A DNA stretch of 64,000 nucleotides, taken from a bacterium. Its GTDB lineage: Bacteria > UBA8248. Both the position numbers and the translations under genes were made by a program. The notes under the pieces are model-generated. The model saw only the letters and a list, made by a program, of their open reading frames with translations, searched no databases and was not told the origin of the DNA. The first letter of the stretch is position 1. Every line of letters starts with the position of its first letter. The stretch covers positions 608,001 to 672,000 of the forward strand of contig OZ253442.1 of the NCBI GenBank assembly GCA_965261085.1. The letters are read 5' to 3'. Below, one piece after another: positions 1 through 64,000 of the stretch.

Positions 1-845
1 GCCTCTTTCATGGGCGCCGGGTCGCACACGTTGTCCTCGCCCAGCATCGTTATCTGATCATCGGTGAAGGGAGGCTTCATCGGGAGCAGGTTAAACAGCC
101 TGGCCTGTAAGCGCGCGATGGGCGTGGGCAGGGGCAGGAGCAGCCTTCTTTTACCCATCGCCTTCAACAGCATGGAGAGAATCTCTCTAATCGAATATGC
201 GGTGTCTCCGCCCATATCGTAGGTCTGTCCGATGGTCTCGGGCATGGCTAGGCATTGCGCAAAGCATCGGCACACGTCCTCCACCCAAATGGGCTGGAGC
301 TTCCCCCTCCCACCACCGATGAGGGGAAGAGCGGGCGCCATGCGCGCGATGCCGGCGAACGTGTTCAGGAACTCATCGTTCTCGCCGAAGATGATGGAGG
401 GCCTGAATATCGTCCAGTCCAGATCGCTCTCGCGAACGAACTGCTCGGCGGCGAATTTGGATTTATGATACCGGGCGACGGCGTTTTCCCTCGTTCCCAG
501 AGCACTCATGTGCACGAAACGCTTCACCCCCGCCTGCTCGGCGGCGGCCACCATGCGGCGCGTGCCCTCGGTATGGACCGTCTCGAAGCCGGGGGTTCCC
601 TTCTCGATGATGATGCCGGCCAGGTGAACCACGGCGTCTTGTTTCTTCATCAGTTCGGCGAGTTGATCGACTGAATACTCCGTGATGTCGCCGCGAACCG
701 GAAAGGCCCCGCTAATCGAGTCGAGGCGCTGCCTCGCCGGTTCGGGATCGCGCGAGAGCGTCCTGATATCATGGCCCGCCAGCGACAGAAGAGATAGAAG
801 GCTACCGCCGACATATCCTGTCCCGCCCGTCAGAAAAACTTTCAT
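1..845 (-). CDS. NAD(P)-dependent epimerase / complex I NDUFA9-like SDR (3' end beyond window start)
   Basis: Manual translation from ATG at 845: MKVFLTGGTGYVGG Rossmann motif; runs off the window edge so is absent from the ORF track. Confidence 0.8.
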   Translation of the reverse strand, partial: MKVFLTGGTGYVGGSLLSLLSLAGHDIRTLSRDPEPARQRLDSISGAFPVRGDITEYSVDQLAELMKKQDAVVHLAGIIIEKGTPGFETVHTEGTRRMVAAAEQAGVKRFVHMSALGTRENAVARYHKSKFAAEQFVRESDLDWTIFRPSIIFGENDEFLNTFAGIARMAPALPLIGGGRGKLQPIWVEDVCRCFAQCLAMPETIGQTYDMGGDTAYSIREILSMLLKAMGKRRLLLPLPTPIARLQARLFNLLPMKPPFTDDQITMLGEDNVCDPAPMKE

Positions 846-851
846 GATTCA

Positions 852-2219
852 CTACCTCCCCCACGAAGCGGATGAATCCGCTCGGTGCTCGCCCCCGATG
901 CGCGTGACGGTGCCCACCGGAGGTTCGTTCTTCGTCAACTCGCGCAATACCTCGCTCGCATAGGCCCCTGGCGGCAGGGTGAACCCAAGGCGCAGGCCCT
1001 CCTTTTCCGACCTCAGGCTCACCTCTTGTATTTGTACACGATATGGGCGTCTGGAACCATAAAGTTTCAGTCCCTCCAGCCCATCGAGAATGCCCGGCCC
1101 CCCGGCGCCGAGGGATTCTAGCACGCTTCGCTCGAGTTTTCCCGCCTCCCCGCGGGCTTCGATGAGCTTTCGACCAATCAGGGGCCCCGCCGGACTCGCC
1201 TCGAAGCACGCAAGCGCGCTCGCCTCCTTCTCGGGCGCGCCGACCCTTCTGGTCTTCCCCGTTTCATGGTGAAAAATCACGTCTCCCGACCAGAGACGAT
1301 CGTGCGCATGCGCTTCGAGCCTCCCCGCCAGGCAGAGGTTGAAAACCGCCGCCTGAAACGCGCCGCCGTACAAGACCCGCTCCCTTAGGGGAAGCGAAGC
1401 CACCGCTTGCCGGGGCGAGACCCCTTGCTCCAGGCGGGCGAGGGCTCGTCTTTCCGCCTCCCATGAGGGGGGATAGAGCTCCCGCGCGCCCCTGAACTCA
1501 CCTGCCTCATACCTGCGGGCGGCCTCCAGCAGGCGTTCATCCGCATCGTTTCGCGTGAGGGAAAACCGCGCCGAGCCCAAGAGCACGTCGAGAACACCCC
1601 GCCATTTCCCCCTCGTGAGCGCAAAACCGATTCGCGCCGTATGGCCGTGAACGCCGAACCTTTGATCACCAAAGGCGTTGGGCAGCCCCCGCGCGGCGAT
1701 ACAATCCAAAACCTCCTGCGCCCTCTCCCCGGCGTCCGGCGCGGTGTCTCGAACCAATATCTCGAAGCGATTGCCCGAAAGCGCGCCACGTCTCATCTGG
1801 ATCCGGGAGCGCGCCGCCTCGAGAACCCGGATCCCTTTTTGCTCCAGCATCGAGACGGAGTCGGGAACTTTTTGTGTTTTCGTCCGAAAAGAAAACCACT
1901 GCCGCGCCACCGCGTTGGTGTCTTTAAGACCCGCATACCCCGCCTCCGACTCGGGGATGTCCAGCGCCCGGCACAAGGTGCGCAACGCCTCGATGGTCGA
2001 GATTCCCCGCTTTTCCACCCATAGGTGGAGATGCTCTCCATCGCCGCTCGGGCTCGCAAGCGGAATCTCCTCCACGCGGAAATCCTCCGGCCTCGCGCGC
2101 AGCCGCCCGCCTATGCCGGGCACAGAGTCGGTAAGATACGCTCCCGCCAATTTTCTCTCTCCCGAAACCCCGTGAAACGCTCCCCTCGGCTCCCCGCCGG
2201 GTCCGCCGGGTCGGTTCAC
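852..2219 (-). CDS. truD: tRNA pseudouridine(13) synthase TruD
   Basis: Motifs PEDFRVEE, GYAGLKD..AVARQW, GNRFEI, PNAFGDQRFG, FTLPPGAYA. Confidence 0.92.
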   Translation of the reverse strand: MNRPGGPGGEPRGAFHGVSGERKLAGAYLTDSVPGIGGRLRARPEDFRVEEIPLASPSGDGEHLHLWVEKRGISTIEALRTLCRALDIPESEAGYAGLKDTNAVARQWFSFRTKTQKVPDSVSMLEQKGIRVLEAARSRIQMRRGALSGNRFEILVRDTAPDAGERAQEVLDCIAARGLPNAFGDQRFGVHGHTARIGFALTRGKWRGVLDVLLGSARFSLTRNDADERLLEAARRYEAGEFRGARELYPPSWEAERRALARLEQGVSPRQAVASLPLRERVLYGGAFQAAVFNLCLAGRLEAHAHDRLWSGDVIFHHETGKTRRVGAPEKEASALACFEASPAGPLIGRKLIEARGEAGKLERSVLESLGAGGPGILDGLEGLKLYGSRRPYRVQIQEVSLRSEKEGLRLGFTLPPGAYASEVLRELTKNEPPVGTVTRIGGEHRADSSASWGR

Positions 2220-2309
2220 TCGATGCGCCCTTGGGTCTATACTCGCGGTTCCCGCCGAGCGGATCCATCCGGCGTCTTTTTGCGATTTTCTTTCTCATGA
2301 GGAACGAAC

Positions 2310-2828
2310 ATGTCCGGCATTTTCGACAAGACTTCTCTTTTTCTTTCGACCATCGCGGTTATCCTGACGTTTTTGGCGTATCAGAAAACCGGGGAACTCC
2401 CCTGGGGTTCCGTGGGCCGCGCGGGAAGCCTCATCCTGGACATTTTTCCCAAACTCATGATCGGCATGCTCATCGGCGCGCTCATGGCCGAAGTCCTGCC
2501 GAAGGAAATCATCCAAAACTGGCTCTCGGATCGCTCGGGCTGGCGCGGCATTCTCATCGGCTGGGTGGCGGGGTTCATGTTCCCCATGGGCGCGCCCTTC
2601 GTCTTATACCCGATCGTGGCGGGGCTGCTGAAGGGGGGCGCGGGCTTCGGGCCGATGGTAACCCTGCTCACCGCATCGGCGCTGATCGGCCCGGTGCGCA
2701 CTTTTGTGTTTGAAATTCCCGTCCTCGGAACGGAGTTCTTCATGTTCCGCGCCATTTCGATCTTCTGGGTTCCGCCCGTGGTGGGCCTTCTCTCGCAGAT
2801 GGTCGTGCGGGTGCTGAGAGGCGGGTGA
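2310..2828 (+). CDS. Predicted permease (DUF318-like membrane protein)
   Basis: 172 aa, multiple hydrophobic segments, PFVLYPIVAGLLKGGAG motif. Confidence 0.65.
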   Translation: MSGIFDKTSLFLSTIAVILTFLAYQKTGELPWGSVGRAGSLILDIFPKLMIGMLIGALMAEVLPKEIIQNWLSDRSGWRGILIGWVAGFMFPMGAPFVLYPIVAGLLKGGAGFGPMVTLLTASALIGPVRTFVFEIPVLGTEFFMFRAISIFWVPPVVGLLSQMVVRVLRGG

Positions 2829-2886
2829 GGCGCTCAACACCCGAAAGCGCGGCCGGGGCGCAGACCCACCTCGCCCGGTTCTGGTT

Positions 2887-3786
2887 CTACGCGCTTCGCC
2901 TGGGGACTTCGATGGGCAGATCTTCCCTGTCGCCCCACTCTTTCCAGGAACCGAGATAGTTCCGGACCCTCTGGTAGCCGAGCAGCCGGTAGACGAGATA
3001 GGCGTGCGCCGAGCGGTAGCCGCCCTGGCAGAGCGGCGCCATTTCCTTGTCAGGAGTCAGGCCCCTGGGTTCGAGCAACTCCGCCAGTTCGGAAGCGGTT
3101 TTGAGCGACCCATCCGCCGCGATGGCCTCCGTCCACTCCAGGTGGACCGAACCCGGAACTGCGCCGCCGCGCGCGGCCCGGACGTTCTCGGCGAAATACT
3201 CACCCTCCGAGCGCGTGTCGTGAATCGCAACGTCCGGATCGCCTAGATGGTTCAGGATGTAGTCCGCCGTGGCGATGCGGCCCTCCTCGTACGGCTTGAG
3301 CCGGTTTGCGAACGAGGTTCTCAGAATCCGCTTGTGGCCCGCCACGCCCGCCTCGTAGGGACCTCCCGCCATCGGCCAGGCATCGCGCGTGAGGGGCAGT
3401 CCTGCGGCCTTCCATGCGTCGAGCCCGCCGTCTAAGACGTGCGCGTCCTCATGGCCCAGATATTCCAGGAACCAGAACCCGCGCGCTGCGCGGAAGCCCG
3501 TGTTTTCCTGGTAGAAGACCACCGTCTTATCATAATCGACGCCTCGTATCTCCATGAGATAAGCGAGCATCCAGGTGAAGGCGGCCAGCGCCTGCGGGCG
3601 GGTGTCGTTGAGCGAGATTCCGTACAGATCCAGGTGCGCGGCGCCCTCGATGTGGCCTGCGCAAAATTCCGGCGCCTGGCGGGTATCGATGATGACGAGA
3701 TCATCACCCTTGCGCTCGTCGATGCGCTCTTTGAGTTGCGAGGGCGTGAAGGCGAGGTCCGGATTCGCGTAGCCCTTATCGTTCAT
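2887..3786 (-). CDS. Tandem-domain sulfurtransferase (rhodanese/SseA family)
   Basis: GHIEGA, VLDGGLDAW, active-site loop CQGGYRS, YLGSWKEW. Confidence 0.9.
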   Translation of the reverse strand: MNDKGYANPDLAFTPSQLKERIDERKGDDLVIIDTRQAPEFCAGHIEGAAHLDLYGISLNDTRPQALAAFTWMLAYLMEIRGVDYDKTVVFYQENTGFRAARGFWFLEYLGHEDAHVLDGGLDAWKAAGLPLTRDAWPMAGGPYEAGVAGHKRILRTSFANRLKPYEEGRIATADYILNHLGDPDVAIHDTRSEGEYFAENVRAARGGAVPGSVHLEWTEAIAADGSLKTASELAELLEPRGLTPDKEMAPLCQGGYRSAHAYLVYRLLGYQRVRNYLGSWKEWGDREDLPIEVPRRSA

Positions 3787-3798
3787 CGGCGCAGCGCT

Positions 3799-4344
3799 CT
3801 ACCGGAACTCGCGGGGGCTGAGCGGCTCGAGCCTGTCCGTGAGCTCCCTTGTGATCGGCGATGCCTGGAGCGGACGCACGTACACCTTCGCCTTCCCCTC
3901 GGGGGTGACGAAGCGATAGCTCAGCTTGGCGACTTGGCTGTAGTTGTACCAGACGTGCGTGTTGCGCTCCCCGCCGGTGACCAAGAGCAAATGAATCATC
4001 TCGACCGCCCCGCCGGAGCGTGTGATAACCTCGAGCCGGTCGATCTCGCGGGCGAATGTTTCTGATTTTCCCGTCGCCAGCGTGATGGTGACGATGAGAT
4101 CCAGGGGGCGCTGAGGCTGCGTCGGCGTCAGGGGGGATTGCAGCGGCATCGCGGGCGCGGCCGGGGCCAGGGTCGGGGCTGCCGGAGGCGACTGGCCCGG
4201 AACCGTTCCGGGCGAAGCGGGCTGCGTTTCGGGTGGGGTCAGCGGCGGCGGCGTCAAACTCTGCGCCTCGGCGCTCACCGCCAAAAGAACCACCCCAAGT
4301 GTTGCGAGCAACAATCTCAGGATTCTCGTCTTAATCAAAAACAT
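3799..4344 (-). CDS. Hypothetical exported protein with Pro-rich N-terminal linker
   Basis: Signal peptide ending AEA/Q, Pro-rich stretch, AGGAG RBS upstream. Confidence 0.7.
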   Translation of the reverse strand: MFLIKTRILRLLLATLGVVLLAVSAEAQSLTPPPLTPPETQPASPGTVPGQSPPAAPTLAPAAPAMPLQSPLTPTQPQRPLDLIVTITLATGKSETFAREIDRLEVITRSGGAVEMIHLLLVTGGERNTHVWYNYSQVAKLSYRFVTPEGKAKVYVRPLQASPITRELTDRLEPLSPREFR

Positions 4345-4406
4345 GTTCTCTCCTTTTCAGGGAGTCGCGTTTTGTATGTGTTCGAAAGACGTGTGCGCAT
4401 TATACC

Positions 4407-6017
4407 TCATTTCGCCGCATCCGCAGCGCAGCGAAACCCGTATGCGGGCAACCGGCGGTCGGGAACGTCGCCCGTTCTGTGCGATGAGGCCAGCGCCCAC
4501 CACCCGTTCACCCAGGATCCGCCCTTGAGCGTTCGCAGCACCCGCTCGTTTCGCCTAATCGGCTGAGCGTCTTCGGATCTATTTTTGAACTCATCCTCCA
4601 CCCACTCCCAAACGTTTCCGGCCAGATCCTCGACCCCGTGAATGCTGGCGCCCTCGGGCCGTCTTCCAACGGCCTTGGGGCCTCCCGCATCGGGGCTCAG
4701 GCCGAAAACGGCGTTCCTGTCGCGCTGCGTATTCCCCCACGGATACAGCCTGCCCTTGCCAGCGCCTTGGGCGGCGTATTCCCATTCAGACTCCGTGGGC
4801 AGTCGCTTCCCTGCCCATACACAGTACGCGCGCGCCTCTTCCCACGTCACCCCCACCACGGGAAGGTGCGGACCGGTAAAATGGACCTTGCGCCAAAAAG
4901 GGGGCTCGGGCCCGTTCGTCGCCCGTACGAAATTCGCGTAGAGAGCGTTCGTCACCTCGAACTTGTCCAGACGAAAAGGCCCGACCTCGACGGACCTGCC
5001 GCCCGTCGCTCTGAGAGGCGCGCGCCTGCGGCGCCATCTTCTGCGCGACCTTCTCGGGTAGGTGAACTCAACACCCATCATGAACCGCCCGCCGGGAATT
5101 TTCACCATACCCTCGAGTGAGGGCTTGCGGACGGGTGGTGGTTTCAACGTCTCGGGCGCAGGCTCGGGGGGCGTAAGTTTCGCGGTTTCGGTTTTCTCCT
5201 CGGGCTTTGGTTCCGTCTCTGGCGTTGATTCCGGTTCTGGGGCGACGTCGGGCTCAGGAGGAGCGCTTTTTGTGGTTGGCTCCTCCCCCTCTAGTGGAGA
5301 GGGTGGGGGTTCGGCCGAGGGTTTTTCCTCTTCTTTCTTTTCCGTCGGGAGTCGAGGGGGAGGCAGGCCCTTGATGGCGCGCGCCTTGAGTTCATACTCG
5401 ATGTTGGTGAGTTCGGGCCATCTCGCCTTGTCGATCGAGCCGAGCAACGCCTTCGCCTCTTTCAGTCGCCCGTATCGATACAGCAAATAGGCGAGACCGC
5501 GCCGAGCGCTGCCGCTTTCGGGGTAGCGCCTGTTCGCGCGCACGAAAAAGAGAAAAGCCTCATCGGGACGATTCGCGTCATAGAGGGTCCAGCCAAGGCC
5601 GGTGAGGGCATGGAGAAGTTCCGGCTCATGAATGAGCGCCTCGCGAAACCTTTTCTCGGCGAGTTCGTAATCTTCTTGCCGATAGGCCGCTTCTCCTTTT
5701 TCGCTCAAAATCGCGGCTCGGCTCGGTGGGGGCGGCTCGGGTTCCGGCGGCCGCTCGGACTCCTGCGGGAGCGCAGATTCCGCGGGAGAAGGCGACTTGC
5801 GCTGCGGCGGCGGCGCGGGCGCTGGAAAAGGCGTTCGTTTGAGCGCCCGGGCGGGGAAGGGAGCGTCCTGAGCCGTTTTTTGCTCCGGCGCTATCGACCC
5901 CCGGGCGGACGGCTCTGCGCCGCCGCATCCGGAAACCCCGAGGGCCAGCGCGAGGAAACACGCCGAAGCCGAGAGCAGAGGCGGATGTCCCTCCCCTTCA
6001 TTTATTTTTCGCATCAC
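4407..6017 (-). CDS. Lipoprotein with TPR repeats and C-terminal FGE-sulfatase (SUMF1/EgtB/PvdO) domain
   Basis: Lipobox VSGC, TPR-like helices, RLPTESEWEYAA, DLAGNVWEW, GGSW, GFRCA. Confidence 0.85.
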   Translation of the reverse strand: MMRKINEGEGHPPLLSASACFLALALGVSGCGGAEPSARGSIAPEQKTAQDAPFPARALKRTPFPAPAPPPQRKSPSPAESALPQESERPPEPEPPPPSRAAILSEKGEAAYRQEDYELAEKRFREALIHEPELLHALTGLGWTLYDANRPDEAFLFFVRANRRYPESGSARRGLAYLLYRYGRLKEAKALLGSIDKARWPELTNIEYELKARAIKGLPPPRLPTEKKEEEKPSAEPPPSPLEGEEPTTKSAPPEPDVAPEPESTPETEPKPEEKTETAKLTPPEPAPETLKPPPVRKPSLEGMVKIPGGRFMMGVEFTYPRRSRRRWRRRRAPLRATGGRSVEVGPFRLDKFEVTNALYANFVRATNGPEPPFWRKVHFTGPHLPVVGVTWEEARAYCVWAGKRLPTESEWEYAAQGAGKGRLYPWGNTQRDRNAVFGLSPDAGGPKAVGRRPEGASIHGVEDLAGNVWEWVEDEFKNRSEDAQPIRRNERVLRTLKGGSWVNGWWALASSHRTGDVPDRRLPAYGFRCAADAAK

Positions 6018-6028
6018 TCACCCAGTGT

Positions 6029-8458
6029 TTACGGAGAGCCGTTTCCGTTCTCCTCGATACGGGCCAGGGCCGCGACGCGATCCCCTTCCTTGACCCCGAT
6101 GAGGCGAACGCCCTGCGTGGCGCGTCCGATGATGGAAACTTTCTGAACCCGGGAGCGAATGAGTTGCCCCCCGATGGTGATAAGCATAAATTCATCGTCC
6201 TCGGTCACCCGCTGAATGCCGATGACCGGCCCGTTCTTCTCGGTTACCTTGATGTTGATCACACCCTTGCCTCCCCGGTTCGTCAGCCGGTAATCGTCCA
6301 CACGACTGCGCTTGCCGTACCCGAATTCGGTGGCGGTGAGAATGATGTCTCCCGGCGAGACGACTTCCATGCCGATGACGTAGTCGTCTTTCGCCAGATC
6401 GATTCCGCGCACGCCGCGCGTGTTTCTGCCCATGGCGCGAACCTTGCCTTCGGGGAAACGGATGGCCTTGCCGTCTTTCGTTCCCAGGAACACGTCGAGA
6501 TTGCCGTCGGTCTGACCCACGCCGATGAGTTCGTCGCCCTCATCGAGATTGAGCGCGATGATGCCGCCCGCTCTCGGGCGGCTGAACGCCGTGAGCTGCG
6601 TTTTCTTGAGCACGCCTTTCCTGGTCGCCATGAGGATGTAGCGGTCGGGTTCGAACTTGCGCACCGGCATGACGGCGGAGACGAACTCTCCCGCCGCCAA
6701 CTGAAGCACGTTCACGATGGCCTTGCCGCGCGCCGCCCGTCCCCCCTGGGGAATCTCGTGCACCTTCAGCCAATGGCAGCGCCCGCGCGAGGTGAAGAAC
6801 ATCATGTAATCGTGCGTGGAGGCGATAAAGAGCTGTTCGACGAAATCCTCTTGTTTCGTCCCCATGCCCATCACGCCCTTGCCGCCCCGGCGCTGGGAAC
6901 GATACAGGGTAATGGCGTTTCGCTTGATATAGCCCGAATTCGAGATGGTGACCGCCATATCTTCTTCGACGATCATATCCTCAAGAGATATCTCGCTCGT
7001 TTCGTCCACGATCTCCGTTCGCCGCTCGTCCGCGAATTTCTCCCTGACCTCCAGAAGTTCCTTCTTGATAATGGAGGTCTGGAGCTTTCCGTCCACGAGC
7101 ACTTCCCGGAGGTGGGCGATGGCCTTTTGGAGTTCCTCGTATTCCGCCTCTATCTTGTCGCGCTCGAGGCCCGTGAGGCGCTGGAGCCTCATCTCCAGGA
7201 TGGCCTGGGCCTGGGGCTGGGTGAGACTGAAATTCCGCATGAGGCCGCCGCGCGCCTCCTCGGGCGTCTTGCTCCCCCGAATGAGCGCGATGACTTCTTC
7301 GATGTTGTCGAGCGCGATGCGGTAGCCCTCGAGTATGTGCGCCCTGTTCTCGGCCTTCTTGAGTTCGAAGCGGCTGCGCCTGAGGACGACCTCCCGGCGA
7401 TAGCGCAGGAAGTGGAAGAGCATTTCCTTCACGCCCATCACGCGCGGCTGGTTGTTCACGAGCGCCAGGAGAATGACGCCGAAGCTCGTCTGCATCTGGG
7501 TATGTTTGTAGAGCTGGTTCAGGACCGCTCCGCCCACGGCGTCTCTTTTGAGGTCGATGACGATGCGCATGCCGCTCCTGTCGCTCTCGTCCCTGATGTC
7601 GGAGATATCCATGATTTTCTGCGCGCGAACCAGGTCTGCTATCTTCTCGATGAGCCTCGACTTGTTGAGCGCGTAAGGAATCTCCGTCACCACGATGGAC
7701 TGCCGGTTCGTCCGTGCGTTGATCTCCACCACCGACCTGGCGCGCATCTGCACCGAGCCCCGGCCCGTCTCGTAGTAGCTCCTGATTCCTGAACGCCCGT
7801 TGATGATGCCCGCGGTAGGAAAATCCGGCCCCGGCATTCTCTCGAGAATTTCCTCGAGCGTGGCGTCTGCATTCTCCAGCACGTGAACGAGCGTATCGCA
7901 AAGCTCGCCCAGGTTATGGGGCGGGATGTTCGTGGCCATGCCGACGGCGATGCCCGTGGAGCCGTTCAGCAGCAGGTTGGGCACGCGGGAGGGGAGCACG
8001 GAGGGCTCCGTCCGCGTGTTGTCGTAATTGGGTCTGTAGTCGACGGTGTCTTTTTCGATGTCGGCAAGCAGGTTCTCGGCGAGCAACGTCATCCGCGCCT
8101 CGGTGTAGCGCATGGCCGCCGGCGGGTCGCCGTCCACGGAGCCGAAGTTGCCCTGCCCATCCACCAGGAGGCCGCGCAGGGAAAATTCCTGCGCCATGCG
8201 CGCCAGCGCCGGGTAGACCACCGCCTCACCGTGGGGATGATAGTTTCCGCTCACGTCGCCTGCTATCTTCGCGCATTTGCGAAACGCCTTGTTGTGCGAG
8301 AGGCCCAGATCGTTGAGTGTGGTGAGGATACGCCGCTGCACTGGCTTGAGTCCGTCGCGCACGTCGGGCAGGGCGCGCGCGATGATGACGCTCATCGCAT
8401 AGTCCATGAAGGACACGCTCATCTCCTGCTCTATGCTGACTTCGTGAAGGTTGTCCAT
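6029..8458 (-). CDS. gyrA: DNA gyrase subunit A
   Basis: [29 protein letters not shown], GyrA-box QRRGGKG; start placed at ATG 8458 after AGGAG. Confidence 0.97.
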
Positions 8459-8754
8459 TGTCTCGAAACTCTCCTGGCGACGGCGCAAAAGGGGAACCGT
8501 CATGAAGTTCAAAATGCCGGATAGGGGCGACCCCAGGCGGGAAAAATAAACTCCTTATCTTATACCATAAAAACGGTTGCGATGGAAAACGAAAACAACG
8601 ACTTGCGGCATCTTTCGTTGGGCCGGAAGCCCCCCTTGCTTCAAGCTCAGGCCCTTACGTTTTCCAAGTTGCCTGTGCGCTTCCTTTCGCGGACAATACG
8701 CACGCTCGGACCCTGGGCGAAATGCAGACCCAACTTTTTCAAGTGAGGATGCCC

Positions 8755-9189
8755 ATGCGATTCCATCTTGTGTCAGGCCGCCTCGTTCGTCTCGTTGCGC
8801 TCGCCGCCTTTGTGCTGGCGCTGATCGTCTCCCCGATGAAAGGCGACGCCCAAGCGCCCGAGGCGGGGGATTTGATGGAGAAGATGGATGCGGATTTCGT
8901 CGCGCTGGTAAAGGCCGCCCTGATCGCCTCGGTTCAAGAACTCGTGAACGAGACGCCATACGGAACCATCGAAAAACACGCGGAGTCCATCGCCGCCACG
9001 GCGAAAATCCTGCCGAGCGCGGAGGAATTCCGGGGGGATAATTCGATTCTCGTCTTCTCGCGCCAACTCGAAGGCGCCGCCACCGGTCTCGCCAAGGCGG
9101 CGAAGACAAAAAAAATAGACACGACCTCCAAGGCGCTTCTGGCAGTGCACGGCGTGTGCGTGCGCTGTCACGAGGAGGCGCGTTTCTAG
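8755..9189 (+). CDS. Cytochrome c'-like (class II) periplasmic protein
   Basis: Signal peptide, helical body, single C-terminal CxxCH (CVRCH); start uncertain (8749/8755). Confidence 0.75.
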   Translation: MRFHLVSGRLVRLVALAAFVLALIVSPMKGDAQAPEAGDLMEKMDADFVALVKAALIASVQELVNETPYGTIEKHAESIAATAKILPSAEEFRGDNSILVFSRQLEGAATGLAKAAKTKKIDTTSKALLAVHGVCVRCHEEARF

Positions 9190-9244
9190 TTTCCAGGGAA
9201 TTTCCGGGCGTTTGGGCCTTCGTGCACAGAGCGGGGCTCGCGCG

Positions 9245-11737
<2,493 letters not shown>

Positions 11738-12853
11738 TTAATCTATTCTTTCAACCCTTGCGTCTCGAACCAAGAAATTCTTCCCCTCAACCTCGTTTTT
11801 TCTCAACCGGGATTCCTCTGTCGACGTGATGAACGTCTGCGCTCCCAAAGAACCCAGGAACAACAACACTCTCTTTGTCCTGCTCGCATCAAGCTCTGAA
11901 CCCAAATCATCAAGCAACACGACGGGAGCCTCTTTCCTTCTTCGTTTATATTCCTCGGCATTCGCCGACACCAAGAGGATCGTGATGAGCCGCTGCTCTC
12001 CCTGGGAGGCGACATCCTTCGCCCGGCGCCCATTCCACGATAAGCAAAAATCATCGAGCTGCGGTCCCCACAGCGTCGTTCTCCTCGCCATCTCCTCTTT
12101 TGCGAGCCTTCGGGCCGTCGCCTGTAAACCCTCTCGTATCTCCCCTTCCTCTTCCTCGTCTCCCCTCGGAAGACCACCGGCTTCATACGCTACGGAAACC
12201 CTGGATTCCCGCGTTTCTCCGAATAAACTCTCTAGGTGATTCAGCCGGTTTTTCAGTGAATTTATATATCTTTTCCTGCGGACGATAATGCGGGCGGCCA
12301 TCTCGATTAATCGCTCCTGCCACACCTGAATCATAGCAGATTCGCCCCCATTTCTCAAAAGGTGATTTCTTTCCGAAAGCAGTTTTGCATACGTCCTGGA
12401 ATCCTCGAGATGCTGTGGTTCGACGGCCGCTATCGCTTGATCGAAAAAACGTCTCCTCGCTCCGGGACCCTCCTTGATTACTTGAGGCGTTTCGGGAAAG
12501 AAAACAATGACGTGAGAACTGTCAAGATAGGGCATCAGACCCCGCAACTCCTGTCCGTCTTTCTTGTATTTTCTCTCGCGTCGGTGAAACGCAGCTTCCA
12601 GCCTCGTTTCCTTTTTGCTCCTCTCTTCGACAAACATTCCGGACGCATACATTCCCTCACTACCATGTAAAACCATCTTCTCTCTGGATATCCGGCGAAA
12701 TGAACGCAGGTGAGAAAGGTAATAAATGGCTTCCAGTAGATTCGTTTTCCCGGAACCGTTGTTTCCGAAAACATAGTTGAATCCCGGGTGGGGCTTGAGC
12801 GAGAGCTTTGAATAATTCCTGAAATTCTTGAGGGTCAGTTCAGTGATACGCAA
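11738..12853 (-). CDS. recF: DNA replication/repair protein RecF
   Basis: NFRNY, Walker A GNNGSGKTN, SQGEQR, LLDDLGSELD; TTG start. Confidence 0.93.
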   Translation of the reverse strand: MRITELTLKNFRNYSKLSLKPHPGFNYVFGNNGSGKTNLLEAIYYLSHLRSFRRISREKMVLHGSEGMYASGMFVEERSKKETRLEAAFHRRERKYKKDGQELRGLMPYLDSSHVIVFFPETPQVIKEGPGARRRFFDQAIAAVEPQHLEDSRTYAKLLSERNHLLRNGGESAMIQVWQERLIEMAARIIVRRKRYINSLKNRLNHLESLFGETRESRVSVAYEAGGLPRGDEEEEGEIREGLQATARRLAKEEMARRTTLWGPQLDDFCLSWNGRRAKDVASQGEQRLITILLVSANAEEYKRRRKEAPVVLLDDLGSELDASRTKRVLLFLGSLGAQTFITSTEESRLRKNEVEGKNFLVRDARVERID

Positions 12854-12875
12854 GAGATATTCTCAGGCCTTGGTT

Positions 12876-13082
12876 CTTTTATAACCATATATAATATCTA
12901 AATAGTAGTAGTAGTAGTGGCGGGGAAACTGTGGACAACCGCATAAGACGCTTAAAAAAAAGCACTTTGCCGATTGGATGAATGTGGAATTGTTTGTGGG
13001 TAAAAGCGGATTGCCGGGGTTTTTTTTGTCGAGCGTTACGAAGACAGGGGTTTCAATACGGTTATCCACAGTTTTTTCCACT
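12876..13082. promoter_or_regulatory. oriC unwinding region: AT-rich tract, DnaA-trios and DnaA boxes
   Basis: AT-rich 12876-12902; (TAG)5 12903-12917; short GC tract; boxes TGTGGACAA 12930-12938, TGTGGGTAA 12995-13003, TTATCCACA 13062-13070, TTTTCCACT 13074-13082. Confidence 0.85.
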
Positions 13083-13089
13083 GGTTGTT

Positions 13090-14451
13090 TCAGGATAAGT
13101 CTATCTTTTGCTCGAGCGTCTGGATGGTGGCGGAGAGGGACGGATCCGTTTTGAGCAGGCTCTCGATCTTGTTGGTTGAGTGAATCACCGTAGAATGATC
13201 CTTCCCGCCGAAGCGTCGGCCGATTTCGGTGGTTGAGGCGCGCGTGAGCTTTCTCGCGAGAAACATGGCGATCTGACGGGGGACGGCGAAAGAGCGCGAG
13301 CGGTTTTTTGATTTTAAATCGGTGACGCGCACCTGGAAGTGCTCCGCCACGATTTTCTGGATGTTGTCCACGGATGAATTGCGAGTGGGATCACGGATAA
13401 TGCCCCGCAACACCTCTTGAGCAACGGGAAGGTCAATCTCGATATTGTGCAAAGAGGAGTGAATGCTGAGTTTTATGAGGCAACCCTCGAGTTCCCGGAC
13501 GTTGGAGCGAACCTTCTCGGCGATGTAATGGGCGACCTCGGTATCGAGGGAAAGGCCCTGTTCACTCGCCTTTTGTTGCAGAATGGCTACTTTGGTCTCG
13601 AAGTCCGGCGCGCCGACATCCGCAATCATCCCCGAGATAAAGCGCGACCTGAGGCGATCCTCCAGCCGGGGCGTGTCATTGGGCATTTTATCGCTCGTGA
13701 TGACGATCTGTTTCCTTGTGTCTTGTAAGTCGTTGAAGGTAAAGAAGAACTCCTCTTGGGTGCGTTCCTTTCCGGCGATGAACTGGATGTCATCTATCAT
13801 CAGAATGTCCACTTTTCGGTATTTGCTCCTAAAAGCGGCCATCTGATTCTGTCTGATCGAAGAGATGAGGTCGTTGATGAAGTTCTCTGAGGAGGTGTAG
13901 AAAATGCGTGTTCTCGGGCGTCGGTCGAGAACATGGTGGGCGATAGCGTGCATGAGGTGGGTTTTCCCGAGCCCCACGCCGCCGTAGATGAAAAGCGGGT
14001 TGAGCGCGACTCCCTTGCCGTCCGCCAGGCGAAGGCTGCAAGCGTGGGCGAATTGGTTCGAGCCGCCCACCACGAAGTTCTCGAAACGGTGTCTGGGGTT
14101 GAGAAAGTCCGGCTTCTCGGAGGGAGTATGGGGCTCCTCCGGAAGCGCCAGAATCTTCTTTGCCGGGACAATTTCGTCCGGCGCATATAAGGTGCTCGCT
14201 CCGTTGGTCGGCCCGTCGCCCACCGAGATAGTGAGCGCTACGTCCGGCCCGGCCTCTTGTTTAAGTATGTCCGAGATGATTCCCCAATAACGCGAGCGCA
14301 AAGTGCCCGCCGTGAACGGATCGGGAACCTGAATCGCCAGGGAGGATTCGCTCGCGCCGAGTTCCTCGACGCCGGCGAACCAGCGGGCGAACGTCTGAGG
14401 GGAGACCTCTTCCTTGATTTTAGCCTCGCAGCGCTGCCAGAGAGTCGTCAT
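13090..14451 (-). CDS. dnaA: Chromosomal replication initiator DnaA
   Basis: FENFVVG, NPLFIYGGVGLGKTHL, IDDIQF, NVRELEG, GGKDHSTVIH. Confidence 0.97.
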   Translation of the reverse strand: MTTLWQRCEAKIKEEVSPQTFARWFAGVEELGASESSLAIQVPDPFTAGTLRSRYWGIISDILKQEAGPDVALTISVGDGPTNGASTLYAPDEIVPAKKILALPEEPHTPSEKPDFLNPRHRFENFVVGGSNQFAHACSLRLADGKGVALNPLFIYGGVGLGKTHLMHAIAHHVLDRRPRTRIFYTSSENFINDLISSIRQNQMAAFRSKYRKVDILMIDDIQFIAGKERTQEEFFFTFNDLQDTRKQIVITSDKMPNDTPRLEDRLRSRFISGMIADVGAPDFETKVAILQQKASEQGLSLDTEVAHYIAEKVRSNVRELEGCLIKLSIHSSLHNIEIDLPVAQEVLRGIIRDPTRNSSVDNIQKIVAEHFQVRVTDLKSKNRSRSFAVPRQIAMFLARKLTRASTTEIGRRFGGKDHSTVIHSTNKIESLLKTDPSLSATIQTLEQKIDLS

Positions 14452-14514
14452 CAGGAGAACCAATTCGCAACATTCGTCGCGCGGCAGGGTATTCTGCGCC
14501 GCGCAAGAACAAGT

Positions 14515-14598
14515 TTATCCACAGAGCGAGACAATAGCCGATTTAAAGGAGCATTTTTCCACAAAACGCTCGGCAAAGGCAAGCATTTTTCCACAAAA
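14515..14598. promoter_or_regulatory. DnaA box cluster upstream of dnaA (second half of bipartite oriC)
   Basis: TTATCCACA 14515-14523; TTTTCCACA 14555-14563 and 14587-14595, each inside a repeated GCATTTTTCCACAAAA. Confidence 0.75.
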
Positions 14599-14731
14599 AG
14601 TGTCGAAAAATCCGCTTTTTCTCTTTTGTGAGTGAAAATCCACCTTCCTCGAGAAAAAGCGAACAAGACGTGGAAAGGATTCCCTGATCGCCCGAGTCTG
14701 GCGAATTTAGACGCGCCTCAACAAGTAGTTC

Positions 14732-14760
14732 TTGACAATCAGGGTTTGGGTGGCTACTTT
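14732..14760 (+). promoter_or_regulatory. Putative sigma70 promoter of the rpmH operon
   Basis: TTGACA-N17-TACTTT. Confidence 0.55.
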
Positions 14761-14841
14761 ACGCTCGGCTTCTTTGGAGAGGCTCCACCTCACGGTTACG
14801 TGAAGCAATGATCGGCCTTGGGCCAGTAGATGGAGTATTTG

Positions 14842-14982
14842 GTGAAACGAACTTACCAGCCGAATAGAAGAAAACGAGCGAAGACGCATGGGTTTCGCCG
14901 CCGGATGAAGACCACCGGCGGGCGCACGATCATAAAGCGCCGCCGGGCCAAGGGTCGCAAGCGCCTCGGCGTTTCCGCTTAG
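14842..14982 (+). CDS. rpmH: 50S ribosomal protein L34
   Basis: Manual translation (GTG start): [46 protein letters not shown]; below the ORF-track length cutoff. Confidence 0.97.
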
Positions 14983-15024
14983 GCGGCGAACCGGGCCGTC
15001 GACCCCGACCGGGAGGGCGCGGAC

Positions 15025-15372
15025 ATGGACGAGAGCTTCCCCCCGGAGCTCCGAATCCGCAAGGGGAGCGAGTTCGCCGTCGTTCTCAGAAAGGGACGCA
15101 AGCGCAGGTGTCCGTACTTCACGCTGCATATCTTACCCAACCCTTCGCGGGATCGCGCGCGACTCGGCATCATCGCGTCTCGCCGAGTGGGCGGCGCCGT
15201 TCAGAGGAACCGAGCCAAGCGGCTTCTCCGCGAGGCGTTTCGACGTCACGGTTCTCCCCTCCCCGGGGGAGTAGACCTTGTGGCCGTGGCGAGAAATTCG
15301 ATCGCCAGGGCGAGGCTAGAGGATGTTGAAAGGGCGTTCCACAACGCTTTCCATGGGAAAACGAATTCCTGA
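15025..15372 (+). CDS. rnpA: Ribonuclease P protein component
   Basis: RLGIIASRRVGGAVQRNRAKRLLRE (RNR motif); synteny. Confidence 0.93.
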   Translation: MDESFPPELRIRKGSEFAVVLRKGRKRRCPYFTLHILPNPSRDRARLGIIASRRVGGAVQRNRAKRLLREAFRRHGSPLPGGVDLVAVARNSIARARLEDVERAFHNAFHGKTNS

Positions 15373-15610
15373 AAAAGGGATCGGCCCCGTATCGCAGGCC
15401 GCGCGCGTCGTGGCGACCATTCTGGTTCGAGGGTATCAACTCGTCTTGTCTCCCGTGATGCCGGGCAGTTGTCGGTTTTCACCCTCTTGCTCTCATTACG
15501 CGCTCGAGGCATTTCGACGCCACGCGCCCACGCGGGCCTTGTGGCTCACCGTGCGCCGCATCGGGCGTTGTCATCCATTTCACCCAGGGGGGAACGATCC
15601 GGTTCCCTGA
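15353..15610 (+). CDS. yidD: Membrane protein insertion efficiency factor YidD
   Basis: YQLVLSP, CRFSPSCSHYA, RCHPFHPGGNDPVP. Confidence 0.93.
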   Translation: MGKRIPEKGIGPVSQAARVVATILVRGYQLVLSPVMPGSCRFSPSCSHYALEAFRRHAPTRALWLTVRRIGRCHPFHPGGNDPVP

Positions 15611-15636
15611 TGGATCCGGTGGAGACACTTTACATC

Positions 15637-17280
15637 ATGGAAAAAAACGCGATTCTCGCCGCCGTCTTGTCGATGGCGATACTCATTGGCTGGCAATACA
15701 TCGTCGTGAAGCCGATGGAAAACGAACAGGTCCAGAAACAAAAGGTGGCCAAGGCGCGTGCGGCGGCCCAGAACAAAGGACGATCGAGCGCAGCGAGCGC
15801 GCCGCTCAAGGCGCCGGCTTCCGGCTTCGTCGCGCCGGGCGCGCGCGCCACTCCTTCCGCGCCCACGCAGGCCTCCCCGGGGCGACGCGTTCGGGTAGAC
15901 GTGGGCGACGCGGTGTATGAGTTGACCAACCGGGGGGCGGGCTTTTTGTCTGCGCGCCTCCTCAAGTACAAGCAAGGCAAGCAGAACTTCGTCGAACTCG
16001 CGCCCGGGGGTCGTCCGGACGTGCGGCCTCTTTTCTTCTGGGGCGGCAAGACCGCGCAGCGGCTCAACGAAGCCTCCTACCAGGTCGAGGGTGGCGACCT
16101 CTCGCTCTCAAAAGACCATCCGGAAGGTACGGTTCGCTTCCTCTACCGGGGAGCGGACGGCCTCTCGGCGGAGAAGGCGTTCTCCTTCCGCCACAACGAA
16201 TACAACATCCAGACGAAAATCCGCGTCACCCGGCCCTCCGGCAATGAGGCGATGGGAATCGTCTGGGGCCCGCGCGTAGGAGGAAGCGACGGCAACACTT
16301 ATGGCGGCGTCATCGAGGGGCCGATGAGCTTCGTCGGCGAGGATCTCGAATACGACTACCCCGAGGAGGCAAAATCCGTCACCCACGGCGAGAAACTCAA
16401 GTGGACCTCGCTCCAATCGAAGCACTTCATCGCGGCGCTCATCCCCCGAAGCGGCGCGGGCGGCGCGGAGATTCGCCTGCTCTCCAAGACGGACGATCTG
16501 AGCGAATACGCCGCCATCGTACCCCTCTCGCAGGGAACGGACGTCGAGGCGGTCTTCGACGTCTACGTGGGGCCGAAGGCGCTGGAGAGCCTTGAGAAGC
16601 TCAAGGTCAACCTCGAGGATTCTCTCGACTACGGGAAGTTCTCCTTTATCGCCAACCCGCTCATGTCGGTTCTGCGCGCCTTTCACTCGGTCGTGGGTAA
16701 CTGGGGCGTGTCCATCATCCTGCTGACGATTCTGGTGAAAATTATCTTCTATCCGCTCACCCACGTCAGCATGCGCAACATGAAGGAGATGCAGAAACTC
16801 CAGCCGCGCATCACGCAACTGCGCGAGATCTACAAGGACGACAAGAGCAGGCTGAACGAGCAGACCATGGGCTTGTATAAGGAGCACAAGGTCAACCCGA
16901 TGATGGGCTGTCTGCCCATGATCATACAGATTCCCGTTTTCTTCGGGTTGTATGAGGCGCTCTTGGTGTCGATAGAGCTGCGAAACGCGCCGTTTTTCGG
17001 CTGGGTGCAAGACCTTTCCGTGCAGGACCCCTACCACGTATATACGATACTCATGGGTGCTTCGATGTTCTTGCAGCAGAAGATGACGCCCACCGCGGCC
17101 GATCCCACCCAGGCGAAGATGATGATGTTCATGCCCATCGTCTTCACGGGCATGTTCATCTTCTATCCCGTGCCCGTGGGGTTGGTGATCTATTGGCTGG
17201 TGAACAACCTGCTCTCCATCGCGCAGCAGTTCTACGTGAACCGATCCGTGCAGCCGCCCAAGCTGGCCGAGGAGAGTTGA
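15637..17280 (+). CDS. yidC: Membrane protein insertase YidC
   Basis: GNWGVSIILLT, KVNPMMGCLPMIIQIP, GLVIYWLVNN; start at MEKNAIL after GGAG. Confidence 0.95.
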   Translation: MEKNAILAAVLSMAILIGWQYIVVKPMENEQVQKQKVAKARAAAQNKGRSSAASAPLKAPASGFVAPGARATPSAPTQASPGRRVRVDVGDAVYELTNRGAGFLSARLLKYKQGKQNFVELAPGGRPDVRPLFFWGGKTAQRLNEASYQVEGGDLSLSKDHPEGTVRFLYRGADGLSAEKAFSFRHNEYNIQTKIRVTRPSGNEAMGIVWGPRVGGSDGNTYGGVIEGPMSFVGEDLEYDYPEEAKSVTHGEKLKWTSLQSKHFIAALIPRSGAGGAEIRLLSKTDDLSEYAAIVPLSQGTDVEAVFDVYVGPKALESLEKLKVNLEDSLDYGKFSFIANPLMSVLRAFHSVVGNWGVSIILLTILVKIIFYPLTHVSMRNMKEMQKLQPRITQLREIYKDDKSRLNEQTMGLYKEHKVNPMMGCLPMIIQIPVFFGLYEALLVSIELRNAPFFGWVQDLSVQDPYHVYTILMGASMFLQQKMTPTAADPTQAKMMMFMPIVFTGMFIFYPVPVGLVIYWLVNNLLSIAQQFYVNRSVQPPKLAEES

Positions 17281-17365
17281 CGCGGAAAATGCCCTGGCGA
17301 TCCCCTGAAGCGGCCTGGCCGGCCCGCCCGGCGCACAGTTCCTCGAAAATCCGGGAGACGAGAAA

Positions 17366-18457
17366 ATGAGTCTTGGCGGCGATGGCTGGAGCGACGGCGA
17401 TGCGGAAGGCCCGGGCTTTCACTTTTTCCCTCCGGGCGAAAACCCCGACCTGACCCCCATCGCGGAAATGTCGGGCCGCGCGCTCAGGCGCGTCATCGAG
17501 GGCGTGGACCTGGAAATCCTCGCCCTCGCCCTTCGCGACGCGCAGCCGCGGGTAATCGAGCGGGTGCTCAGAAACGTCTCCTCCAAAAACGCGGCCCACC
17601 TTCGCGAGGAAATGGAGCGCTCAGGCTCTGAGGAGAGCGAGCGCAGCGTCGAGGCGCGCCAGATGTTGATGCAAACCGCCTACACCATGAAAAACCACGG
17701 CGACATTACGTTCGAGGGTCCCGCCGACGACGCCATCCCTCCGCTGGATCGGGCGCTCGAGGACGGACTCGCCGCGTTCCACTCCCCTGAGAGCAAGGCC
17801 GAGCACGCCGTTTCGCTCATCGTCGCCCTGGCCGCACGGGCGGAGCTGCACGGACTGCTTTCTCTCGAGCCGGCTCTCGAGAGAAGTCCGGACGGAATTT
17901 TCTCCACCGGCCTTCGGATGCTGGCGGATCAGGCGCCCTGGGACGAGGTCGAGATGATTCTCGCCCGGCAGATCGACTCCTCTCTCGGCGCTATGGAAAG
18001 AAACAAGGAGATCGCCATCGAGGGCGCGCTGGCGATTCTCGAGGGCGCGAGCGAGGATCGCGCGCGGGCGAGGCTCGTCGCCTTCCTGCCCGAGGGCGAG
18101 GCGGATTACGAGCGCCTGCCCGGCGTACGGTTTTCGCCCTCGGCCCAAGCCACGGTCGACATCATCAGCCTGTGCGTGGAGCTCGCAGGTTTGGCCTCCC
18201 GCGATGAGGGCGGCGCGATAGCGGAGCGCCTCGAATGGATTCAGGAACCCCTTCTCAAAACGGGGCTCAAGTGGGCGCTCGACGGCGCCTCGATAGAAGA
18301 CGTCGAGAGACTCCTCAGCCGTAAAGGGCAGACGCGCCTCGACAGGGAGCGCAGAAAGCTCGAGTGTCTGGCGGAGGGTTTGATGCTCATCCGTGAGGGC
18401 CACCCCGAAGGCTTCATCCGGGAGGCGCTCGGCGGCTATATCGAGGATGAGGCTTGA
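17366..18457 (+). CDS. FliG C-terminal-domain protein fused to two MotA-cytoplasmic-like segments
   Basis: N-terminal VDLEILALALRD..IERVLRNVSSKNAAHLREEME resembles FliG_C; ARAELHGLLSLE..GLRMLAD and EPLLKTGLKWALDG resemble the MotA cytoplasmic region. Confidence 0.65.
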   Translation: MSLGGDGWSDGDAEGPGFHFFPPGENPDLTPIAEMSGRALRRVIEGVDLEILALALRDAQPRVIERVLRNVSSKNAAHLREEMERSGSEESERSVEARQMLMQTAYTMKNHGDITFEGPADDAIPPLDRALEDGLAAFHSPESKAEHAVSLIVALAARAELHGLLSLEPALERSPDGIFSTGLRMLADQAPWDEVEMILARQIDSSLGAMERNKEIAIEGALAILEGASEDRARARLVAFLPEGEADYERLPGVRFSPSAQATVDIISLCVELAGLASRDEGGAIAERLEWIQEPLLKTGLKWALDGASIEDVERLLSRKGQTRLDRERRKLECLAEGLMLIREGHPEGFIREALGGYIEDEA

Positions 18458-19050
18458 GCGTGGCGGCCCCGCGCACCGAGTGGACGCTTCCTGTCCGCAA
18501 CCGCCACCTCCTGCTCACCGGAGGAAGGCGACGGGCCATGCCGCCCACGAAGACGCTGCGCGGCCTGGGCCTAAAGCGCGGCATGAGTTTTCTGGACGTG
18601 GGCTGCGGCCCGGGGTATTTTTCGATTCCCGCCTGCGGCGTGGTGGGAAAATACGGCCGCGTGCTCGCTTGCGACATCTCGCCCGTGATGATCACCGAAC
18701 TCCGGAAAGCGGCGAATGAGCGCGGTTACGCTCACCTGACGGCGAAGCGAAGCCAGGACTCCCAGCTTCCCTTTCCGGATGCGAACGCGGATTTCACTCT
18801 CATCGCGTTCGTGCTTCACGGAGTGGCCGACGTCCAGCCCCTCCTCGCCGAATCTTGGCGCGCGATGAAGAAAAACGCCGCCATCACGCTGATCGAATGG
18901 CACAAGAAGGCCATGGATATGGGGCCGCCCCTGGCCGCGCGGTTTAAGCCCGAAGAACTCGTGGCCGAGTTGAGCAAGGCGGGCTTTCAGAGAGCCTGTT
19001 GGTGGGATTTCGACGGCAACACCTATTTCGTCTCCGCGCAAGCGCCCTAG
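18454..19050 (+). CDS. Class I SAM-dependent methyltransferase
   Basis: FLDVGCGPGYF motif I, LPFPD, IEWHKKAMDMGPP. Confidence 0.85.
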   Translation: MSVAAPRTEWTLPVRNRHLLLTGGRRRAMPPTKTLRGLGLKRGMSFLDVGCGPGYFSIPACGVVGKYGRVLACDISPVMITELRKAANERGYAHLTAKRSQDSQLPFPDANADFTLIAFVLHGVADVQPLLAESWRAMKKNAAITLIEWHKKAMDMGPPLAARFKPEELVAELSKAGFQRACWWDFDGNTYFVSAQAP

Positions 19051-19137
19051 CGGCCGCCAAAGCGGGGGGGATACGTTATAATACGGCCTTCATCGGCGGG
19101 CCATGCGTGGTCCTGGCGTTTCTTGACGAGGGGGAAT

Positions 19138-19508
19138 ATGCGTTCACGAAAAGGCTTCTTCATGCTAATCGTAGCCCTCGTCCTGACGCTCAACAACTTC
19201 TTGTTCGCCATGAATCCGAAGGCGGCCAAGCCCATATTCGACTGGATAGACCCTTTCGTGATCGTCGGCCTGGCGCTTGTTTTCATCGATAAAATTCTCG
19301 ATTCAATGAAAACGAAGCCGAATGGCACCGCCTCATGGTGGCGGTCCTGGCCGGGGCGCTGGCTCATTTGTACGCCTACAATTACTTGGCCAAGATGGCG
19401 GGCAGCGGCCTTGAGAGCGGAACCTTGTGGCTGGTGATGGTGCCGTTTGCGGTTTCCCTCCTCGCCTACGAGGGCTTTTTGATGATTCGCGCGTCGGGGC
19501 GGGAGTGA
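19138..19508 (+). pseudogene. Small multi-TM membrane protein with a 1-nt frameshift near 19300-19304 (possibly a sequencing indel)
   Basis: Hydrophobic N-half; another frame continues FNENEAEWHRLMVAVLAGALAHLYAYNY...LWLVMVPFAVSLLAYEGFLMIRASGRE*. Confidence 0.55.
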
Positions 19509-19521
19509 GGTGACGGACGAG

Positions 19522-20283
19522 ATGGAAGATAAATCCTCGATTCAAGGGCACGTGGCGCTCGTGACGGCGGGCGCGGTGGGCATCGGCGAAGCGATAGTCG
19601 AACGCCTGGCGTATGAGGGCGCGCGCGTTGCGCTGCTGGACCTCGACGATGCGCTGGGCGAGGCGGCCGCGCGGCGGATAAACGATTCGGGTGGCGAGGT
19701 GCGCTTCATCAATACGGACGCCACCTCGGCGAACGAGATCAAAGCGGCCGTGGAAGAGGCGCTCGTCGCCTGGGGGCGCCTCGACATTCTGGTGAACTGC
19801 GCGGGCGGCTTCGTGGAGAATCCCGCCATCGAGGAGCTTGACGAAGCGCAGTGGCGCCGGGTCGTGGACTTAAACTTGAAAAGCGCCTATCTGTGCGCGC
19901 GCGCGGCGACGCCTTTTATGAAGAAAGCCGGCTATGGCCGCATCGTGAACATCTCCTCGCAGTCGGGCCGCGACGCAGTTGTGGAGACGGGCCTCGCCTA
20001 CAGCGCGGCAAAGGCGGGTCTGTTCGGTTTTTGCAGGCGCCTGGCGGTCGAAGCCGCGCCCCACGGCATCACGGTGAACACGGTGGCTCCGGGCGTCGTG
20101 CTCACCCCGAGGACGGCCGTCCTCCATAAGGACAGGCTGCCCGAGATAATTTCGAAAATTCCGGTGGGCCGCCTGGCGGACGCCGCGGACATCGCCGACA
20201 CCGTGTGGTATCTCGCCAGACCCGAGGCGCGCTACGTGACGGGCGTGACGCTCGACGTCAACGGCGGAAGATACGTCCACTAG
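19522..20283 (+). CDS. SDR family oxidoreductase (FabG-like)
   Basis: TAGAVGIG, LVNCAG, NISS, YSAAK, LDVNGG. Confidence 0.9.
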   Translation: MEDKSSIQGHVALVTAGAVGIGEAIVERLAYEGARVALLDLDDALGEAAARRINDSGGEVRFINTDATSANEIKAAVEEALVAWGRLDILVNCAGGFVENPAIEELDEAQWRRVVDLNLKSAYLCARAATPFMKKAGYGRIVNISSQSGRDAVVETGLAYSAAKAGLFGFCRRLAVEAAPHGITVNTVAPGVVLTPRTAVLHKDRLPEIISKIPVGRLADAADIADTVWYLARPEARYVTGVTLDVNGGRYVH

Positions 20284-20296
20284 AGAGGGCTTTCCC

Positions 20297-21055
20297 GTGC
20301 ACGAACGATCCTCCATCAAAGATCACGTCGCCATCGTCACCGGCGCCACAGACGGCATCGGTCTGGCGACGGCGATACGCTTCGCGGATGAGGGCGCGAA
20401 GGTGGCCATCATGGGGCGGGATCCCGAGCGGGGAACCGCGGCGCTCGCCACGGTGGGCGCGCACGGCGACGCCATCTACGTCCAGGGCGACGCCGCCCGC
20501 ACGGAAGACGTCGACCTTCTTTTCGCCCGCACGCTCGGCGCGTGGGGCCGCCTCGATATTCTGGTGAACTGCGCGGGTGGCTTCGTGGAGGTGTCCGACA
20601 TCGAGGATCTTGACGAGGCGGAGTGGGCGAAGATCGTGGACTGGAACCTGACGAGTTGTTATCTCGCCTCCCGGGCGGCGACGGCCCCCATGAAGGAGAG
20701 GGGCTATGGCCGCATCGTGAACATCTCCTCCATCTCCGCGCGCGATGCTCTCCCGAACATCTCGCTGGTTTACAGCGCCGCGAAATCCGCGATGCAGGGC
20801 TTCACGAGAAGGCTCGCGGCCGAACTCGCTCCCCACGGCATCACGGTGAACGCGGTAGCCCCGGGCGTGACGCTCACCAAGCGCTTTCGCCTCGTGCACC
20901 AGGAGCGCGTGCCGCAGATAGTGGCGAGCCTCCCCGTGGGCTTCGGCGGGGAGCCGGAGGATATCGCCGACGCGATCTGGTATTTCTCCACGCCGGGCTC
21001 GGGCTACGTTACGGGTGCGACCATCGACGTGAATGGCGGTCAATACGTGAATTAG
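20297..21055 (+). CDS. SDR family oxidoreductase, tandem paralog of the upstream gene
   Basis: TGATDGIG; shares AWGRLDILVNCAGGFVE, GYGRIVNISS and YSAAK with neighbour. Confidence 0.9.
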   Translation: MHERSSIKDHVAIVTGATDGIGLATAIRFADEGAKVAIMGRDPERGTAALATVGAHGDAIYVQGDAARTEDVDLLFARTLGAWGRLDILVNCAGGFVEVSDIEDLDEAEWAKIVDWNLTSCYLASRAATAPMKERGYGRIVNISSISARDALPNISLVYSAAKSAMQGFTRRLAAELAPHGITVNAVAPGVTLTKRFRLVHQERVPQIVASLPVGFGGEPEDIADAIWYFSTPGSGYVTGATIDVNGGQYVN

Positions 21056-21163
21056 GGGTTTGGAAAATTTCGCTCCGCGCACCTCGAAACCGCGTGGTTT
21101 CATGATATCATCTCCAGGCTCGAGAGTTTTCAAAGCCGTCTAAATATTAGAGGAGCTAAGCAA

Positions 21164-21562
21164 ATGCGACGCCCCATGCTTGTGATCGCCTTGTTCTTGC
21201 TCGCCGCCGCCCTGGTCTTCCCGCAAGCCGCGCTCGCCGAAGGCCGCTGGAAGCCCTACGACGCCAAGGCGTTCACCCAGGCCAAAAAGGACGGAAAGAC
21301 GATATTCGTCTCCGTCCACACAGACTGGTGAGGTACCTGCAAGCGGCAGGTGCCGCTGCTACAGTCCCTGATGCAGGAGAAGAAGTTCGCCAACGCCGCC
21401 ACGTTCCAGGTGCAGTACGACACCCAGCGCGATTTTCTCAAGGCGCACAAAGTTCGCTGGCAGTCGACGATTCTCGTCTTTAAGGGCGCGCAGGAAAAAG
21501 GCCGCTCGACGGGCGACGTGGACAAGGCGAGTATACGAAACCTCATGGAGCGCGCGCTTTAG
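21164..21562 (+). CDS. Exported thioredoxin-like selenoprotein (UxxC), in-frame UGA at 21329-21331
   Basis: AGGAG RBS, signal peptide, VSVHTDW-U-GTCKRQ, frame continues to TAG 21562; hairpin AGCGGC-AGGT-GCCGCT at 21342-21357. Confidence 0.88.
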
Positions 21563-21584
21563 GGCGGGCGAATCCGGCGCACCG

Positions 21585-21608
21585 AGGCCCGCTACGGCGG
21601 GCCTTTTT
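21585..21608 (+). terminator. Rho-independent terminator
   Basis: AGGCCCGC-TACG-GCGGGCCT followed by a T-run, between convergent genes. Confidence 0.75.
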
Positions 21609-21614
21609 GCGTTT

Positions 21615-22670
21615 TTACCTAAGCGGTGAAACGGCGACCTCCCCGTCTTTGATGGAGATGTCCGTCCCGTAGGGAGCGGAGAAATTCTGCATCATGTTCA
21701 CGATCGCGCGGCCCTCTCCCTGTCTGGGCGAGAGCAGCCGGGGCGCGCGGTCCACGCCGCAGCGGCAGGGGATGAGGTGAAGGTCGCTCACTCCTTCCTC
21801 CTCCATACGCCCGCCCAGCAGAAACGTCTGATTCGTCGCCTCCGTGAAAAACGGTTCGATCTCATCGAAGATCAGATTTCCGGTGCAGTGGACGATGGGC
21901 CGGCCGTTATAGAACTCGATCGCAGAGAGGACGTGCTGGTGCCCGCCGAAAACGGCGCAGGCGCCTGCGTCGATCGCCGCGTGCCCGATCTCCCTTTGGT
22001 GCTCGTGCACCTCGTGGCGTATGCTCACCCCCCAGTGCTGGTACACGAAAACGAGGTCGACTTGTTCCTTGAGCCGCCCGATGTCTTCTTTCATCCGCGC
22101 GAGGTCCTCCGCCACCGCCCAGGAATGGATGACGGGTTCGGAAGCCGGGTATTCGTCCAGGTTTCTGAGCGGCGTGTAGGACGTTCTGACGCGCAGCGGG
22201 TTTACCCCGGGTTCATCCGGGCCGGCCGCGTGGCTTTGGGGCAGCACGGACGAGTAGGCGAGCAGGCCGAGCTTAAGTCCGCCGCGTTCCACGATGGCGG
22301 GTGCTCCCGCTTCTTCTGAATCCATACCTGCGCCCGTGAAGGGGATGCCCGCGCGGCGCAGCGTCACCATGGTCTGCTCGAGCGAAGCAACTCCAAAGTC
22401 GAGCATGTGGTTGTTCGCGATTCCCACCGCGTCGAAGCCGGCGTCCACCAGGCCCGCCACGAGAGCGGGGCGCCCCCGGTGGCGGGTAGGCTTTCCCTTC
22501 ATGAGTTCGCCGCGCGTGGAGAGCGCGTTCTCGAGGTTCGCGAAAGAAAAATCGGCGTCTCGAAAAAATTTCCCCAGGCGGCCGAACATTCCCTTGGCCG
22601 AACCCCTGTCTGGCGCCAGGTCTCCGCTCGTGAGAAAAGAAGCGGTTTTTTGCGGATTCTTTTTATTCAT
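21615..22670 (-). CDS. CapA/PgsA family metallophosphoesterase-like protein
   Basis: GD, ANLE, IANNHMLDFG, HWG, GGHQH, GNLIFD. Confidence 0.88.
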   Translation of the reverse strand: MNKKNPQKTASFLTSGDLAPDRGSAKGMFGRLGKFFRDADFSFANLENALSTRGELMKGKPTRHRGRPALVAGLVDAGFDAVGIANNHMLDFGVASLEQTMVTLRRAGIPFTGAGMDSEEAGAPAIVERGGLKLGLLAYSSVLPQSHAAGPDEPGVNPLRVRTSYTPLRNLDEYPASEPVIHSWAVAEDLARMKEDIGRLKEQVDLVFVYQHWGVSIRHEVHEHQREIGHAAIDAGACAVFGGHQHVLSAIEFYNGRPIVHCTGNLIFDEIEPFFTEATNQTFLLGGRMEEEGVSDLHLIPCRCGVDRAPRLLSPRQGEGRAIVNMMQNFSAPYGTDISIKDGEVAVSPLR

Positions 22671-23724
22671 TGATGAGTCCTCTGTGAAAATGGGGAGAAG
22701 CCGATACGGCGTACTCCCTGGGGTCGGTGCTTCTTAATTCATCGGCCGCGCGTTCGGGAGCCACCTCGTTGATGTGCGCGCCCAGGCCCGTCTCGAGGCC
22801 CGCCAGGGGCGTGAGACGCGGGAAAAGCTCGATATGCCAGCGATGCGCGTCAGGATTATCCTCCGCTCCTTTCGCCGCAAGCAGAAAAGAGAGGTTGACG
22901 GGCGGATCGTGAAGAAGTTCCTTATAGCGCCTCAACGTCCGCGCCAGGGCGCCTCCGGCAGCGGCGATTGCTCCGGGCGGGCTCTGTGTGAAGGAGGCCT
23001 CCGTCGGCCAGGGGCTGATATAGGTGAGATAGGGAAAGCGCGAGCCCCAGGGGCAGAACACGGAGGCTCCCTCTTCTCCCGTTTCGACCATCCGCTCTCC
23101 GCCTTCGCGCTCCGCATCGAGCATGTGATCTAAAAGCGCGGTTTTCCGCTCCTTGTAGAAAGCGGCCTCTTTTTCCAGCTTCTGCTCGACGACGCCGGTC
23201 CCGACCGGGAGGACAAGTATCTGGAAATGTGAGTGGAGGATGGATGCGCCCGCCTGCGCGCCATGATTCTTGAAGGCGCAGACGCAGCGAACGCCGGGGG
23301 CCTCGGCGAGCGCCCGGGTCCTCTCCTGCAGCAGGCGCAGAACCTCGGCCGCATGCGCTTCGCCCAAATCGGCCAGGCCCTTCGTGTGACGGGGCGAATC
23401 GATGAGCACCTCGTGGCGCCCCCCGCCCCTGAGGGAGAAAAAGCCGTCTTCGCCCTCGCGCGCAAGCTCTCTGCTCCCGACGGCAGGATATTTGTTCGCC
23501 ACGCAGCGCGCGCGCCAGCCGGGCGCGTTCTTGGCGCTCCCGTCTTCTCTGATGGCGGCAACCTCGGGCGGCGTTTCGCCCTCGTTTCCGGGGCAGAAGG
23601 GGCAGGCCGGGTCGTCTCGCGCAGGAGTGGCGTTTGCGTAAAACGCAGGATGGGGCCGCGCGCGCCTGTCGGGTGCGATGAGCGTCCATTCGCCGCGGTG
23701 CGGGTCGTATCTTAACTCGGGCAT
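22663..23724 (-). CDS. galT: Galactose-1-phosphate uridylyltransferase
   Basis: MPELRYDP, CPFCPGNE, NKYPA, FKNHGAQAGASILHSHFQ (HxHxQ). Confidence 0.85.
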   Translation of the reverse strand: MPELRYDPHRGEWTLIAPDRRARPHPAFYANATPARDDPACPFCPGNEGETPPEVAAIREDGSAKNAPGWRARCVANKYPAVGSRELAREGEDGFFSLRGGGRHEVLIDSPRHTKGLADLGEAHAAEVLRLLQERTRALAEAPGVRCVCAFKNHGAQAGASILHSHFQILVLPVGTGVVEQKLEKEAAFYKERKTALLDHMLDAEREGGERMVETGEEGASVFCPWGSRFPYLTYISPWPTEASFTQSPPGAIAAAGGALARTLRRYKELLHDPPVNLSFLLAAKGAEDNPDAHRWHIELFPRLTPLAGLETGLGAHINEVAPERAADELRSTDPREYAVSASPHFHRGLINE

Positions 23725-24111
23725 GAGCGTCTCGCTTTTTTGTGAATGCGAATACTAAAACAATGTTAGCATGCATGATAATTTTTCAAAGATAAAAAGA
23801 GGCGCTAGCGCAAAAAAGACGAAAGTTTGTTCGGCATGGTGCGGTATTCGGCTCTGCTCGCCTCCTGTCATGGGGCAGGGCGGGAGGCGCGCATGCCTTG
23901 GATGAATGGCGGTTTGCCTTTTCGCGCCGATCCGCATAAACTTTTGGACGACTCAAAAAACCAGACTTGGCGGCGCGAGGGGCGCCGTAGATTCAGTCCG
24001 CAAGCAAATCCGCAGGGGCCTTGGGAGAGGAGTTGGACTTTCTCTTGGGAGGAGGCTCCTGATCTTTTCTTTGAATCGACCGACTCACACAACGAGAACA
24101 GGGAGCCAGAC

Positions 24112-25146
24112 ATGAAATCCAGAGCTTTGCTTATCGCCATTTTCTTCGTCGTCCTAGTAGTGGGGGCTATCTCCGCGCCCGGCAGGGCGGACGCCGCCTG
24201 CAGTGTTCGTATCGGCGACCTGAACTGGGACAGCGCCAATTTTCACGATCAGGTGGCCGCCTTCATCCTGAAGCACGGCTACGGCTGCCAGGTGACACTC
24301 ATCTACGGCGCCTCGCTGCCGATCATGGCGGCCCACTACCAGGGGAAGAACGACCTGATCATGGAGCTTTGGTACGACAACGTAAAGGATCAGTACGACC
24401 CCGCCATGAAAAGCGGCAAGGTCAAGCAAGTGGGTGTCAACACACCGGACAGCGCACAGGGCTGGTACATACCGCGCTTCGTCCAGAAGGCGAATCCGGG
24501 CTTAAAGTCGGTCCATGACCTGGTGAAATACAAACACCTCTTCAAGGACCCCGAAGAACCCTCCAAGGGCCGGTTTGTGAACTGCATCCCCGGCTGGGGC
24601 TGTGAGGTCATCAACACGGTGAAGATGCGCGTCTACGGGATGGAAAAACATTTCACCAATTTCCGGCCCGGCTCGGGCGGCGCGCTCGCGGCGGCCATCA
24701 AGGGGGCGTATCTCAAGAAAAAGCCGGTCCTGGCCTATTACTGGGCGCCGACGCCGCTTCTCGGCCAACTCGATTTGGTCCAACTCGAAGAGCCGGCATG
24801 GAACGAGGCCGACTGGGACGATATGATGAAGCACGTGAACGCGCTCAAGAAAGGCGGCGTGGAGGCCATGGGGAATCCCAAGAAGGCGACCGCCTACCGG
24901 ACGGCGGAGTTGCCGAAGTCGGTCACCACGAAGTTCGCGGCCAAGAATCCCGGGATCGTCGCCTTCATCAAAAAGTACACCCTCTCGTCCCAGGTCGTCT
25001 CGAAGGCGCTGGCCTATCTCAAGAAGGAAGCCGGCGGCGACGCCGGGGCCACCGCGATTCATTTCTTGAAGACCAACAAGGTCTGGAAGAGTTGGGTTCC
25101 GGCCGACGTCGTGAAAAAAGTCGAGGAGGCGCTCAAATCGGCTTGA
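24112..25146 (+). CDS. Glycine betaine/proline-type ABC transporter substrate-binding protein (ProX-like)
   Basis: Signal peptide, LNWDSA, NCIPGWGC, YYWAPT. Confidence 0.88.
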   Translation: MKSRALLIAIFFVVLVVGAISAPGRADAACSVRIGDLNWDSANFHDQVAAFILKHGYGCQVTLIYGASLPIMAAHYQGKNDLIMELWYDNVKDQYDPAMKSGKVKQVGVNTPDSAQGWYIPRFVQKANPGLKSVHDLVKYKHLFKDPEEPSKGRFVNCIPGWGCEVINTVKMRVYGMEKHFTNFRPGSGGALAAAIKGAYLKKKPVLAYYWAPTPLLGQLDLVQLEEPAWNEADWDDMMKHVNALKKGGVEAMGNPKKATAYRTAELPKSVTTKFAAKNPGIVAFIKKYTLSSQVVSKALAYLKKEAGGDAGATAIHFLKTNKVWKSWVPADVVKKVEEALKSA

Positions 25147-25208
25147 GCCGCGCACGCGCGATGCCTTTTTCTCGTGAAGTTGCGTCATAGTCCCGGGGAG
25201 GCCCGCCC

Positions 25209-26117
25209 ATGATGAACTTTATCCGCGGACTGTTCCCCGAGTGGGCGGTCGAGTGGCCCAAGGGCCTGAACCTGCCGCTCAATAAATGGACCAACGATTT
25301 CGTGGAATGGCTGGTCACCGAGTACGGGGTCATCTTCGAGACCGCCTCGGACGGGATTCTCGTGGTGCTGGTGGGTCTGGAGCGTTTCCTGCGGGATCTT
25401 CCCTGGGTCGTCGTGTTCGTGGGCGTGATCGCGATCACCTACTTCTCGAGCGGGCGCAAGCGGGGACTGACCGCCCTCGTGGCCGCTTGCATGTTCCTCA
25501 TCGGCCTCGTCGATCCCAAGCTCTGGGACTATTCGATGATGACGCTTTCGGTGATGCTGGTCTCCACCATCATCTGCATCGGCCTGGGCGTTCCGGTCGG
25601 CATCGGGATCTCGAGAAACGACGAGATGCGCGACATGGTGCTGCCCGCGCTCGACCTCATGCAGACCATGCCGAGCTTCGTCTATCTCATTCCGGCGATC
25701 ATGCTCTTCGGCCTGGGCGCGGTGCCCGCCGTCTTCGCCACGGTGATCTACGCCATTCCGCCCGTCATCCGCCTGACAGATTTAGGCATCCGCCTGGTGG
25801 ATGAGGACATCGTCGAGGCTTCAGACGCCATGGGCGCGAGCAAGAGGCAGAAGCTCCTCCGCGTGCAGATACCGATGGCGCTGCCCAACATCATGCAGGG
25901 AGTCAACCAGACCACGATGATGGCGCTCTCGATGGTGGTGGTCGCCTCGATGATTGGAACCCGCGGACTCGGCACCGAGGTGCTCATCGGCCTCCAGCAG
26001 CTCAACGTCGGGCGCGCGCTGGAGGCCGGCGTGGCTATCGTGCTGCTAGCCATCGTCATGGACCGCGTCACCCAGGCCTATGGCGGGCGCTTCATCCGCA
26101 CGAGCGGGAGGGAGTGA
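25209..26117 (+). CDS. Glycine betaine/proline-type ABC transporter permease (ProW-like)
   Basis: LDLMQTMPSFVYLIP, EAA-like motif, GVNQTTMMALSMVVVASMIG. Confidence 0.92.
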   Translation: MMNFIRGLFPEWAVEWPKGLNLPLNKWTNDFVEWLVTEYGVIFETASDGILVVLVGLERFLRDLPWVVVFVGVIAITYFSSGRKRGLTALVAACMFLIGLVDPKLWDYSMMTLSVMLVSTIICIGLGVPVGIGISRNDEMRDMVLPALDLMQTMPSFVYLIPAIMLFGLGAVPAVFATVIYAIPPVIRLTDLGIRLVDEDIVEASDAMGASKRQKLLRVQIPMALPNIMQGVNQTTMMALSMVVVASMIGTRGLGTEVLIGLQQLNVGRALEAGVAIVLLAIVMDRVTQAYGGRFIRTSGRE

Positions 26118-26121
26118 GCCT

Positions 26122-27150
26122 ATGGCGCTGATCGAGATACGAAACGTCTACAAGATATTCGGAACAGGACGCGCGGGGGAAACCGCGCTGGACTTGGCCC
26201 GTGCGGGAGTCGAGAAGAACGACGTGCTGGTCGAAACCGGCTGCACGCTGGGGCTGAAAGACGTGAGCCTCTCCGTCGAGAGCGGGGAGATTTTCGTGGT
26301 CATGGGCCTTTCGGGATCGGGAAAATCGACCTTGATCCGCCATATCAACCGGCTGATAGACCCGACCACGGGCAAGATTCTCGTTGATGAAAGGGACGTT
26401 CTCGATCTCTCGCCCGAGGAGTTGCTCGCGTTCCGCCGGGGCGTCGTGAGCATGGTCTTTCAGCGATTCGCGCTCTTCCCGCACATGACGGTGCTAGAGA
26501 ACGTGGGCTACGGCTTGGAAGTCCAGGGAACCGAGTACGCTCAGCGACGACGGCGCGCGATGCGCTGGGTAGAGGACGTGGGGCTCATCGGTTATGAGAA
26601 CGCCTACCCGGCCCAGCTCTCGGGCGGCATGCAGCAGCGGGTGGGCCTGGCGCGCGCCCTGTGCACGGACCCCGACATCCTGCTCATGGACGAACCCTTC
26701 AGCGCCCTGGACCCGCTGATACGCAAGCAGATGCAGGATCATCTCATCGCGCTCCAGCGCGACCTCAAAAAGACCATCGTGTTCATCACCCACGATCTCG
26801 ACGAGGCGCTCAAGCTGGGCGATCACGTCGCGATCTTGAAAGACGGCGTGGTCGACCAGATAGGCGGGCCGGAGGAGATTCTGCTCTACCCGGCCACCGA
26901 CTACGTGCGCGAGTTCGTGCGCGACGTGAAGCGGGGCCGCGTGGTGACGGCGGGCTCCATCATGACGCCTCCGTGCAGCGAGACCACCGGACCTGTCGTA
27001 TCGCGCGACACCGTGCTTCAGGAGATTCTGCCCAAGTGCATCGAGAGCGAATCGCCGCTGCGGGTGGTGGACGCAGCGGGCGCCGTCGTCGGCGCCGTCT
27101 CGCGTGAAACCCTCCTGCGCGGCCTGGCGGATCGTTTCAGGAAGAGGTAG
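26122..27150 (+). CDS. Glycine betaine/proline-type ABC transporter ATPase (ProV-like)
   Basis: GLSGSGKST, LSGGMQQRVGLARAL, LLMDEPFSALDP. Confidence 0.92.
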   Translation: MALIEIRNVYKIFGTGRAGETALDLARAGVEKNDVLVETGCTLGLKDVSLSVESGEIFVVMGLSGSGKSTLIRHINRLIDPTTGKILVDERDVLDLSPEELLAFRRGVVSMVFQRFALFPHMTVLENVGYGLEVQGTEYAQRRRRAMRWVEDVGLIGYENAYPAQLSGGMQQRVGLARALCTDPDILLMDEPFSALDPLIRKQMQDHLIALQRDLKKTIVFITHDLDEALKLGDHVAILKDGVVDQIGGPEEILLYPATDYVREFVRDVKRGRVVTAGSIMTPPCSETTGPVVSRDTVLQEILPKCIESESPLRVVDAAGAVVGAVSRETLLRGLADRFRKR

Positions 27151-27416
27151 GGAGGGACCTGCGCCTCCGTTCGGTATTTGCGTCCGGCCTCTGAACAATC
27201 CTTCCTTCCACTATCGAGGCTGATCTGTAGTGACAGTCCCTCATCGGGATTGTCCCACAGGCCCCCGCGCCTGTCCGACGCGCTCGTCCTAAAAAGGACA
27301 ACCACAGGGGGTTGTCCCTACGGGAGACTCGATAATTTCGTAGGGGAGAACCTGCGTGTTCTCCCGTGCGGATGCGAGCACTATAAGAGCGGGCGGACAC
27401 AAAGGTCCGCCCCTAC
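27148..27416. repeat. Cluster of GTAG-family REP-like palindromes
   Basis: GTAG...hairpin / hairpin...CTAC pairs at 27227-27321 and 27340-27416; related copies near 32288, 33011, 37560, 42103 and 42153. Confidence 0.7.
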
Positions 27417-27565
27417 AGCCTCTCCTTGATTGCTGGAATTGACCCTCAAGAGAGAAGCAACCCCTTGCAATAATGACTTAAATCCGGTTCATTACGCCCG
27501 ACCGCAATGCGCGCGGCCGCTCAGGGCGCGCGCACATTCTCAAGAGATGGAAAGCGAAGAGGCGG

Positions 27566-28990
27566 ATGAGCGATTTTGAGAGAGAGACCATCGTTGCGCT
27601 GTCCACGGCGCCCGGGCGCGGGGCCATCGCCATCGTCCGCCTGAGCGGCGCCGGGTCGCTTCCCATTCTCGAGGGAATCTTCACGCCGAGGAAAGAAAGA
27701 AGAGCCTTTCCCGGGAGGAGGCCCGTGCTGGGACGCTTCATGGACGAGGGCCAGGCCTTTGATGAGGGTCTCGCGCTCTATCATCCGGGTCCCGATTCGC
27801 TCACCGGCGAGGACGTGGTCGAGATGCACTGCCACGGCGGCCCGGCCATCGTGGGGACCATTCTGCGCCTCGCCCGGGAGATGGGGGCCAGACCGGCCCA
27901 GGAGGGGGAATTCACCCGGCGCGCCTTTTTGGAGGGGAAGATCGACCTGCTCCAGGCGGAAGCCGTGGCGGACCTCGTGACCGCGCAAACCGAAAAAGCG
28001 GCGCGCGCGGCGCTCCATCACCTGGAAGGACGCCTCTCCAAGGCCCTGGAGGAGGTGTGGGAGAAGGTGGTGGAGGCGGGCGCGCACATCGAGGCGGCCA
28101 TTGATTTCCCCGACGAGTTCGAGCCGGGCGCGGGGCCTTCCGTTTCTGGCGCGCCGATGGGAAGCGCAGAACTCGCAGGCCTTTTCGCGGAGATAGAAAC
28201 CGCGCTCGGGAGGCTCATCGAGAGCTACCGCTCCGGCAGAATCTTGAGAGAAGGCGCGCGCGTGGCCATTCTCGGCAGGCCCAACGCGGGGAAATCCACG
28301 CTTTTGAACGCGATTTTGGGGGCGGATCGCGCCATTACCAGCGAAATTCCCGGCACCACGCGGGACACGGTGGAGGAAATTTGCGATATGGGGGGCGCGC
28401 CGGTGCGGCTCATCGACACGGCGGGTTTGCGCGATACCGGGGATCCGGTGGAACTCGAAGGAACCGAACGCGCCCGCAAGGCGGCGGGAGCAGCCGATTT
28501 GAGCCTGATGGTCGTGGACGTTACGGCGGGCGATGCCGAAGTGGCGTGGGCGGCCGGTGAGGCGAGCGCACTGGATTGTGATAATCTGTTTGTTTTCAAT
28601 AAGATAGATAAGGCATCCCATGAAATGAAAGAGTGCGCCCGCGCCTTGTTGCGTGAGTTGGCGCCGGATGCGCCCGAGGCGCTCTTCATCTCAGCACTTA
28701 CGGGCGAGGGGGTCTCCAAGTTGCGCGAAGAGGTGGCGCGTGTTTTGATTGATGAGGAGGGCATCTCGGGCGCCGAGTCTATGCTCACGAGGGAGCGTCA
28801 CCATGGCCAAATCGCAAAATGCCTGGAAGCGGTACGATGCGCCAGGGGGGGCGCCGAGGATGCGATCTCCCCCGAACTGGTGGCGGTCCACCTAAATGAA
28901 GCGCAAACCGCGCTCTCAGAACTCCTGGGCAGAGATTACGGACAGGCGCTTCTGGACAGGATTTTTTCCACGTTTTGTATTGGGAAGTAA
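27566..28990 (+). CDS. mnmE: tRNA modification GTPase MnmE
   Basis: TIVALST, TGEDVVEMHCHGG, GRPNAGKS, GTTRD, DTAG, C-terminal FCIGK. Confidence 0.96.
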   Translation: MSDFERETIVALSTAPGRGAIAIVRLSGAGSLPILEGIFTPRKERRAFPGRRPVLGRFMDEGQAFDEGLALYHPGPDSLTGEDVVEMHCHGGPAIVGTILRLAREMGARPAQEGEFTRRAFLEGKIDLLQAEAVADLVTAQTEKAARAALHHLEGRLSKALEEVWEKVVEAGAHIEAAIDFPDEFEPGAGPSVSGAPMGSAELAGLFAEIETALGRLIESYRSGRILREGARVAILGRPNAGKSTLLNAILGADRAITSEIPGTTRDTVEEICDMGGAPVRLIDTAGLRDTGDPVELEGTERARKAAGAADLSLMVVDVTAGDAEVAWAAGEASALDCDNLFVFNKIDKASHEMKECARALLRELAPDAPEALFISALTGEGVSKLREEVARVLIDEEGISGAESMLTRERHHGQIAKCLEAVRCARGGAEDAISPELVAVHLNEAQTALSELLGRDYGQALLDRIFSTFCIGK

Positions 28991-29056
28991 AAATAGTTAA
29001 AATAACAACAAAGACTTAGCGTAAGAAAAAGTCCTCGCGTTGTCATTTTGCCAAAG

Positions 29057-29962
29057 CTATTTCCGAGTTAAGCGCTTTTTCCAATCTTTCGGTAACCACA
29101 TTGCCAGACGCCAACGCTTTTCTCGGGCTATCGGTTCAATCAAGTCCGCACATTGCTTGCACCATTGATCCCTGTTTCCCGTGTTCTTCAACAGACACCG
29201 CAACATCAGGAGAACGTAGAAAATGCGATCGTTTCTGGGTGGAGTCGGCTGGTTCCCAGCTTGGCCGCGCGGGGTTGCAGAGCGAATTGAAAGCTTTCTA
29301 TTCCAAAGCCGACCATGATGAGCGCACAAATTTCGAATATAAGTTAGCTGATGCAGCCAATCCCTCAATTTATTATGGTGAAGGCCCAATTGACCGGAAA
29401 TCGCTCTCTTGTCATCGTTCTTCAGCCCTTTGTAGCCGATAGACAAGCTTCGGAATGACATCACTTCCGCGGCCATCCAGATTGGCAAGACAGGAAAGTC
29501 CGAGTACGTGCGCTTATAGTGAGCGATAAAGACATCCGTGGAGCGTTCCGCCTCTTCTTTGATTTTTGTGATCCACTGAGAATGATCAAACTGAACATGA
29601 AAATTCGACGATTCGGTATGCCCGAAAGTACCGTACGTGTGGCCAAGGTGGTCTGTCATCAAAGTGCGAATATAAACTTCTACTCTCTCGATGGCATCCA
29701 TGACCGCCAACCGTAAATAGCGGTCGAACTCATACAGTTTGATGACTTCGCTAAAGTTTGCGCCCGGGACGAAGTTGCTCGTCACATTGGAATGCTTGTC
29801 TCGAATGCGAAACGGATAACAGTAGGCAAGTAGGCGGAAATAGTTGACGGTCTTGAGCTTGGATAGGGCATAAGCCCTGTCATTGATGGCCAAACCGCGC
29901 TTGCTGAGTCGAGCCAATTGCTGTTCGAACGTAAAGGGCGGCTTTGTGTAAACCTTCGGCAT
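29057..29962 (-). CDS. Abi family (AbiD/AbiF, Abi_2) HEPN RNase toxin
   Basis: YTKPP..EQQL..RGL, VNYFRL, LYEFDR.LR, PIWMAAE, HEPN RNLCAH (Rx4H); lower GC than neighbours. Confidence 0.88.
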   Translation of the reverse strand: MPKVYTKPPFTFEQQLARLSKRGLAINDRAYALSKLKTVNYFRLLAYCYPFRIRDKHSNVTSNFVPGANFSEVIKLYEFDRYLRLAVMDAIERVEVYIRTLMTDHLGHTYGTFGHTESSNFHVQFDHSQWITKIKEEAERSTDVFIAHYKRTYSDFPVLPIWMAAEVMSFRSLSIGYKGLKNDDKRAISGQLGLHHNKLRDWLHQLTYIRNLCAHHGRLWNRKLSIRSATPRGQAGNQPTPPRNDRIFYVLLMLRCLLKNTGNRDQWCKQCADLIEPIAREKRWRLAMWLPKDWKKRLTRK

Positions 29963-29986
29963 AGCGAAGAACCCTAAACACGAGCA

Positions 29987-30054
29987 TAAAAAAAGCCACC
30001 AAGGTTGCGCATCATCAATACACATAATTGATGAGAGGCGTGGTGGCTATGTTG
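29987..30054 (-). ncRNA. Putative abiF-motif RNA (antitoxin/leader) upstream of the Abi gene
   Basis: Nested stems AGCCACCA/TGGTGGCT (29994-30001/30041-30048) and TCATCAAT/ATTGATGA (30012-30019/30027-30034), U-run at the 3' end on the - strand. Confidence 0.7.
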
Positions 30055-30059
30055 CATTC

Positions 30060-30089
30060 AATATAAGCACCAAGCCATACTTATGTCAA
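30060..30089 (-). promoter_or_regulatory. Putative sigma70 promoter for the RNA + Abi gene
   Basis: TTGACA-N18-TATATT on the - strand directly 5' of the hairpin. Confidence 0.6.
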
Positions 30090-30324
30090 GAAAGAAAATT
30101 ACTCGATTGGTCTGTACATATATCAATCATGAGATTATTTGTAAAGAAATAGTCTGGAAATGGCAATCGCTCTTGGGGCCGCTCTATATTGGGTGGTTGA
30201 CGCAGGGGATCGACAAAAGCTTGAGTTTCGTGCAGCAAACGGCGTTGTTTTGCGCTGGATTTGTATAAATATGGACAAAATTGCGTTGGTATAATGGTTT
30301 TTATAAATTTATGGAGGTTTTCGC

Positions 30325-32247
30325 TTGAATTTTTCGTATGATGTCATCGTCGTGGGCGGTGGACACGCCGGATGCGAGGCGGCGCTCGCCGCCGCGCGCA
30401 TGGGCGCACGCACCATGATGCTCACCATGAACCTCGACACCGTGGGTCTGATGTCGTGCAATCCGGCCATCGGCGGACTGGCGAAGGGCGTTCTGGTGCG
30501 TGAAGTGGACGCTTTGGGCGGTGAAATGGCCCGCGCCATCGACGCCACGGGCATTCAGTTCCGGATGCTGAACACGAAAAAAGGCCCCGCCGTACAGGCC
30601 CTGCGCGCCCAGGCGGACAAGCAGCGCTACCGCGCGTATATGAAAAACGCGGTCGAAAGCCAGGCGAGCCTCGATCTCAAGCAGGGATTGGTGCAAAAAC
30701 TCCTGGTGAAGGACGGGGCGATAGCGGGTCTTCAGGATCATTTCGGGGAAACCTGGGAGGCCCGGGCGGTCGTTCTGACGCCGGGCACCTTCACGCGCGG
30801 TCTTCTCCACTACGGCGACAGAAAAGTCGAAGGCGGGCGCGCGGGCGAGGGTTCGGCGAACGAACTCACGAAGCAACTCGTCTCGCTCGGCTTCGCCATC
30901 GGGCGCATGAAGACGGGAACGCCGCCCCGGCTGGACGCGAAATCCATTGATTTTCAAATACTTGACGTTCAGCCCGGTGACGACCCGCCCCTTCCGTTCT
31001 CCTACCGCACCCCCGCCATCGAACAAGAGCAGATGCCTTGCTGGATCACCTACACGAACCCGGCGACGCACGAGGTCATCCGCCGGAACATCGAGCGCGC
31101 GCCCATGTACAACGGCCAGATCGACGCCATCGGCGTGCGCTATTGCCCGAGCATCGAGGATAAAATCATGCGGTTCGAGGGCAAGCAAGAGCACCAGATA
31201 TTCCTGGAGCCCGAAGGACGCGAGACTTGCGAAATTTACGTGAACGGGCTTTCCACGAGCCTGCCAGTGGACGTGCAAATCCGGATGCTAAGAACAATCA
31301 AAGGCTTAGAGAGAGCCGAGATGATGCGACCGGGCTACGCCGTCGAGTATGACCATGTGGAGCCGACCGAACTGGGCCCAAGCCTGATGACGAAAAAGAT
31401 GCCGGGACTCTTCCATGCCGGCCAGATCAACGGAACGACCGGCTATGAGGAGGCCGCCGCCCAGGGGATCATGGCGGGAATCAACGCCGTTCACTATCTG
31501 CGCAGCGAGGAACCCGTGATTTTGAACAGGGAAGAAGCCTACATCGGCGTTTTAATCGATGATCTCATCACCAAGGGAACGGCCGAGCCCTACCGGATGT
31601 TCACCAGCCGGGCCGAGCACAGGCTCCTGCTGCGCCACGACAACGCGGATTTCAGGCTGATGGAACTCGGCCACAGGGTCGGTTCCCTGGATGAGGCCAC
31701 CTATCGCGCCTTTGAGACGAAGGCGAAACGAGCGAGCGAAGCCATCGCGTATCTGGAAGCCACGATGGTGAACCCCAAACCGGACGTCCGCAGCGCCATG
31801 GAGGCGGCGGGCTCCAAACCGCTCAAAAAACCATCCACCCTGGGCGATATTCTGAGACGCCCCGAAGCCGGCCCCGAACTGGCGATTCGGGTCGATTCGG
31901 TCGTCGGGGGCTGTTTTGTGGCTATTTGGGAGGCGCTTGAGGGTGAATCGCGGCGATACGTCATGGCTGAGGTAAAATACAAGGAGTATTTCGAGCGGGA
32001 ATACCAGCAGGTTCATCACCTGAGGATGGCCGACAGGGTGAAGATTCCAGACAGTATCTCCTATGCCGACGTGGGCCACCTGACCGCCGAGGTACGGCAG
32101 CGACTCGAGGAAATACGCCCCAAAACCCTCGGGCAGGCTAGCCGCATCTCGGGCGTGACGCCCGCCGCGGTCGCTGTTCTGGAAGTCTACATTCGCAAGC
32201 AAAACGGAAATTCCCGGGAGCAGGCCCTTTCATCGGCGCATAGCTAG
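30325..32247 (+). CDS. mnmG: tRNA uridine-5-carboxymethylaminomethyl synthesis enzyme MnmG (GidA)
   Basis: [55 protein letters not shown]. Confidence 0.97.
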
Positions 32248-32473
32248 TCATCGACCGGGCGGGGCCACTCCCCCTTCAGATCAGCATGTAGGGATAGGTC
32301 GTGACCCGTCCCCACGTTCTATTGGTCGGCAATCCCGACTTCTGTATTCTGAAATACCCATGAACATCCTTTCCCCGCTTATTGCCGGCCATGATGTAAA
32401 TATTTGATAATGATGGACTAAGCGAATCGGGCCGAGACCTCCGTTATGATATGTTTGTCTGCAGAAGGACTAT

Positions 32474-32713
32474 ATGGCCATGAAAATTGAATGTAGACAT
32501 TGCGGTTACTACCGACGGAACATCTCCCAGCTTGACGACACCGGGGAGTGTCAACGAATCGGGCGAGACGAACCGATTCCCACAACCGCGGACAGCTTTT
32601 GCCCCTACTTCAAAGACATCATGGACCTCGTCAGGGAAAGATTCGAGTCTCTCCGCCGCCTCGAAGGGGGAGCCTGGGCGGGGCGAGAGAAGAAAAACTT
32701 CCTGGAGTTGTAA
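32474..32713 (+). CDS. Small Cys4 hypothetical protein (possible metal binding)
   Basis: CRHC...GEC...FCPYF; AGGA upstream. Confidence 0.55.
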   Translation: MAMKIECRHCGYYRRNISQLDDTGECQRIGRDEPIPTTADSFCPYFKDIMDLVRERFESLRRLEGGAWAGREKKNFLEL

Positions 32714-32848
32714 AATCAGCCAAATAAGAACTTTTGCCGGATAAAATGAGCCAAGGCGCAGGAAATTCACTCCACCCCCCGTTTCCACCAGGCCCATACA
32801 CCAGAAAACGTAAGCCCTGAAGGCCCTTCCCGCCGGGGAGACCCCCAT

Positions 32849-32864
32849 TGTTCCACGTGGAACA
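32849..32864. promoter_or_regulatory. parS site 1
   Basis: Perfect palindrome TGTTCCACGTGGAACA. Confidence 0.92.
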
Positions 32865-33010
32865 TTATTCCGGGTTTGAAAATGAGCCGCAATGGCGCTT
32901 GGATGGAAAAAGTACGCGCTTCCTGGCGGTTGGTTTTTCTCCTCTTTGACCGAAAACACCCACAGAACACCGTCATCCCGGCGTGTTTACCGCCCGTGGG
33001 CGCAGAATAG

Positions 33011-33088
33011 GTAGGGACAACCCCCCGGTGGTTGTCTTTTTTCAGGAAGGAGAGAGGGCGTAGGACAGGCGCGGGGGCCTGTCCCTAC
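33011..33088. repeat. Inverted GTAG-REP pair (BIME-like)
   Basis: GTAGGGACAACCCCCC..GGTTGTC and GGACAGGCGC..GCCTGTCCCTAC; near-identical arms at 42153-42236. Confidence 0.7.
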
Positions 33089-33166
33089 CCATTATTCGCA
33101 CCGCTAAAGGGGCGGGATTCCTCCTAAAACCCTGCTGCTCAATTTGCGGGGTTCGTCCCCTTCCAT

Positions 33167-33182
33167 TGTTCCACGTGGAACA
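33167..33182. promoter_or_regulatory. parS site 2
   Basis: Perfect palindrome TGTTCCACGTGGAACA. Confidence 0.92.
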
Positions 33183-33210
33183 TTTTCTCCCCCGGAATTT
33201 CAGGAAATTT

Positions 33211-33226
33211 TGTTCCACGTGAAACT
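33211..33226. promoter_or_regulatory. parS site 3
   Basis: TGTTCCACGTGAAACT, one mismatch to consensus TGTTNCACGTGAAACA. Confidence 0.8.
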
Positions 33227-33299
33227 TCCGGTTGAATTTTATGGGATGGTGTGAGAATCTTCGGTTGCGCAGCGTATTTCCATCCGCCCTGAAAAAAAC

Positions 33300-34145
33300 A
33301 TGGAAACCACACCCGGAGCGACCATCTCCTCGAGCGTTCCCGAAACCGACACGAGCGAAGGCCCGTGCACGGTCGTGGCCGTCGTGAACCAGAAAGGCGG
33401 CGTCGGCAAGACGACGACGGCCGTCAACCTGGCGGCCTGCCTCGCGGTGGCGGATCAGCCGACTCTTCTGGTCGATATGGACCCTCAATCGAACGCGACA
33501 AGCAGTTTCGGTATATTTTCGCCTCCATCTTCGCTCTACAGAGCGCTCGTGCTGGGAGATTCGATTGATGATAATTCCTTGTATGATACTGAATTTATAG
33601 GATTAAGAATTTTAGCTTCTTCCATCGACCTGGCGGGCGCGGAGGTGGAAATCGCGGATTTGCCGCAAAGGGAGAGTCGCTTGCTGAACGTTATCGAGCC
33701 GCTCCGCAGCCGGTTCCGCTACATTCTCATCGACTGTCCGCCCTCTCTGGGTTTTCTCACCCTGAACGGCCTGCGGGCGGCGGATGAGGTGCTCATCCCC
33801 ATTCAGGCGGAGTATTTCGCGCTCGAGGGACTGGCCCGCTTGATGAAAACGGTGGAGCGGATACGCGGGAGCGTTCACCCCGATCTCAGGATAGGCGGAA
33901 TCCTGCTGACGATGTATGATTCGAGAACAAACCTTTCGCGTCAGGTGAACGAGGATTTGCGCTCCCATCTGCCGGAGTTGACCTACCGGGTCGTAATTCC
34001 CAGGAACGTGCGCCTCGCCGAGGCGCCGAGCCACGGGAAGCCGGTGATCACATACGACATCTCCTCGCCGGGCGCGCAGGCGTATCTCGCGCTGGCGAGC
34101 GAGTTCATCGCGCGCTCGAATGAAAGGATGAAAAACCAGACATGA
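33300..34145 (+). CDS. parA: Chromosome partitioning ATPase ParA/Soj
   Basis: NQKGGVGKTTT, DMDPQSN, IDCPPSLG, IPRNVRLAEAPSHG. Confidence 0.95.
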   Translation: METTPGATISSSVPETDTSEGPCTVVAVVNQKGGVGKTTTAVNLAACLAVADQPTLLVDMDPQSNATSSFGIFSPPSSLYRALVLGDSIDDNSLYDTEFIGLRILASSIDLAGAEVEIADLPQRESRLLNVIEPLRSRFRYILIDCPPSLGFLTLNGLRAADEVLIPIQAEYFALEGLARLMKTVERIRGSVHPDLRIGGILLTMYDSRTNLSRQVNEDLRSHLPELTYRVVIPRNVRLAEAPSHGKPVITYDISSPGAQAYLALASEFIARSNERMKNQT

Positions 34146-35067
34146 CGACGATAAGGAAAAAAGTGCTCGGACGGGGCCTGGACGCGCTCCTGGCCTCTCA
34201 TGAGGCGGAATATCTCGCACCGACGGTCCTGGATTCTCCGGGGGGCGCCGCCGATGATTCGGGGATTCTGATGCGGCTTTCTCCTGCTCGCCTCACCCCC
34301 GGCGTTCACCAGCCGCGCATGGATTTCGACGAGGAAGACCTGGCCGAACTGGCCGAATCCGTGAGGCGCCACGGCGTGATTCAGCCATTCTGGTGAGGCG
34401 CGCCGCGAGCGGGGGATACGAGATCGTGGCCGGGGAGCGGCGCTGGCGGGCCGCCCGCCTGGCGGAAGTCGATGAGGTTCCCGCCATTCTGATCGACGCC
34501 GGCGGAGATGAGGCGCTCGAGCTGGCCATCGTCGAGAACGTGCAGCGCGCAGACCTGAATCCCATGGAAGAGGCGGCCGCATACGCGAGCATGATGGAGC
34601 GCCTGGGCCTCACGCAGGAAGAGGTCGCCTCGCGCGTGGGCAAGGACCGCTCCACCATTGCGAACTACGTCCGCCTGCTCAATCTGCCTCCATCCGTTCA
34701 GGAGAGCGTGGCCGCAGGATTGTTGTCCATGGGGCACGCCAGGGCGCTGTTGTCCTTGCGCACCGAAGAGGAGATGACCGGCCACGGCCGGGCCGCCACC
34801 GAAAAAAGACTCTCCGTGCGCCAGCTCGAGACGCGCGTGAGGCGCGCGCTCGAGGGGGGAAGCAAGGAGAAGGACACCTTCCGGCGAGCCGCCCCACGGA
34901 GCGGGCCGACGGGGCCGCAGGCGCTTTATCTTCGCGAGGCGACCGAGCGGCTGAGAGGCGCATTGGGAACGAAAGTCGCAATTTCAGGCGATGAGGAGAG
35001 CGGAAAGATAGAAATCGAGTATTATACGAGGGAAACGCTCGAGGGATTGCTCCAGCGGCTTTGTTAG
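34142..35067 (+). CDS. parB: ParB/Spo0J with an apparent 1-nt frameshift at about 34385
   Basis: LGRGLDALL..QPRMDF..HGVIQP, then other frame ILVRR..YEIVAGERRWRAA..ENVQRADLNP; restoring one C in CAGCC(C)ATT joins the halves. Confidence 0.9.
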
Positions 35068-35106
35068 CTCTGGTTTTCCTGTCGGGAATCATGCGAGGGT
35101 CGATGG

Positions 35107-35529
35107 ATGGCGAAAAACTACGAGAAGAGCATTCGCGCCTTTCTGGGGGAAGGCACCGAATTCAAAGGCGTCATATCCTTCGAGGGCACCGTGCGCGTGG
35201 ACGGTGTTCTTGAGGGAGAGGTCATCACGGATGACACCTTCATCATCGGCACGGCGGCGCAGGTGAAGGCCTATGTCAAGGCCGGCGTCGTCATCGTGAT
35301 GGGCCGGATGGAGGGGAAAATAGAGGCGAAGGAAAAGTGTGAGGTGAGGGTCGGCTCCCACGTGAGCGGTGAAATTTTTACGCCGAGCATATACATCGAA
35401 GAAGGCGCCGTGTTCGAGGGCACCTGCCACATGACGGGCGATGGCGCAGGCGCCGTAACGAGCGCCGGGGAGGCCGCGGAAGAGGTTCCCGAGGAGAGCG
35501 AAACCTCGCCTGCTCCCGAGGCGGACTGA
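35107..35529 (+). CDS. Bactofilin (polymer-forming cytoskeletal protein)
   Basis: FLGEGTEFKG...VRVDG...IEEGAVFEGTCHM. Confidence 0.9.
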   Translation: MAKNYEKSIRAFLGEGTEFKGVISFEGTVRVDGVLEGEVITDDTFIIGTAAQVKAYVKAGVVIVMGRMEGKIEAKEKCEVRVGSHVSGEIFTPSIYIEEGAVFEGTCHMTGDGAGAVTSAGEAAEEVPEESETSPAPEAD

Positions 35530-35567
35530 CCCGGGCGGTTCGAAGCGATCAACAGAGGTAAACCCCG

Positions 35568-35837
35568 ATGGAAAATGGCCGCTCGATTCCGGGCATCGTG
35601 GCCGGTTTTCTTTTCTGGCTCGGGATCGCGTACTACTTTTATCAACGTGATTTTACGGGAGCGCTGTGGTTCGTCGCCGCCTGCGGGCTGTTGTACGGCG
35701 TCTGGCGCCTGTTCTTCTATCTTTTGGCCTCGCGCCCGAGACCCCCTCATATGCAGGATGAGGACGTCGACCCGCCCGCCCGCTCGGATCTGCCCGAATA
35801 TGATTTCAAAAACGTGAAGCCGGAGGATTTTGAATGA
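35568..35837 (+). CDS. Small two-TM hypothetical membrane protein
   Basis: GAGG RBS, two hydrophobic segments, acidic tail. Confidence 0.6.
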   Translation: MENGRSIPGIVAGFLFWLGIAYYFYQRDFTGALWFVAACGLLYGVWRLFFYLLASRPRPPHMQDEDVDPPARSDLPEYDFKNVKPEDFE

Positions 35838-35923
35838 TGCGATTCGAGAGTCGAATTTCCTCGTCCAAGCGAATCGGACTTCTGAAAAAACCTCCTAGTT
35901 TCGGAAGAAGAGTTGTCTATGAA

Positions 35924-36121
35924 ATCACTCCCCCCTCGAGGGGGAGTCGCAGAAGCCGAGACCTCGGGCGAAGGCTGATGCGGTGGGGGGGCATGTCTCC
36001 AGCAGTCCCTCCCTCTTTGGTCGGGATTGACCCCCCACCTGCGCGACTGCGGGCTTGCGCCCTTTTCTTGCCGACAATCCCTCATTCTTCAATCGGGCTT
36101 GACCCTCAAGGGGGGAGTGAT
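35924..36121. repeat. MITE/REP-like element with terminal inverted repeats
   Basis: ATCACTCCCCCCTCGAGGG ... CCCTCAAGGGGGGAGTGAT; partial copies near 27440, 32267 and 42377. Confidence 0.6.
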
Positions 36122-36179
36122 AAAAATTCTGAGGGCACCAATCCTTCCCCGTCTCCCCGGCATAAAACGTAAGGCCCAA

Positions 36180-36554
36180 ATGTCCCAGTTCGTCATATAC
36201 GCCCACAGCGGCGAGCCCGAGCGCATCCATCAGATAGCCACCATGGCGGCGAGCGCCGCCGCGAACGGGGATGAGGTGCACGTCATCCTGTTCTTCGGCG
36301 CGCTCAAGCGATTCGTGGATGACGATCTCGACGCCGCACTCCCGGCGCATGAGGGCGCGCGCGGCGCGCATTCGGCGGAGGAGCTCATCGAGGCCGCCAG
36401 AAGGCTCGGCAAGCTGAAGGTCTACGCCTGCGCCGCGCAGCCCAAGCTCCTGGGGCTGGCGCCCGAGGAGGTGGCGGATGTCGTGGATGAGATAATCAGC
36501 CTGCCCGAGTTCATGAGGAAAACACATGGGGCGGAGACGAAGCTCTTCATCTGA
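36180..36554 (+). CDS. DsrE/DsrF/DrsH-like protein
   Basis: AASAAANGDEVHVILFFGAL, KVYAC, VDEIISLPEFM...KLFI. Confidence 0.75.
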   Translation: MSQFVIYAHSGEPERIHQIATMAASAAANGDEVHVILFFGALKRFVDDDLDAALPAHEGARGAHSAEELIEAARRLGKLKVYACAAQPKLLGLAPEEVADVVDEIISLPEFMRKTHGAETKLFI

Positions 36555-36690
36555 GCCGCTTGTCCCATTTTCCAGCGCCGGTTTTCTCCTGGCCCCGATA
36601 ATGTGCTAGACATGATGACTCGTCGGCGTTTTATTGCGCCGAAACAAATGACGTTTTGATCTCGTTACCCGATCTCGACAGGAAATAGAC

Positions 36691-37551
36691 ATGAAATTTC
36701 TGGCGGCGGCGGCCCAGATAGGACCGAGGCTGGGCAATCTCGACGCAAATCGCGAATTGCTGGTCGATGAGGTGAAAAAAGCCGAGGAGGAGGGCGTCGA
36801 TCTCCTCGTCTTTCCCGAACTTTCGCTGACCGGCTATTTTTTGAAGGACATGGTTCCCGAGGTGGCCATCCGGCGCAATACCGGGCCCATGAAGGAAATC
36901 GCCGCCCTGAGCAAAAAAGTCTCCCTGGTGGTGGGCTTCGTGGAGGAATCCGGCAGGCACGGGTTTTTCAATTCCGCCGCCTATTTTGAAAATGGAGAGT
37001 TGGTCCACGTGCACCGCAAGGTGTATCTGCCGACATACGGGCTGTTCGATGAGAACCGCTATGTGGGCAAGGGAGACAAGGTGCGCGCCTTCGATACCCG
37101 CTTCGGGCGCGCGGCCATCCTCATCTGTGAGGACGCCTGGCACCCGAGCCTGGCCGGAATCGCCTCGCTCGACGGCGCTGATTTGCTCATCGTTCCCTCG
37201 GCGAGTCCCGCGCGCGGCGTGAGCAAGGCGAACGGCGAGGGCGGCCTCGCGATTCAGCGCGTCTGGAAATCACTCACGAGAACCTACGCCGCGTCCTACA
37301 ACCAGCACGTCATCTTCAGCAACCGGGTGGGATACGAGGACGGCATCAACTTTTGGGGAGGTTCGGAAATCCTGGCGCCAAGCGGAGAGCCGCTCGCCCA
37401 GGCGGAGCGAGCAAGCGAGCAATTACTCGTCTCCGAAGTGGACACGGCGAGCGTGCGGCGGGCGCGCATCGCGTCCCCCACGCTCAGGGATGAGGACTTA
37501 CACCTCACCCTGCGTGAGCTCCGCCGCATCCAGCGCTCGCGTGAGGGGTAG
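36691..37551 (+). CDS. Nitrilase-family C-N hydrolase, probable glutaminase subunit of a split NAD synthetase
   Basis: FPELSLTGY, HRKVYLPTYGLFDENRY, ICEDAWH (E-K-C triad). Confidence 0.85.
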   Translation: MKFLAAAAQIGPRLGNLDANRELLVDEVKKAEEEGVDLLVFPELSLTGYFLKDMVPEVAIRRNTGPMKEIAALSKKVSLVVGFVEESGRHGFFNSAAYFENGELVHVHRKVYLPTYGLFDENRYVGKGDKVRAFDTRFGRAAILICEDAWHPSLAGIASLDGADLLIVPSASPARGVSKANGEGGLAIQRVWKSLTRTYAASYNQHVIFSNRVGYEDGINFWGGSEILAPSGEPLAQAERASEQLLVSEVDTASVRRARIASPTLRDEDLHLTLRELRRIQRSREG

Positions 37552-37710
37552 CAGAGGCGGGAGGACACGCAGGTCCTCCCCTACGGGCTGGTTTCGTCCG
37601 TGAAACATCATTCCGGCGAATGCCGGATTTGGTATAGCCAAAATGTTATGCGGCAGGACAAAAAATGAAGTTTCAACTCCCATAGATTCTCTTCCCCACC
37701 GGAGATCGCC

Positions 37711-38607
37711 ATGAAACCATTTTTCAGAAAATCATGTTTCTTCGCGTTTGCCGCTTGCTTATTCTTCCAACTGGCGCTTGTGCAAATCGCGCAAGCCCAA
37801 ATCAAAACGACCCACGTTGCGGGGGCGGTGCACATGCTTACCGGCAGAGGGGGGAACATCGGCGTATCCGCAGGCGAAGACGGCATCTTGATGGTCGACG
37901 ATAAATTCGCCCCTTTGGCCCCCAAGATAAAAGCGGCGCTGGGGGGCCTCGGCGCAAAAAAACCTCTCGCATTCGTGGTCAATACGCATTGGCACGGCGA
38001 TCATACCGGGGCGAATGAGATATTCGGCAAAGATGCGTACATTATTTCGCACGCCAACGTCCGAAAACGCCTCGCCGTGACCAGCTACGTCCTGGGCCGG
38101 ACCGTCAAGCCCAAGGCGAAGGCGGGCCTCCCCGTCATCACGTATGAAGGGTCCATTTCCGTTCATTTCAACGGAGAGGAGATTCGCATCGTTCACTACC
38201 CGAACGGCCACACGGACGGCGACAGCGTGCTCTTTTTCCCGAAATCGAACGTCGTTCATACGGGGGATTTGTTCTTCTCGGGCCGATTTCCATTCGTGGA
38301 TTTAGGCAATGGGGGCAACGTGAAAGGCCTCACGAAAAACATCGCCAAACTCATCGGGCAGATACCGAAAGACGCCAAAATCATCCCCGGCCACGGCCCG
38401 CTCTCGGGAATCAAAGAGCTCAAGGCGTACCATGCGATGCTCGTCGATACGACCCGGATCGTGCGCGAACAGATGAAGGCGGGCAAAACCCTCGCCCAGA
38501 TTCAGGCGGCGGGATTGCCTCAAAAATACACAAGCTGGGGAACGGGGTTTATTTCGGCGAAACGCTGGGTCGGAACGGTTTTCAACGGCCTGGGCGGAAA
38601 AAAATAA
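37711..38607 (+). CDS. Exported MBL-fold metallohydrolase (cyclase-like)
   Basis: Signal peptide, NTHWHGDHTG, GHTDGD, HTGD, IIPGHG. Confidence 0.9.
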   Translation: MKPFFRKSCFFAFAACLFFQLALVQIAQAQIKTTHVAGAVHMLTGRGGNIGVSAGEDGILMVDDKFAPLAPKIKAALGGLGAKKPLAFVVNTHWHGDHTGANEIFGKDAYIISHANVRKRLAVTSYVLGRTVKPKAKAGLPVITYEGSISVHFNGEEIRIVHYPNGHTDGDSVLFFPKSNVVHTGDLFFSGRFPFVDLGNGGNVKGLTKNIAKLIGQIPKDAKIIPGHGPLSGIKELKAYHAMLVDTTRIVREQMKAGKTLAQIQAAGLPQKYTSWGTGFISAKRWVGTVFNGLGGKK

Positions 38608-38656
38608 ATTAGCGTTTCACGACGGGATAGTCGGACCCCGCGCCGCGTGGTCGCTT

Positions 38657-39106
38657 CTATCCGGTTCGTTCGATGAGTTCGCGCAAGGCCATGCGGCTTT
38701 CCGCTTGCCCGTCGATGAGTTCGCGCAAAGCGTCGCGGCTTTGCGAGAGCGTCGCCATGGCCTCATCGTGCCTGCGGATACCTTCTTCCTCTCTACGGAT
38801 CCCCTCTTCGTCCCTGCGCCGGATATCCTCCATGGCCTCTTCGTGCCTACGGATCCCCTCCTCCTCCCTGCGCCGGGAGTCCGACATGAACTCTTCGTGC
38901 CTGCGCTCGGATTCGGCCATCACCTCATCGTGCCTGCTATGTGAGGCCGTCATCGTTTCGGTGTGCTTGCTCTCGGAGTCCGCCGCCCGCATTTCCGCGC
39001 CCCTCGCCATCTCGCGAATTCCGTAGTAGAGCAGCCCCAGGCCGCCGAAGGAGGCGAGGAGGTTGAGATAGGCGGCGAAGAGACTCAAGGATTCGTATTT
39101 CGTCAT
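38657..39106 (-). CDS. Membrane-anchored coiled-coil protein with RHxExM repeats
   Basis: N-terminal TM segment then RHDEVM/RHEEFM/RHEEAM/RHDEAM; AGGAG RBS. Confidence 0.7.
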   Translation of the reverse strand: MTKYESLSLFAAYLNLLASFGGLGLLYYGIREMARGAEMRAADSESKHTETMTASHSRHDEVMAESERRHEEFMSDSRRREEEGIRRHEEAMEDIRRRDEEGIRREEEGIRRHDEAMATLSQSRDALRELIDGQAESRMALRELIERTG

Positions 39107-39225
39107 GTGCTTTCTCCTCGAGTCGGATCCTCCGGCGTCTTTGGGACAATAAAGAATATAAAGAGAGAATCTGCGTCTCGTCAAATCAATCCCGGGTGGA
39201 GGGGGAGGGGTTGACCACAAAACGC

Positions 39226-39378
39226 CGTCATTCCGGCGAATGCCGGAATCCAGCGCCTTTTGTTTTTTCGTTTTTCCGTCCTATCGTGTTTTATTACCAA
39301 ACACGCCTGATGAGGGAGAAAATACCGCAGTATAGGTGCTTTCGTCGGTTCTGGATTCCGGCATGCGCCGGAATGACG
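39226..39378. repeat. GTCATTCCGGC-type palindromic repeat pair
   Basis: CGTCATTCCGGCGAATGCCGGAATCCAG ... CTGGATTCCGGCATGCGCCGGAATGACG; relatives near 37608, 42273 and 32971. Confidence 0.7.
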
Positions 39379-39436
39379 ACACAAAAGAGAGAAACATAAA
39401 CCCTCCCTCCTCGGTCGGGTCAATTCCTTCTTCCTC

Positions 39437-39628
39437 GGGGTTGTTGAAAAAGCCTTTGTCAAGGGAGCAACCCCCCTGTCCCCCCTTGTCAGGGGGGTAA
39501 AGGCGATGCCCCCCGACGAGGGGGTGGAAGAAAAGCCCCCCTGACAAGGGGGGACAGGGGGGTTGCTTTTACCAGTCGAAAGGGGTGTCCCCTCTACTCT
39601 CTAAAAAGGGGTCTTTTTCAACAACCCC
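39437..39628. mobile_element. 192-bp MITE with 16-bp TIR and 5-bp target duplication
   Basis: GGGGTTGTTGAAAAAG / CTTTTTCAACAACCCC; TCCTC on both flanks; long internal inverted repeat. Confidence 0.75.
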
Positions 39629-39647
39629 TCCTCAGTCGGAATTGATC

Positions 39648-40427
39648 TCACGCGTCCCGCCATTCGGTTTTAGAGGGCAGCGCGCCGCCCCTGAAGTTGA
39701 ACAGCACGGCGGGGGCGTCGCTCGCGTTGTGCACCGAATGCCAGGCGCCGCCGGGCGTGTGCACCAGATCGCCTCGGGAGGCCTCTATCGTCTCGCCTTC
39801 GATGATGATGTTCATCCTCCCTTCCAATATGAGCGTTCCCTCGTCAATGGTTTCCTGATGGCGGTGGACGTGGGGTCTCGCGCCCGGGAGAAACGAGGCC
39901 ACCTGGCACTCGAGGTATTCCGTGGAGATGGCCTTCTGGAAGCCCTTTTGCTTCACGGATTCGGGGTCGAACGGGCTTATCAGCGAATCGACGTCGCCCT
40001 TGATGTAGGGGACGGGCGGGGCGAGTGGGTTTTGCACCGATTGCGGATCGGGATTGGGGGGCGGATCGCCCGGCGGCACGAGGAAGCCTGAGGGCATCCG
40101 GCCTCCCCGGAAGTTGAACTCTATCAATTCGTCTTGGCCGGTGTTCTTCATGTGGTGCATCGCGCCGCGCGGGTTTAAGAGCACGTTTCCCTTCCCGACT
40201 TCGAACGTAGTGCCGTCGTTGTGGATCAGTCCGCGCCCGCCATAGATGAGGTAGCCCTCGTCCATCTCCTCGTGATGCGCGTGATAGGGAGGATAGACCC
40301 CCGGCTGAAGCACGATGACCCGCACCTCGAGATTGGGCGTGTCGATGCAGATGGGTGAGCCTTTTTCGCGTGCTTCTTCCTCGTCGTAGACCCATTTGAC
40401 CTCTTCAATGTTCCCCACGTAAGGCAT
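39648..40427 (-). CDS. Bicupin protein
   Basis: Two cupin motifs HAHHEEMDE..GAMH and HRHQETIDE..GAWH; duplicated FNFRGG. Confidence 0.85.
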   Translation of the reverse strand: MPYVGNIEEVKWVYDEEEAREKGSPICIDTPNLEVRVIVLQPGVYPPYHAHHEEMDEGYLIYGGRGLIHNDGTTFEVGKGNVLLNPRGAMHHMKNTGQDELIEFNFRGGRMPSGFLVPPGDPPPNPDPQSVQNPLAPPVPYIKGDVDSLISPFDPESVKQKGFQKAISTEYLECQVASFLPGARPHVHRHQETIDEGTLILEGRMNIIIEGETIEASRGDLVHTPGGAWHSVHNASDAPAVLFNFRGGALPSKTEWRDA

Positions 40428-40553
40428 AAGAACTCCATATAATCGGTGGATGGATGAGAAAAGGGTATCCCCGGCGGCGTTGCGGAGCAAGTCGACCAAG
40501 GGCATGATAAAGACGAAAGGGCGCAAGAATATTTCTCATAGTGGAGATTCGGT

Positions 40554-41405
40554 TTGCTGGACGAAGGACTCATCCAAGGGGCGATGGCGGAACTGGAAAT
40601 CGACGGCGACCTCGCCGCCGGCCTGCTTTCCGGCTTCATTCGGGACGAGGTCTCGAAAGTGGGCGTGCAAAAACTGGTTCTGGGTCTTTCGGGCGGAATC
40701 GACAGCGCGCTTTCCGCCTTTCTGGCGGCGGCGGCCATGGGGGCCGAGAACGTGACGGGCGTCATCATGCCCTACCGCCTCTCGAACCCCCAGAGCGAGG
40801 CGGATGCGCGCGCCGTAGCGGCGGCCAGCGGCATCCACATCAAGGTGGTGGACATCTCGCCTCAGGTGGATGCCTATTACGAGCGCTTCCCCGATGCCGA
40901 CAACCTCCGCCGGGGCAACAAGATGGCCCGTGAGCGGATGACGATTCTCTACGATCATTCCGCCATGCTCGGCGCCCTGGTGGTGGGCACGAGCAACAAG
41001 ACGGAACTCCTGCTCGGCTACGGGACCCTGTTCGGCGACATGGCGAGCGCGGTGAACCCCATCGGCGATTTGTTCAAGACGCAGGTGCGCCAGCTCTCGC
41101 GCCACGTCGGCGTGCCCGCGCAGGTGGTGGAAAAGGCCCCGAGCGCGGATTTGTGGGTGGGCCAGACCGACGAGCAGGAACTCGGCTACACCTACGAGGT
41201 GGCCGACGCCGTCTTGTACCGGATGATCGACTGCCGCTACGCGCGCGAGGAGTTGCTCGGCGAGGGCTTCCCGCCCGAACTCGTGGACGGCATCCAGCGC
41301 CTGGTGCAGCGCAGCCAGTACAAAAGGCGCCTGCCTCTCATCGCCAAGCTCAGCCAGCGGACGATCGACCGCGATTTCCGCTACGCCCGAGATTGGGGAC
41401 TGTAA
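40554..41405 (+). CDS. nadE: NAD+ synthetase (synthetase domain only)
   Basis: [33 protein letters not shown]. Confidence 0.93.
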
Positions 41406-41546
41406 TCCCCGGCGCACTTGATTCGACCCCGAAACTATGTCAATATAGGTAATTGAAGGTCGATTACTCCTTGGATATTCTCATACATGCGGCTCGGGAC
41501 GCGTGATTTTTTTGATCTCTAGGACTGCAACGACAGGGGGGGCGAA

Positions 41547-42005
41547 ATGGCGGCACTGAGAGAAGGAGCGAAAGCCCCCGCCTTCGCTTTGAGAGACGGG
41601 AACGGCAAGGTGCATCGGCTCTCGAAATACAAGGGCCAGAAGGTCGTGCTCTACTTCTACCCGAAGGACAACACGCCCGGGTGCACGACGGAGGCGCGGG
41701 ACTTCAATAAACAACTGCAGAAGATACAGGGGAAAAACGCGACCGTCATCGGCGTCAGTCCCGATAACGAGGTCAGCCACAAGAAGTTCTCCGAGCAACT
41801 GGAACTGGACTTCACCCTGCTGGCGGACCCAGACGGCATGATCTCCTCGAGATACGGGGCCTACGGCGAGAAGACGATGTTCGGTGAAAAATTCAACGGC
41901 ATCTTCCGCACCACCTACATCATCGATGAGACGGGCGTCATCGAGAAGGTCTTCAAAGACGTCAAGGTGAACGGGCATACGAAAGACGTACTCAAAGCCC
42001 TTTAG
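41547..42005 (+). CDS. bcp: Peroxiredoxin Bcp/PrxQ
   Basis: LYFYPKDNTPGCTTEA. Confidence 0.92.
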   Translation: MAALREGAKAPAFALRDGNGKVHRLSKYKGQKVVLYFYPKDNTPGCTTEARDFNKQLQKIQGKNATVIGVSPDNEVSHKKFSEQLELDFTLLADPDGMISSRYGAYGEKTMFGEKFNGIFRTTYIIDETGVIEKVFKDVKVNGHTKDVLKAL

Positions 42006-42022
42006 GGAATCCTGCATCCCTT

Positions 42023-42058
42023 TCGCCTCGCTTCCTCCGGGAAGCGGGCGATTTTTTT
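42023..42058 (+). terminator. Rho-independent terminator after bcp
   Basis: CGCTTCC-TCCG-GGAAGCG stem followed by a T-run. Confidence 0.65.
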
Positions 42059-42102
42059 GCGCGGCGTCCTCCTGCGCGGCTCAAAGAGGTGGTGATGGGT
42101 TC

Positions 42103-42398
42103 GTAGGGGCGGCCCCGAGCAGGGACCGCCACCTCTTCCGTATTGGCCGACCGTAGGGACAACCCCCCGTGGGTTGTCCGCCCGCCCGAATGTTCGCCGT
42201 GGTGGTACGAGGACAGGCGCAGGCGCCTGTCCCTACGGCTGCACCCCACCTTGCCCGCGCCTCACCTTTTCCCGTCATTCCGGCGTATGCCGGAATGACG
42301 AACCAAAACCCTTCCCTCAGTTGCAAACCGCAGCCCCTCCTTCATCAGTCGCAGCCCCTCCTTCATCAGTCGGGGCTGACCCTCAAGGGGGGAGTAAT
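42103..42398. repeat. Mosaic of three REP-like families plus a 21-bp tandem duplication
   Basis: GTAG pairs, GTCATTCCGGC palindrome, (CGCAGCCCCTCCTTCATCAGT)x2 at 42329-42370, GACCCTCAAGGGGGGAGT. Confidence 0.65.
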
Positions 42399-42591
42399 TC
42401 GGGGCCCCTAGGGGCAATTCTTCCTTTCCAGTCGTGAATGACCCCAACCTCACCTACCCTTTTCCCGGATTCCCTGCTAAAAGACGCGGACATGAGGCCC
42501 GCGTGCGCATTGGGTGTTCTCACGGACGGCCCGCACGGAAGCGTCGGCGGGACGGAATTTTAATTTCTGATCATAAGAGGGGGCGCAAGAA

Positions 42592-43062
42592 ATGGCGATT
42601 CGGCCGAAAGAACTACCCGAAACCACGGAGAACTGGGCGGAAGCCGACTTCAAGGGCCATGCGAAGAGCATCGTCACCCTCATGCGCGGATACACCCTGG
42701 TGATGGACGAGCCCAAGCACCTGGGCGGCTCGGGCGAGGGGCCCTCGCCCATGGACTATCTCGTGACCTCGCTGGCGGGCTGCACGGCGGTGATTCTGGA
42801 AAGATGCGCCATGGCGGCGAAGCTCGATATTGGTTCTCTCAAGGTGAAATCCACCATCGTCTACAGCCCGAGGGGAATAGCGGGCCAGGAGGGTTACCAA
42901 TCGAACCCGAGCGAGGCGCATAGTGAAATCTGGATCGAGATAGAAGCGACGGAAGAGCAAGTAGAGGCGCTCAAGGCGGCGTATTTCCGCAGATGTCCGG
43001 TGTACAATTTGTACAAGGCCAGCGGGTGCGCCATGCGCGACACCTGGCATGTGAACGAATAG
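42592..43062 (+). CDS. OsmC/Ohr family protein
   Basis: DEPKHLGGSGEGPSPMD..SLAGC, RCPV. Confidence 0.85.
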   Translation: MAIRPKELPETTENWAEADFKGHAKSIVTLMRGYTLVMDEPKHLGGSGEGPSPMDYLVTSLAGCTAVILERCAMAAKLDIGSLKVKSTIVYSPRGIAGQEGYQSNPSEAHSEIWIEIEATEEQVEALKAAYFRRCPVYNLYKASGCAMRDTWHVNE

Positions 43063-43249
43063 GGTGAAACCCGACCGGAGAGGGGGGGGGGTGCCGACTG
43101 ACTCAGGAGAGGCTGCCCGACTGAGGAATGAGGGTTTGATCCGCGCATTTTCCCGCATTCGCCCTCATGGTGGGGCGCGGGCGTGTGGCAGTATCCACCC
43201 GCGAACCCGTGAATCGAGTCGAGACGGAATTGTTGAAAATATCGATAAA
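43016..43249 (+). repeat. 234-bp direct repeat, copy 1
   Basis: Matches 45481-45714 with 4 substitutions by manual comparison; includes the 3' end of the OsmC gene. Confidence 0.9.
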
Positions 43250-43269
43250 ATAGGGAATTATATACTAAG

Positions 43270-43461
43270 TTACCCACTGGCAGGCGGATGATTCTCTTTG
43301 GCTTCAAACTTGCCGCACCAGTTGTTTTGATGAATGACTGGCCAATTATCGTCTGTTAAATTTCCGACTGGCGGGTTGATTCTACAGAGACCATATTCAG
43401 GCACCACTTCGATAGTTCCTTCCAAATCAAAATACACGCAATTCTTGCAGGCCCTTACCAT
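43270..43461 (-). CDS. Small Cys4 passenger protein
   Basis: CKNC...GLCRINPP...WP....WCGKF. Confidence 0.6.
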   Translation of the reverse strand: MVRACKNCVYFDLEGTIEVVPEYGLCRINPPVGNLTDDNWPVIHQNNWCGKFEAKENHPPASG

Positions 43462-43466
43462 AAGAT

Positions 43467-43616
43467 TCAAGCCGTTTTCTTCTTTTCCAAGTAACGCCAC
43501 TTCTTTTTTGGGGGCCGTTGCATGATGGCACGGGCCACGTTCTCGGGAGTATCGGGGATCGGCGGTGGCATTTCCTTTTCGACTGGACGGCCACGGGGTT
43601 TCTTTTCTTCGGGCAT
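43467..43616 (-). CDS. Small basic IS-associated protein
   Basis: MPEEKKPRGRP..PPPIPDTPENVARAIMQRPPKKKWRY; GAGG RBS. Confidence 0.55.
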   Translation of the reverse strand: MPEEKKPRGRPVEKEMPPPIPDTPENVARAIMQRPPKKKWRYLEKKKTA

Positions 43617-43814
43617 GGTAGGTTCCTCGCATCTGATTCTATCTGGCTTCATGCTAGGGTAGTGTAATGGAAATAGGCTGGAAATGGGAAGCCCTTTGAT
43701 GTAAATTTGAAACATTATAAAAGATACAGGAAAACATTTCTTTTGAAATTGGGTATAGTTCATGAAAATATACGAGCATTCTGAAATTTCGGTATGCATC
43801 TGCTCTATCAATAA

Positions 43815-44171
43815 ATGAACGCCATGAAATTTTTCCAAGGGAAACTTTTTCAAGGAATAATGATTTTCTGCAACTGCGTATTTCTAATTGTCTTCGTTGT
43901 GGTGCTGACGACACCATATTTTTTGAATTTAATATCTGCTTATTCACTCCCTACAACAAATCACCTTAAGATATGGATGACATTCGTCCAGATAGGTTTG
44001 ACCAGCGTTATCATCATGTTGATCATATTAGGTGTGATATCATTTCAAAGGATGGATAGGTTAGAAGAAAGAGACCATTCAAGTAGAGTTACGAGTGGAC
44101 CAACTCAAGAGAAGGAGCCCCATGATGCACAAACCAGAGAATCCCACAGATTACCTCCAAGGACAAGTTGA
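43815..44171 (+). CDS. Hypothetical two-TM passenger protein
   Basis: Two hydrophobic segments, AT-rich. Confidence 0.45.
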   Translation: MNAMKFFQGKLFQGIMIFCNCVFLIVFVVVLTTPYFLNLISAYSLPTTNHLKIWMTFVQIGLTSVIIMLIILGVISFQRMDRLEERDHSSRVTSGPTQEKEPHDAQTRESHRLPPRTS

Positions 44172-44406
44172 TTTTATCAATTTCTTCTGCGCTTTTTGGG
44201 CGTCGAAAATGCCGTTGCTTGTACCCGAATTAAGAGATGATTTTTTGCAAGCATACCATTCGTTGGAAAAAGAACCCACGGGGGACTACAGAGTGGGGCT
44301 TGAGGAGAGCTTTACACGGATATGCGGCGAAAAGGAAATTTCTTCACGCCAACTAGGATCGCGTTCTTTCGGTAGCGGCAGGGAATTAAATGAAGCTATC
44401 GGATGA
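44122..44406 (+). CDS. Hypothetical passenger protein
   Basis: AGGAG RBS before ATG 44122. Confidence 0.5.
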   Translation: MMHKPENPTDYLQGQVDFINFFCAFWASKMPLLVPELRDDFLQAYHSLEKEPTGDYRVGLEESFTRICGEKEISSRQLGSRSFGSGRELNEAIG

Positions 44407-44608
44407 GGAAAGGGCGATACTCCATACACTTGCCGTTATTTGCAGAGTTTTGATGGAGGAAACAGACCAGAAAGACAAGTTAGCGAAAACGATCGAAGAA
44501 ATCTACAACGACGTTCTAACTGATCATCCTTCTGCAGAATATGAAGAAGTCGCGCAAAGGTTATTTCATTATTTCTTTGGCAAAGAATATGTACGCCGAG
44601 ATGGATAA
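44390..44608 (+). CDS. Hypothetical passenger protein
   Basis: 72-aa helical-looking ORF overlapping the upstream stop. Confidence 0.5.
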   Translation: MKLSDEERAILHTLAVICRVLMEETDQKDKLAKTIEEIYNDVLTDHPSAEYEEVAQRLFHYFFGKEYVRRDG

Positions 44609-44640
44609 TCGACCCCCGCCCCAGCCTTGATTTATAGATT

Positions 44641-45489
44641 TTACGCCACCAAGTCTTTATAGCGGAGCCTCTTGCCGTTCATGCCGAGAACCATGGATTG
44701 CATCTGTTCGATGGTATCCATGGGGCGGAGATTATGGCGTCCTGCAAATTCATTCACATATCGTTGCAGGTGCTTCCGGCTCATGTTGTGATAGACGCCA
44801 TGATACCCTCTTTTGAGCATAGACCAAAATGATTCAATCCCGTTTGTGTGAGCCATGCCGTTTACATACTCTTTGGCGGAATGCCGTACGCTTTCGTGCT
44901 TGTATTCGCCGCCGTACTCATCGCCAAGGTGGACGTAACCCCGATTTTCGTCGGTGAAAAGCGTGGCTCCCGGAACGACATTCTCACGAACAAATTTCTT
45001 GAGAGTCTCGCCTTTTCCATCCTCAAGAACATCGGCCTTCACCCGTCCGGTTTCCCTATCCTTTGCGCCGATGATTCCCGTCTTATTCACGGGGCCGCGC
45101 CCTTCCTTCGTCCGCTTTGACGTGGGCTTGTTTTTCTCAAGGCCACCAATATAGCTTTCGTCAACTTCCGTAGGGCCGGAAAACAATCCGCCGTTTTCCT
45201 GCCACGTCTCCCGGATACGATGCGCCAAGTGCCACGCGCTCTTTTGTGTGATGCCGAGATCGCGGTGCAACTTCATGGATGATACGCCCTTGAGGTTCGT
45301 GGTGGAAAGGTAAATCGCAATCGCCCACTTTTGAAATCCGAGATTAGACCCTTGCATGAGTGTTCCGGTCTTTACCGAAAAATCCTTGCGGCAATCTGAA
45401 CACCAATACGGGAGGGGCTTTTCATTCGGAACAGGAGATACTTTGATGCTTCCGCAATGAGGGTAGTATCGCTCCTGATTAGGCCAGCG
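44641..45489 (-). pseudogene. IS1595-family (ISXO2-like) DDE transposase, 5' truncated
   Basis: EVDESYIGG, TDE, HTNGIESFWS; frame extends upstream as RWPNQERYYPHCGS...WCSDCRKDFSVKTGT (Zn ribbon, first Cys appears as Tyr) with no start codon. Confidence 0.85.
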
Positions 45490-45714
45490 GGTGCGCCATG
45501 CGCGACATCTGGCATGTGAACGAATAGGGTGAAACCCGACCGGAGAGGGGGGGGGTTGCCGACCGACTCAGGAGAGGCTGCCCGACTGAGGAATGAGGGT
45601 TTGATCCGCGCATTTTCCCGCATTCGCCCTCATGGTGGGGCGCGGGCGTGTGGCGGTATCCACCCGCGAACCCGTGAATCGAGTCGAGACGGAATTGTTG
45701 AAAATATCGATAAA
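45481..45714 (+). repeat. 234-bp direct repeat, copy 2
   Basis: Matches 43016-43249. Confidence 0.9.
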
Positions 45715-45786
45715 TTCACGAGGGTTTTCGATAAAAAAATAAAAGTTATGTCATTGATATATATGGAGTTAAGGTGTAATTAAGGC

Positions 45787-46173
45787 CTATTCCGCGCGGA
45801 GGATGCTCCTCGCTTTTTCTCCCTCGGGCGTCACGGCCAGCACCTCGAGACTCGGCCGCGCCGGGCTTCTCGTGAGCAGGAGTTCCACGGGCTCATCCAG
45901 CGCCATGATCTCATGCACTTCTCCGGGCGGGAACTGCACTAGATCGCCGGGCGCGGCCTCTAAGACCTCTCCTTCCACGGCGATGCGGAGACTGCCCTTC
46001 AGGAGATAGAGGAATTGCTCGTCATGGTGATAGTGCGGGTTGGAATGGCCGTTCGCCTCCATGCGGAAAAAACCGATGGTGGTATGGGCGCCATCGACCC
46101 AGGCGGCGTTTGCGGTCACGTAGTCGGCGGCCTTTCCCTGCTCCTGTCCGGCGAGATTTCTGTATATCGGCAT
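45787..46173 (-). CDS. Cupin-domain protein
   Basis: PHYHHDEQ...PPGEVH; GGAG RBS. Confidence 0.8.
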   Translation of the reverse strand: MPIYRNLAGQEQGKAADYVTANAAWVDGAHTTIGFFRMEANGHSNPHYHHDEQFLYLLKGSLRIAVEGEVLEAAPGDLVQFPPGEVHEIMALDEPVELLLTRSPARPSLEVLAVTPEGEKARSILRAE

Positions 46174-46333
46174 GACGTGAACTCCCCTCCATGAGGTGAT
46201 GATCGGTATACGCGGTGTCGGGCGTATTCTAACGGCATGGACTCGCAATCTGTCCAACGCCCATGTATATTTGTTCGACATAATCAATGGCGAGCATATC
46301 CTGCGCTACATAGAGTTTTTCCGGAGGTATTTC

Positions 46334-47368
46334 GTGAGCGCTCCTCCCGTGGATGAGTTCGAATATTTCTTTGAAAAACCCTGGTCGGACGGCCTGCCGG
46401 TCATCCCCCCGACGGAAGAGCGCCTGGGACTCATGCTGGCGGGTACGAGCCGCGCTCCGGACGAAGTCATCGGGGACGTGCCCCCGCTGCTGGCCCAGGC
46501 GGACGTTCGGACGATCGCCGTTCATGCCGTCATGGCCGGATGCAAACCGGAGTATATGCCCGTTCTCATCGGGGCGGTCGAAGCCATTCTGGAAGAAAAA
46601 TTCAATGCGGGAGGCGTGCAGGCGACGCTCTCATGCGCGGCCCCGCTTTTGATCGTGAACGGCCCTTACGCCAGGAAAATCGGCATACACGGCGGGCTCG
46701 GCTGTTTCGGTCCGGGAAATCGCGCAAACGCGACGATTGGCCGCGCCATCAGGCTTTTGCTCCTCAACGTAGGCGGCGGAATACCGGGTATCACCTCGAT
46801 GAGCACGTTTTCACAACCGGGGAGGTTCACGTTCTGCATCGCCGAGAACGAAGAGGAAAGCCCCTGGGAGTCTCTTGCGCTGACGAAGGGTTTTGGCGCG
46901 GACGCGGACGTCGTCACCGTCGTGCATGTGGAAGGCCCCGTCATGGTCTGGGATGACGTGAGTAACGACCCCGAACGAATGTTCCCCTCCATTGCGGACA
47001 CCATGTCGCATTTGGGCGCCTGGAATTGTTGGGCCAGCACCGATTTGGTAGTGGCCATGAGCCCGCAGCAGGCTGCGATTTGCGCGAAGAGGGGGTATTC
47101 CAAGGCGGATGTCCATGGACGCCTTTGTGAAATCGCGGGCCGCACGGTGGGCGAGCTCAAAACGGGAGGGCATTTCAGGGAAAATCGGATCAAGGATTTT
47201 CCGATCCCTGTAGATTTGGAAGATGACGATGCGTTTGTTCCGGCGATAAAAGAGGCCCAGAGACTGCTCTTGATCGTGGCGGGCGGAATTCCGGGGCCGA
47301 TGACGGCCGTGATGCACGGCTGGAACGGCAGTAGCCACTCTGTATCCCGTTCATTTGAATCCTGGTGA
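46334..47368 (+). CDS. Uncharacterised WSDGLPVxxPT-family protein, paralog 1
   Basis: GTG after GGAGG; DEFEYFFEKPWSDGLPVIPPT, HAVMAGCKPEY, IVNGP, GCFGPGNRANATIGRA. Confidence 0.85.
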   Translation: MSAPPVDEFEYFFEKPWSDGLPVIPPTEERLGLMLAGTSRAPDEVIGDVPPLLAQADVRTIAVHAVMAGCKPEYMPVLIGAVEAILEEKFNAGGVQATLSCAAPLLIVNGPYARKIGIHGGLGCFGPGNRANATIGRAIRLLLLNVGGGIPGITSMSTFSQPGRFTFCIAENEEESPWESLALTKGFGADADVVTVVHVEGPVMVWDDVSNDPERMFPSIADTMSHLGAWNCWASTDLVVAMSPQQAAICAKRGYSKADVHGRLCEIAGRTVGELKTGGHFRENRIKDFPIPVDLEDDDAFVPAIKEAQRLLLIVAGGIPGPMTAVMHGWNGSSHSVSRSFESW

Positions 47369-47393
47369 TGCCCGTATATTTCAGGGGAGGTGA

Positions 47394-48428
47394 ATGGTTT
47401 TGAACGATCCTCAAGATGAATTCGAGTTTTTCCTGGAAAAACCCTGGTCGGACGGCTTGCCAGTCGTCACGCCAACGGAAGAGCGCATAGAGCGCATGCT
47501 TTCGGGCACGAAAAGAAGTCCAGGCGAGTTCATAGGTCACGTTCCTCCCGCCATGGGCGAGGCTACGGTCCATAGCGTGGCGGTTCATGCGGTAATGGCC
47601 GGCTGTAAGCCCGAGTATCTGCCGGTCGTTCTCGGCGCTACCTCCCTCATGCTTCGCGATGAGTTCAACATGAACGGCGTGCAGGGTACCATGCATGGTG
47701 TGGCGCCACTGATGATCGTGAATGGCCCTTATTCCGAGCAAATCGGCATTCACGGAGGAAATGGCTGCTTTGGCCCCGGCTTTAGGTCCAACGCTTCCAT
47801 TGGACGAGCCATTCGCCTGATTCTCATGAATCTGGGCGGGGGCATCCCGGGCGTTTCTTCTATGACGATTTTCGGCACGCCGCTTCGCTACACCGCGTGC
47901 ATCACGGAAAACCTTCAGTTTCACCCCTGGGAGACGCTCGCTGAATCCAGAGGATATCGGGCGGATGAAAATGTTATTACCATGGCTATGGTGGAAAGCC
48001 CGCGCCTGACTTTCGATGACGTCAGTGAGGAGCCCGAGCGCCTGCTCCGGGGAATCGCCGATGCGATGACGGGCTTGGGTTCCTGGAACATGCATGCGCC
48101 CAGGACCGACATGGTCGTCGCCATGAACCCCCAGCATGCGAAAATTTGCTTTGACGGCGGTTTTACGCACTCGGACGTGCATCAGCGGCTGTGTGAATTG
48201 GCCGGCCATAAGGTAAAAGATCTGAAACGCGGCGGCAACTGGCGACGCGCGCGCGCGCTGGATATGTATATCCATGTGGATCCCGATGATGATGATTTTT
48301 TTGTCCCCGTCATCAAAGACCCCCGCGATCTCCATTTTATCGTCGCGGGCGGCTGGGGTTCCGGCAGCGCGGTCTGCCATGGGTGGAGTGGTGGCAGCCG
48401 CGCCGTTCATGGGGCCTATGAAGTGTAG
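47394..48428 (+). CDS. Uncharacterised WSDGLPVxxPT-family protein, paralog 2
   Basis: Same motif set; GGAGG RBS. Confidence 0.85.
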   Translation: MVLNDPQDEFEFFLEKPWSDGLPVVTPTEERIERMLSGTKRSPGEFIGHVPPAMGEATVHSVAVHAVMAGCKPEYLPVVLGATSLMLRDEFNMNGVQGTMHGVAPLMIVNGPYSEQIGIHGGNGCFGPGFRSNASIGRAIRLILMNLGGGIPGVSSMTIFGTPLRYTACITENLQFHPWETLAESRGYRADENVITMAMVESPRLTFDDVSEEPERLLRGIADAMTGLGSWNMHAPRTDMVVAMNPQHAKICFDGGFTHSDVHQRLCELAGHKVKDLKRGGNWRRARALDMYIHVDPDDDDFFVPVIKDPRDLHFIVAGGWGSGSAVCHGWSGGSRAVHGAYEV

Positions 48429-48469
48429 CGCCGGAGCGGCCATGACGAACAGAACGAAGTCATATTCCT

Positions 48470-49486
48470 ATGGATGAATTTGAGTTTTTCTTCCAAAAAC
48501 CCTGGTCGGATGGTCTTCCGGTAATCCCCCCTACCCAAGAGCGAATGGACGCGATGCTCTCGGGCACGAGACTTGAAAAGTCAGATACCATTGGTTTGGT
48601 GCCGCCCCTCATGGGTCAGGCGAGCGTAGGCGCGATTGCCGCACACGCCGTAATGGCGGGGTGTGAGCCTTCGTTTTTGCCCGTCGTTATTTCAGGCCTC
48701 CAGGCGCTCCTTGCACCAAAACTCAACTTAAACGGCGTGCAGGGCACAATGCACAGCGCGGCCCCTTTGATTATCGTGAACGGGCCTTATGCGAGAAAAA
48801 TCGGTCTGCACGGAGGCACAGGGTGTTTTGGGCCGGGTTTTCGGGCGAATGCGACGATCGGACGCGCTATCAGGCTCATTCTCATGAACTTGGGCGGAGG
48901 TGTGCCGATTTCCGCCTCGATGAGCACGTTCGGCTCACCTGCCAGATATACATTTTGTATTGCCGAGAATGAAGCGGAAAGCCCTTGGGAGCCATTTTCC
49001 GTCACGAGAGGATTTCTTCAGGATGACGATGTTGTAACCGCCGTGATGACGGAAGCGCCCCAAGGGTATATTGATGATTATTCCAAGGAGCCAGAATCTT
49101 TTTTCGTGGGTCTGGCGGATAAAATATCCACATTAGGCTCGCTGAATATATGGCTTAAGACCCAGGTCGTTGTCGCTTTGGGCCCGGATCATGCGCGTAT
49201 GTGTGCGGAAGCGGGCCTTGATAAAGGAGATGTTCATCGCCGGATAGTTGAACTTGCATGCAGGCCTCTCGGAGAACTCAAGAGATCGGGCTATTGGCGC
49301 GAAAATATGATGGCCAAATGGCCATTTGATATCGACCCGCAGGATGATTCGGTTATGGTACCGGCGATTAAGGATGAAGATGATCTGTTGCTTGTTGTTG
49401 CAGGAGGCACCCCCGGGCCGGTAACGGCCGTCATGCCCGGCTGGGTGGATGGGAGTGAGGCGGTCTCGACGGATTATCAACCATAA
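48470..49486 (+). CDS. Uncharacterised WSDGLPVxxPT-family protein, paralog 3
   Basis: Same motif set. Confidence 0.85.
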   Translation: MDEFEFFFQKPWSDGLPVIPPTQERMDAMLSGTRLEKSDTIGLVPPLMGQASVGAIAAHAVMAGCEPSFLPVVISGLQALLAPKLNLNGVQGTMHSAAPLIIVNGPYARKIGLHGGTGCFGPGFRANATIGRAIRLILMNLGGGVPISASMSTFGSPARYTFCIAENEAESPWEPFSVTRGFLQDDDVVTAVMTEAPQGYIDDYSKEPESFFVGLADKISTLGSLNIWLKTQVVVALGPDHARMCAEAGLDKGDVHRRIVELACRPLGELKRSGYWRENMMAKWPFDIDPQDDSVMVPAIKDEDDLLLVVAGGTPGPVTAVMPGWVDGSEAVSTDYQP

Positions 49487-49521
49487 GCGCTTCAGTCGGG
49501 ATAATATTTGAGGATGAACGT

Positions 49522-50541
49522 ATGGATGAATTCGAGTTTTTCCTGGGAAAAGAATGGTCAGATGGCTTGCCTGTCGTGACGCCGACGGAAGAGAGAATCG
49601 GTTTGATGCTCTCTGGAACCAGAAGGGAGTCGGGCGAAGTAATCGGCCATGTAGCTCCGGCTGGGGGCGAGCTCAGCATACAAACCATGGCAACGCATGC
49701 CGTGATGGCGGGATGTAAGCCTGAATACATGCCAGTGTTGATAGCAGGACTGGAAGCGCTTCTTGATGAGCGGTTTAACGTAAATCTGATTCAGGCCACA
49801 ACGAGCGCGGGCGCACCATTTTTGTTGGTCAATGGCCCCTACGCCAAGGAAATCGGACTACACGGGGGAGTGGGCTGCATGGGCCCCGGCTTTCGCGCAA
49901 ATCTGACTATTGGCCGCGCCGTGAGGCTCATCATGATGAATGTGGGAGGAGGAATTCCCGGAGTCACCTGCCTCGGTGGATTTGGAGGTCCTTGGCGAAA
50001 CACTTTTTGCATCATGGAGAACGAGGAGGAATCGCCTTGGGAGTCGTATGCAGAGTCCAAAGGGTTTTCAAAAAACGATAATGTGGTGACAATGATTCCC
50101 CTCGAAGGGCCCGTTCAGGTATGGGACGATGCGAGCCTGACTCCCGATAGGCTTCTTACGACGATTGCCGATATGATGTCCGCATTGGGTGGGCCCAACA
50201 TGTATCGGCAAGCGGACATGTCGGTTGTCCTGGGCGCGCAACATGCGCATCTTTGCGCTGACGCCGGGCTGACCCGTAGCGATGTCCATCAAAAGTTACT
50301 AGAAATGGGAGGGAGAACTATTGGGGATATAAAGCGCGGCGGCATCTGGCGAGGTGAGAAAGGCGCAGATCGCTGGCCGTTTCCCGTGGATGTGAATGAT
50401 GATGATTTTTTTGTGCCTGCGGTAGGTGATCCCGACGATCTTCATTTGATCGTCGCAGGAAGCAGAGGTTCACCCTCGAGCATGGTCATGCACGGAATTA
50501 CCGTGGCGTGCCGAGCCGTGATAAAAAAATTTAGTGTGTGA
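49522..50541 (+). CDS. Uncharacterised WSDGLPVxxPT-family protein, paralog 4
   Basis: Same motif set (GCMGPG variant). Confidence 0.85.
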   Translation: MDEFEFFLGKEWSDGLPVVTPTEERIGLMLSGTRRESGEVIGHVAPAGGELSIQTMATHAVMAGCKPEYMPVLIAGLEALLDERFNVNLIQATTSAGAPFLLVNGPYAKEIGLHGGVGCMGPGFRANLTIGRAVRLIMMNVGGGIPGVTCLGGFGGPWRNTFCIMENEEESPWESYAESKGFSKNDNVVTMIPLEGPVQVWDDASLTPDRLLTTIADMMSALGGPNMYRQADMSVVLGAQHAHLCADAGLTRSDVHQKLLEMGGRTIGDIKRGGIWRGEKGADRWPFPVDVNDDDFFVPAVGDPDDLHLIVAGSRGSPSSMVMHGITVACRAVIKKFSV

Positions 50542-50629
50542 AATAGCTTGATGGCGTGACAAAATCTCATGTGCCACTTGTTCGTATAAGCCTTTGTGAA
50601 GCTAGTAATGGTTTGGTGTTTTTCTGAAG

Positions 50630-50662
50630 AAAAAAGCCCCGGCAGCTTGCCGGGGCTTTTTT
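50630..50662. terminator. Bidirectional intrinsic terminator
   Basis: A6-GCCCCGGCA-GCT-TGCCGGGGC-T6 between convergent genes. Confidence 0.88.
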
Positions 50663-50677
50663 GTGATTGATCGCCAG

Positions 50678-52939
50678 TTAATGGCCGTTGCTTTTACCGT
50701 TTTTCTTCATGACCGCCCAGCAGACTCGCTCAGGCGTGATGGGAAGGTCGTAAACTTCCGTGCCTATCGCATCGTTGATGGCGAGGGCGACGGCGGCTGG
50801 CGCATTATTACATGGTGGTTCTCCGACGCCCCGCGCACCATATGGACCCGCGCCTTCTCCACATTCGAGAACGACAGACTCAAACTCGCCAATATCCGAG
50901 GAGGTGGGAATCAGGTACTCGTGAAAACTCTGTGATCGGCAATCTCCTTCCACCATGGTGATTTCCTCGTGCAGAGCGTAGCCAATCCCCATCACCGCGC
51001 CCCCTTCAAATTGCCCCTCCACGCTTTGAGGGTTTAGCGCTCGCCCGACATCATGGGTGGCGACATGCTTCAAGAGATTCACTTCGCCAGTTTCGACATC
51101 AACTTCCACTTCGCTTGCATGAACGCCAAAGGTGTAGTCCGCCCATCCGCCCATGCCGTTCATGTATCGTTCCGGATTCTCATATTCGTGCCCCGGCATG
51201 TTGTAGCCATGCGTGCAATGGAGTGACTCGCCCATTTGCTTGGCTTCGCCCGCCGCGGCTCCGATGGTCACTCTCCTCTCGGGAGAGGAGGCCACCCACG
51301 CTTCGCCGCCAGCGATGCGAATGTCTTCCTCCGCAGCCTCAAGCAACGATGCGGCACCTTTTGTGACAGCTTTTCGAACCTCGTCTGCTGCAAGCCGAAC
51401 GGCGTGCCCCGCCATAAGCGTTTGGCGGGAGCCTGCAGTGATGCCCGAAAGCGGCGTAGTGGCGGAATCGGACAAGCGGGTGGAAACTTGGTTGAGCCTG
51501 AGCCCCAGGGTTTCAGCCGTGATGCTTTGAAGCGTAGCGCCCTGCCCTGCCCCAATATCTGGTGCGCTCACACGGACCACGGCACTGCCGTCCGGCTCGA
51601 GGTGAACGGCTGCATTCGCATCGTCACTCGGCCTTCCGTAGCCGGTAATATTCGCAGCCGCCGCCCGGCCAATGCGCTTGCCAGGGCCTGGTTTAGCGGG
51701 TTCGCCCAGGGCCTTAAGCGCGCTATCGAGGCATCCTTCCAGGTTTGGTTCATAAGGAATTTTCTGCCCAGTCGGCAGTTCTTGTCCTTTCTGAATGAAA
51801 TTTTTTCGCCTGAATTCGTATTTGTCCATGCCGATGGCGTCTGCGACCAGGTTCATTTGATTTTCATAAGCGAAGCAAACCTGGTTCGACCCAACACCGC
51901 GCATTGCGTTGGTGATGGGGTTATTGGTGAGGTAGCCGTGCGCGCGAATTTTCACGTGGGAAACGTCATATGGGCCTGCGGCGATGCACATCGCGCCCAA
52001 GAGGAACAAATTGGATTTATATGGATAGGCGCCTGCGTCGCCTACGATATCCGCTTGCACGGCCAGGATTTTCCCGTCCTTGGTGGCTCCCGTTTTGTAC
52101 TTCATATAAAAAGGATGCTTTTTCGAGGTGTTTCTAATGCCATGCTCGCGCCCCAGCACCATCACGGCCGACCTTCGAGTATGCCAGGTGAGTAGAGCAA
52201 GGTAGGGTTCTACGGTCAGCATGCCCTTGGCGCCGAATCCCCCGCCGACATAAGTGCCAAGGTGACGAACGCGGCTCTGAGAAATCCCCAAAATCGCCGC
52301 TATGGCGCGATAATATTCGATAAGCTGCGTGCCGACGCGAATGGTAATAACGCCGTCTTCTTCCATCCAGGAAGTGCCGGATGCGGGTTCCAGGAATGCG
52401 TGTTCGGCAAGTTGCGTGGTGTATGTTTTCTCAATCACCACATCGGCTTCGTCAAACGCGGTTTTTATGTCTCCACGGATAACCTCGAAATCACACGCCT
52501 GTCGTTTCTCGGCGCTCGTTTCATCATGACGCGTTGTCCACACCCCTTCTTCTGCTTCGATTTCCACCTCGATGGCCGAGATGGCGGCATCAAGCGCTTC
52601 CCTGGTCTCAGCGCCTACGATTGCAAGGGCGTCTCCCGTAAATTCGATTTTATCTTCCACCAGCACTGGCTGATGTGGCAGGCCCGGCGTGCCGGAGCCG
52701 TATCGAACGTTCGTGCCGGGAATGTCCTTTGCGGTCAGAATGGCGGCTACGCCTGGAATTTTTTCAGCTATTGAAGTGTCGAGTTTTTTCAAACGGCCTA
52801 CGGGGACGGGCGTAAATAATACGCCGCACTGCAAAGCGCCTGCGGGGATCGCGTCTTCTCCGTAGGGCATGGAACCATCCGCTTTCGGAATAGAATCATA
52901 TCGGACGTTCGATTTGCCGATGATATCGTAATCGGGCAT
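50678..52939 (-). CDS. Xanthine dehydrogenase-family molybdopterin-binding subunit
   Basis: EHAFLEP, VGGGFGAKG, AMRGVG, DIGAG, GSRQT, GQFEGG, RGVGEPP, LPITPERV. Confidence 0.92.
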   Translation of the reverse strand: MPDYDIIGKSNVRYDSIPKADGSMPYGEDAIPAGALQCGVLFTPVPVGRLKKLDTSIAEKIPGVAAILTAKDIPGTNVRYGSGTPGLPHQPVLVEDKIEFTGDALAIVGAETREALDAAISAIEVEIEAEEGVWTTRHDETSAEKRQACDFEVIRGDIKTAFDEADVVIEKTYTTQLAEHAFLEPASGTSWMEEDGVITIRVGTQLIEYYRAIAAILGISQSRVRHLGTYVGGGFGAKGMLTVEPYLALLTWHTRRSAVMVLGREHGIRNTSKKHPFYMKYKTGATKDGKILAVQADIVGDAGAYPYKSNLFLLGAMCIAAGPYDVSHVKIRAHGYLTNNPITNAMRGVGSNQVCFAYENQMNLVADAIGMDKYEFRRKNFIQKGQELPTGQKIPYEPNLEGCLDSALKALGEPAKPGPGKRIGRAAAANITGYGRPSDDANAAVHLEPDGSAVVRVSAPDIGAGQGATLQSITAETLGLRLNQVSTRLSDSATTPLSGITAGSRQTLMAGHAVRLAADEVRKAVTKGAASLLEAAEEDIRIAGGEAWVASSPERRVTIGAAAGEAKQMGESLHCTHGYNMPGHEYENPERYMNGMGGWADYTFGVHASEVEVDVETGEVNLLKHVATHDVGRALNPQSVEGQFEGGAVMGIGYALHEEITMVEGDCRSQSFHEYLIPTSSDIGEFESVVLECGEGAGPYGARGVGEPPCNNAPAAVALAINDAIGTEVYDLPITPERVCWAVMKKNGKSNGH

Positions 52940-53067
52940 TTGTTTACTCCTTAAGGATAGAGAATTCCCATGAATTGGACTTGATTTTGCCAAAATTCGA
53001 CGAATCTGAGAAGCGGGCGAAAAGAATCATTCATGTTTTCGAGAAAAAATCGAATCGATGGATATCG

Positions 53068-53096
53068 TAGACAAGGAGTGATTTGCGAGATATGAT
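53068..53096 (+). promoter_or_regulatory. Putative sigma70 promoter of the UGSC operon
   Basis: TAGACA-N17-TATGAT. Confidence 0.55.
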
Positions 53097-53135
53097 TTAG
53101 ACACGGGTGAATTCACATATTATATGGAGAAAACC

Positions 53136-53666
53136 ATGGCGAACGGAATGGGATTTATCGACCCGACGGCGGGTGGCTCGGCTGCGCGAATCGAGCTTGC
53201 GCAACGGCCCGACGATCTTTCTGGAAAAGTGGTGGGCCTCCTCGATAACACCAAAGAACAAGCAGATATTATTTTAGAAACTCTGGGGAATGCTCTGCGC
53301 GAGCAATACGATGTGGCCAGAGTCGTCTCGCTGCGCAAGGAGCATTACTCGAAACCCGCCACGGATGAAATGATCGAAGAAATGGCCCAGGAGGTGGATG
53401 TGGCGATTGCCGCATTGGGCGGCTGAGGCTCCTGCACGTTGTGCAGTGTGCACGACACCGTTGAATTTGAAAAACGTGGCATTCCTTCAACGACCATCAT
53501 CACCGAGGCATTCAAGAACGCGGCGGACTTTCAATTCCGTGGCAAAGGCATGGAAGGCCACCCGTATGTGCAGTTGCCTCACCCAGTCAGTAATTTACAG
53601 CCCGAAGAAATGCGGGAGACTACGCTCAAGTTTGTCGAAGAAGTGGCCAGCCATCTGAAAAGCTGA
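53136..53666 (+). CDS. UGSC-family selenoprotein, in-frame UGA at 53424-53426
   Basis: LSGKVVGLLDNTK...AIAALGG-U-GSCTLCSVHDTVEFEKRGIP...LPHPV; the two track ORFs are in frame; hairpin GTTGTGCA-GTG-TGCACGAC 53438-53456. Confidence 0.9.
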
Positions 53667-53705
53667 TCCGAGTCGAAGCGAAAAGGTATTTTCCAGGAGG
53701 GGTAT

Positions 53706-54488
53706 GTGCGCGAATTTGAAACGATATCTTATTCGGAAGAAGATGGATTGGCGTTAGTGAAGCTCAACCGCCCGGAGAGCCTGAATGCGGTCAGCTTCAA
53801 GATGGCGGAAGAATTCGTGGAATTGGCGCGAACCTTGGCCGACGCACAGAAAGTGCGTGTAGTTATCCTCACTGGAGAGGGACGCTCTTTCAGTACGGGT
53901 CGAGACTTGAAAGAAAGCGCTACGCATACGAAGGAGATGGCTGATCAGTACCAGCGTCATGTGATGGTGACGACGACATTATGGGAGCGTTTACCCATGC
54001 CCACCATCGCCGCCATCAATGGTCACGCGTTTGGCTGGGGTGTGGAAATTACATTGGGATGCGACATCAGGCTGGCTGCGGAAGAGGCCACTCTTTGTCT
54101 GCCGGAATGCAGCTTGGGTATTTTCCCTGGGGCTGGCGGGGTGGTCAGGCTCCAAAGAATCATGCCGGCTGGCCAGGCGAAAGAGCTGGTTTTCACGAGC
54201 AAGCGAATCGATGGAATAGAAGCCGAGCGCATCGGTTTGGTGAACAAGGCACATCCGCGTGACAGTCTCATGAACGAAGCGACGGCCATGGCGGAAACGA
54301 TAAGAGACAATGGCCCTCTGGGAGTTCGCGGGGCAAAGAAAGTAATCGACCAAACACTCGATATGCCGCTCGCTCAGGCTGTAGAGTTTTCCAACGCCCT
54401 CAGGTTGCCGTTGAATCACACCAAAGATTTCGCCGAAGCGCTGGCGGCGTTCAAAGAGAAGAGGAAACCCAATTTTACAGGAGAATAA
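53706..54488 (+). CDS. Enoyl-CoA hydratase/isomerase (crotonase)
   Basis: LNRPESLNA, PTIAAING.AFGWGVE, CDIR, PECSLGIFPGAGG. Confidence 0.9.
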   Translation: MREFETISYSEEDGLALVKLNRPESLNAVSFKMAEEFVELARTLADAQKVRVVILTGEGRSFSTGRDLKESATHTKEMADQYQRHVMVTTTLWERLPMPTIAAINGHAFGWGVEITLGCDIRLAAEEATLCLPECSLGIFPGAGGVVRLQRIMPAGQAKELVFTSKRIDGIEAERIGLVNKAHPRDSLMNEATAMAETIRDNGPLGVRGAKKVIDQTLDMPLAQAVEFSNALRLPLNHTKDFAEALAAFKEKRKPNFTGE

Positions 54489-54517
54489 AAGTCGTCAAAA
54501 TTTTGCATGAACTACCG

Positions 54518-54545
54518 AGCCTGTCCTCCTGAGGATGGGCTTTTT
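54518..54545 (+). terminator. Possible internal terminator/attenuator
   Basis: AGCCTGTCCTC/GAGGATGGGCT stem followed by a T-run. Confidence 0.55.
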
Positions 54546-54562
54546 GTTCATTGGGACGGAAA

Positions 54563-55264
54563 ATGAATCAAGACCTGCTTATCACACATATTGAATCCAA
54601 TATCGCAAGCATCACAGTGAATCGCCCGGAAACGCGAAATGCGTTCAACACGCCATTGATGAAGGCCATGTGTATGGTGATGGCTGAAATTAAGGCCAAG
54701 CGGGATGTTAAAGTTCTTATAGTGACGGGCGCAGGAAGTTCTTTTTCTTCAGGCCGCGATCTGAAAGAAAGCACCACCCATACAAAAGAGCAAGCCAAGA
54801 GTTTCATGATGTTGGGTGAGAGATGGAGTACGACTCTCCGTGAATTGCCTGTTCCCACGATAGCCGCGGTGAACGGCCCCGCCTTCGGGTGGGGAATGGT
54901 GTTGATGCTCGCATGTGACATTCGTATTGCGGTGAATGATGCAATTTTGGGATATCCAGAGACCGCGTTGGGAGTATTTCCGGGAGCAGATGCCACCGTT
55001 CGTCTGACCCGACAGATTTTTGTGCCATCTGCAAAAGATTTGGTGCTCACCGGCAGAAGGTTTGATGCGCAAGAGGGATATCGCTTAGGATTGTTGAATC
55101 GGATCACTTCTAAGAGAGAATTGAGGGCGGAAACTGACGCTCTGGCTGGTGAAATTGCCCAAAATCCGCTGGAAAGACTAAAAGCGATGAAATCAACATT
55201 TGTGAAAGTTGAAATGATGCCGCGTTTTGGACATTTATCGGTGGCCGAGAAACTCGAACGATGA
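54563..55264 (+). CDS. Enoyl-CoA hydratase/isomerase paralog (shorter C-terminus)
   Basis: VNRPETRNA, GRDLKESTTHTKE shared with the upstream gene, PETALGVFPG. Confidence 0.85.
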   Translation: MNQDLLITHIESNIASITVNRPETRNAFNTPLMKAMCMVMAEIKAKRDVKVLIVTGAGSSFSSGRDLKESTTHTKEQAKSFMMLGERWSTTLRELPVPTIAAVNGPAFGWGMVLMLACDIRIAVNDAILGYPETALGVFPGADATVRLTRQIFVPSAKDLVLTGRRFDAQEGYRLGLLNRITSKRELRAETDALAGEIAQNPLERLKAMKSTFVKVEMMPRFGHLSVAEKLER

Positions 55265-55641
55265 AAGTCCGGGAGTGTTTTTTGCAGGCGGTAGCGATTG
55301 TTGGAGCGGAGGAAGACGCCAGAGAGGCATGGACGGCTATGAACAGGATAAATGCACCTTGGGCCGCGATTTTTAATGAGAAACGCTTGGTGGGGATCTT
55401 AAATAAAAGCGACATTGATGCGGTTATTCGTGTGCCCGAGGTTTTTCAAATAGTGGGGGAGATTGCCGAGAAGGGAATGCCTGCGAGGCGAGGAATGTCT
55501 TTGTCTCCAAACATGGATTTGAACGAGGCTGCTCTTCAACTCGAAATGGCGAGAACGGATGCCGCTTTAGTCGAAGGTGTTGGCAGACCACCTGGCGTTA
55601 TTGAAATGGATGCAGCCAATCGCGCATTGTTATTTACTTAA
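55261..55641 (+). CDS. Degenerate CBS-domain-like protein
   Basis: MKVREC..., RLVGILNKSDI, SPNMDLNEAA; ATGA overlap with upstream gene. Confidence 0.55.
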   Translation: MKVRECFLQAVAIVGAEEDAREAWTAMNRINAPWAAIFNEKRLVGILNKSDIDAVIRVPEVFQIVGEIAEKGMPARRGMSLSPNMDLNEAALQLEMARTDAALVEGVGRPPGVIEMDAANRALLFT

Positions 55642-55719
55642 TGATGCGCTTTTTGTTTTCCTTGAAGCTAGCCGAATCATTGCCTCGCTTTCGGGGAATG
55701 ATTAGCGGGAGGGGTATAG

Positions 55720-56916
55720 ATGGAATTCACATTAAGTGAAGATCAGTTGCGGATTCAGCAAATAGCCAGAAAATTTTCCTATGAAGAACTGGCCCCGGTG
55801 GCCCCCGAACGCGATCGGATTCAGAATTGGGAAGAGCGGATGCCGTGGGACTTGACGGAAAAAGCAAGCGCTTTGGGCCTCCGGCAACTGCCTTATCCGA
55901 AAGAATATGGCGGCATGGACGCCGATGTGCTTTCGTGTTGCCTGGCGGGGGAAGAGCTTGCCGTGGGTGATCTGGGTTTTGCGGTAAATCTGGATCAGAC
56001 CTGGAAGCTGTCTCATATCCTCGAAATAGTTGAGCCTGAACTCAGAGACCCCTGGATAAAACGCTTGTGTGAAGAACCAAGATTCCTGGTTGCGATTTCC
56101 ATGACGGAAGAAGGAGCGGGAAGCGATCACCAAGGATATTATGACGATCCCTCCATCGCGCTTTATGCGCGTGCGGAGAAAAAAAATGGCAAATGGATCA
56201 TCAATGGGAAAAAGCGCTACATCAGCAACGGCCCTGTGGCATCATTGTACGTTTTAGCGGCGAGAACTGATCTCAGCAAAAACCTAAGAGAAAGTTTAAC
56301 TGGTTTTCTGGTTCCGAGAGACACTCCTGGCGTATCGATCGGCCATGTGCATGAAAAAATTGGTCAACGTCTTTCGATGAATTCGGAAATCTTTTACGAA
56401 AATGTCGAAATTCCAGAGAACCACGTTATCTTAGGTGAAGGAAGCATGTTTGAAATCAGGGGCAATCTCCTGGCGATGGGCAAACCAGAAGCAGCCGCCA
56501 CAGTTCTGGGTGTCGGACGCGCCGCATTCGAAAAAGCCCTTGATTACAGCCGAAAACGTGTTCAGGGAGGCAAGCCCATCGCCCAGCATCAGGCGATAGA
56601 AACCATGCTCGCTGATATGGCGATGAATCTGGATATCGCGCGCACCTACATTTGGCGCACTGCCTGGGCGGTGGATCATCAAAAACCCTATGATTTCACG
56701 CAAGGATGGAAGTGCAAGGTTTTTGCATCGGAGGTTGCCTTTGACTGCGCGCGTCTGGGGATGGAGATATTTGGAGGAGCGGGCATTATGCACGACGCTC
56801 CCATGGAGAAATATCTTCGTGATGCCAGCACATTTTTGCATTCAGACGGCACGAATCAAGTCTTGCGGTTGAGAACGGCCCAGGCCTATGTGAAAGGCTT
56901 AGCCACGGCGTTTTAG
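55720..56916 (+). CDS. Acyl-CoA dehydrogenase-family flavoprotein
   Basis: MTEEGAGSD, WIINGKKRYISNG, RVQGGKPI..HQAI, GGAGIM, EKYLRDA. Confidence 0.92.
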   Translation: MEFTLSEDQLRIQQIARKFSYEELAPVAPERDRIQNWEERMPWDLTEKASALGLRQLPYPKEYGGMDADVLSCCLAGEELAVGDLGFAVNLDQTWKLSHILEIVEPELRDPWIKRLCEEPRFLVAISMTEEGAGSDHQGYYDDPSIALYARAEKKNGKWIINGKKRYISNGPVASLYVLAARTDLSKNLRESLTGFLVPRDTPGVSIGHVHEKIGQRLSMNSEIFYENVEIPENHVILGEGSMFEIRGNLLAMGKPEAAATVLGVGRAAFEKALDYSRKRVQGGKPIAQHQAIETMLADMAMNLDIARTYIWRTAWAVDHQKPYDFTQGWKCKVFASEVAFDCARLGMEIFGGAGIMHDAPMEKYLRDASTFLHSDGTNQVLRLRTAQAYVKGLATAF

Positions 56917-56939
56917 CGACACCGAAAGAGGTATTCGAG

Positions 56940-57491
56940 ATGATGGGTCGGTTGGATGGCTGGCGGCAAGGTGAATTATTCCTTCAAGACGGAGAATCGC
57001 TAAAACATCATGTTGCTGACTGGCTGAAGAAAGTGCGCTCGGAATTCTCGGTTTTTATGTCGGATGAGGGCATTGCGGAAATAAGAATGTTGAATGGCGT
57101 GGAGAAGCCTCTCGCGGCTGATCATGCGAGTGAACAATCAACGCCTTTGAGTCGTCGAGCCTCAAAGGAAATAGAAGAGTACCTGAGAGGCACTCGCCAA
57201 AGTTTCAAACTGAAAACAGACCTCTCCATTCTCACGCCTTTTATGGAAAAGGTACTCAGGGAGACAGAAAAAATTCCTTATGGAGAGACACGCTCCTACG
57301 GCTGGGTGGCGAAGCAGATCGGCAACCTGAAAGCTTCACGCGCCGTTGGACAGGCGCTGCATAGAAATCCCGTTCCCCTTGTAATACCCTGACATCGGGT
57401 CATCGCGAGTTCGGGTGAACTCGGTGGATTCGCTAGCAGCGTGTCGCTCAAGGCGGCACTCTTAGTCCATGAGAGGAGTCATAAAAATTAG
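56940..57491 (+). CDS. ogt: Methylated-DNA-protein-(seleno)cysteine methyltransferase, in-frame UGA at 57390-57392
   Basis: [42 protein letters not shown]...K..LL.HE to TAG 57491; hairpin CGAGTTC-GGGT-GAACTCG 57406-57423. Confidence 0.88.
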
Positions 57492-57541
57492 GGCACGCGG
57501 ATTTCGCTTGGTGGCATCCAGGAAATATCGGAGGATGAAAA

Positions 57542-58117
57542 ATGTCAAAACAGATGAATGATTTTGTCGATCATGTACGTCAAATTGTAAAAACAGGTGG
57601 CTCCGAAGAAGAAATAACCGCCCGCGTAGCGGCGAGCCTCGATCCGATTCTCAGTGACCCGGACTTGTTGAGTGATGATCAACTCTTGGTGAAACAAGAA
57701 GGATTTACGCTCAACCAGATTCATATCGAGCCGGATGAGAATTTCTCCATAGGTGCCGGCATATGGGATGTAGGACAGACTACTCCGATTCACGATCATG
57801 GTACTTGGGGCGTGATAGGCATTTACCGTGGAATGGAGAACGAAGAGAGTTTTTTGCGTGAAGGTCCCCGGGAAAACGGGGCCCGTGTAAATCTTACACC
57901 CCAAGGCAAACGCTTGGCCGGGCCCGGAGATGTCTTTGTCTGCTGCACAAAGGACAATGACGTGCACCGAGTGAGTTGTGCTTCGTCTGAACCCGTGGTG
58001 GGTGTCCATGTCTATGGTGGTAATCTCGCCAAGATAGCGCGTTTTAAGTACGAAGAATTAACCGGCGAAGTGAAATCGTTTAATACAGGGTGGGATTATG
58101 CGAAAAACTCTGCTTGA
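57542..58117 (+). CDS. Cysteine dioxygenase-family (thiol dioxygenase-like) cupin
   Basis: W..GQTTPIHDHGTWG, DVHRV, GVHVYG. Confidence 0.8.
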   Translation: MSKQMNDFVDHVRQIVKTGGSEEEITARVAASLDPILSDPDLLSDDQLLVKQEGFTLNQIHIEPDENFSIGAGIWDVGQTTPIHDHGTWGVIGIYRGMENEESFLREGPRENGARVNLTPQGKRLAGPGDVFVCCTKDNDVHRVSCASSEPVVGVHVYGGNLAKIARFKYEELTGEVKSFNTGWDYAKNSA

Positions 58118-58232
58118 TGCATAAAAAACCGACGAAGGTATGCTTGATGCCGCAGAGCAATTTTTTCTGAGAAGTAATCAACAAATGCCTCCCCCAAGAA
58201 CATTCATTCCCATATGAAAACGAGCACATCCT

Positions 58233-58937
58233 CTACCATGGCATGAGATTTCTGTCCTGAAAATACCCTCCTGTAGGGCCATCCTTCGGTAATAAAGCGA
58301 GCCATACAGGAGTGTCGGCTCCTTCATCAATTGACTTTGAGGCGCCCCGACCACCCATGTCGGTTCTCACCCATCCGGGATGGCAACAATTAACCAGCAC
58401 TCCGGTTCCCCGAAATTCACTCGCGAGAACTTTCGTCATCGCATTCAGCGCGGTTTTAGTGATTCTGTATGCGGGAGACCCTCCTCCCATGTTAGTGAGA
58501 GAGCCCATACCGCTTGAGACGTTCACGATTCTACCGGCTGAACTTTTCTTGAGAAGAGGCGCCAAGTTTTGGCACATCATAAGAGGGCCGTAGAGGTTGG
58601 TTTCCATCATTTCGCGGACGATCTCGATGGGAACGTCCATCCCCATCATTCCTGCATCTTTTCTAATGGCTGCGTTGTTGATTAAAATATCCAGGCGACC
58701 GAATTCTTGAGTCAAAAACCCGGCTAAAGAATCAATGCTATCGCGATTGGCAACATCCAATGAGTGGAATATGGTTTCCAGTCCCTCTTTGTGTAGTTGC
58801 TCTTTAGCGCTTGCACCTCTGGATGTATCTCGCGCCGTCAGGATCGTTCGTATTCCCTGCTTTGCAAGTGCTCGGCAAATTCCAAAACCGATGCCTTTGT
58901 TGCCGCCCGTTACGACGGCGATTTTTTCTTCAGGCAA
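58233..58937 (-). CDS. SDR family oxidoreductase (carbonyl reductase-like)
   Basis: TGGNKGIG, NNAA, YRITK, HPGWVRTDMGG. Confidence 0.9.
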   Translation of the reverse strand: MPEEKIAVVTGGNKGIGFGICRALAKQGIRTILTARDTSRGASAKEQLHKEGLETIFHSLDVANRDSIDSLAGFLTQEFGRLDILINNAAIRKDAGMMGMDVPIEIVREMMETNLYGPLMMCQNLAPLLKKSSAGRIVNVSSGMGSLTNMGGGSPAYRITKTALNAMTKVLASEFRGTGVLVNCCHPGWVRTDMGGRGASKSIDEGADTPVWLALLPKDGPTGGYFQDRNLMPW

Positions 58938-59077
58938 TTCTCATCTCCTTTGTCTATAAGTTTCACTGGGTGATTTTAACTGAATTCATGTGTTTCACCA
59001 GTGTGCTCGGGGAATGATTCTGGAATCAATTCAACTCCCTGTTGTATCATGGAGGGGAATCGCCTCGTACTCTAAGT

Positions 59078-59818
59078 ATGTCGAAGAACGTGCATTGGAA
59101 AAAACAATTGAATTCAATTCACCTGATCCTGTTCGATGTAGATGGAACGCTGCTTCTAAGCGGAGGCGCAGGGGCAAGAGCGTTGAATATCGCTTTTGAG
59201 CACATATACAGGATACCCAACGCGATGCGTCATGTTGAGCCGCACGGCAAGACGGATGAACTCATCGTACAGGAAATGTTTCATTCTCACCTTGGACGTT
59301 GCGGGAGCGAGTTTGAGATGAAAGTTCTTTTGGAGAAATATCTAGAAATCTTACCCGGCACAGTTATGGATTCCAAGAACTTTCATCTGATGCCGGGAAT
59401 CCCAGATTTGCTTTCGTATCTGAAGAGTCGAGAAGACGTATTCATGGGGTTGGGGACGGGAAATATCGAGGAGGGTGCGCGAATCAAACTCTCGCGTGGT
59501 GGGCTGAATCAGTTTTTTTCGTTCGGAGGGTTCGGATCCGATTCTGGAGACAGGGCGGAATTGCTGGAAGCAGGATTTCTGCGAGGCGAGGCGATCATTC
59601 AAAAGGAATTCCCGCGTAGATCCATTTCTCGTTGGGTGATAGGCGATACATGGCGCGATGTAACGGCGGGTCGCGCATGTGGAGCGAAGACGATGGCTGT
59701 GGCTACCGGCGGTGATTCTCTTTATGAGTTGGCGAACGCCTCTCCGGATTTTCTTTTTGCCACTTTGGAGGATAAGGAGAGGTTTTGTGAAATTTTGGAT
59801 GTGGGTGTTAGAGCATGA
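59078..59818 (+). CDS. HAD-family hydrolase
   Basis: LFDVDGTL, TGN, GGFGSD, VIGDTWRD. Confidence 0.88.
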   Translation: MSKNVHWKKQLNSIHLILFDVDGTLLLSGGAGARALNIAFEHIYRIPNAMRHVEPHGKTDELIVQEMFHSHLGRCGSEFEMKVLLEKYLEILPGTVMDSKNFHLMPGIPDLLSYLKSREDVFMGLGTGNIEEGARIKLSRGGLNQFFSFGGFGSDSGDRAELLEAGFLRGEAIIQKEFPRRSISRWVIGDTWRDVTAGRACGAKTMAVATGGDSLYELANASPDFLFATLEDKERFCEILDVGVRA

Positions 59819-60498
59819 GCGAATCGTTGTATCCGGTTACGCCAAGTGAAATTTCCCATGTCTATCGGCTAATCCCCACATGGACGAAAGGAGAACTCGC
59901 GGATTTATCCGAGCCGCAATTGGAAAGAACAGGTACGCAAGAATGGGCGCGTTGGTCTCCAAGGAGGCAGCTTAGCCACATGGCCTACATCACGACGAGG
60001 TGGTTCATGGTTCTCTACGGTGCCACTCGCCTACCCTGGTCGACTGTAGATATGAGTCAGTTCAGCACGTTTATCAATACGCGGGATGATGATCGTCGTT
60101 TTTCCTCGGAACGATACGGGAATATCGAGTGGTTACATTTGCGGTTTTCCGAGGCATGCGAAGCAGCGGCGGCTCAAATTGAAAAGAGGGTGGGAGAGAA
60201 TTTAGCGAATAAATCGTTGTTGTTCGTATTTACGGAATCATCTGTCGTGGGTGTGAGTGAGGAACGTTCGGTTGATTTGTGGAATCGCTGCAAGGAATGC
60301 CATCCAGATGGATTAACGATTGATTCTGACCACGCACATGGATTTCGAATGACACCTTCGGCGACTTTGCGTCATGTGCTCTGGGACGATTTGATTCACT
60401 TGCGCTCCATCAGGCTTCATCGTGAAGCCTTGGGCTTGTCGCCTGTTTATCCCGATGTTCCCGTGGGCGGTTATGCCTCCGCGTATCCAGTTTCTTGA
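59815..60498 (+). CDS. DinB-superfamily protein
   Basis: WSPRRQLSHMA...LRHVLWDDLIHLRSI (His triad). Confidence 0.7.
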   Translation: MSESLYPVTPSEISHVYRLIPTWTKGELADLSEPQLERTGTQEWARWSPRRQLSHMAYITTRWFMVLYGATRLPWSTVDMSQFSTFINTRDDDRRFSSERYGNIEWLHLRFSEACEAAAAQIEKRVGENLANKSLLFVFTESSVVGVSEERSVDLWNRCKECHPDGLTIDSDHAHGFRMTPSATLRHVLWDDLIHLRSIRLHREALGLSPVYPDVPVGGYASAYPVS

Positions 60499-61001
60499 TG
60501 AGAATCCCGAATCCATCTCGAGTGAATTTCCTTTTTTGGTTTGTGTTCATCGCTTTTGCATCCACGGCGGGTGCGCTTTTATTCTTCTCGCAACCACTAT
60601 TTCTTTACAAAACAGGCGTTAAAGTATCTTTGATGGCAGAAGCAAAAAAATTGAGAGGAATGCCTCCGGAAGACATCACAAGGAATATCGGCCGTATTCT
60701 CAAGAATTATTTGGATGCTTCAAAGCACACCAGCCGTGCGGATGTTCGCGTATCCGAGATAGACCGTGAGAGGTTGTCTATTAACATTCTGTTGCCATGG
60801 GCAGAGGTGAGCGCAAAAAAAAGAAGACAAAGGGCAGAGTTAGTCTGTCGTCTAGGTGGTGAAATGCTTGAAAATGCGGGAGCAAAAAACGCAATTTTAC
60901 TGGTGAATCTCCTGCGTATGGCTAGAGACTTAAAAACCAGCGAGCCTGTGGGTGCGGTGGTCTATTCTTCACAAGACAAAAGATGTACGTGGAAAGGATA
61001 G
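60495..61001 (+). CDS. Hypothetical membrane-anchored protein
   Basis: N-terminal TM segment, overlaps the upstream stop. Confidence 0.6.
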   Translation: MMRIPNPSRVNFLFWFVFIAFASTAGALLFFSQPLFLYKTGVKVSLMAEAKKLRGMPPEDITRNIGRILKNYLDASKHTSRADVRVSEIDRERLSINILLPWAEVSAKKRRQRAELVCRLGGEMLENAGAKNAILLVNLLRMARDLKTSEPVGAVVYSSQDKRCTWKG

Positions 61002-61132
61002 CTTTTTCAAAAAACTGGACCATTTTTTAGGCAAAAAACTACAAATGCCAGTGCCTTTTCTTCATTGAGCATTCTTTCTGCTAGACTGAACACATATGGT
61101 TTATTTCTAAGGTTCAACCAGGAGAGGTGGCT

Positions 61133-62032
61133 ATGACTCTTGAAACTGTTGCCATTATCAGCCCAGGAGATATGGGGCATGCGGTGGGTCAAATGCTGGG
61201 TTTGCATGGGATGGAAGTGGTGACTTGTCTCGCGAATAGAAGCGAGAGGACGAAGCGCTTGGCGGCTGAAGGGGGTATTAAAGATTGCCCGACAATGGCT
61301 GAAATGTTGGAGCGCGCGGATCTCGTTTTATCCATTGTGCCTCCAGGTTTGGCCGCTCGTGTGGCGGGTGAAGTGGTGGAATCTATGACGGTCTCCGGTT
61401 TTTATCCGCCATATGCCGACTGTAATGCCGTGTCGCCGGAAACAGCAAAAACTATGGCTAAGAGAATTTCTAATGCCGGGGCGGATTTTATCGATGGAGG
61501 GATTTTGGGCCCCCCTCCGCGTGAGGGGGGAAACTCGACCAGGTTTTACTTTAGCGGCGATCGGGCGGAGCTGCTATCCGAATTGGATGGAAAAGGGATC
61601 GTGGTCCGCTTGCTTGGGCCAGAGGTTGGCCGGGCTTCTGGAATCAAGATGTGTTACGCCGCCCTCACTAAGGGAACCCATGCTCTTCAAACCGCGGTCA
61701 TTACTCTGGCCGAAGCGCTTGGCCTCACGCAGGAAGTGAGTCATGAGTTCCAAACAAGCCAAAAGGCTTATTATCAACAAATGAACTCAAGCGCCCCCCG
61801 TCTTCCCGTTGTGGCGTGGCGGTATATCGATGAGATGAAACAAATTGCGCAAACCTTTGAGGCCGCCGGCGTCACTCCGAAGTTTCATCAAGGAGCAGCG
61901 GCTATCTATTCCCACCTCGCGACGACGCCTTTAGCGGAACAAAATTTAGAGACCATGAACAAGAACTTATCTCCACAACAAGCGGCGGCGGTGTATGCAG
62001 AGCACTTGCCGATGAAAATGGACGATGTTTGA
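61133..62032 (+). CDS. NAD(P)-dependent oxidoreductase (3-hydroxyisobutyrate/6-PGD-like, DUF1932)
   Basis: ISPGDMG, DCNAVSP, DGGILGPPP, ASGIKMCYAALTKG. Confidence 0.85.
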   Translation: MTLETVAIISPGDMGHAVGQMLGLHGMEVVTCLANRSERTKRLAAEGGIKDCPTMAEMLERADLVLSIVPPGLAARVAGEVVESMTVSGFYPPYADCNAVSPETAKTMAKRISNAGADFIDGGILGPPPREGGNSTRFYFSGDRAELLSELDGKGIVVRLLGPEVGRASGIKMCYAALTKGTHALQTAVITLAEALGLTQEVSHEFQTSQKAYYQQMNSSAPRLPVVAWRYIDEMKQIAQTFEAAGVTPKFHQGAAAIYSHLATTPLAEQNLETMNKNLSPQQAAAVYAEHLPMKMDDV

Positions 62033-62049
62033 TGATTTAAGGAAATGAC

Positions 62050-62721
62050 ATGCCAGAAGACCTATCTACTCCGGGGCTGGAGGTTTTTCGAGAATATAGA
62101 AATTTGGCGGATTTGTTTCGAGAAGAAACGGATGGGCTTCCTGGGGAATTGTATGGGTTGATATTGTCCGAGAAAAGTTGGGGAGCTTGGTCCATCAAAG
62201 AGCAAATCAGCCATACAGCATGGATCCCCTATCTTTTTTTCCTGGAATTTTGGCCGCCTTTTTTGTATCCGGACTCTTTGCCGCGGGATAAATCTTTAGT
62301 GGATACAGGTGGGGCGGACAGGATGTTGGATCCCGCTCGATTTCCCGAGATGTCCGATGTAATGACTGCGCTTGATGATGCCTATGCTTTGTGTCGAGAG
62401 GTTTTATCAAAAGAAACGCTTGCCACACTAAAAAACAAGGAATTGCCCAGGAAGTATTCACCAGACAGAACGTGGGCAAACGGTGAGCGGGTGATTGATT
62501 ATTTTCAAAATCTCGTTTTGCCTGCTCATGAGAGGGGTTTTCGTAAAGACGAGAACGATCCTTATTTGTATTACCAAACGCTTGAGTGCACGTTTCGCCA
62601 CATATTGTGGGAATCCTATGTGCACCTAATCACCATCCAGGAGTTCAAGCGGTTCCAGGGTTTGCCGATTCCCAGGAACGTGCCGAGGGATGGGTATGCC
62701 GCGATGCTCACTTGGGAATAA
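62050..62721 (+). CDS. DinB-superfamily protein, paralog of 59815-60498
   Basis: WSIKEQISHTA...FRHILWESYVHLITI. Confidence 0.7.
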   Translation: MPEDLSTPGLEVFREYRNLADLFREETDGLPGELYGLILSEKSWGAWSIKEQISHTAWIPYLFFLEFWPPFLYPDSLPRDKSLVDTGGADRMLDPARFPEMSDVMTALDDAYALCREVLSKETLATLKNKELPRKYSPDRTWANGERVIDYFQNLVLPAHERGFRKDENDPYLYYQTLECTFRHILWESYVHLITIQEFKRFQGLPIPRNVPRDGYAAMLTWE

Positions 62722-62806
62722 GTGCAGTCATTCTCTGATGTTGTTTTCGCTTTCATGGTTGTTGAATTTTCCAAGTCGCTAATCATCCTGAAGCAGGAGG
62801 TTGCTC

Positions 62807-64000
62807 ATGAAAACCCTTCGCCGGGGGATTGGTGCACTGCGAGAGTATTTTTATGGTGAAGATATTGGTCAGGCGCAGATAGAGCCTGAAGACCCGATCG
62901 TAGTAGGCAGAATGGGTAAGTGGCGTATTACCTATAAAGTTGGCGCGCGTGGAATGAGCCGCGGAGGGGGTCTTCGCTTCACACCGCCCAACGGGTTCAC
63001 TACACCCCAATTTGAAGATATGACGGAGCCGGGATATTGCAAGTTCCGATGTTCGAACGAGAATGTCTCTTTGGTTCCTTCATTGATTGAGCCCGTGCTC
63101 GGCTATACTTTTCTGCCGGCCAGCCTGGATTTGAAGATTCAGGATTCTTCTTTGATCAAGAGTGATTTCATTGAAATCGTATATGGCTGGACACCATCCG
63201 GTATCCCCGGCGTACAAGCGCAATTCTTGGCTATGCCCGTGGAGTTTACCTTATCCATAGACTCCAGCGGTAAGGGTGATTGGGAGCTTCTTCCAAATCC
63301 GCCGAGATTTGATGTGGTGCCCGAGGAGGCATCCTTTCTTTGGGTGACGGCGCCAGCACAAGTAGTCGCGGGACAGAGCTTTTCCGTCCGGGCTGTGGTG
63401 CGAGATTGTTTCCACAATGTGGCGACAACAGCGTCATCCATTCCGCAGCTTCAATTACCAGACAATAAAACTATTTCTTTTCGTCAGGAATCGCCTGGAG
63501 TTTATGTTTGCGAAAACGTGGCGCTACATGCGAAGGGCGTTCATCGGCTAAAGGTTTTGGCGGATGGATTAACAGCCGCTCATACACCACCGATCCAGGT
63601 GTTGGATGAAGCCCCAGAACACGCACTTCTTTATGGAGACCCGCATTGTATGAGCGGGTTGTGCGTGGGGGAGTATCCGAGACCATCTACGGCGCGTGAA
63701 ATCGTGGAGTACGTCCACGCCTATGCGCGGGATTGCGCAGGCGTGGATTTCGCCGCCTGCACCTCTTTGGCCATGCGAATGGATGAGGTGCAATGGAAAG
63801 AAGTTACTGATGTGGCGAATCGGTTTTCAGAGGCGGGGAGATACGTGGCGCTTCCCGCGTATGAATGGTTTGGCATGCTCGAGCAAGATGGGAACAAAAA
63901 CGTCTATTTCTTGGATGATCAAGATATCCCGAAACTGGATTCCCGCAACCCGGACTCCGATCACCCGGAAAAACTCTGGAAACAACTCGAAAGATTCGAG
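62807..64000 (+). CDS. DUF3604/PHP-like metallohydrolase-family protein (runs off window end)
   Basis: AGGAGG RBS; manual translation open for 398 codons; YGDPH, YARDCAGVDFAA, PAYEW, GNKNVYF. Confidence 0.7.
   Translation, partial: MKTLRRGIGALREYFYGEDIGQAQIEPEDPIVVGRMGKWRITYKVGARGMSRGGGLRFTPPNGFTTPQFEDMTEPGYCKFRCSNENVSLVPSLIEPVLGYTFLPASLDLKIQDSSLIKSDFIEIVYGWTPSGIPGVQAQFLAMPVEFTLSIDSSGKGDWELLPNPPRFDVVPEEASFLWVTAPAQVVAGQSFSVRAVVRDCFHNVATTASSIPQLQLPDNKTISFRQESPGVYVCENVALHAKGVHRLKVLADGLTAAHTPPIQVLDEAPEHALLYGDPHCMSGLCVGEYPRPSTAREIVEYVHAYARDCAGVDFAACTSLAMRMDEVQWKEVTDVANRFSEAGRYVALPAYEWFGMLEQDGNKNVYFLDDQDIPKLDSRNPDSDHPEKLWKQLERFE

Follow-up and report, generated by a model that had tools for sequence, protein, structure and literature searches.

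Described systems close to the locus analysed here include the Grd/Prd enzymes, the reductases of glycine, sarcosine, betaine and D-proline, where selenoprotein B (GrdB/F/H, PrdB) works with the proproteins GrdE/G/I and PrdA. In these enzymes a selenocysteine (Sec) subunit is combined with a substrate-specific subunit and reduction is driven by a thiol or thioredoxin. MsrA/B and ArsC, which are thioredoxin-dependent reductases, rely on a catalytic Cys, a second thiol or selenol to resolve it and thioredoxin for recycling, and the catabolism of 3-mercaptopropionate and dithiodipropionate employs the thiol dioxygenase Mdo and a 3-sulfinopropionyl-CoA desulfinase of the acyl-CoA dehydrogenase (ACAD) family. 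The "UGSC-containing protein" of Zhang and Gladyshev was described as a major aquatic selenoprotein family, with 255 Sec sequences in 37 samples and 21 Cys homologues (PMC2398784). The available text of that 2008 paper mentions a "UGSC/Unknown_1" fusion, in which Unknown_1 is possibly par, and this remark is the only one found in the literature on a UGSC-partner pair (PMC2398784); in the available part of a 2026 review, UGSC is still among the uncharacterised families (PMC13188914).

Organisation of the locus

The window, a 64,000-nucleotide stretch of bacterial DNA, contains four paralogs of the WSDGLPV/MAGC family, here called par, and a UGSC gene in the following arrangement (positions are those of the window):

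45787 to 46287, minus strand: Cupin_2 protein, divergent from par1 (Pfam Cupin_2, 7.2e-15)
46334 to 47368, plus strand: par1, 344 aa, WSDGLPV/MAGC family, lineage-specific clade
47394 to 48428, plus strand: par2, 344 aa, clade adjoining the UGSC orthologue elsewhere
48470 to 49486, plus strand: par3, 338 aa, lineage-specific clade
49522 to 50541, plus strand: par4, 339 aa, Nitrospinota clade
50678 to 52993, minus strand: Mo-hydroxylase large subunit, convergent on par4 (Pfam)
53068 to 53096, plus strand: sigma-70-like match TAGACA-17-TATGAT, 28 nt before the start of UGSC
53124 to 53666, plus strand: UGSC selenoprotein, 180 aa, motif GG-U-GSCTLCS (Pfam and NCBIfam)
53424 to 53426, plus strand: TGA read as Sec, UGSC residue 101 (alignment of orthologues)
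53706 to 54488, plus strand: crotonase/enoyl-CoA hydratase 1, ECH1 (Pfam, NCBIfam, synteny)
54551 to 55264, plus strand: crotonase 2, C-terminally shorter (Pfam)
55261 to 55641, plus strand: CBS-like protein, 126 aa (Pfam CBS, marginal)
55720 to 56916, plus strand: ACAD family protein (Pfam and NCBIfam)
56940 to 57491, plus strand: Sec-Ogt alkyltransferase, P-U-HRV acceptor, TGA at 57390 to 57392
57542 to 58117, plus strand: thiol-dioxygenase-like cupin (phmmer against the PDB)

A preliminary description of this region had recorded the four tandem paralogs of about 340 residues, the convergent Mo-hydroxylase gene and the run from the UGSC selenoprotein through two crotonases, a CBS-like protein, an ACAD and Sec-Ogt to a thiol-dioxygenase-like cupin; these observations were confirmed, and its interpretation is partly supported. 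The par genes are four same-strand ORFs separated by 25-41 nt, a spacing that suggests one operon, and GGAGG lies 6 nt upstream of the GTG start of par1 (46334). The paralogs are 55-57% identical to par1, with WSDGLPV..PT and HAVMAGC invariant across all four, and yielded no match at E<=0.01 in a Pfam and NCBIfam profile search; par is a very large, unnamed protein family. The Mo gene has three Mo-hydroxylase large-subunit domains and is closest, among solved structures, to nicotinate dehydrogenase (3hrd) and 4-hydroxybenzoyl-CoA reductase (1rm6), with no Fe-S or FAD subunit gene beside it and all Fer2_2 genes of the genome outside the window. ECH1 starts 39 nt past the UGSC stop at 53666 (47 nt past 53658), crotonase 2 matches positions 2-207 of a 251-position profile, and the CBS-like protein reaches 25.1 bits in Pfam (cut-off 24) and has no match in NCBIfam. 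The TGA of Sec-Ogt is kept in three related loci (L026, L029 and L047), and the Cupin_2 gene is syntenic in every Nitrospinota locus reaching that far, distant ones included (42-49% identity). The sigma-70-like site is the best such match in the region, as a match to consensus only, the number of sites being not above that in shuffles. Contigs from RNA libraries of two studies cover pieces of every gene, although RNA contigs can contain DNA.

The UGSC selenoprotein

The UGSC protein of the window carries the U-G-S-C motif and exceeds the curated cut-offs of both family models, PF24696 (175 bits, cut-off 25) and NF041046 (149.5 bits, cut-off 125), and is a member of the family. Its coding sequence ends at 53666, correcting 53658, and its Sec codon and stop codon are both TGA. 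TGA stands at the Sec position in 61 of 63 alignment rows of orthologues from other records, the exceptions being a secondary partial alignment (L069) and a 1.6-kb contig (L036), so the in-frame TGA did not arise by a sequencing accident. The motif is readable in 61 orthologues, all with Sec and none with Cys; RNA-library contigs retain the TGA, and tRNA-Sec, SelA and SelB are present in the genome of the window. This genome holds eight UGSC copies, all with TGA. One of them reads U-G-S-S, without the second Cys, and some fused UGSC domains have neither Sec nor Cys at the motif, so a redox-active pair is not universal. An AF2 model of UGSC (pLDDT 90.8) is flavodoxin-like, whereas a thioredoxin-like fold has been supposed in the available literature text. 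The model places the UxxC motif at the N-terminus of a helix, which is likewise the position of the motif in redox-active sites.

Pairing of par with UGSC

UGSC is a near-constant partner of par across bacteria. In the genome of the window, seven of the eight UGSC genes directly adjoin a par gene, one of the seven as a fusion; three of the 15 par genes lack a UGSC within 8 kb. Of 51 genomes of the phylum, 43 have both families and the other eight have neither, and a sample of the order Burkholderiales has both families in the same six of 81 genomes (75 with neither), where a par match is found within 500 bp of 72 of the 76 UGSC matches. A survey of orthologues of the window's own pair covered 79 related loci: at 37 the UGSC orthologue is beside a par2-type gene, 35 of these having a gap of 13-255 bp, another 24 show the window arrangement with the Mo gene between par and UGSC, and at 18 UGSC was not seen, 10 of these stopping at a contig end. 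The adjacency and fusion of the two families that had been stated in the preliminary description thus occur elsewhere, and a genome-by-genome check bore out their co-occurrence. Given this near-constant partnership, the product of the locus is probably a selenium enzyme made of two parts.

On a phylogenetic tree, only par2 joins the clade whose members in other organisms are separated by 13-255 bp from the orthologue of this UGSC. This clade lies directly beside the UGSC orthologue in Betaproteobacteria and Chloroflexota, which makes par2 the likely cognate partner of the window's UGSC, and par1, par3 and par4 are lineage-specific copies. An AF2 model of par2 (pLDDT 83.5) places Cys71 between two helices. 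A fold search gave no clear solved relative of par; the weak best matches include class I fumarate hydratase (E 1e-3, TM 0.29) and a PrpD-like iminodisuccinate epimerase (Z 4.1).

Fusions and predicted docking

PF24696 is present in 45 of 71 long par proteins, and other domains found on such proteins are AhpC/Redoxin (two), Thioredoxin_8 (one), a thioredoxin-reductase-like domain (one) and a ferredoxin-thioredoxin-reductase (FTR) beta domain (one). A complex of UGSC with par is predicted for P0191, a natural Cys-type fusion from another organism, whose two domains, and not the window's own pair, were the query. The domains docked with an ipSAE of 0.79 in three of three runs (best of three controls 0.00), a mark reached by 58 of 80 solved complexes and two of 110 mismatched pairs, and the runs had at least 81% of contacts in common and a partner pLDDT of at least 79. 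On the UGSC side the predicted interface comprises Cys97-Trp103, which is the CGSC loop, and residues 6-16; on the par side it comprises PPT-E (216-220), 239-248, 251-258, 284-291 and 336-338. The 251-258 segment ends just ahead of the invariant Cys261, a residue missing from the list of confident contacts, and a search of solved structures found no like complex.

Proposed mechanism

The thioredoxin-type fusions of par suggest a thiol/selenol reductase with carboxylates or acyl-CoAs as substrates. UGSC and par may form one two-component enzyme that would act as a reductase, a reading given a probability of about 0.5, in which the reductase role draws on the fusion partners and on analogy. The par subunit would contribute the substrate site together with a single invariant cysteine (Cys71 in par2), and UGSC would be a small flavodoxin-like module that docks on the most conserved surface of par via its N-terminal peptide and presents the U-G-S-C loop there. 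In this scheme the selenol/thiol pair would resolve an oxidised state, or an adduct derived from the substrate, at the interface, leaving an Se-S bond for a thioredoxin-type system to reduce again. Small carboxylates or their CoA thioesters would serve as substrates, with a different specificity for each paralog; the one UGSC gene of the window would have par2 as its ancestral cognate, and par1, par3 and par4, which keep the docking motifs, would probably depend on that UGSC too. The product, perhaps a thiol-bearing acid, would be handled by the crotonases, ACAD and thiol dioxygenase of the UGSC operon. The proposed logic is like that of MsrA/B and ArsC and fits the Trx-fold, TrxR-like and FTR-beta fusions, but the resolving selenol would lie on a separate, dedicated subunit; profile and fold searches showed no sequence or fold relation to these reductases.

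Neighbouring genes and substrate

The units in the genome of the window stand in eight quite different contexts, including ACADx2-UGSC-par, CoA-transferase III-crotonase-UGSC-par and par-UGSC-CoA-transferase III, which point to carboxylate or acyl-CoA substrates. The only recurrent neighbour is the TctC solute receptor, which accounts for 19 of the 108 nearest ORFs and is matched at 44 of 60 loci, although TctC genes are very numerous in Burkholderiales anyway. The operon of the window resembles 3-mercaptopropionate catabolism in its Mdo homologue, its crotonases and its ACAD, for which the desulfinase model is one of the matches. The cupin matches solved 3-mercaptopropionate dioxygenases (6xb9, E 1.5e-21; 3uss, 2.3e-20), with a Pfam CDO_I match below cut-off, and the ACAD scores 165.7 bits against NF042439 (cut-off 600), fifth among ACAD models. 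Unlike that pathway, the operon has no CoA ligase or transferase, and the tie of these genes to par and UGSC is one of gene context. The dioxygenase homologue gives no more than a hint of an organosulfur substrate, and the cleavage of C-S or C-N bonds of onium or organosulfur compounds, as proposed in the preliminary description, is not established, the evidence on substrate being that of gene context.

It is quite possible, at somewhat under even odds, that only par and UGSC are coupled and that the Mo enzyme, crotonases, ACAD, Sec-Ogt and cupin are lineage-specific neighbours rather than parts of one pathway. These genes are absent beside par2-UGSC at the 37 Betaproteobacterial, Chloroflexota and other loci and were not found at 60 units of six other genomes. 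The varied contexts above and terminator-like hairpins 3' of ECH1 and of the CBS gene point the same way. Against the wider set proposed in the preliminary description, the Mo enzyme, crotonases, Ogt and cupin do not accompany the pair outside Nitrospinota and Tectomicrobia, the only groups with the Mo gene between par and UGSC. Within these groups, however, the order par..Mo(-), UGSC, ECH1, CBS, Ogt, cupin recurs in L029 (a distant Nitrospinota) and L047 (Tectomicrobia) at 47-79% protein identity, and ECH1 accompanies UGSC in distant Nitrospinota and in Tectomicrobia. The plus-strand run is also tightly spaced, and RNA-library contigs bridge par1/par2, UGSC/ECH1, ACAD/Ogt and Ogt/cupin, which is no proof of a single transcript.

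Role of the four paralogs

The preliminary description had envisaged one Sec subunit shared by four interchangeable paralogs. Cys71 and the predicted UGSC-interface motifs are retained in all four and sharing is therefore possible, but only par2 lies in the UGSC-adjoining clade. The existence of par-par tandem fusions (seven of the best 150 representative clusters exceed 620 aa, and six of the eight longest par proteins checked have two MAGC motifs) raises a rival, doubtful on balance, in which the paralogs are not interchangeable and form a hetero-oligomer, as pairs or as a tetramer, with one kind of UGSC bound to it. The close spacing of the par genes agrees with this, all 21 close relatives and also distant Nitrospinota have the four genes in this order, and Betaproteobacteria usually have two tandem par genes per UGSC that form two sister sub-clades. 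Chloroflexota, however, have one par gene per UGSC, so one par suffices, and the retention of Cys71 and the docking motifs in all four copies of the window differs from some halves of par-par fusions, in which DGLP is lost.

Redox chemistry and relation to Grd/Prd

An unlikely alternative to a reductase is a redox-neutral enzyme acting on carboxylates (isomerase, racemase, lyase or decarboxylase), with Sec and Cys71 as nucleophile or acid-base pair in a composite site. Units often stand alone with a solute receptor and no reductant-supplying gene, redox residues are missing in some fused UGSC domains, and the weak fold matches of par are carboxylate-handling enzymes. Such chemistry sits poorly, however, with thioredoxin-fold, thioredoxin-reductase-like and FTR-beta domains on par at the usual place of UGSC, with the UxxC motif at a helix N-terminus and with Sec, never Cys, in all orthologues with a readable motif.

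Like the proposed par-UGSC enzyme, Grd/Prd has two components. The resemblance of the Sec segment to GrdB/PrdB noted in the preliminary description was recovered as a weak signal with Sec aligned to Sec (TIGR01917, E 1e-3; hhalign E 4.7e-4, probability 33%). GrdB/F/H, PrdB and UGSC share the segment U-G-[ST]-x-T...LE..GIPT...HP, and this appears to be all that GrdB/PrdB and UGSC have in common; GrdB has a 347-position GRDB domain ahead of Sec that UGSC lacks. Kinship of the partner subunits was not detected, profile comparison of par giving a probability of 0.1% with the GrdE/PrdA-like protein and 1.4% with the N-terminal part of GrdB. Judging by record titles, the hosts of par-UGSC include nitrite-oxidiser relatives, Burkholderiales and SAR202-type Chloroflexota, not amino-acid fermenters. 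A true GrdB/PrdB-type reductase, in which par is cleaved at Gly-Cys71 to give a pyruvoyl group that binds an amine and Sec cleaves C-N, is very improbable, because par is unlike GrdE/PrdA, Cys71 lies between two helices in a confident uncleaved-chain model and nothing among the tests favours self-cleavage or a pyruvoyl group, although the Sec segments align, some units in the genome of the window lie amid peptidase, aminotransferase and dipeptide-transporter genes, and two canonical pairs of a GrdE/PrdA-like with a GrdB/PrdB-like protein occur in that genome as well.

Gene content of the locus

The genome carrying the window is a single contig of 4.27 Mb, and its closest relatives are metagenome-assembled genomes (MAGs) labelled Nitrospinota or Nitrospinaceae. 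The locus opens with four tandem paralogs of an unnamed family of ~340-aa proteins, here called par, which are met by a convergent gene for a Mo-hydroxylase large subunit (the Mo gene). Past the Mo gene lies a divergent, tight plus-strand series encoding UGSC, a selenocysteine (Sec) protein named for its U-G-S-C motif, two crotonases, a marginal CBS protein, an acyl-CoA dehydrogenase (ACAD), an Ogt-type alkyltransferase and a cupin. ORFs and profile matches confirmed this gene set, in which the preliminary description had listed the four paralogs, the Mo gene, UGSC and the downstream genes.

Features of the locus (window coordinates)
46334-47368, plus strand, par1; GTG start 6 nt past GGAGG
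47394-48428, plus strand, par2
48470-49486, plus strand, par3
49522-50541, plus strand, par4
50678-52993, minus strand, Mo-hydroxylase large subunit, convergent on par4; Ald_Xan_dh_C, MoCoBD_1 and MoCoBD_2 domains
53124-53666, plus strand, UGSC, 180 aa, with corrected end; Sec is residue 101 (TGA at 53424-53426)
54551-55264, plus strand, crotonase 2, C-terminally short
55720-56916, plus strand, ACAD with S-D-G-T at the expected Glu motif
56940-57491, plus strand, Ogt-type alkyltransferase; P-U-HRV, with TGA at the acceptor residue

The par genes are separated by gaps of 25-41 nt. The products of par2 to par4 share 55-57% identity with that of par1, and the four have a mean column identity of 71% and the invariant blocks WSDGLPV..PT, HAVMAGC, NGPY, IGRA.RL and N.GGG. 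The Mo gene has the large-subunit domains of xanthine-dehydrogenase-type molybdenum hydroxylases, Pfam families Ald_Xan_dh_C (E 6.6e-16), MoCoBD_1 (E 7.6e-65) and MoCoBD_2 (E 4.6e-65), and the nearest solved relative of its product is nicotinate dehydrogenase 3hrd, a selenium-containing enzyme. No Fe-S or FAD subunit gene lies beside it, its immediate neighbours being par4 and UGSC, and the whole genome encodes ten Mo large-subunit paralogs versus only four Fer2_2 matches, none of the four inside the window.

By eye, crotonase 2 appears to lack the first of the two catalytic Glu residues, both of which crotonase 1 retains. The S-D-G-T of the ACAD presumably stands where medium-chain ACADs have Y-E-G-T, which contains their catalytic Glu. 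The alkyltransferase scores 101.7 bits against TIGR00589 (cut-off 46.4) and E 8.3e-31 against PF01035; the same TGA is found in Tectomicrobia and in a distant Nitrospinota record, in each case within the UGSC operon, and a Sec form of the Ogt/MGMT family is listed in a recent review (PMC13188914). A second Ogt-like copy of the ordinary type is encoded elsewhere in the genome. The cupin is similar to solved 3-mercaptopropionate/cysteine dioxygenases over residues 4-186 (phmmer, E 1.5e-21 to 4.3e-19); it reaches 17.4 bits against Pfam CDO_I, below the cut-off of 23, and has no NCBIfam match.

Around the locus, six ORFs of 128-293 aa (40536-41417, 41481-42017, 42613-43158, 43467-43853 and, past the operon, 59815-61001) are candidate genes without a Pfam match, and five of them (all but 43467-43853) have no NCBIfam match either. 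A bicupin at 39648-40526 matches Pfam DMSP_lyase with 31.3 bits, above the cut-off of 27, and an IS1595-family transposase at 44641-45357 precedes by 0.4 kb the cluster formed by a divergent Cupin_2 gene and the par genes.

UGSC and par occur as a pair

UGSC has been catalogued since the mid-2000s. It ranked among the most abundant selenoprotein families of the Global Ocean Sampling data, with 255 Sec sequences in 37 samples, and a "UGSC/Unknown_1" fusion was noted in 2008 (PMC2398784); in the part of a 2026 review drawn on here, the family is listed without a function (PMC13188914). Literature searches on UGSC and on Nitrospinota selenoproteins yielded neither a functional assignment nor a description of the partner family.

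The par family is the near-obligate partner of UGSC. The genome of the window contains 15 par and eight UGSC copies (tblastn); par directly adjoins seven of the eight UGSC genes, and the eighth, that of the window, lies 2.6 kb from par4. All eight UGSC copies contain the TGA; one of them is fused to par in a protein of 535 aa. Across the phylum sample, both families are present in the same 43 of 51 genomes and neither is present in the other eight. A sample of the order of a Burkholderiales MAG, in which one sub-threshold UGSC match was set aside, has both families in the same six of 81 genomes and neither in 75. In these six genomes, 72 of 76 UGSC matches have a par match within 500 bp and 73 of 86 par matches have a UGSC match within 500 bp; one of them (G117) has at least 26 matches for par and at least 26 for UGSC, and 24 of the latter exceed the cut-off and have a single TGA each. 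The gene-neighbourhood and co-occurrence check proposed earlier therefore finds the families pairing up genome by genome, and chance co-occurrence is unlikely, since the distribution is patchy in the Burkholderiales-order sample, though related genomes are not independent.

Clustered at 50% identity, the par family comprises 7,949 clusters at E<=1e-3, of which 2,462 reach E<=1e-30. The preliminary description had such proteins often adjacent or fused to UGSC, and this proved correct, since 45 of the 71 best-scoring par representatives longer than 400 aa carry a UGSC domain. A few long representatives carry instead an AhpC/Redoxin, Thioredoxin_8, pyridine-nucleotide disulfide reductase or ferredoxin-thioredoxin reductase beta domain. 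In an alignment of fusions (A5), six proteins (P0143, P0158, P0202, P0223, P0253 and P0260) have a UGSC-like N-terminal domain without Sec or Cys at the motif, and in three others (P0205, P0222 and P0237) the N-terminal domain is of another type, two of these domains containing CxxC.

With par as its partner, a 20-year-old "unknown selenoprotein" becomes a testable two-protein enzyme. The partner family is named by no family database and is without a clear solved fold.

Par2 is the probable cognate partner of UGSC in the window

The pair in the window was compared across 79 related loci. The order seen in the window, in which the Mo gene separates par from UGSC, is repeated in 24 loci, 21 of which belong to close relatives; the remaining three include a distant Nitrospinota locus (L029) and a Tectomicrobia locus (L047), both of which keep par, a minus-strand Mo gene, UGSC, crotonase 1, the CBS protein, Ogt and the cupin at 47-79% identity. 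In 37 loci, from Betaproteobacteria, Chloroflexota and others, the UGSC orthologue (59-78% identity) adjoins a par2-type gene (67-76%); 35 of these loci have gaps of 13-255 bp between the two genes, and two tandem par genes are frequent. No UGSC is seen in 18 loci. Ten of these break off where their contig ends, another four are orthologous to an orphan copy, and neither applies to the last four.

On a quick maximum-likelihood tree, par2 groups with those Chloroflexota, proteobacterial and Tectomicrobia genes in a clade with SH-aLRT support of 100%, and par1, par3 and par4 form separate Nitrospinota clades. Taken together, the tree and the locus comparison suggest that par2 is the ancestral cognate of UGSC in the window, that par1, par3 and par4 are probably lineage-specific additions, and that the Mo gene was apparently inserted into an otherwise adjacent par-UGSC pair. 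With one UGSC and four partner paralogs, the locus is a natural experiment whose context proposes concrete substrates.

Selenocysteine in UGSC

UGSC scores above both curated cut-offs, with 175.1 bits against PF24696 (cut-off 25) and 149.5 bits against NF041046 (cut-off 125), and its in-frame TGA lies in the motif GG-U-GSCTLCS. Of 63 alignment rows of UGSC orthologues, 61 have this TGA, and no Cys form was seen among them, a strict retention of Sec that the partnership with par would explain. The genome encodes tRNA-Sec, SelA and SelB. A small hairpin begins 7 nt past the UGA of the UGSC mRNA; the 60-nt fold is comparable to shuffles (z +0.52), the corresponding SECIS fold of Ogt has z -1.79, and neither clearly stands out. 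One UGSC copy elsewhere in the genome (L005:8424-9029) has U-G-S-S and so lacks the second Cys of UxxC.

Relationship to glycine, betaine and proline reductases

The preliminary description had likened UGSC to selenoprotein B (GrdB/PrdB) of the glycine, betaine and proline reductases (Grd/Prd). The likeness holds for the Sec segment: residues 80-171 of UGSC align to positions 325-413 of the GrdB model TIGR01917 (E 1e-3, 18.1 bits versus a cut-off of 602), and the UGSC profile aligns Sec on Sec with a GrdB/PrdB-like protein of the same genome over 62 columns (hhalign, E 4.7e-4, probability 33%). These weak but consistent matches suggest that the two Sec segments are homologous. The likeness does not extend to the rest of the protein or to its partner. 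In GrdB/PrdB a GRDB domain of ~350 residues precedes the Sec, whereas the 180-aa UGSC has no match to PF07355 (GRDB). The Grd/Prd partner is a GrdE/PrdA-type proprotein that forms a pyruvoyl group, whereas par aligns with a GrdE/PrdA-like protein at a probability of only 0.1%, and with a GrdB-like protein at 1.4%, in hhalign comparisons whose single-sequence templates limit sensitivity. From the match of the Sec segment and the negative results for par, UGSC appears to share the Sec module of selenoprotein B and to have a different protein as its partner.

Two canonical pairs of GrdE/PrdA-like and GrdB/PrdB-like genes are present in the same genome, at G000:C1:1204587-1208621 (L090) and 2148155-2152192 (L089). 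The Sec motif of their GrdB/PrdB-like proteins is U-G-[ST]-G-T, which lacks the Cys of UxxC.

Predicted structures and interface

Par has no clear relative in sequence or structure databases. None of the 15 par copies of the genome matches Pfam at E<=0.01, none of the four window paralogs matches NCBIfam, and par has no match below E 0.18 among PDB sequences. The par2 model is confident (pLDDT 83.5, pTM 0.86) and without a clear solved relative; Foldseek ranks class I fumarate hydratase first (E 1e-3, TM 0.29), and VIA-align reaches a Z of 5.5 at best. PDB sequence searches with par, UGSC and the GrdB-like protein returned nothing useful, including no solved complex resembling par-UGSC, and the ESM Atlas returned for par only the family itself and its UGSC fusions.

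The AF2 model of UGSC (pLDDT 90.8) is a flavodoxin-like, five-stranded beta-alpha repeat whose third helix has the Sec at its N-terminal end. Receiver domains and flavodoxins rank highest among its Foldseek matches (TM 0.4-0.5). A thioredoxin fold had been proposed for UGSC (PMC2398784); it is rejected here on the beta-alpha repeat of the model, with no thioredoxin among the Foldseek matches listed.

Docking was performed on the two domains of P0191, a natural Cys-type fusion, rather than on the pair in the window, using an alignment of 21 fusions. The domains scored 0.79 in all three runs and the best of three controls scored 0.00. Of 80 solved complexes 58 attain the mark of 0.79, as do 2 of 110 mismatched pairs, a calibration that is only rough because our own alignment was used. 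The runs share at least 81% of their contacts, with a partner pLDDT of at least 79. To the predicted interface UGSC contributes its CGSC loop (97-103) and residues 6-16, a conserved peptide at the N-terminus. Par contributes PPT-E, Q.TT, N.GG and the segment leading up to the invariant Cys; these are the most conserved motifs of par and are kept in all four window paralogs. The invariant Cys itself (Cys71 in par2) is not in the list of confident contacts.

Genomic context, expression and proposed chemistry

The par/UGSC units of the genome occur in eight settings: two ACADs with UGSC-par; a TRAP permease and CoA-transferase III with a crotonase and UGSC-par; par-UGSC with CoA-transferase III, dienelactone hydrolase, FAA hydrolase and an aminotransferase; luciferase-like oxygenases; M20 and M24 peptidases with a dipeptide transporter; S15 peptidases; a 2-oxoacid dehydrogenase with an HpcH-type lyase; and an AhpD-like protein. 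In the six Burkholderiales-order genomes (60 units), the TctC solute receptor is the only recurrent nearest neighbour, at 19 of 108 ORFs, although TctC genes are very numerous in Burkholderiales; a TctC match is present in 44 of the 60 loci. A recurrent neighbour family of "unknown 381-aa" proteins was discarded as antisense ORFs over TctC genes, which makes the count of 19 an underestimate; the simple ORF caller is unreliable in high-GC loci.

Par and UGSC may together form a radiating enzyme that catabolises imported carboxylates or the corresponding CoA esters. The enzyme would be a thiol/selenol-driven reductase, because thioredoxin-type fusions occupy the position on par that is usual for UGSC. 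In this window the product could be a mercapto-acid, and the context of a co-operonic thiol dioxygenase homologue hints at one, in line with the organosulfur substrates proposed in the preliminary description. In its full form, to which we give a probability of roughly 0.3, this reading holds that par and UGSC would constitute an undescribed selenium-dependent enzyme class, in which a catalytic subunit of unsolved fold is served by a dedicated mini-selenoprotein as a detachable active-site/redox arm, and which has radiated to dozens of substrate-specific copies per genome for reductive carbon-heteroatom cleavage of imported carboxylates in aerobic or microaerobic bacteria. Here, four par subunits that set the specificity would share a single UGSC and a C-S bond would be cleaved, the mercapto-acid then being oxidised by the co-operonic thiol dioxygenase.

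A promoter and terminator scan of the locus found sites no more numerous than in shuffles. In two studies, RNA-library contigs match parts of every gene and span several of the junctions, which lends weak support to expression of the locus. Some RNA-library runs do not cover parts of the locus and three sponge-metagenome RNA runs contain next to none of the sampled words, neither of which is evidence of silence.

One orphan par copy of the genome (L001:9888-10277) has no UGSC within 8 kb; an AhpD/CMD-family gene lies two ORFs upstream and may encode an alternative redox partner.

Follow-up and report, generated by a model that had tools for sequence, protein, structure and literature searches.

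Selenocysteine as the predicted alkyl acceptor of an Ogt-type DNA alkyltransferase held across most of the bacterial phylum UBA8248

Results

The ogt locus

The window, a stretch of 64,000 nucleotides from a bacterial genome of the GTDB phylum UBA8248, carries an ogt gene whose reading frame is interrupted by a single in-frame TGA (Table 1). Translated with table 11, the ORF closes after 150 aa at this codon. When the TGA is read as selenocysteine (Sec, U), the frame gains another 32 codons before it reaches a TAG, for a total of 183 residues, and the TGA takes the position of the Cys in the PCHR motif, giving P150-U151-H152-R153-V154. The gene follows the stop codon of an acyl-CoA dehydrogenase (ACAD) gene after a gap of 23 nt, with an RBS-like sequence in front of its ATG. 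A first-pass annotation of this DNA had noted a TGA on the invariant Cys of the motif, an Ogt C-terminus that continues for 32 codons beyond it, and a 7-bp stem with a GGGU loop lying 21 nt past the UGA. Each of these was found again, the first two as codon 151 of the ORF from ATG 56940 and as an open frame to the TAG, and the third both in the sequence and in its predicted fold.

Table 1 Positions of the ogt gene, its signals and other features of the window
Feature	Position	Strand	Details
Sec-containing ogt CDS	56940..57491	+	183 codons; U = codon 151; stop TAG 57489-57491
UGA Sec codon (predicted), alkyl-acceptor position (= human AGT Cys145)	57390..57392	+	alignment to human AGT
SECIS hairpin (predicted) within the CDS	57406..57423	+	stem 57406-57412 / 57417-57423; loop GGGU 57413-57416
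RBS-like AAAGAGG, 8 nt 5' of ATG	56925..56931	+	inferred from sequence reading
191-aa dioxygenase homologue	57542-58117	+	solved 3-mercaptopropionate/cysteine dioxygenases, E 1.5e-21
UGSC-family selenoprotein gene (candidate)	53124-53666	+	in-frame TGA 53424-53426; likely stop TGA 53664-53666
Pfam-less ORF 1	46196-47368	+	Pfam at E up to 1e-5
Pfam-less ORF 2	47394-48428	+	Pfam at E up to 1e-5
Pfam-less ORF 3	48470-49486	+	Pfam at E up to 1e-5
Pfam-less ORF 4	49522-50541	+	Pfam at E up to 1e-5

On the same strand, the gene order runs from a UGSC selenoprotein through two enoyl-CoA hydratases, a CBS protein and the ACAD to ogt and a 191-residue protein, and a short-chain dehydrogenase comes next on the opposite strand. 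The 191-residue protein had no Pfam match above threshold (CDO_I at E 0.0032) and was recognized as a thiol-dioxygenase homologue by its similarity to solved structures. No terminator-like site was predicted on the + strand between 55925 and 58117, that is, from the ACAD through the end of the dioxygenase gene, in a promoter and terminator scan that stayed near its shuffled expectation (7 vs 5.8 and 10 vs 6.6). Further upstream lie four consecutive ORFs of 338-390 aa (46196-50541) in which no Pfam family was found at E up to 1e-5.

The UGSC gene is a selenoprotein candidate of its own. Its 100-aa cut ORF matched PF24696 (E 4.8e-21), and read-through of the in-frame TGA gives the motif GG-U-GSC. 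The hairpin behind this UGA folds no better than shuffled sequence (z 0.52), with a loop just 11 nt from the UGA. When the window was searched in a simple way for further frames with a read-through TGA, 89 noise-like candidates came up but not ogt itself, and this search was dropped.

The encoded protein resembles two-domain alkyltransferases

Residues 100-179 of the 183-residue product matched PF01035 (DNA_binding_1) with an E-value of 8.3e-31 (106.1 bits, cut-off 27), and the NCBIfam model TIGR00589 'ogt' gave 101.7 bits (cut-off 46.4). The best solved relative was the OGT of Mycobacterium tuberculosis (E 2.4e-22, residues 48-181), and human AGT was also retrieved (E 2.5e-16). In human AGT, Tyr114 is among the residues needed for DNA repair, and Arg128 serves as the arginine finger. 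In the alignment, Y120, R134, N143, H152, R153 and E178 correspond to human Tyr114, Arg128, Asn137, His146, Arg147 and Glu172, of which N137, H146 and E172 have roles described in the human enzyme (PMC4150793). Residues Y120, R134, N143, H152 and R153 were invariant across 42 homologues with either Sec or Cys at the acceptor position (Sec and Cys forms), and E178 was present in at least 90% of the rows. Human Tyr158 is replaced by Phe164, and Phe at this position is common to the Cys forms of the same clade.

An AlphaFold2 model built from the 42-homologue alignment reached a mean pLDDT of 86.3 and a pTM of 0.82, with residues 1-16 below 50. Foldseek matched the model to M. tuberculosis OGT with E 9.6e-13 and TM 0.68-0.79 over 157-159 columns, and further to archaeal, human and E. 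coli alkyltransferases. With both family models above their cut-offs, the two-domain AGT fold, the nucleophile position in P-x-H-R-V and the active-site residues all in place, the protein is predicted to be an ordinary two-domain Ogt/MGMT except for its acceptor residue. Outside the window, the genome also encodes an Ada-type paralogue (G000:C1:2535998-2537074, +), a 359-aa frame whose N-terminal part is rich in Cys and whose C-terminal Ogt domain carries a normal PCHRV, so that the organism would have both a Cys and a Sec alkyltransferase.

ATL proteins consist of a single domain of ~110 residues and have no nucleophile at the acceptor position. Membership of the window protein in this group was rejected on account of its 183 residues, its two domains and the conservation of both the UGA/Cys position and the C-terminus; ATL structures matched the model over just 59-83 columns in Foldseek. 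Despite having no acceptor residue, ATL proteins bind to alkylated DNA, and SelB-dependent decoding competes with release factor 2. The gene might thus give two products, a full-length repair protein with selenium and a 150-residue ATL-like damage sensor without it, which would be compatible with the full-length protein being a Sec-containing Ogt. The match of the model to S. pombe ATL (83 columns, E 1.9e-4) points in this direction, but the 150-residue fragment may not fold because the last helix of the C-terminal domain (H168-180 in the model) is missing from it, and we consider a second, functional product unlikely.

Gene context of ogt across the phylum

The order ACAD-ogt-dioxygenase was kept in all 23 loci of the window's genus and, in part, at two loci of another (L069, L070), and the dioxygenase gene adjoined ogt in 6 of the 11 loci from the family's other genera. 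None of these neighbours was found within ~1.5 kb of ogt at any of nine loci (eight of them Sec forms) from the other three families of the phylum. One Cys form, L079, lies in the same gene context as the window gene, and the context is therefore not tied to Sec.

The first-pass annotation had read the unusual acceptor as either a means of faster or broader alkyl capture or a recyclable methyl carrier for a surrounding catabolic operon. The latter would make Ogt mainly an alkyl or methyl acceptor for the neighbouring acyl-CoA and thiol catabolic genes, with its Se-alkyl form regenerated. Such a role could draw on the fact that an enoyl-CoA hydratase, the ACAD, ogt and the thiol-dioxygenase homologue share a strand, with 23 and 50 nt separating ogt from its neighbours, on the stretch free of predicted + strand terminators, on the gene order kept in the genus and in part in another, and on the dioxygenase gene adjoining ogt in about half of the loci from the family's other genera. 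We nevertheless judge it highly improbable. The DNA-repair residues are invariant, the Sec-Ogt genes of two other families lack these neighbours within ~1.5 kb, and the Cys form L079 has the same context; besides, a stoichiometric acceptor could supply a pathway only if it were regenerated, of which we saw no sign, and a gene order shared among the relatives of one family may be merely inherited. We read the gene order around ogt in this last way and find in it no positive support for service to the catabolic genes. The idea of a recyclable methyl carrier thus found no support and stays speculative. The other part of the earlier interpretation, a UGA-encoded Sec at the acceptor of an Ogt/MGMT protein, was supported by the Sec machinery and by the conservation of both TGA and hairpin, as described below.

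A related possibility concerns the Se-alkyl adduct itself, which might not be a dead end if the selenoether were removed and the protein reused, perhaps with the aid of the thiol-dioxygenase homologue that adjoins ogt in several genera. We give this very little credence; if true, it would be the first multi-turnover alkyltransferase.

Conservation of the UGA codon and of the frame behind it

Among 51 genomes of the phylum that we examined, 43 had a best Ogt match with exactly one TGA. These comprised 23 of 23 genomes of the genus, 12 of 19 from the rest of the family, and 1 of 1, 7 of 7 and 0 of 1 from further families; one 67%-complete genome of the phylum had no Ogt match. In genomes of other phyla with an Ogt match, a TGA was found in 0 of 14. 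We inspected 39 of the 43 TGA-bearing loci, leaving out G062-G065, and the TGA was the acceptor codon (P-x-HR) in every one. Together with these 39 TGA forms, 12 Cys forms were found at the same codon, of which L041, L043 and L079 belong to the clade and the other nine do not. A search for homologues with TGA or TGC at this codon and a conserved hairpin, as had been proposed at the outset, thus returned 39 TGA and 12 Cys forms and, in the window's family, a hairpin paired in all 210 cells compared. The refuting case that all close relatives have Cys and no hairpin was not borne out, since all 23 genus genomes carry the TGA and the hairpin is paired in the sequences compared from the family.

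Across the 23 same-genus genes, pN/pS was 0.185 over the 28 codons after the UGA and 0.224 past the hairpin, compared with 0.200 over the 50 codons before the UGA. The codons past the UGA are as constrained as those ahead of it, which indicates purifying selection on the extended frame.

The base calls were compared with public sequencing data, where the stretch or part of it was found in 20 runs from 12 studies among the matches listed, four of which were examined. The DNA contigs X3 and X6, from two studies, span the full 1.4 kb with 4 and 5 differences, none of them at the TGA. An RNA-library contig, X16 (57348-57900), covers the UGA and extends into the next gene with the TGA unchanged; being an assembled contig, it is not proof of transcription or read-through. 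In another, X18, ogt is covered in pieces with almost no cover at the UGA, which is likewise not proof of transcription. The independent contigs X3, X6 and X16 all carry TGA, so the concern that reads might show TGC or TGT instead was not borne out. Runs labelled 'sponge metagenome' contained next to none of the stretch's words.

Irregular copies were seen at individual loci. The Sec-ogt copy L073 (G040) has an extra stop soon after the hairpin (~1797-1870), and an adjacent G run contains one G fewer than that of the closely related L071; either the gene is truly broken or the homopolymer was wrongly assembled. In G029 (G029:C1:237352-237785), a Cys form, the Ogt match is divided between two overlapping frames free of TGA, so that the gene is probably frameshifted or misassembled.

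A SECIS-type hairpin follows the UGA

In the RNA downstream of the UGA, CGAGUUC pairs with GAACUCG over 7 bp; the stem starts 14 nt downstream of the UGA, and the first base of the loop lies 21 nt after the A of the UGA. A 76-nt stretch folded at -30.7 kcal/mol (z = -2.55, with 1 of 200 shuffles equally good), and the hairpin alone at -9.9 kcal/mol. We regard the hairpin as beyond chance because of the comparative data and not because of this single fold. Pairing was kept in 210 of 210 cells, representing 30 distinct sequences of the window's family, and two of the seven stem pairs showed compensatory changes (G-C to C-G or A-U, and C-G to U-A; 10 cells). None of 500 shuffles attained the observed pairing or covariation score, and when the partner strand was slid by 1-3 columns the pairing fell to 27-53%. 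Two other families of the phylum have hairpins of unlike sequence (GGUCC...GGACC and GGCCUCC GGC GGAGGCC) at a near-identical distance. The mean hairpin energy was -12.3 kcal/mol for 38 distinct Sec sequences versus -7.5 kcal/mol for the 12 Cys forms (Mann-Whitney p 2.7e-5, a generous value since relatives are not independent).

The bSECIS model as described in PMC13188914 has a loop of 3-9 nt, a stem of 4-16 bp, a UGA-loop spacing of 16-37 and an energy limit of -7.5 kcal/mol, with a G within the first two loop positions. The window hairpin lies within all four constraints of that model, having a 4-nt loop with G in its first two positions, a 7-bp stem, 20 nt between the UGA and the loop, and the energy given above. 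It differs from the bSECIS consensus in that the Rfam scan of 57340-57500 gave no match at E up to 10, and in that the hairpin sequence varies between families of the phylum. As was initially observed and is now confirmed by these comparisons, ogt is predicted to be a genuine Sec-encoding gene with a SECIS hairpin.

The genome is equipped for Sec insertion

The genome consists of one contig of 4.27 Mb. It contains selA (E 2.7e-154), directly adjoined by selB (384 bits, cut-off 242), and a selD gene (G000:C1:3459-4421, -) with an in-frame TGA of its own in the context VKAGG*GSKLG, because of which the selenophosphate synthetase (SelD) is predicted to be a selenoprotein itself. One tRNA-SeC(tca) was found, the sole tRNA with a tca anticodon among 52 tRNA genes. 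All of selA, selB, selC and selD, which the first-pass annotation had suggested looking for, are thus present, and by its gene content the genome is equipped to insert Sec. Of 13 neighbouring genes, 5 end at TGA in the usual way; the code is therefore not reassigned. The locus accordingly shows the features by which bacterial selenoproteins are recognized: a UGA aligned with the Cys of homologues, a bSECIS hairpin, the selA/B/C/D genes and coding constraint past the UGA.

Since the identity of the residue is read here from sequence alone, the UGA could in principle be decoded as Trp, Cys or a near-cognate residue, but this is extremely improbable in a genome where the only tca-anticodon tRNA is tRNA-SeC, TGA closes neighbouring genes, selA, selB and selD are present, and the TGA is accompanied by a SECIS-type hairpin that is weak or absent in the Cys forms.

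The best 57 database relatives of the protein share 65-98% identity with it, have lengths of 138-150 aa and reach no more than 82% coverage of the query, and five of these 57 are named ordinary methyltransferases by NCBI. Their lengths are consistent with gene calls that end at the UGA. These short stored proteins, together with the table 11 ORF of 150 aa, are what one would expect of a nonsense pseudogene or sequencing error from which only a dead 150-residue fragment is made, a reading that is hardly tenable against the same TGA at 39 of 39 inspected loci, the purifying selection on the downstream codons (pN/pS 0.185), the compensatory changes that preserve the hairpin and the agreement of independent contigs on the TGA.

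Evolution of the acceptor residue

A quick maximum-likelihood tree was calculated from an alignment of 51 rows and 115 columns, in which the acceptor column had been masked, and was left unrooted. One group (SH-aLRT 86) contained every one of the 39 Sec forms as well as the three Cys forms of the clade, and the other Cys forms fell outside it. The tree needs 4 changes of acceptor state, compared with a mean of 10.9 for shuffled labels. With the root placed outside the group, this corresponds to one gain of Sec and about three reversions to Cys, which is a reading and not a proof because the tree is short and unrooted. L079 (G036, TGC) and L070 (G026, TGA) are sisters within one genus, and L079 keeps most of the hairpin with one mismatch, so that it looks like a recent reversion from Sec to Cys. 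It is likely that Ogt became a fixed Sec protein early in the history of the phylum and went back to Cys a few times.

Discussion

Our results indicate that the window gene very probably encodes a two-domain O6-alkylguanine-DNA alkyltransferase (Ogt/MGMT) with a Sec acceptor that is decoded through a SECIS hairpin and inactivates itself upon reaction. In the proposed course of events, the hairpin downstream of the UGA would recruit SelB-GTP-Sec-tRNA(Sec), the UGA would be read as Sec, and translation would go on through the last 32 residues, among them the His-Glu portion of the active-site network. The protein would then bind DNA via its helix-turn-helix, the arginine finger R134 would flip out the O6-alkylguanine, and the selenolate of U151 would take over the alkyl group in a single self-inactivating step, most likely as in any Ogt. 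The likely advantage is that a Sec acceptor would need no assistance from the protein to be ionised, because the pKa of Sec is lower than that of Cys (~5.5 vs 8.6, PMC4150793). Faster or broader alkyl capture by Sec, as had been put forward in the first-pass annotation, is plausible chemistry.

Sec-containing Ogt proteins have been predicted since 2005, when a Sec 'methylated-DNA-protein-cysteine methyltransferase' was first reported in C. hydrogenoformans (CHY0809), termed unique and described as 'most likely evolved very recently' (PMC1287953). Two sequences from gutless-worm symbiont data followed in 2007 (PMC1976440) and one from the GOS ocean metagenome data in 2008 (PMC2398784), and the family is listed in the reviews PMC9312934 and PMC13188914. 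The statement in the first-pass annotation that Sec forms had been predicted but were rare and not characterised agrees with what is described in these three reports on prediction and on the lack of characterisation, and our literature searches found no biochemical study of a natural Sec-Ogt and none of its DNA repair. The earlier proteins and the window protein are alike in having a UGA-encoded Sec where other members have their active-site Cys, a stem-loop immediately downstream of the UGA and the full Sec machinery, all of it from prediction. They differ in distribution, CHY0809, which we compared by its description, having been called a recent one-species case, whereas the window type occurs in 43 of 51 genomes of its phylum. 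The window gene is thus, by prediction, a well-supported addition to a known family and not a new kind of gene; what is new relative to the earlier predictions is that Sec appears to be held across nearly the whole phylum.

With the Cys-type enzymes (M. tuberculosis OGT, 4bhb and 4wx9; E. coli Ogt and Ada-C; human AGT/MGMT), the window protein shares the two-domain fold, the P-x-H-R-V motif and the Tyr, Arg-finger, Asn, His and Glu residues. Unlike them, it has a Sec acceptor, Phe for human Tyr158 and ~20 extra, poorly modelled residues at the N-terminus. That a selenolate is capable of the chemistry is known from the work of Haruna et al. 2014 (PMC4150793), in which human AGT was engineered to carry Sec as its acceptor (C145U); this protein was active in vivo, where it shielded an E. 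coli strain without ada and ogt against MNNG. In that work, N137A abolished the Cys form of human AGT but not the Sec form (PMC4150793). The engineered protein was made with an amber codon in an EF-Tu-dependent manner without a SECIS, and its Asn137 was dispensable, whereas the window protein retains the corresponding Asn (N143).

The host lineage uses many selenoproteins. BSepDB places genomes of GTDB phylum UBA8248 (Nitrospinota/Nitrospinaceae/Nitrospinae at NCBI) among the ten most selenoprotein-rich bacteria, with 48-54 genes (PMC13326102). Neither the family name nor PF01035 or UBA8248 turned up in the BSepDB supplement examined, and the database may still list these genes.

Since gene callers seemingly stop at the UGA, Ogt relatives are stored in databases apparently without their active site, and both the repair capacity and the selenoprotein content of the lineage would therefore be under-counted. 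A phylum-wide Sec with a few reversions to Cys would correct the 2005 view of a recent one-off event. Natural pairs of Sec and Cys forms, such as L070 and L079 from one genus, allow the benefit of selenium to be tested in a protein that does not turn over, and a natural Sec-Ogt may also interest engineers of AGT-based self-labelling tags. Sec would here have been kept for a long time in a protein that presumably acts a single time before it is destroyed.
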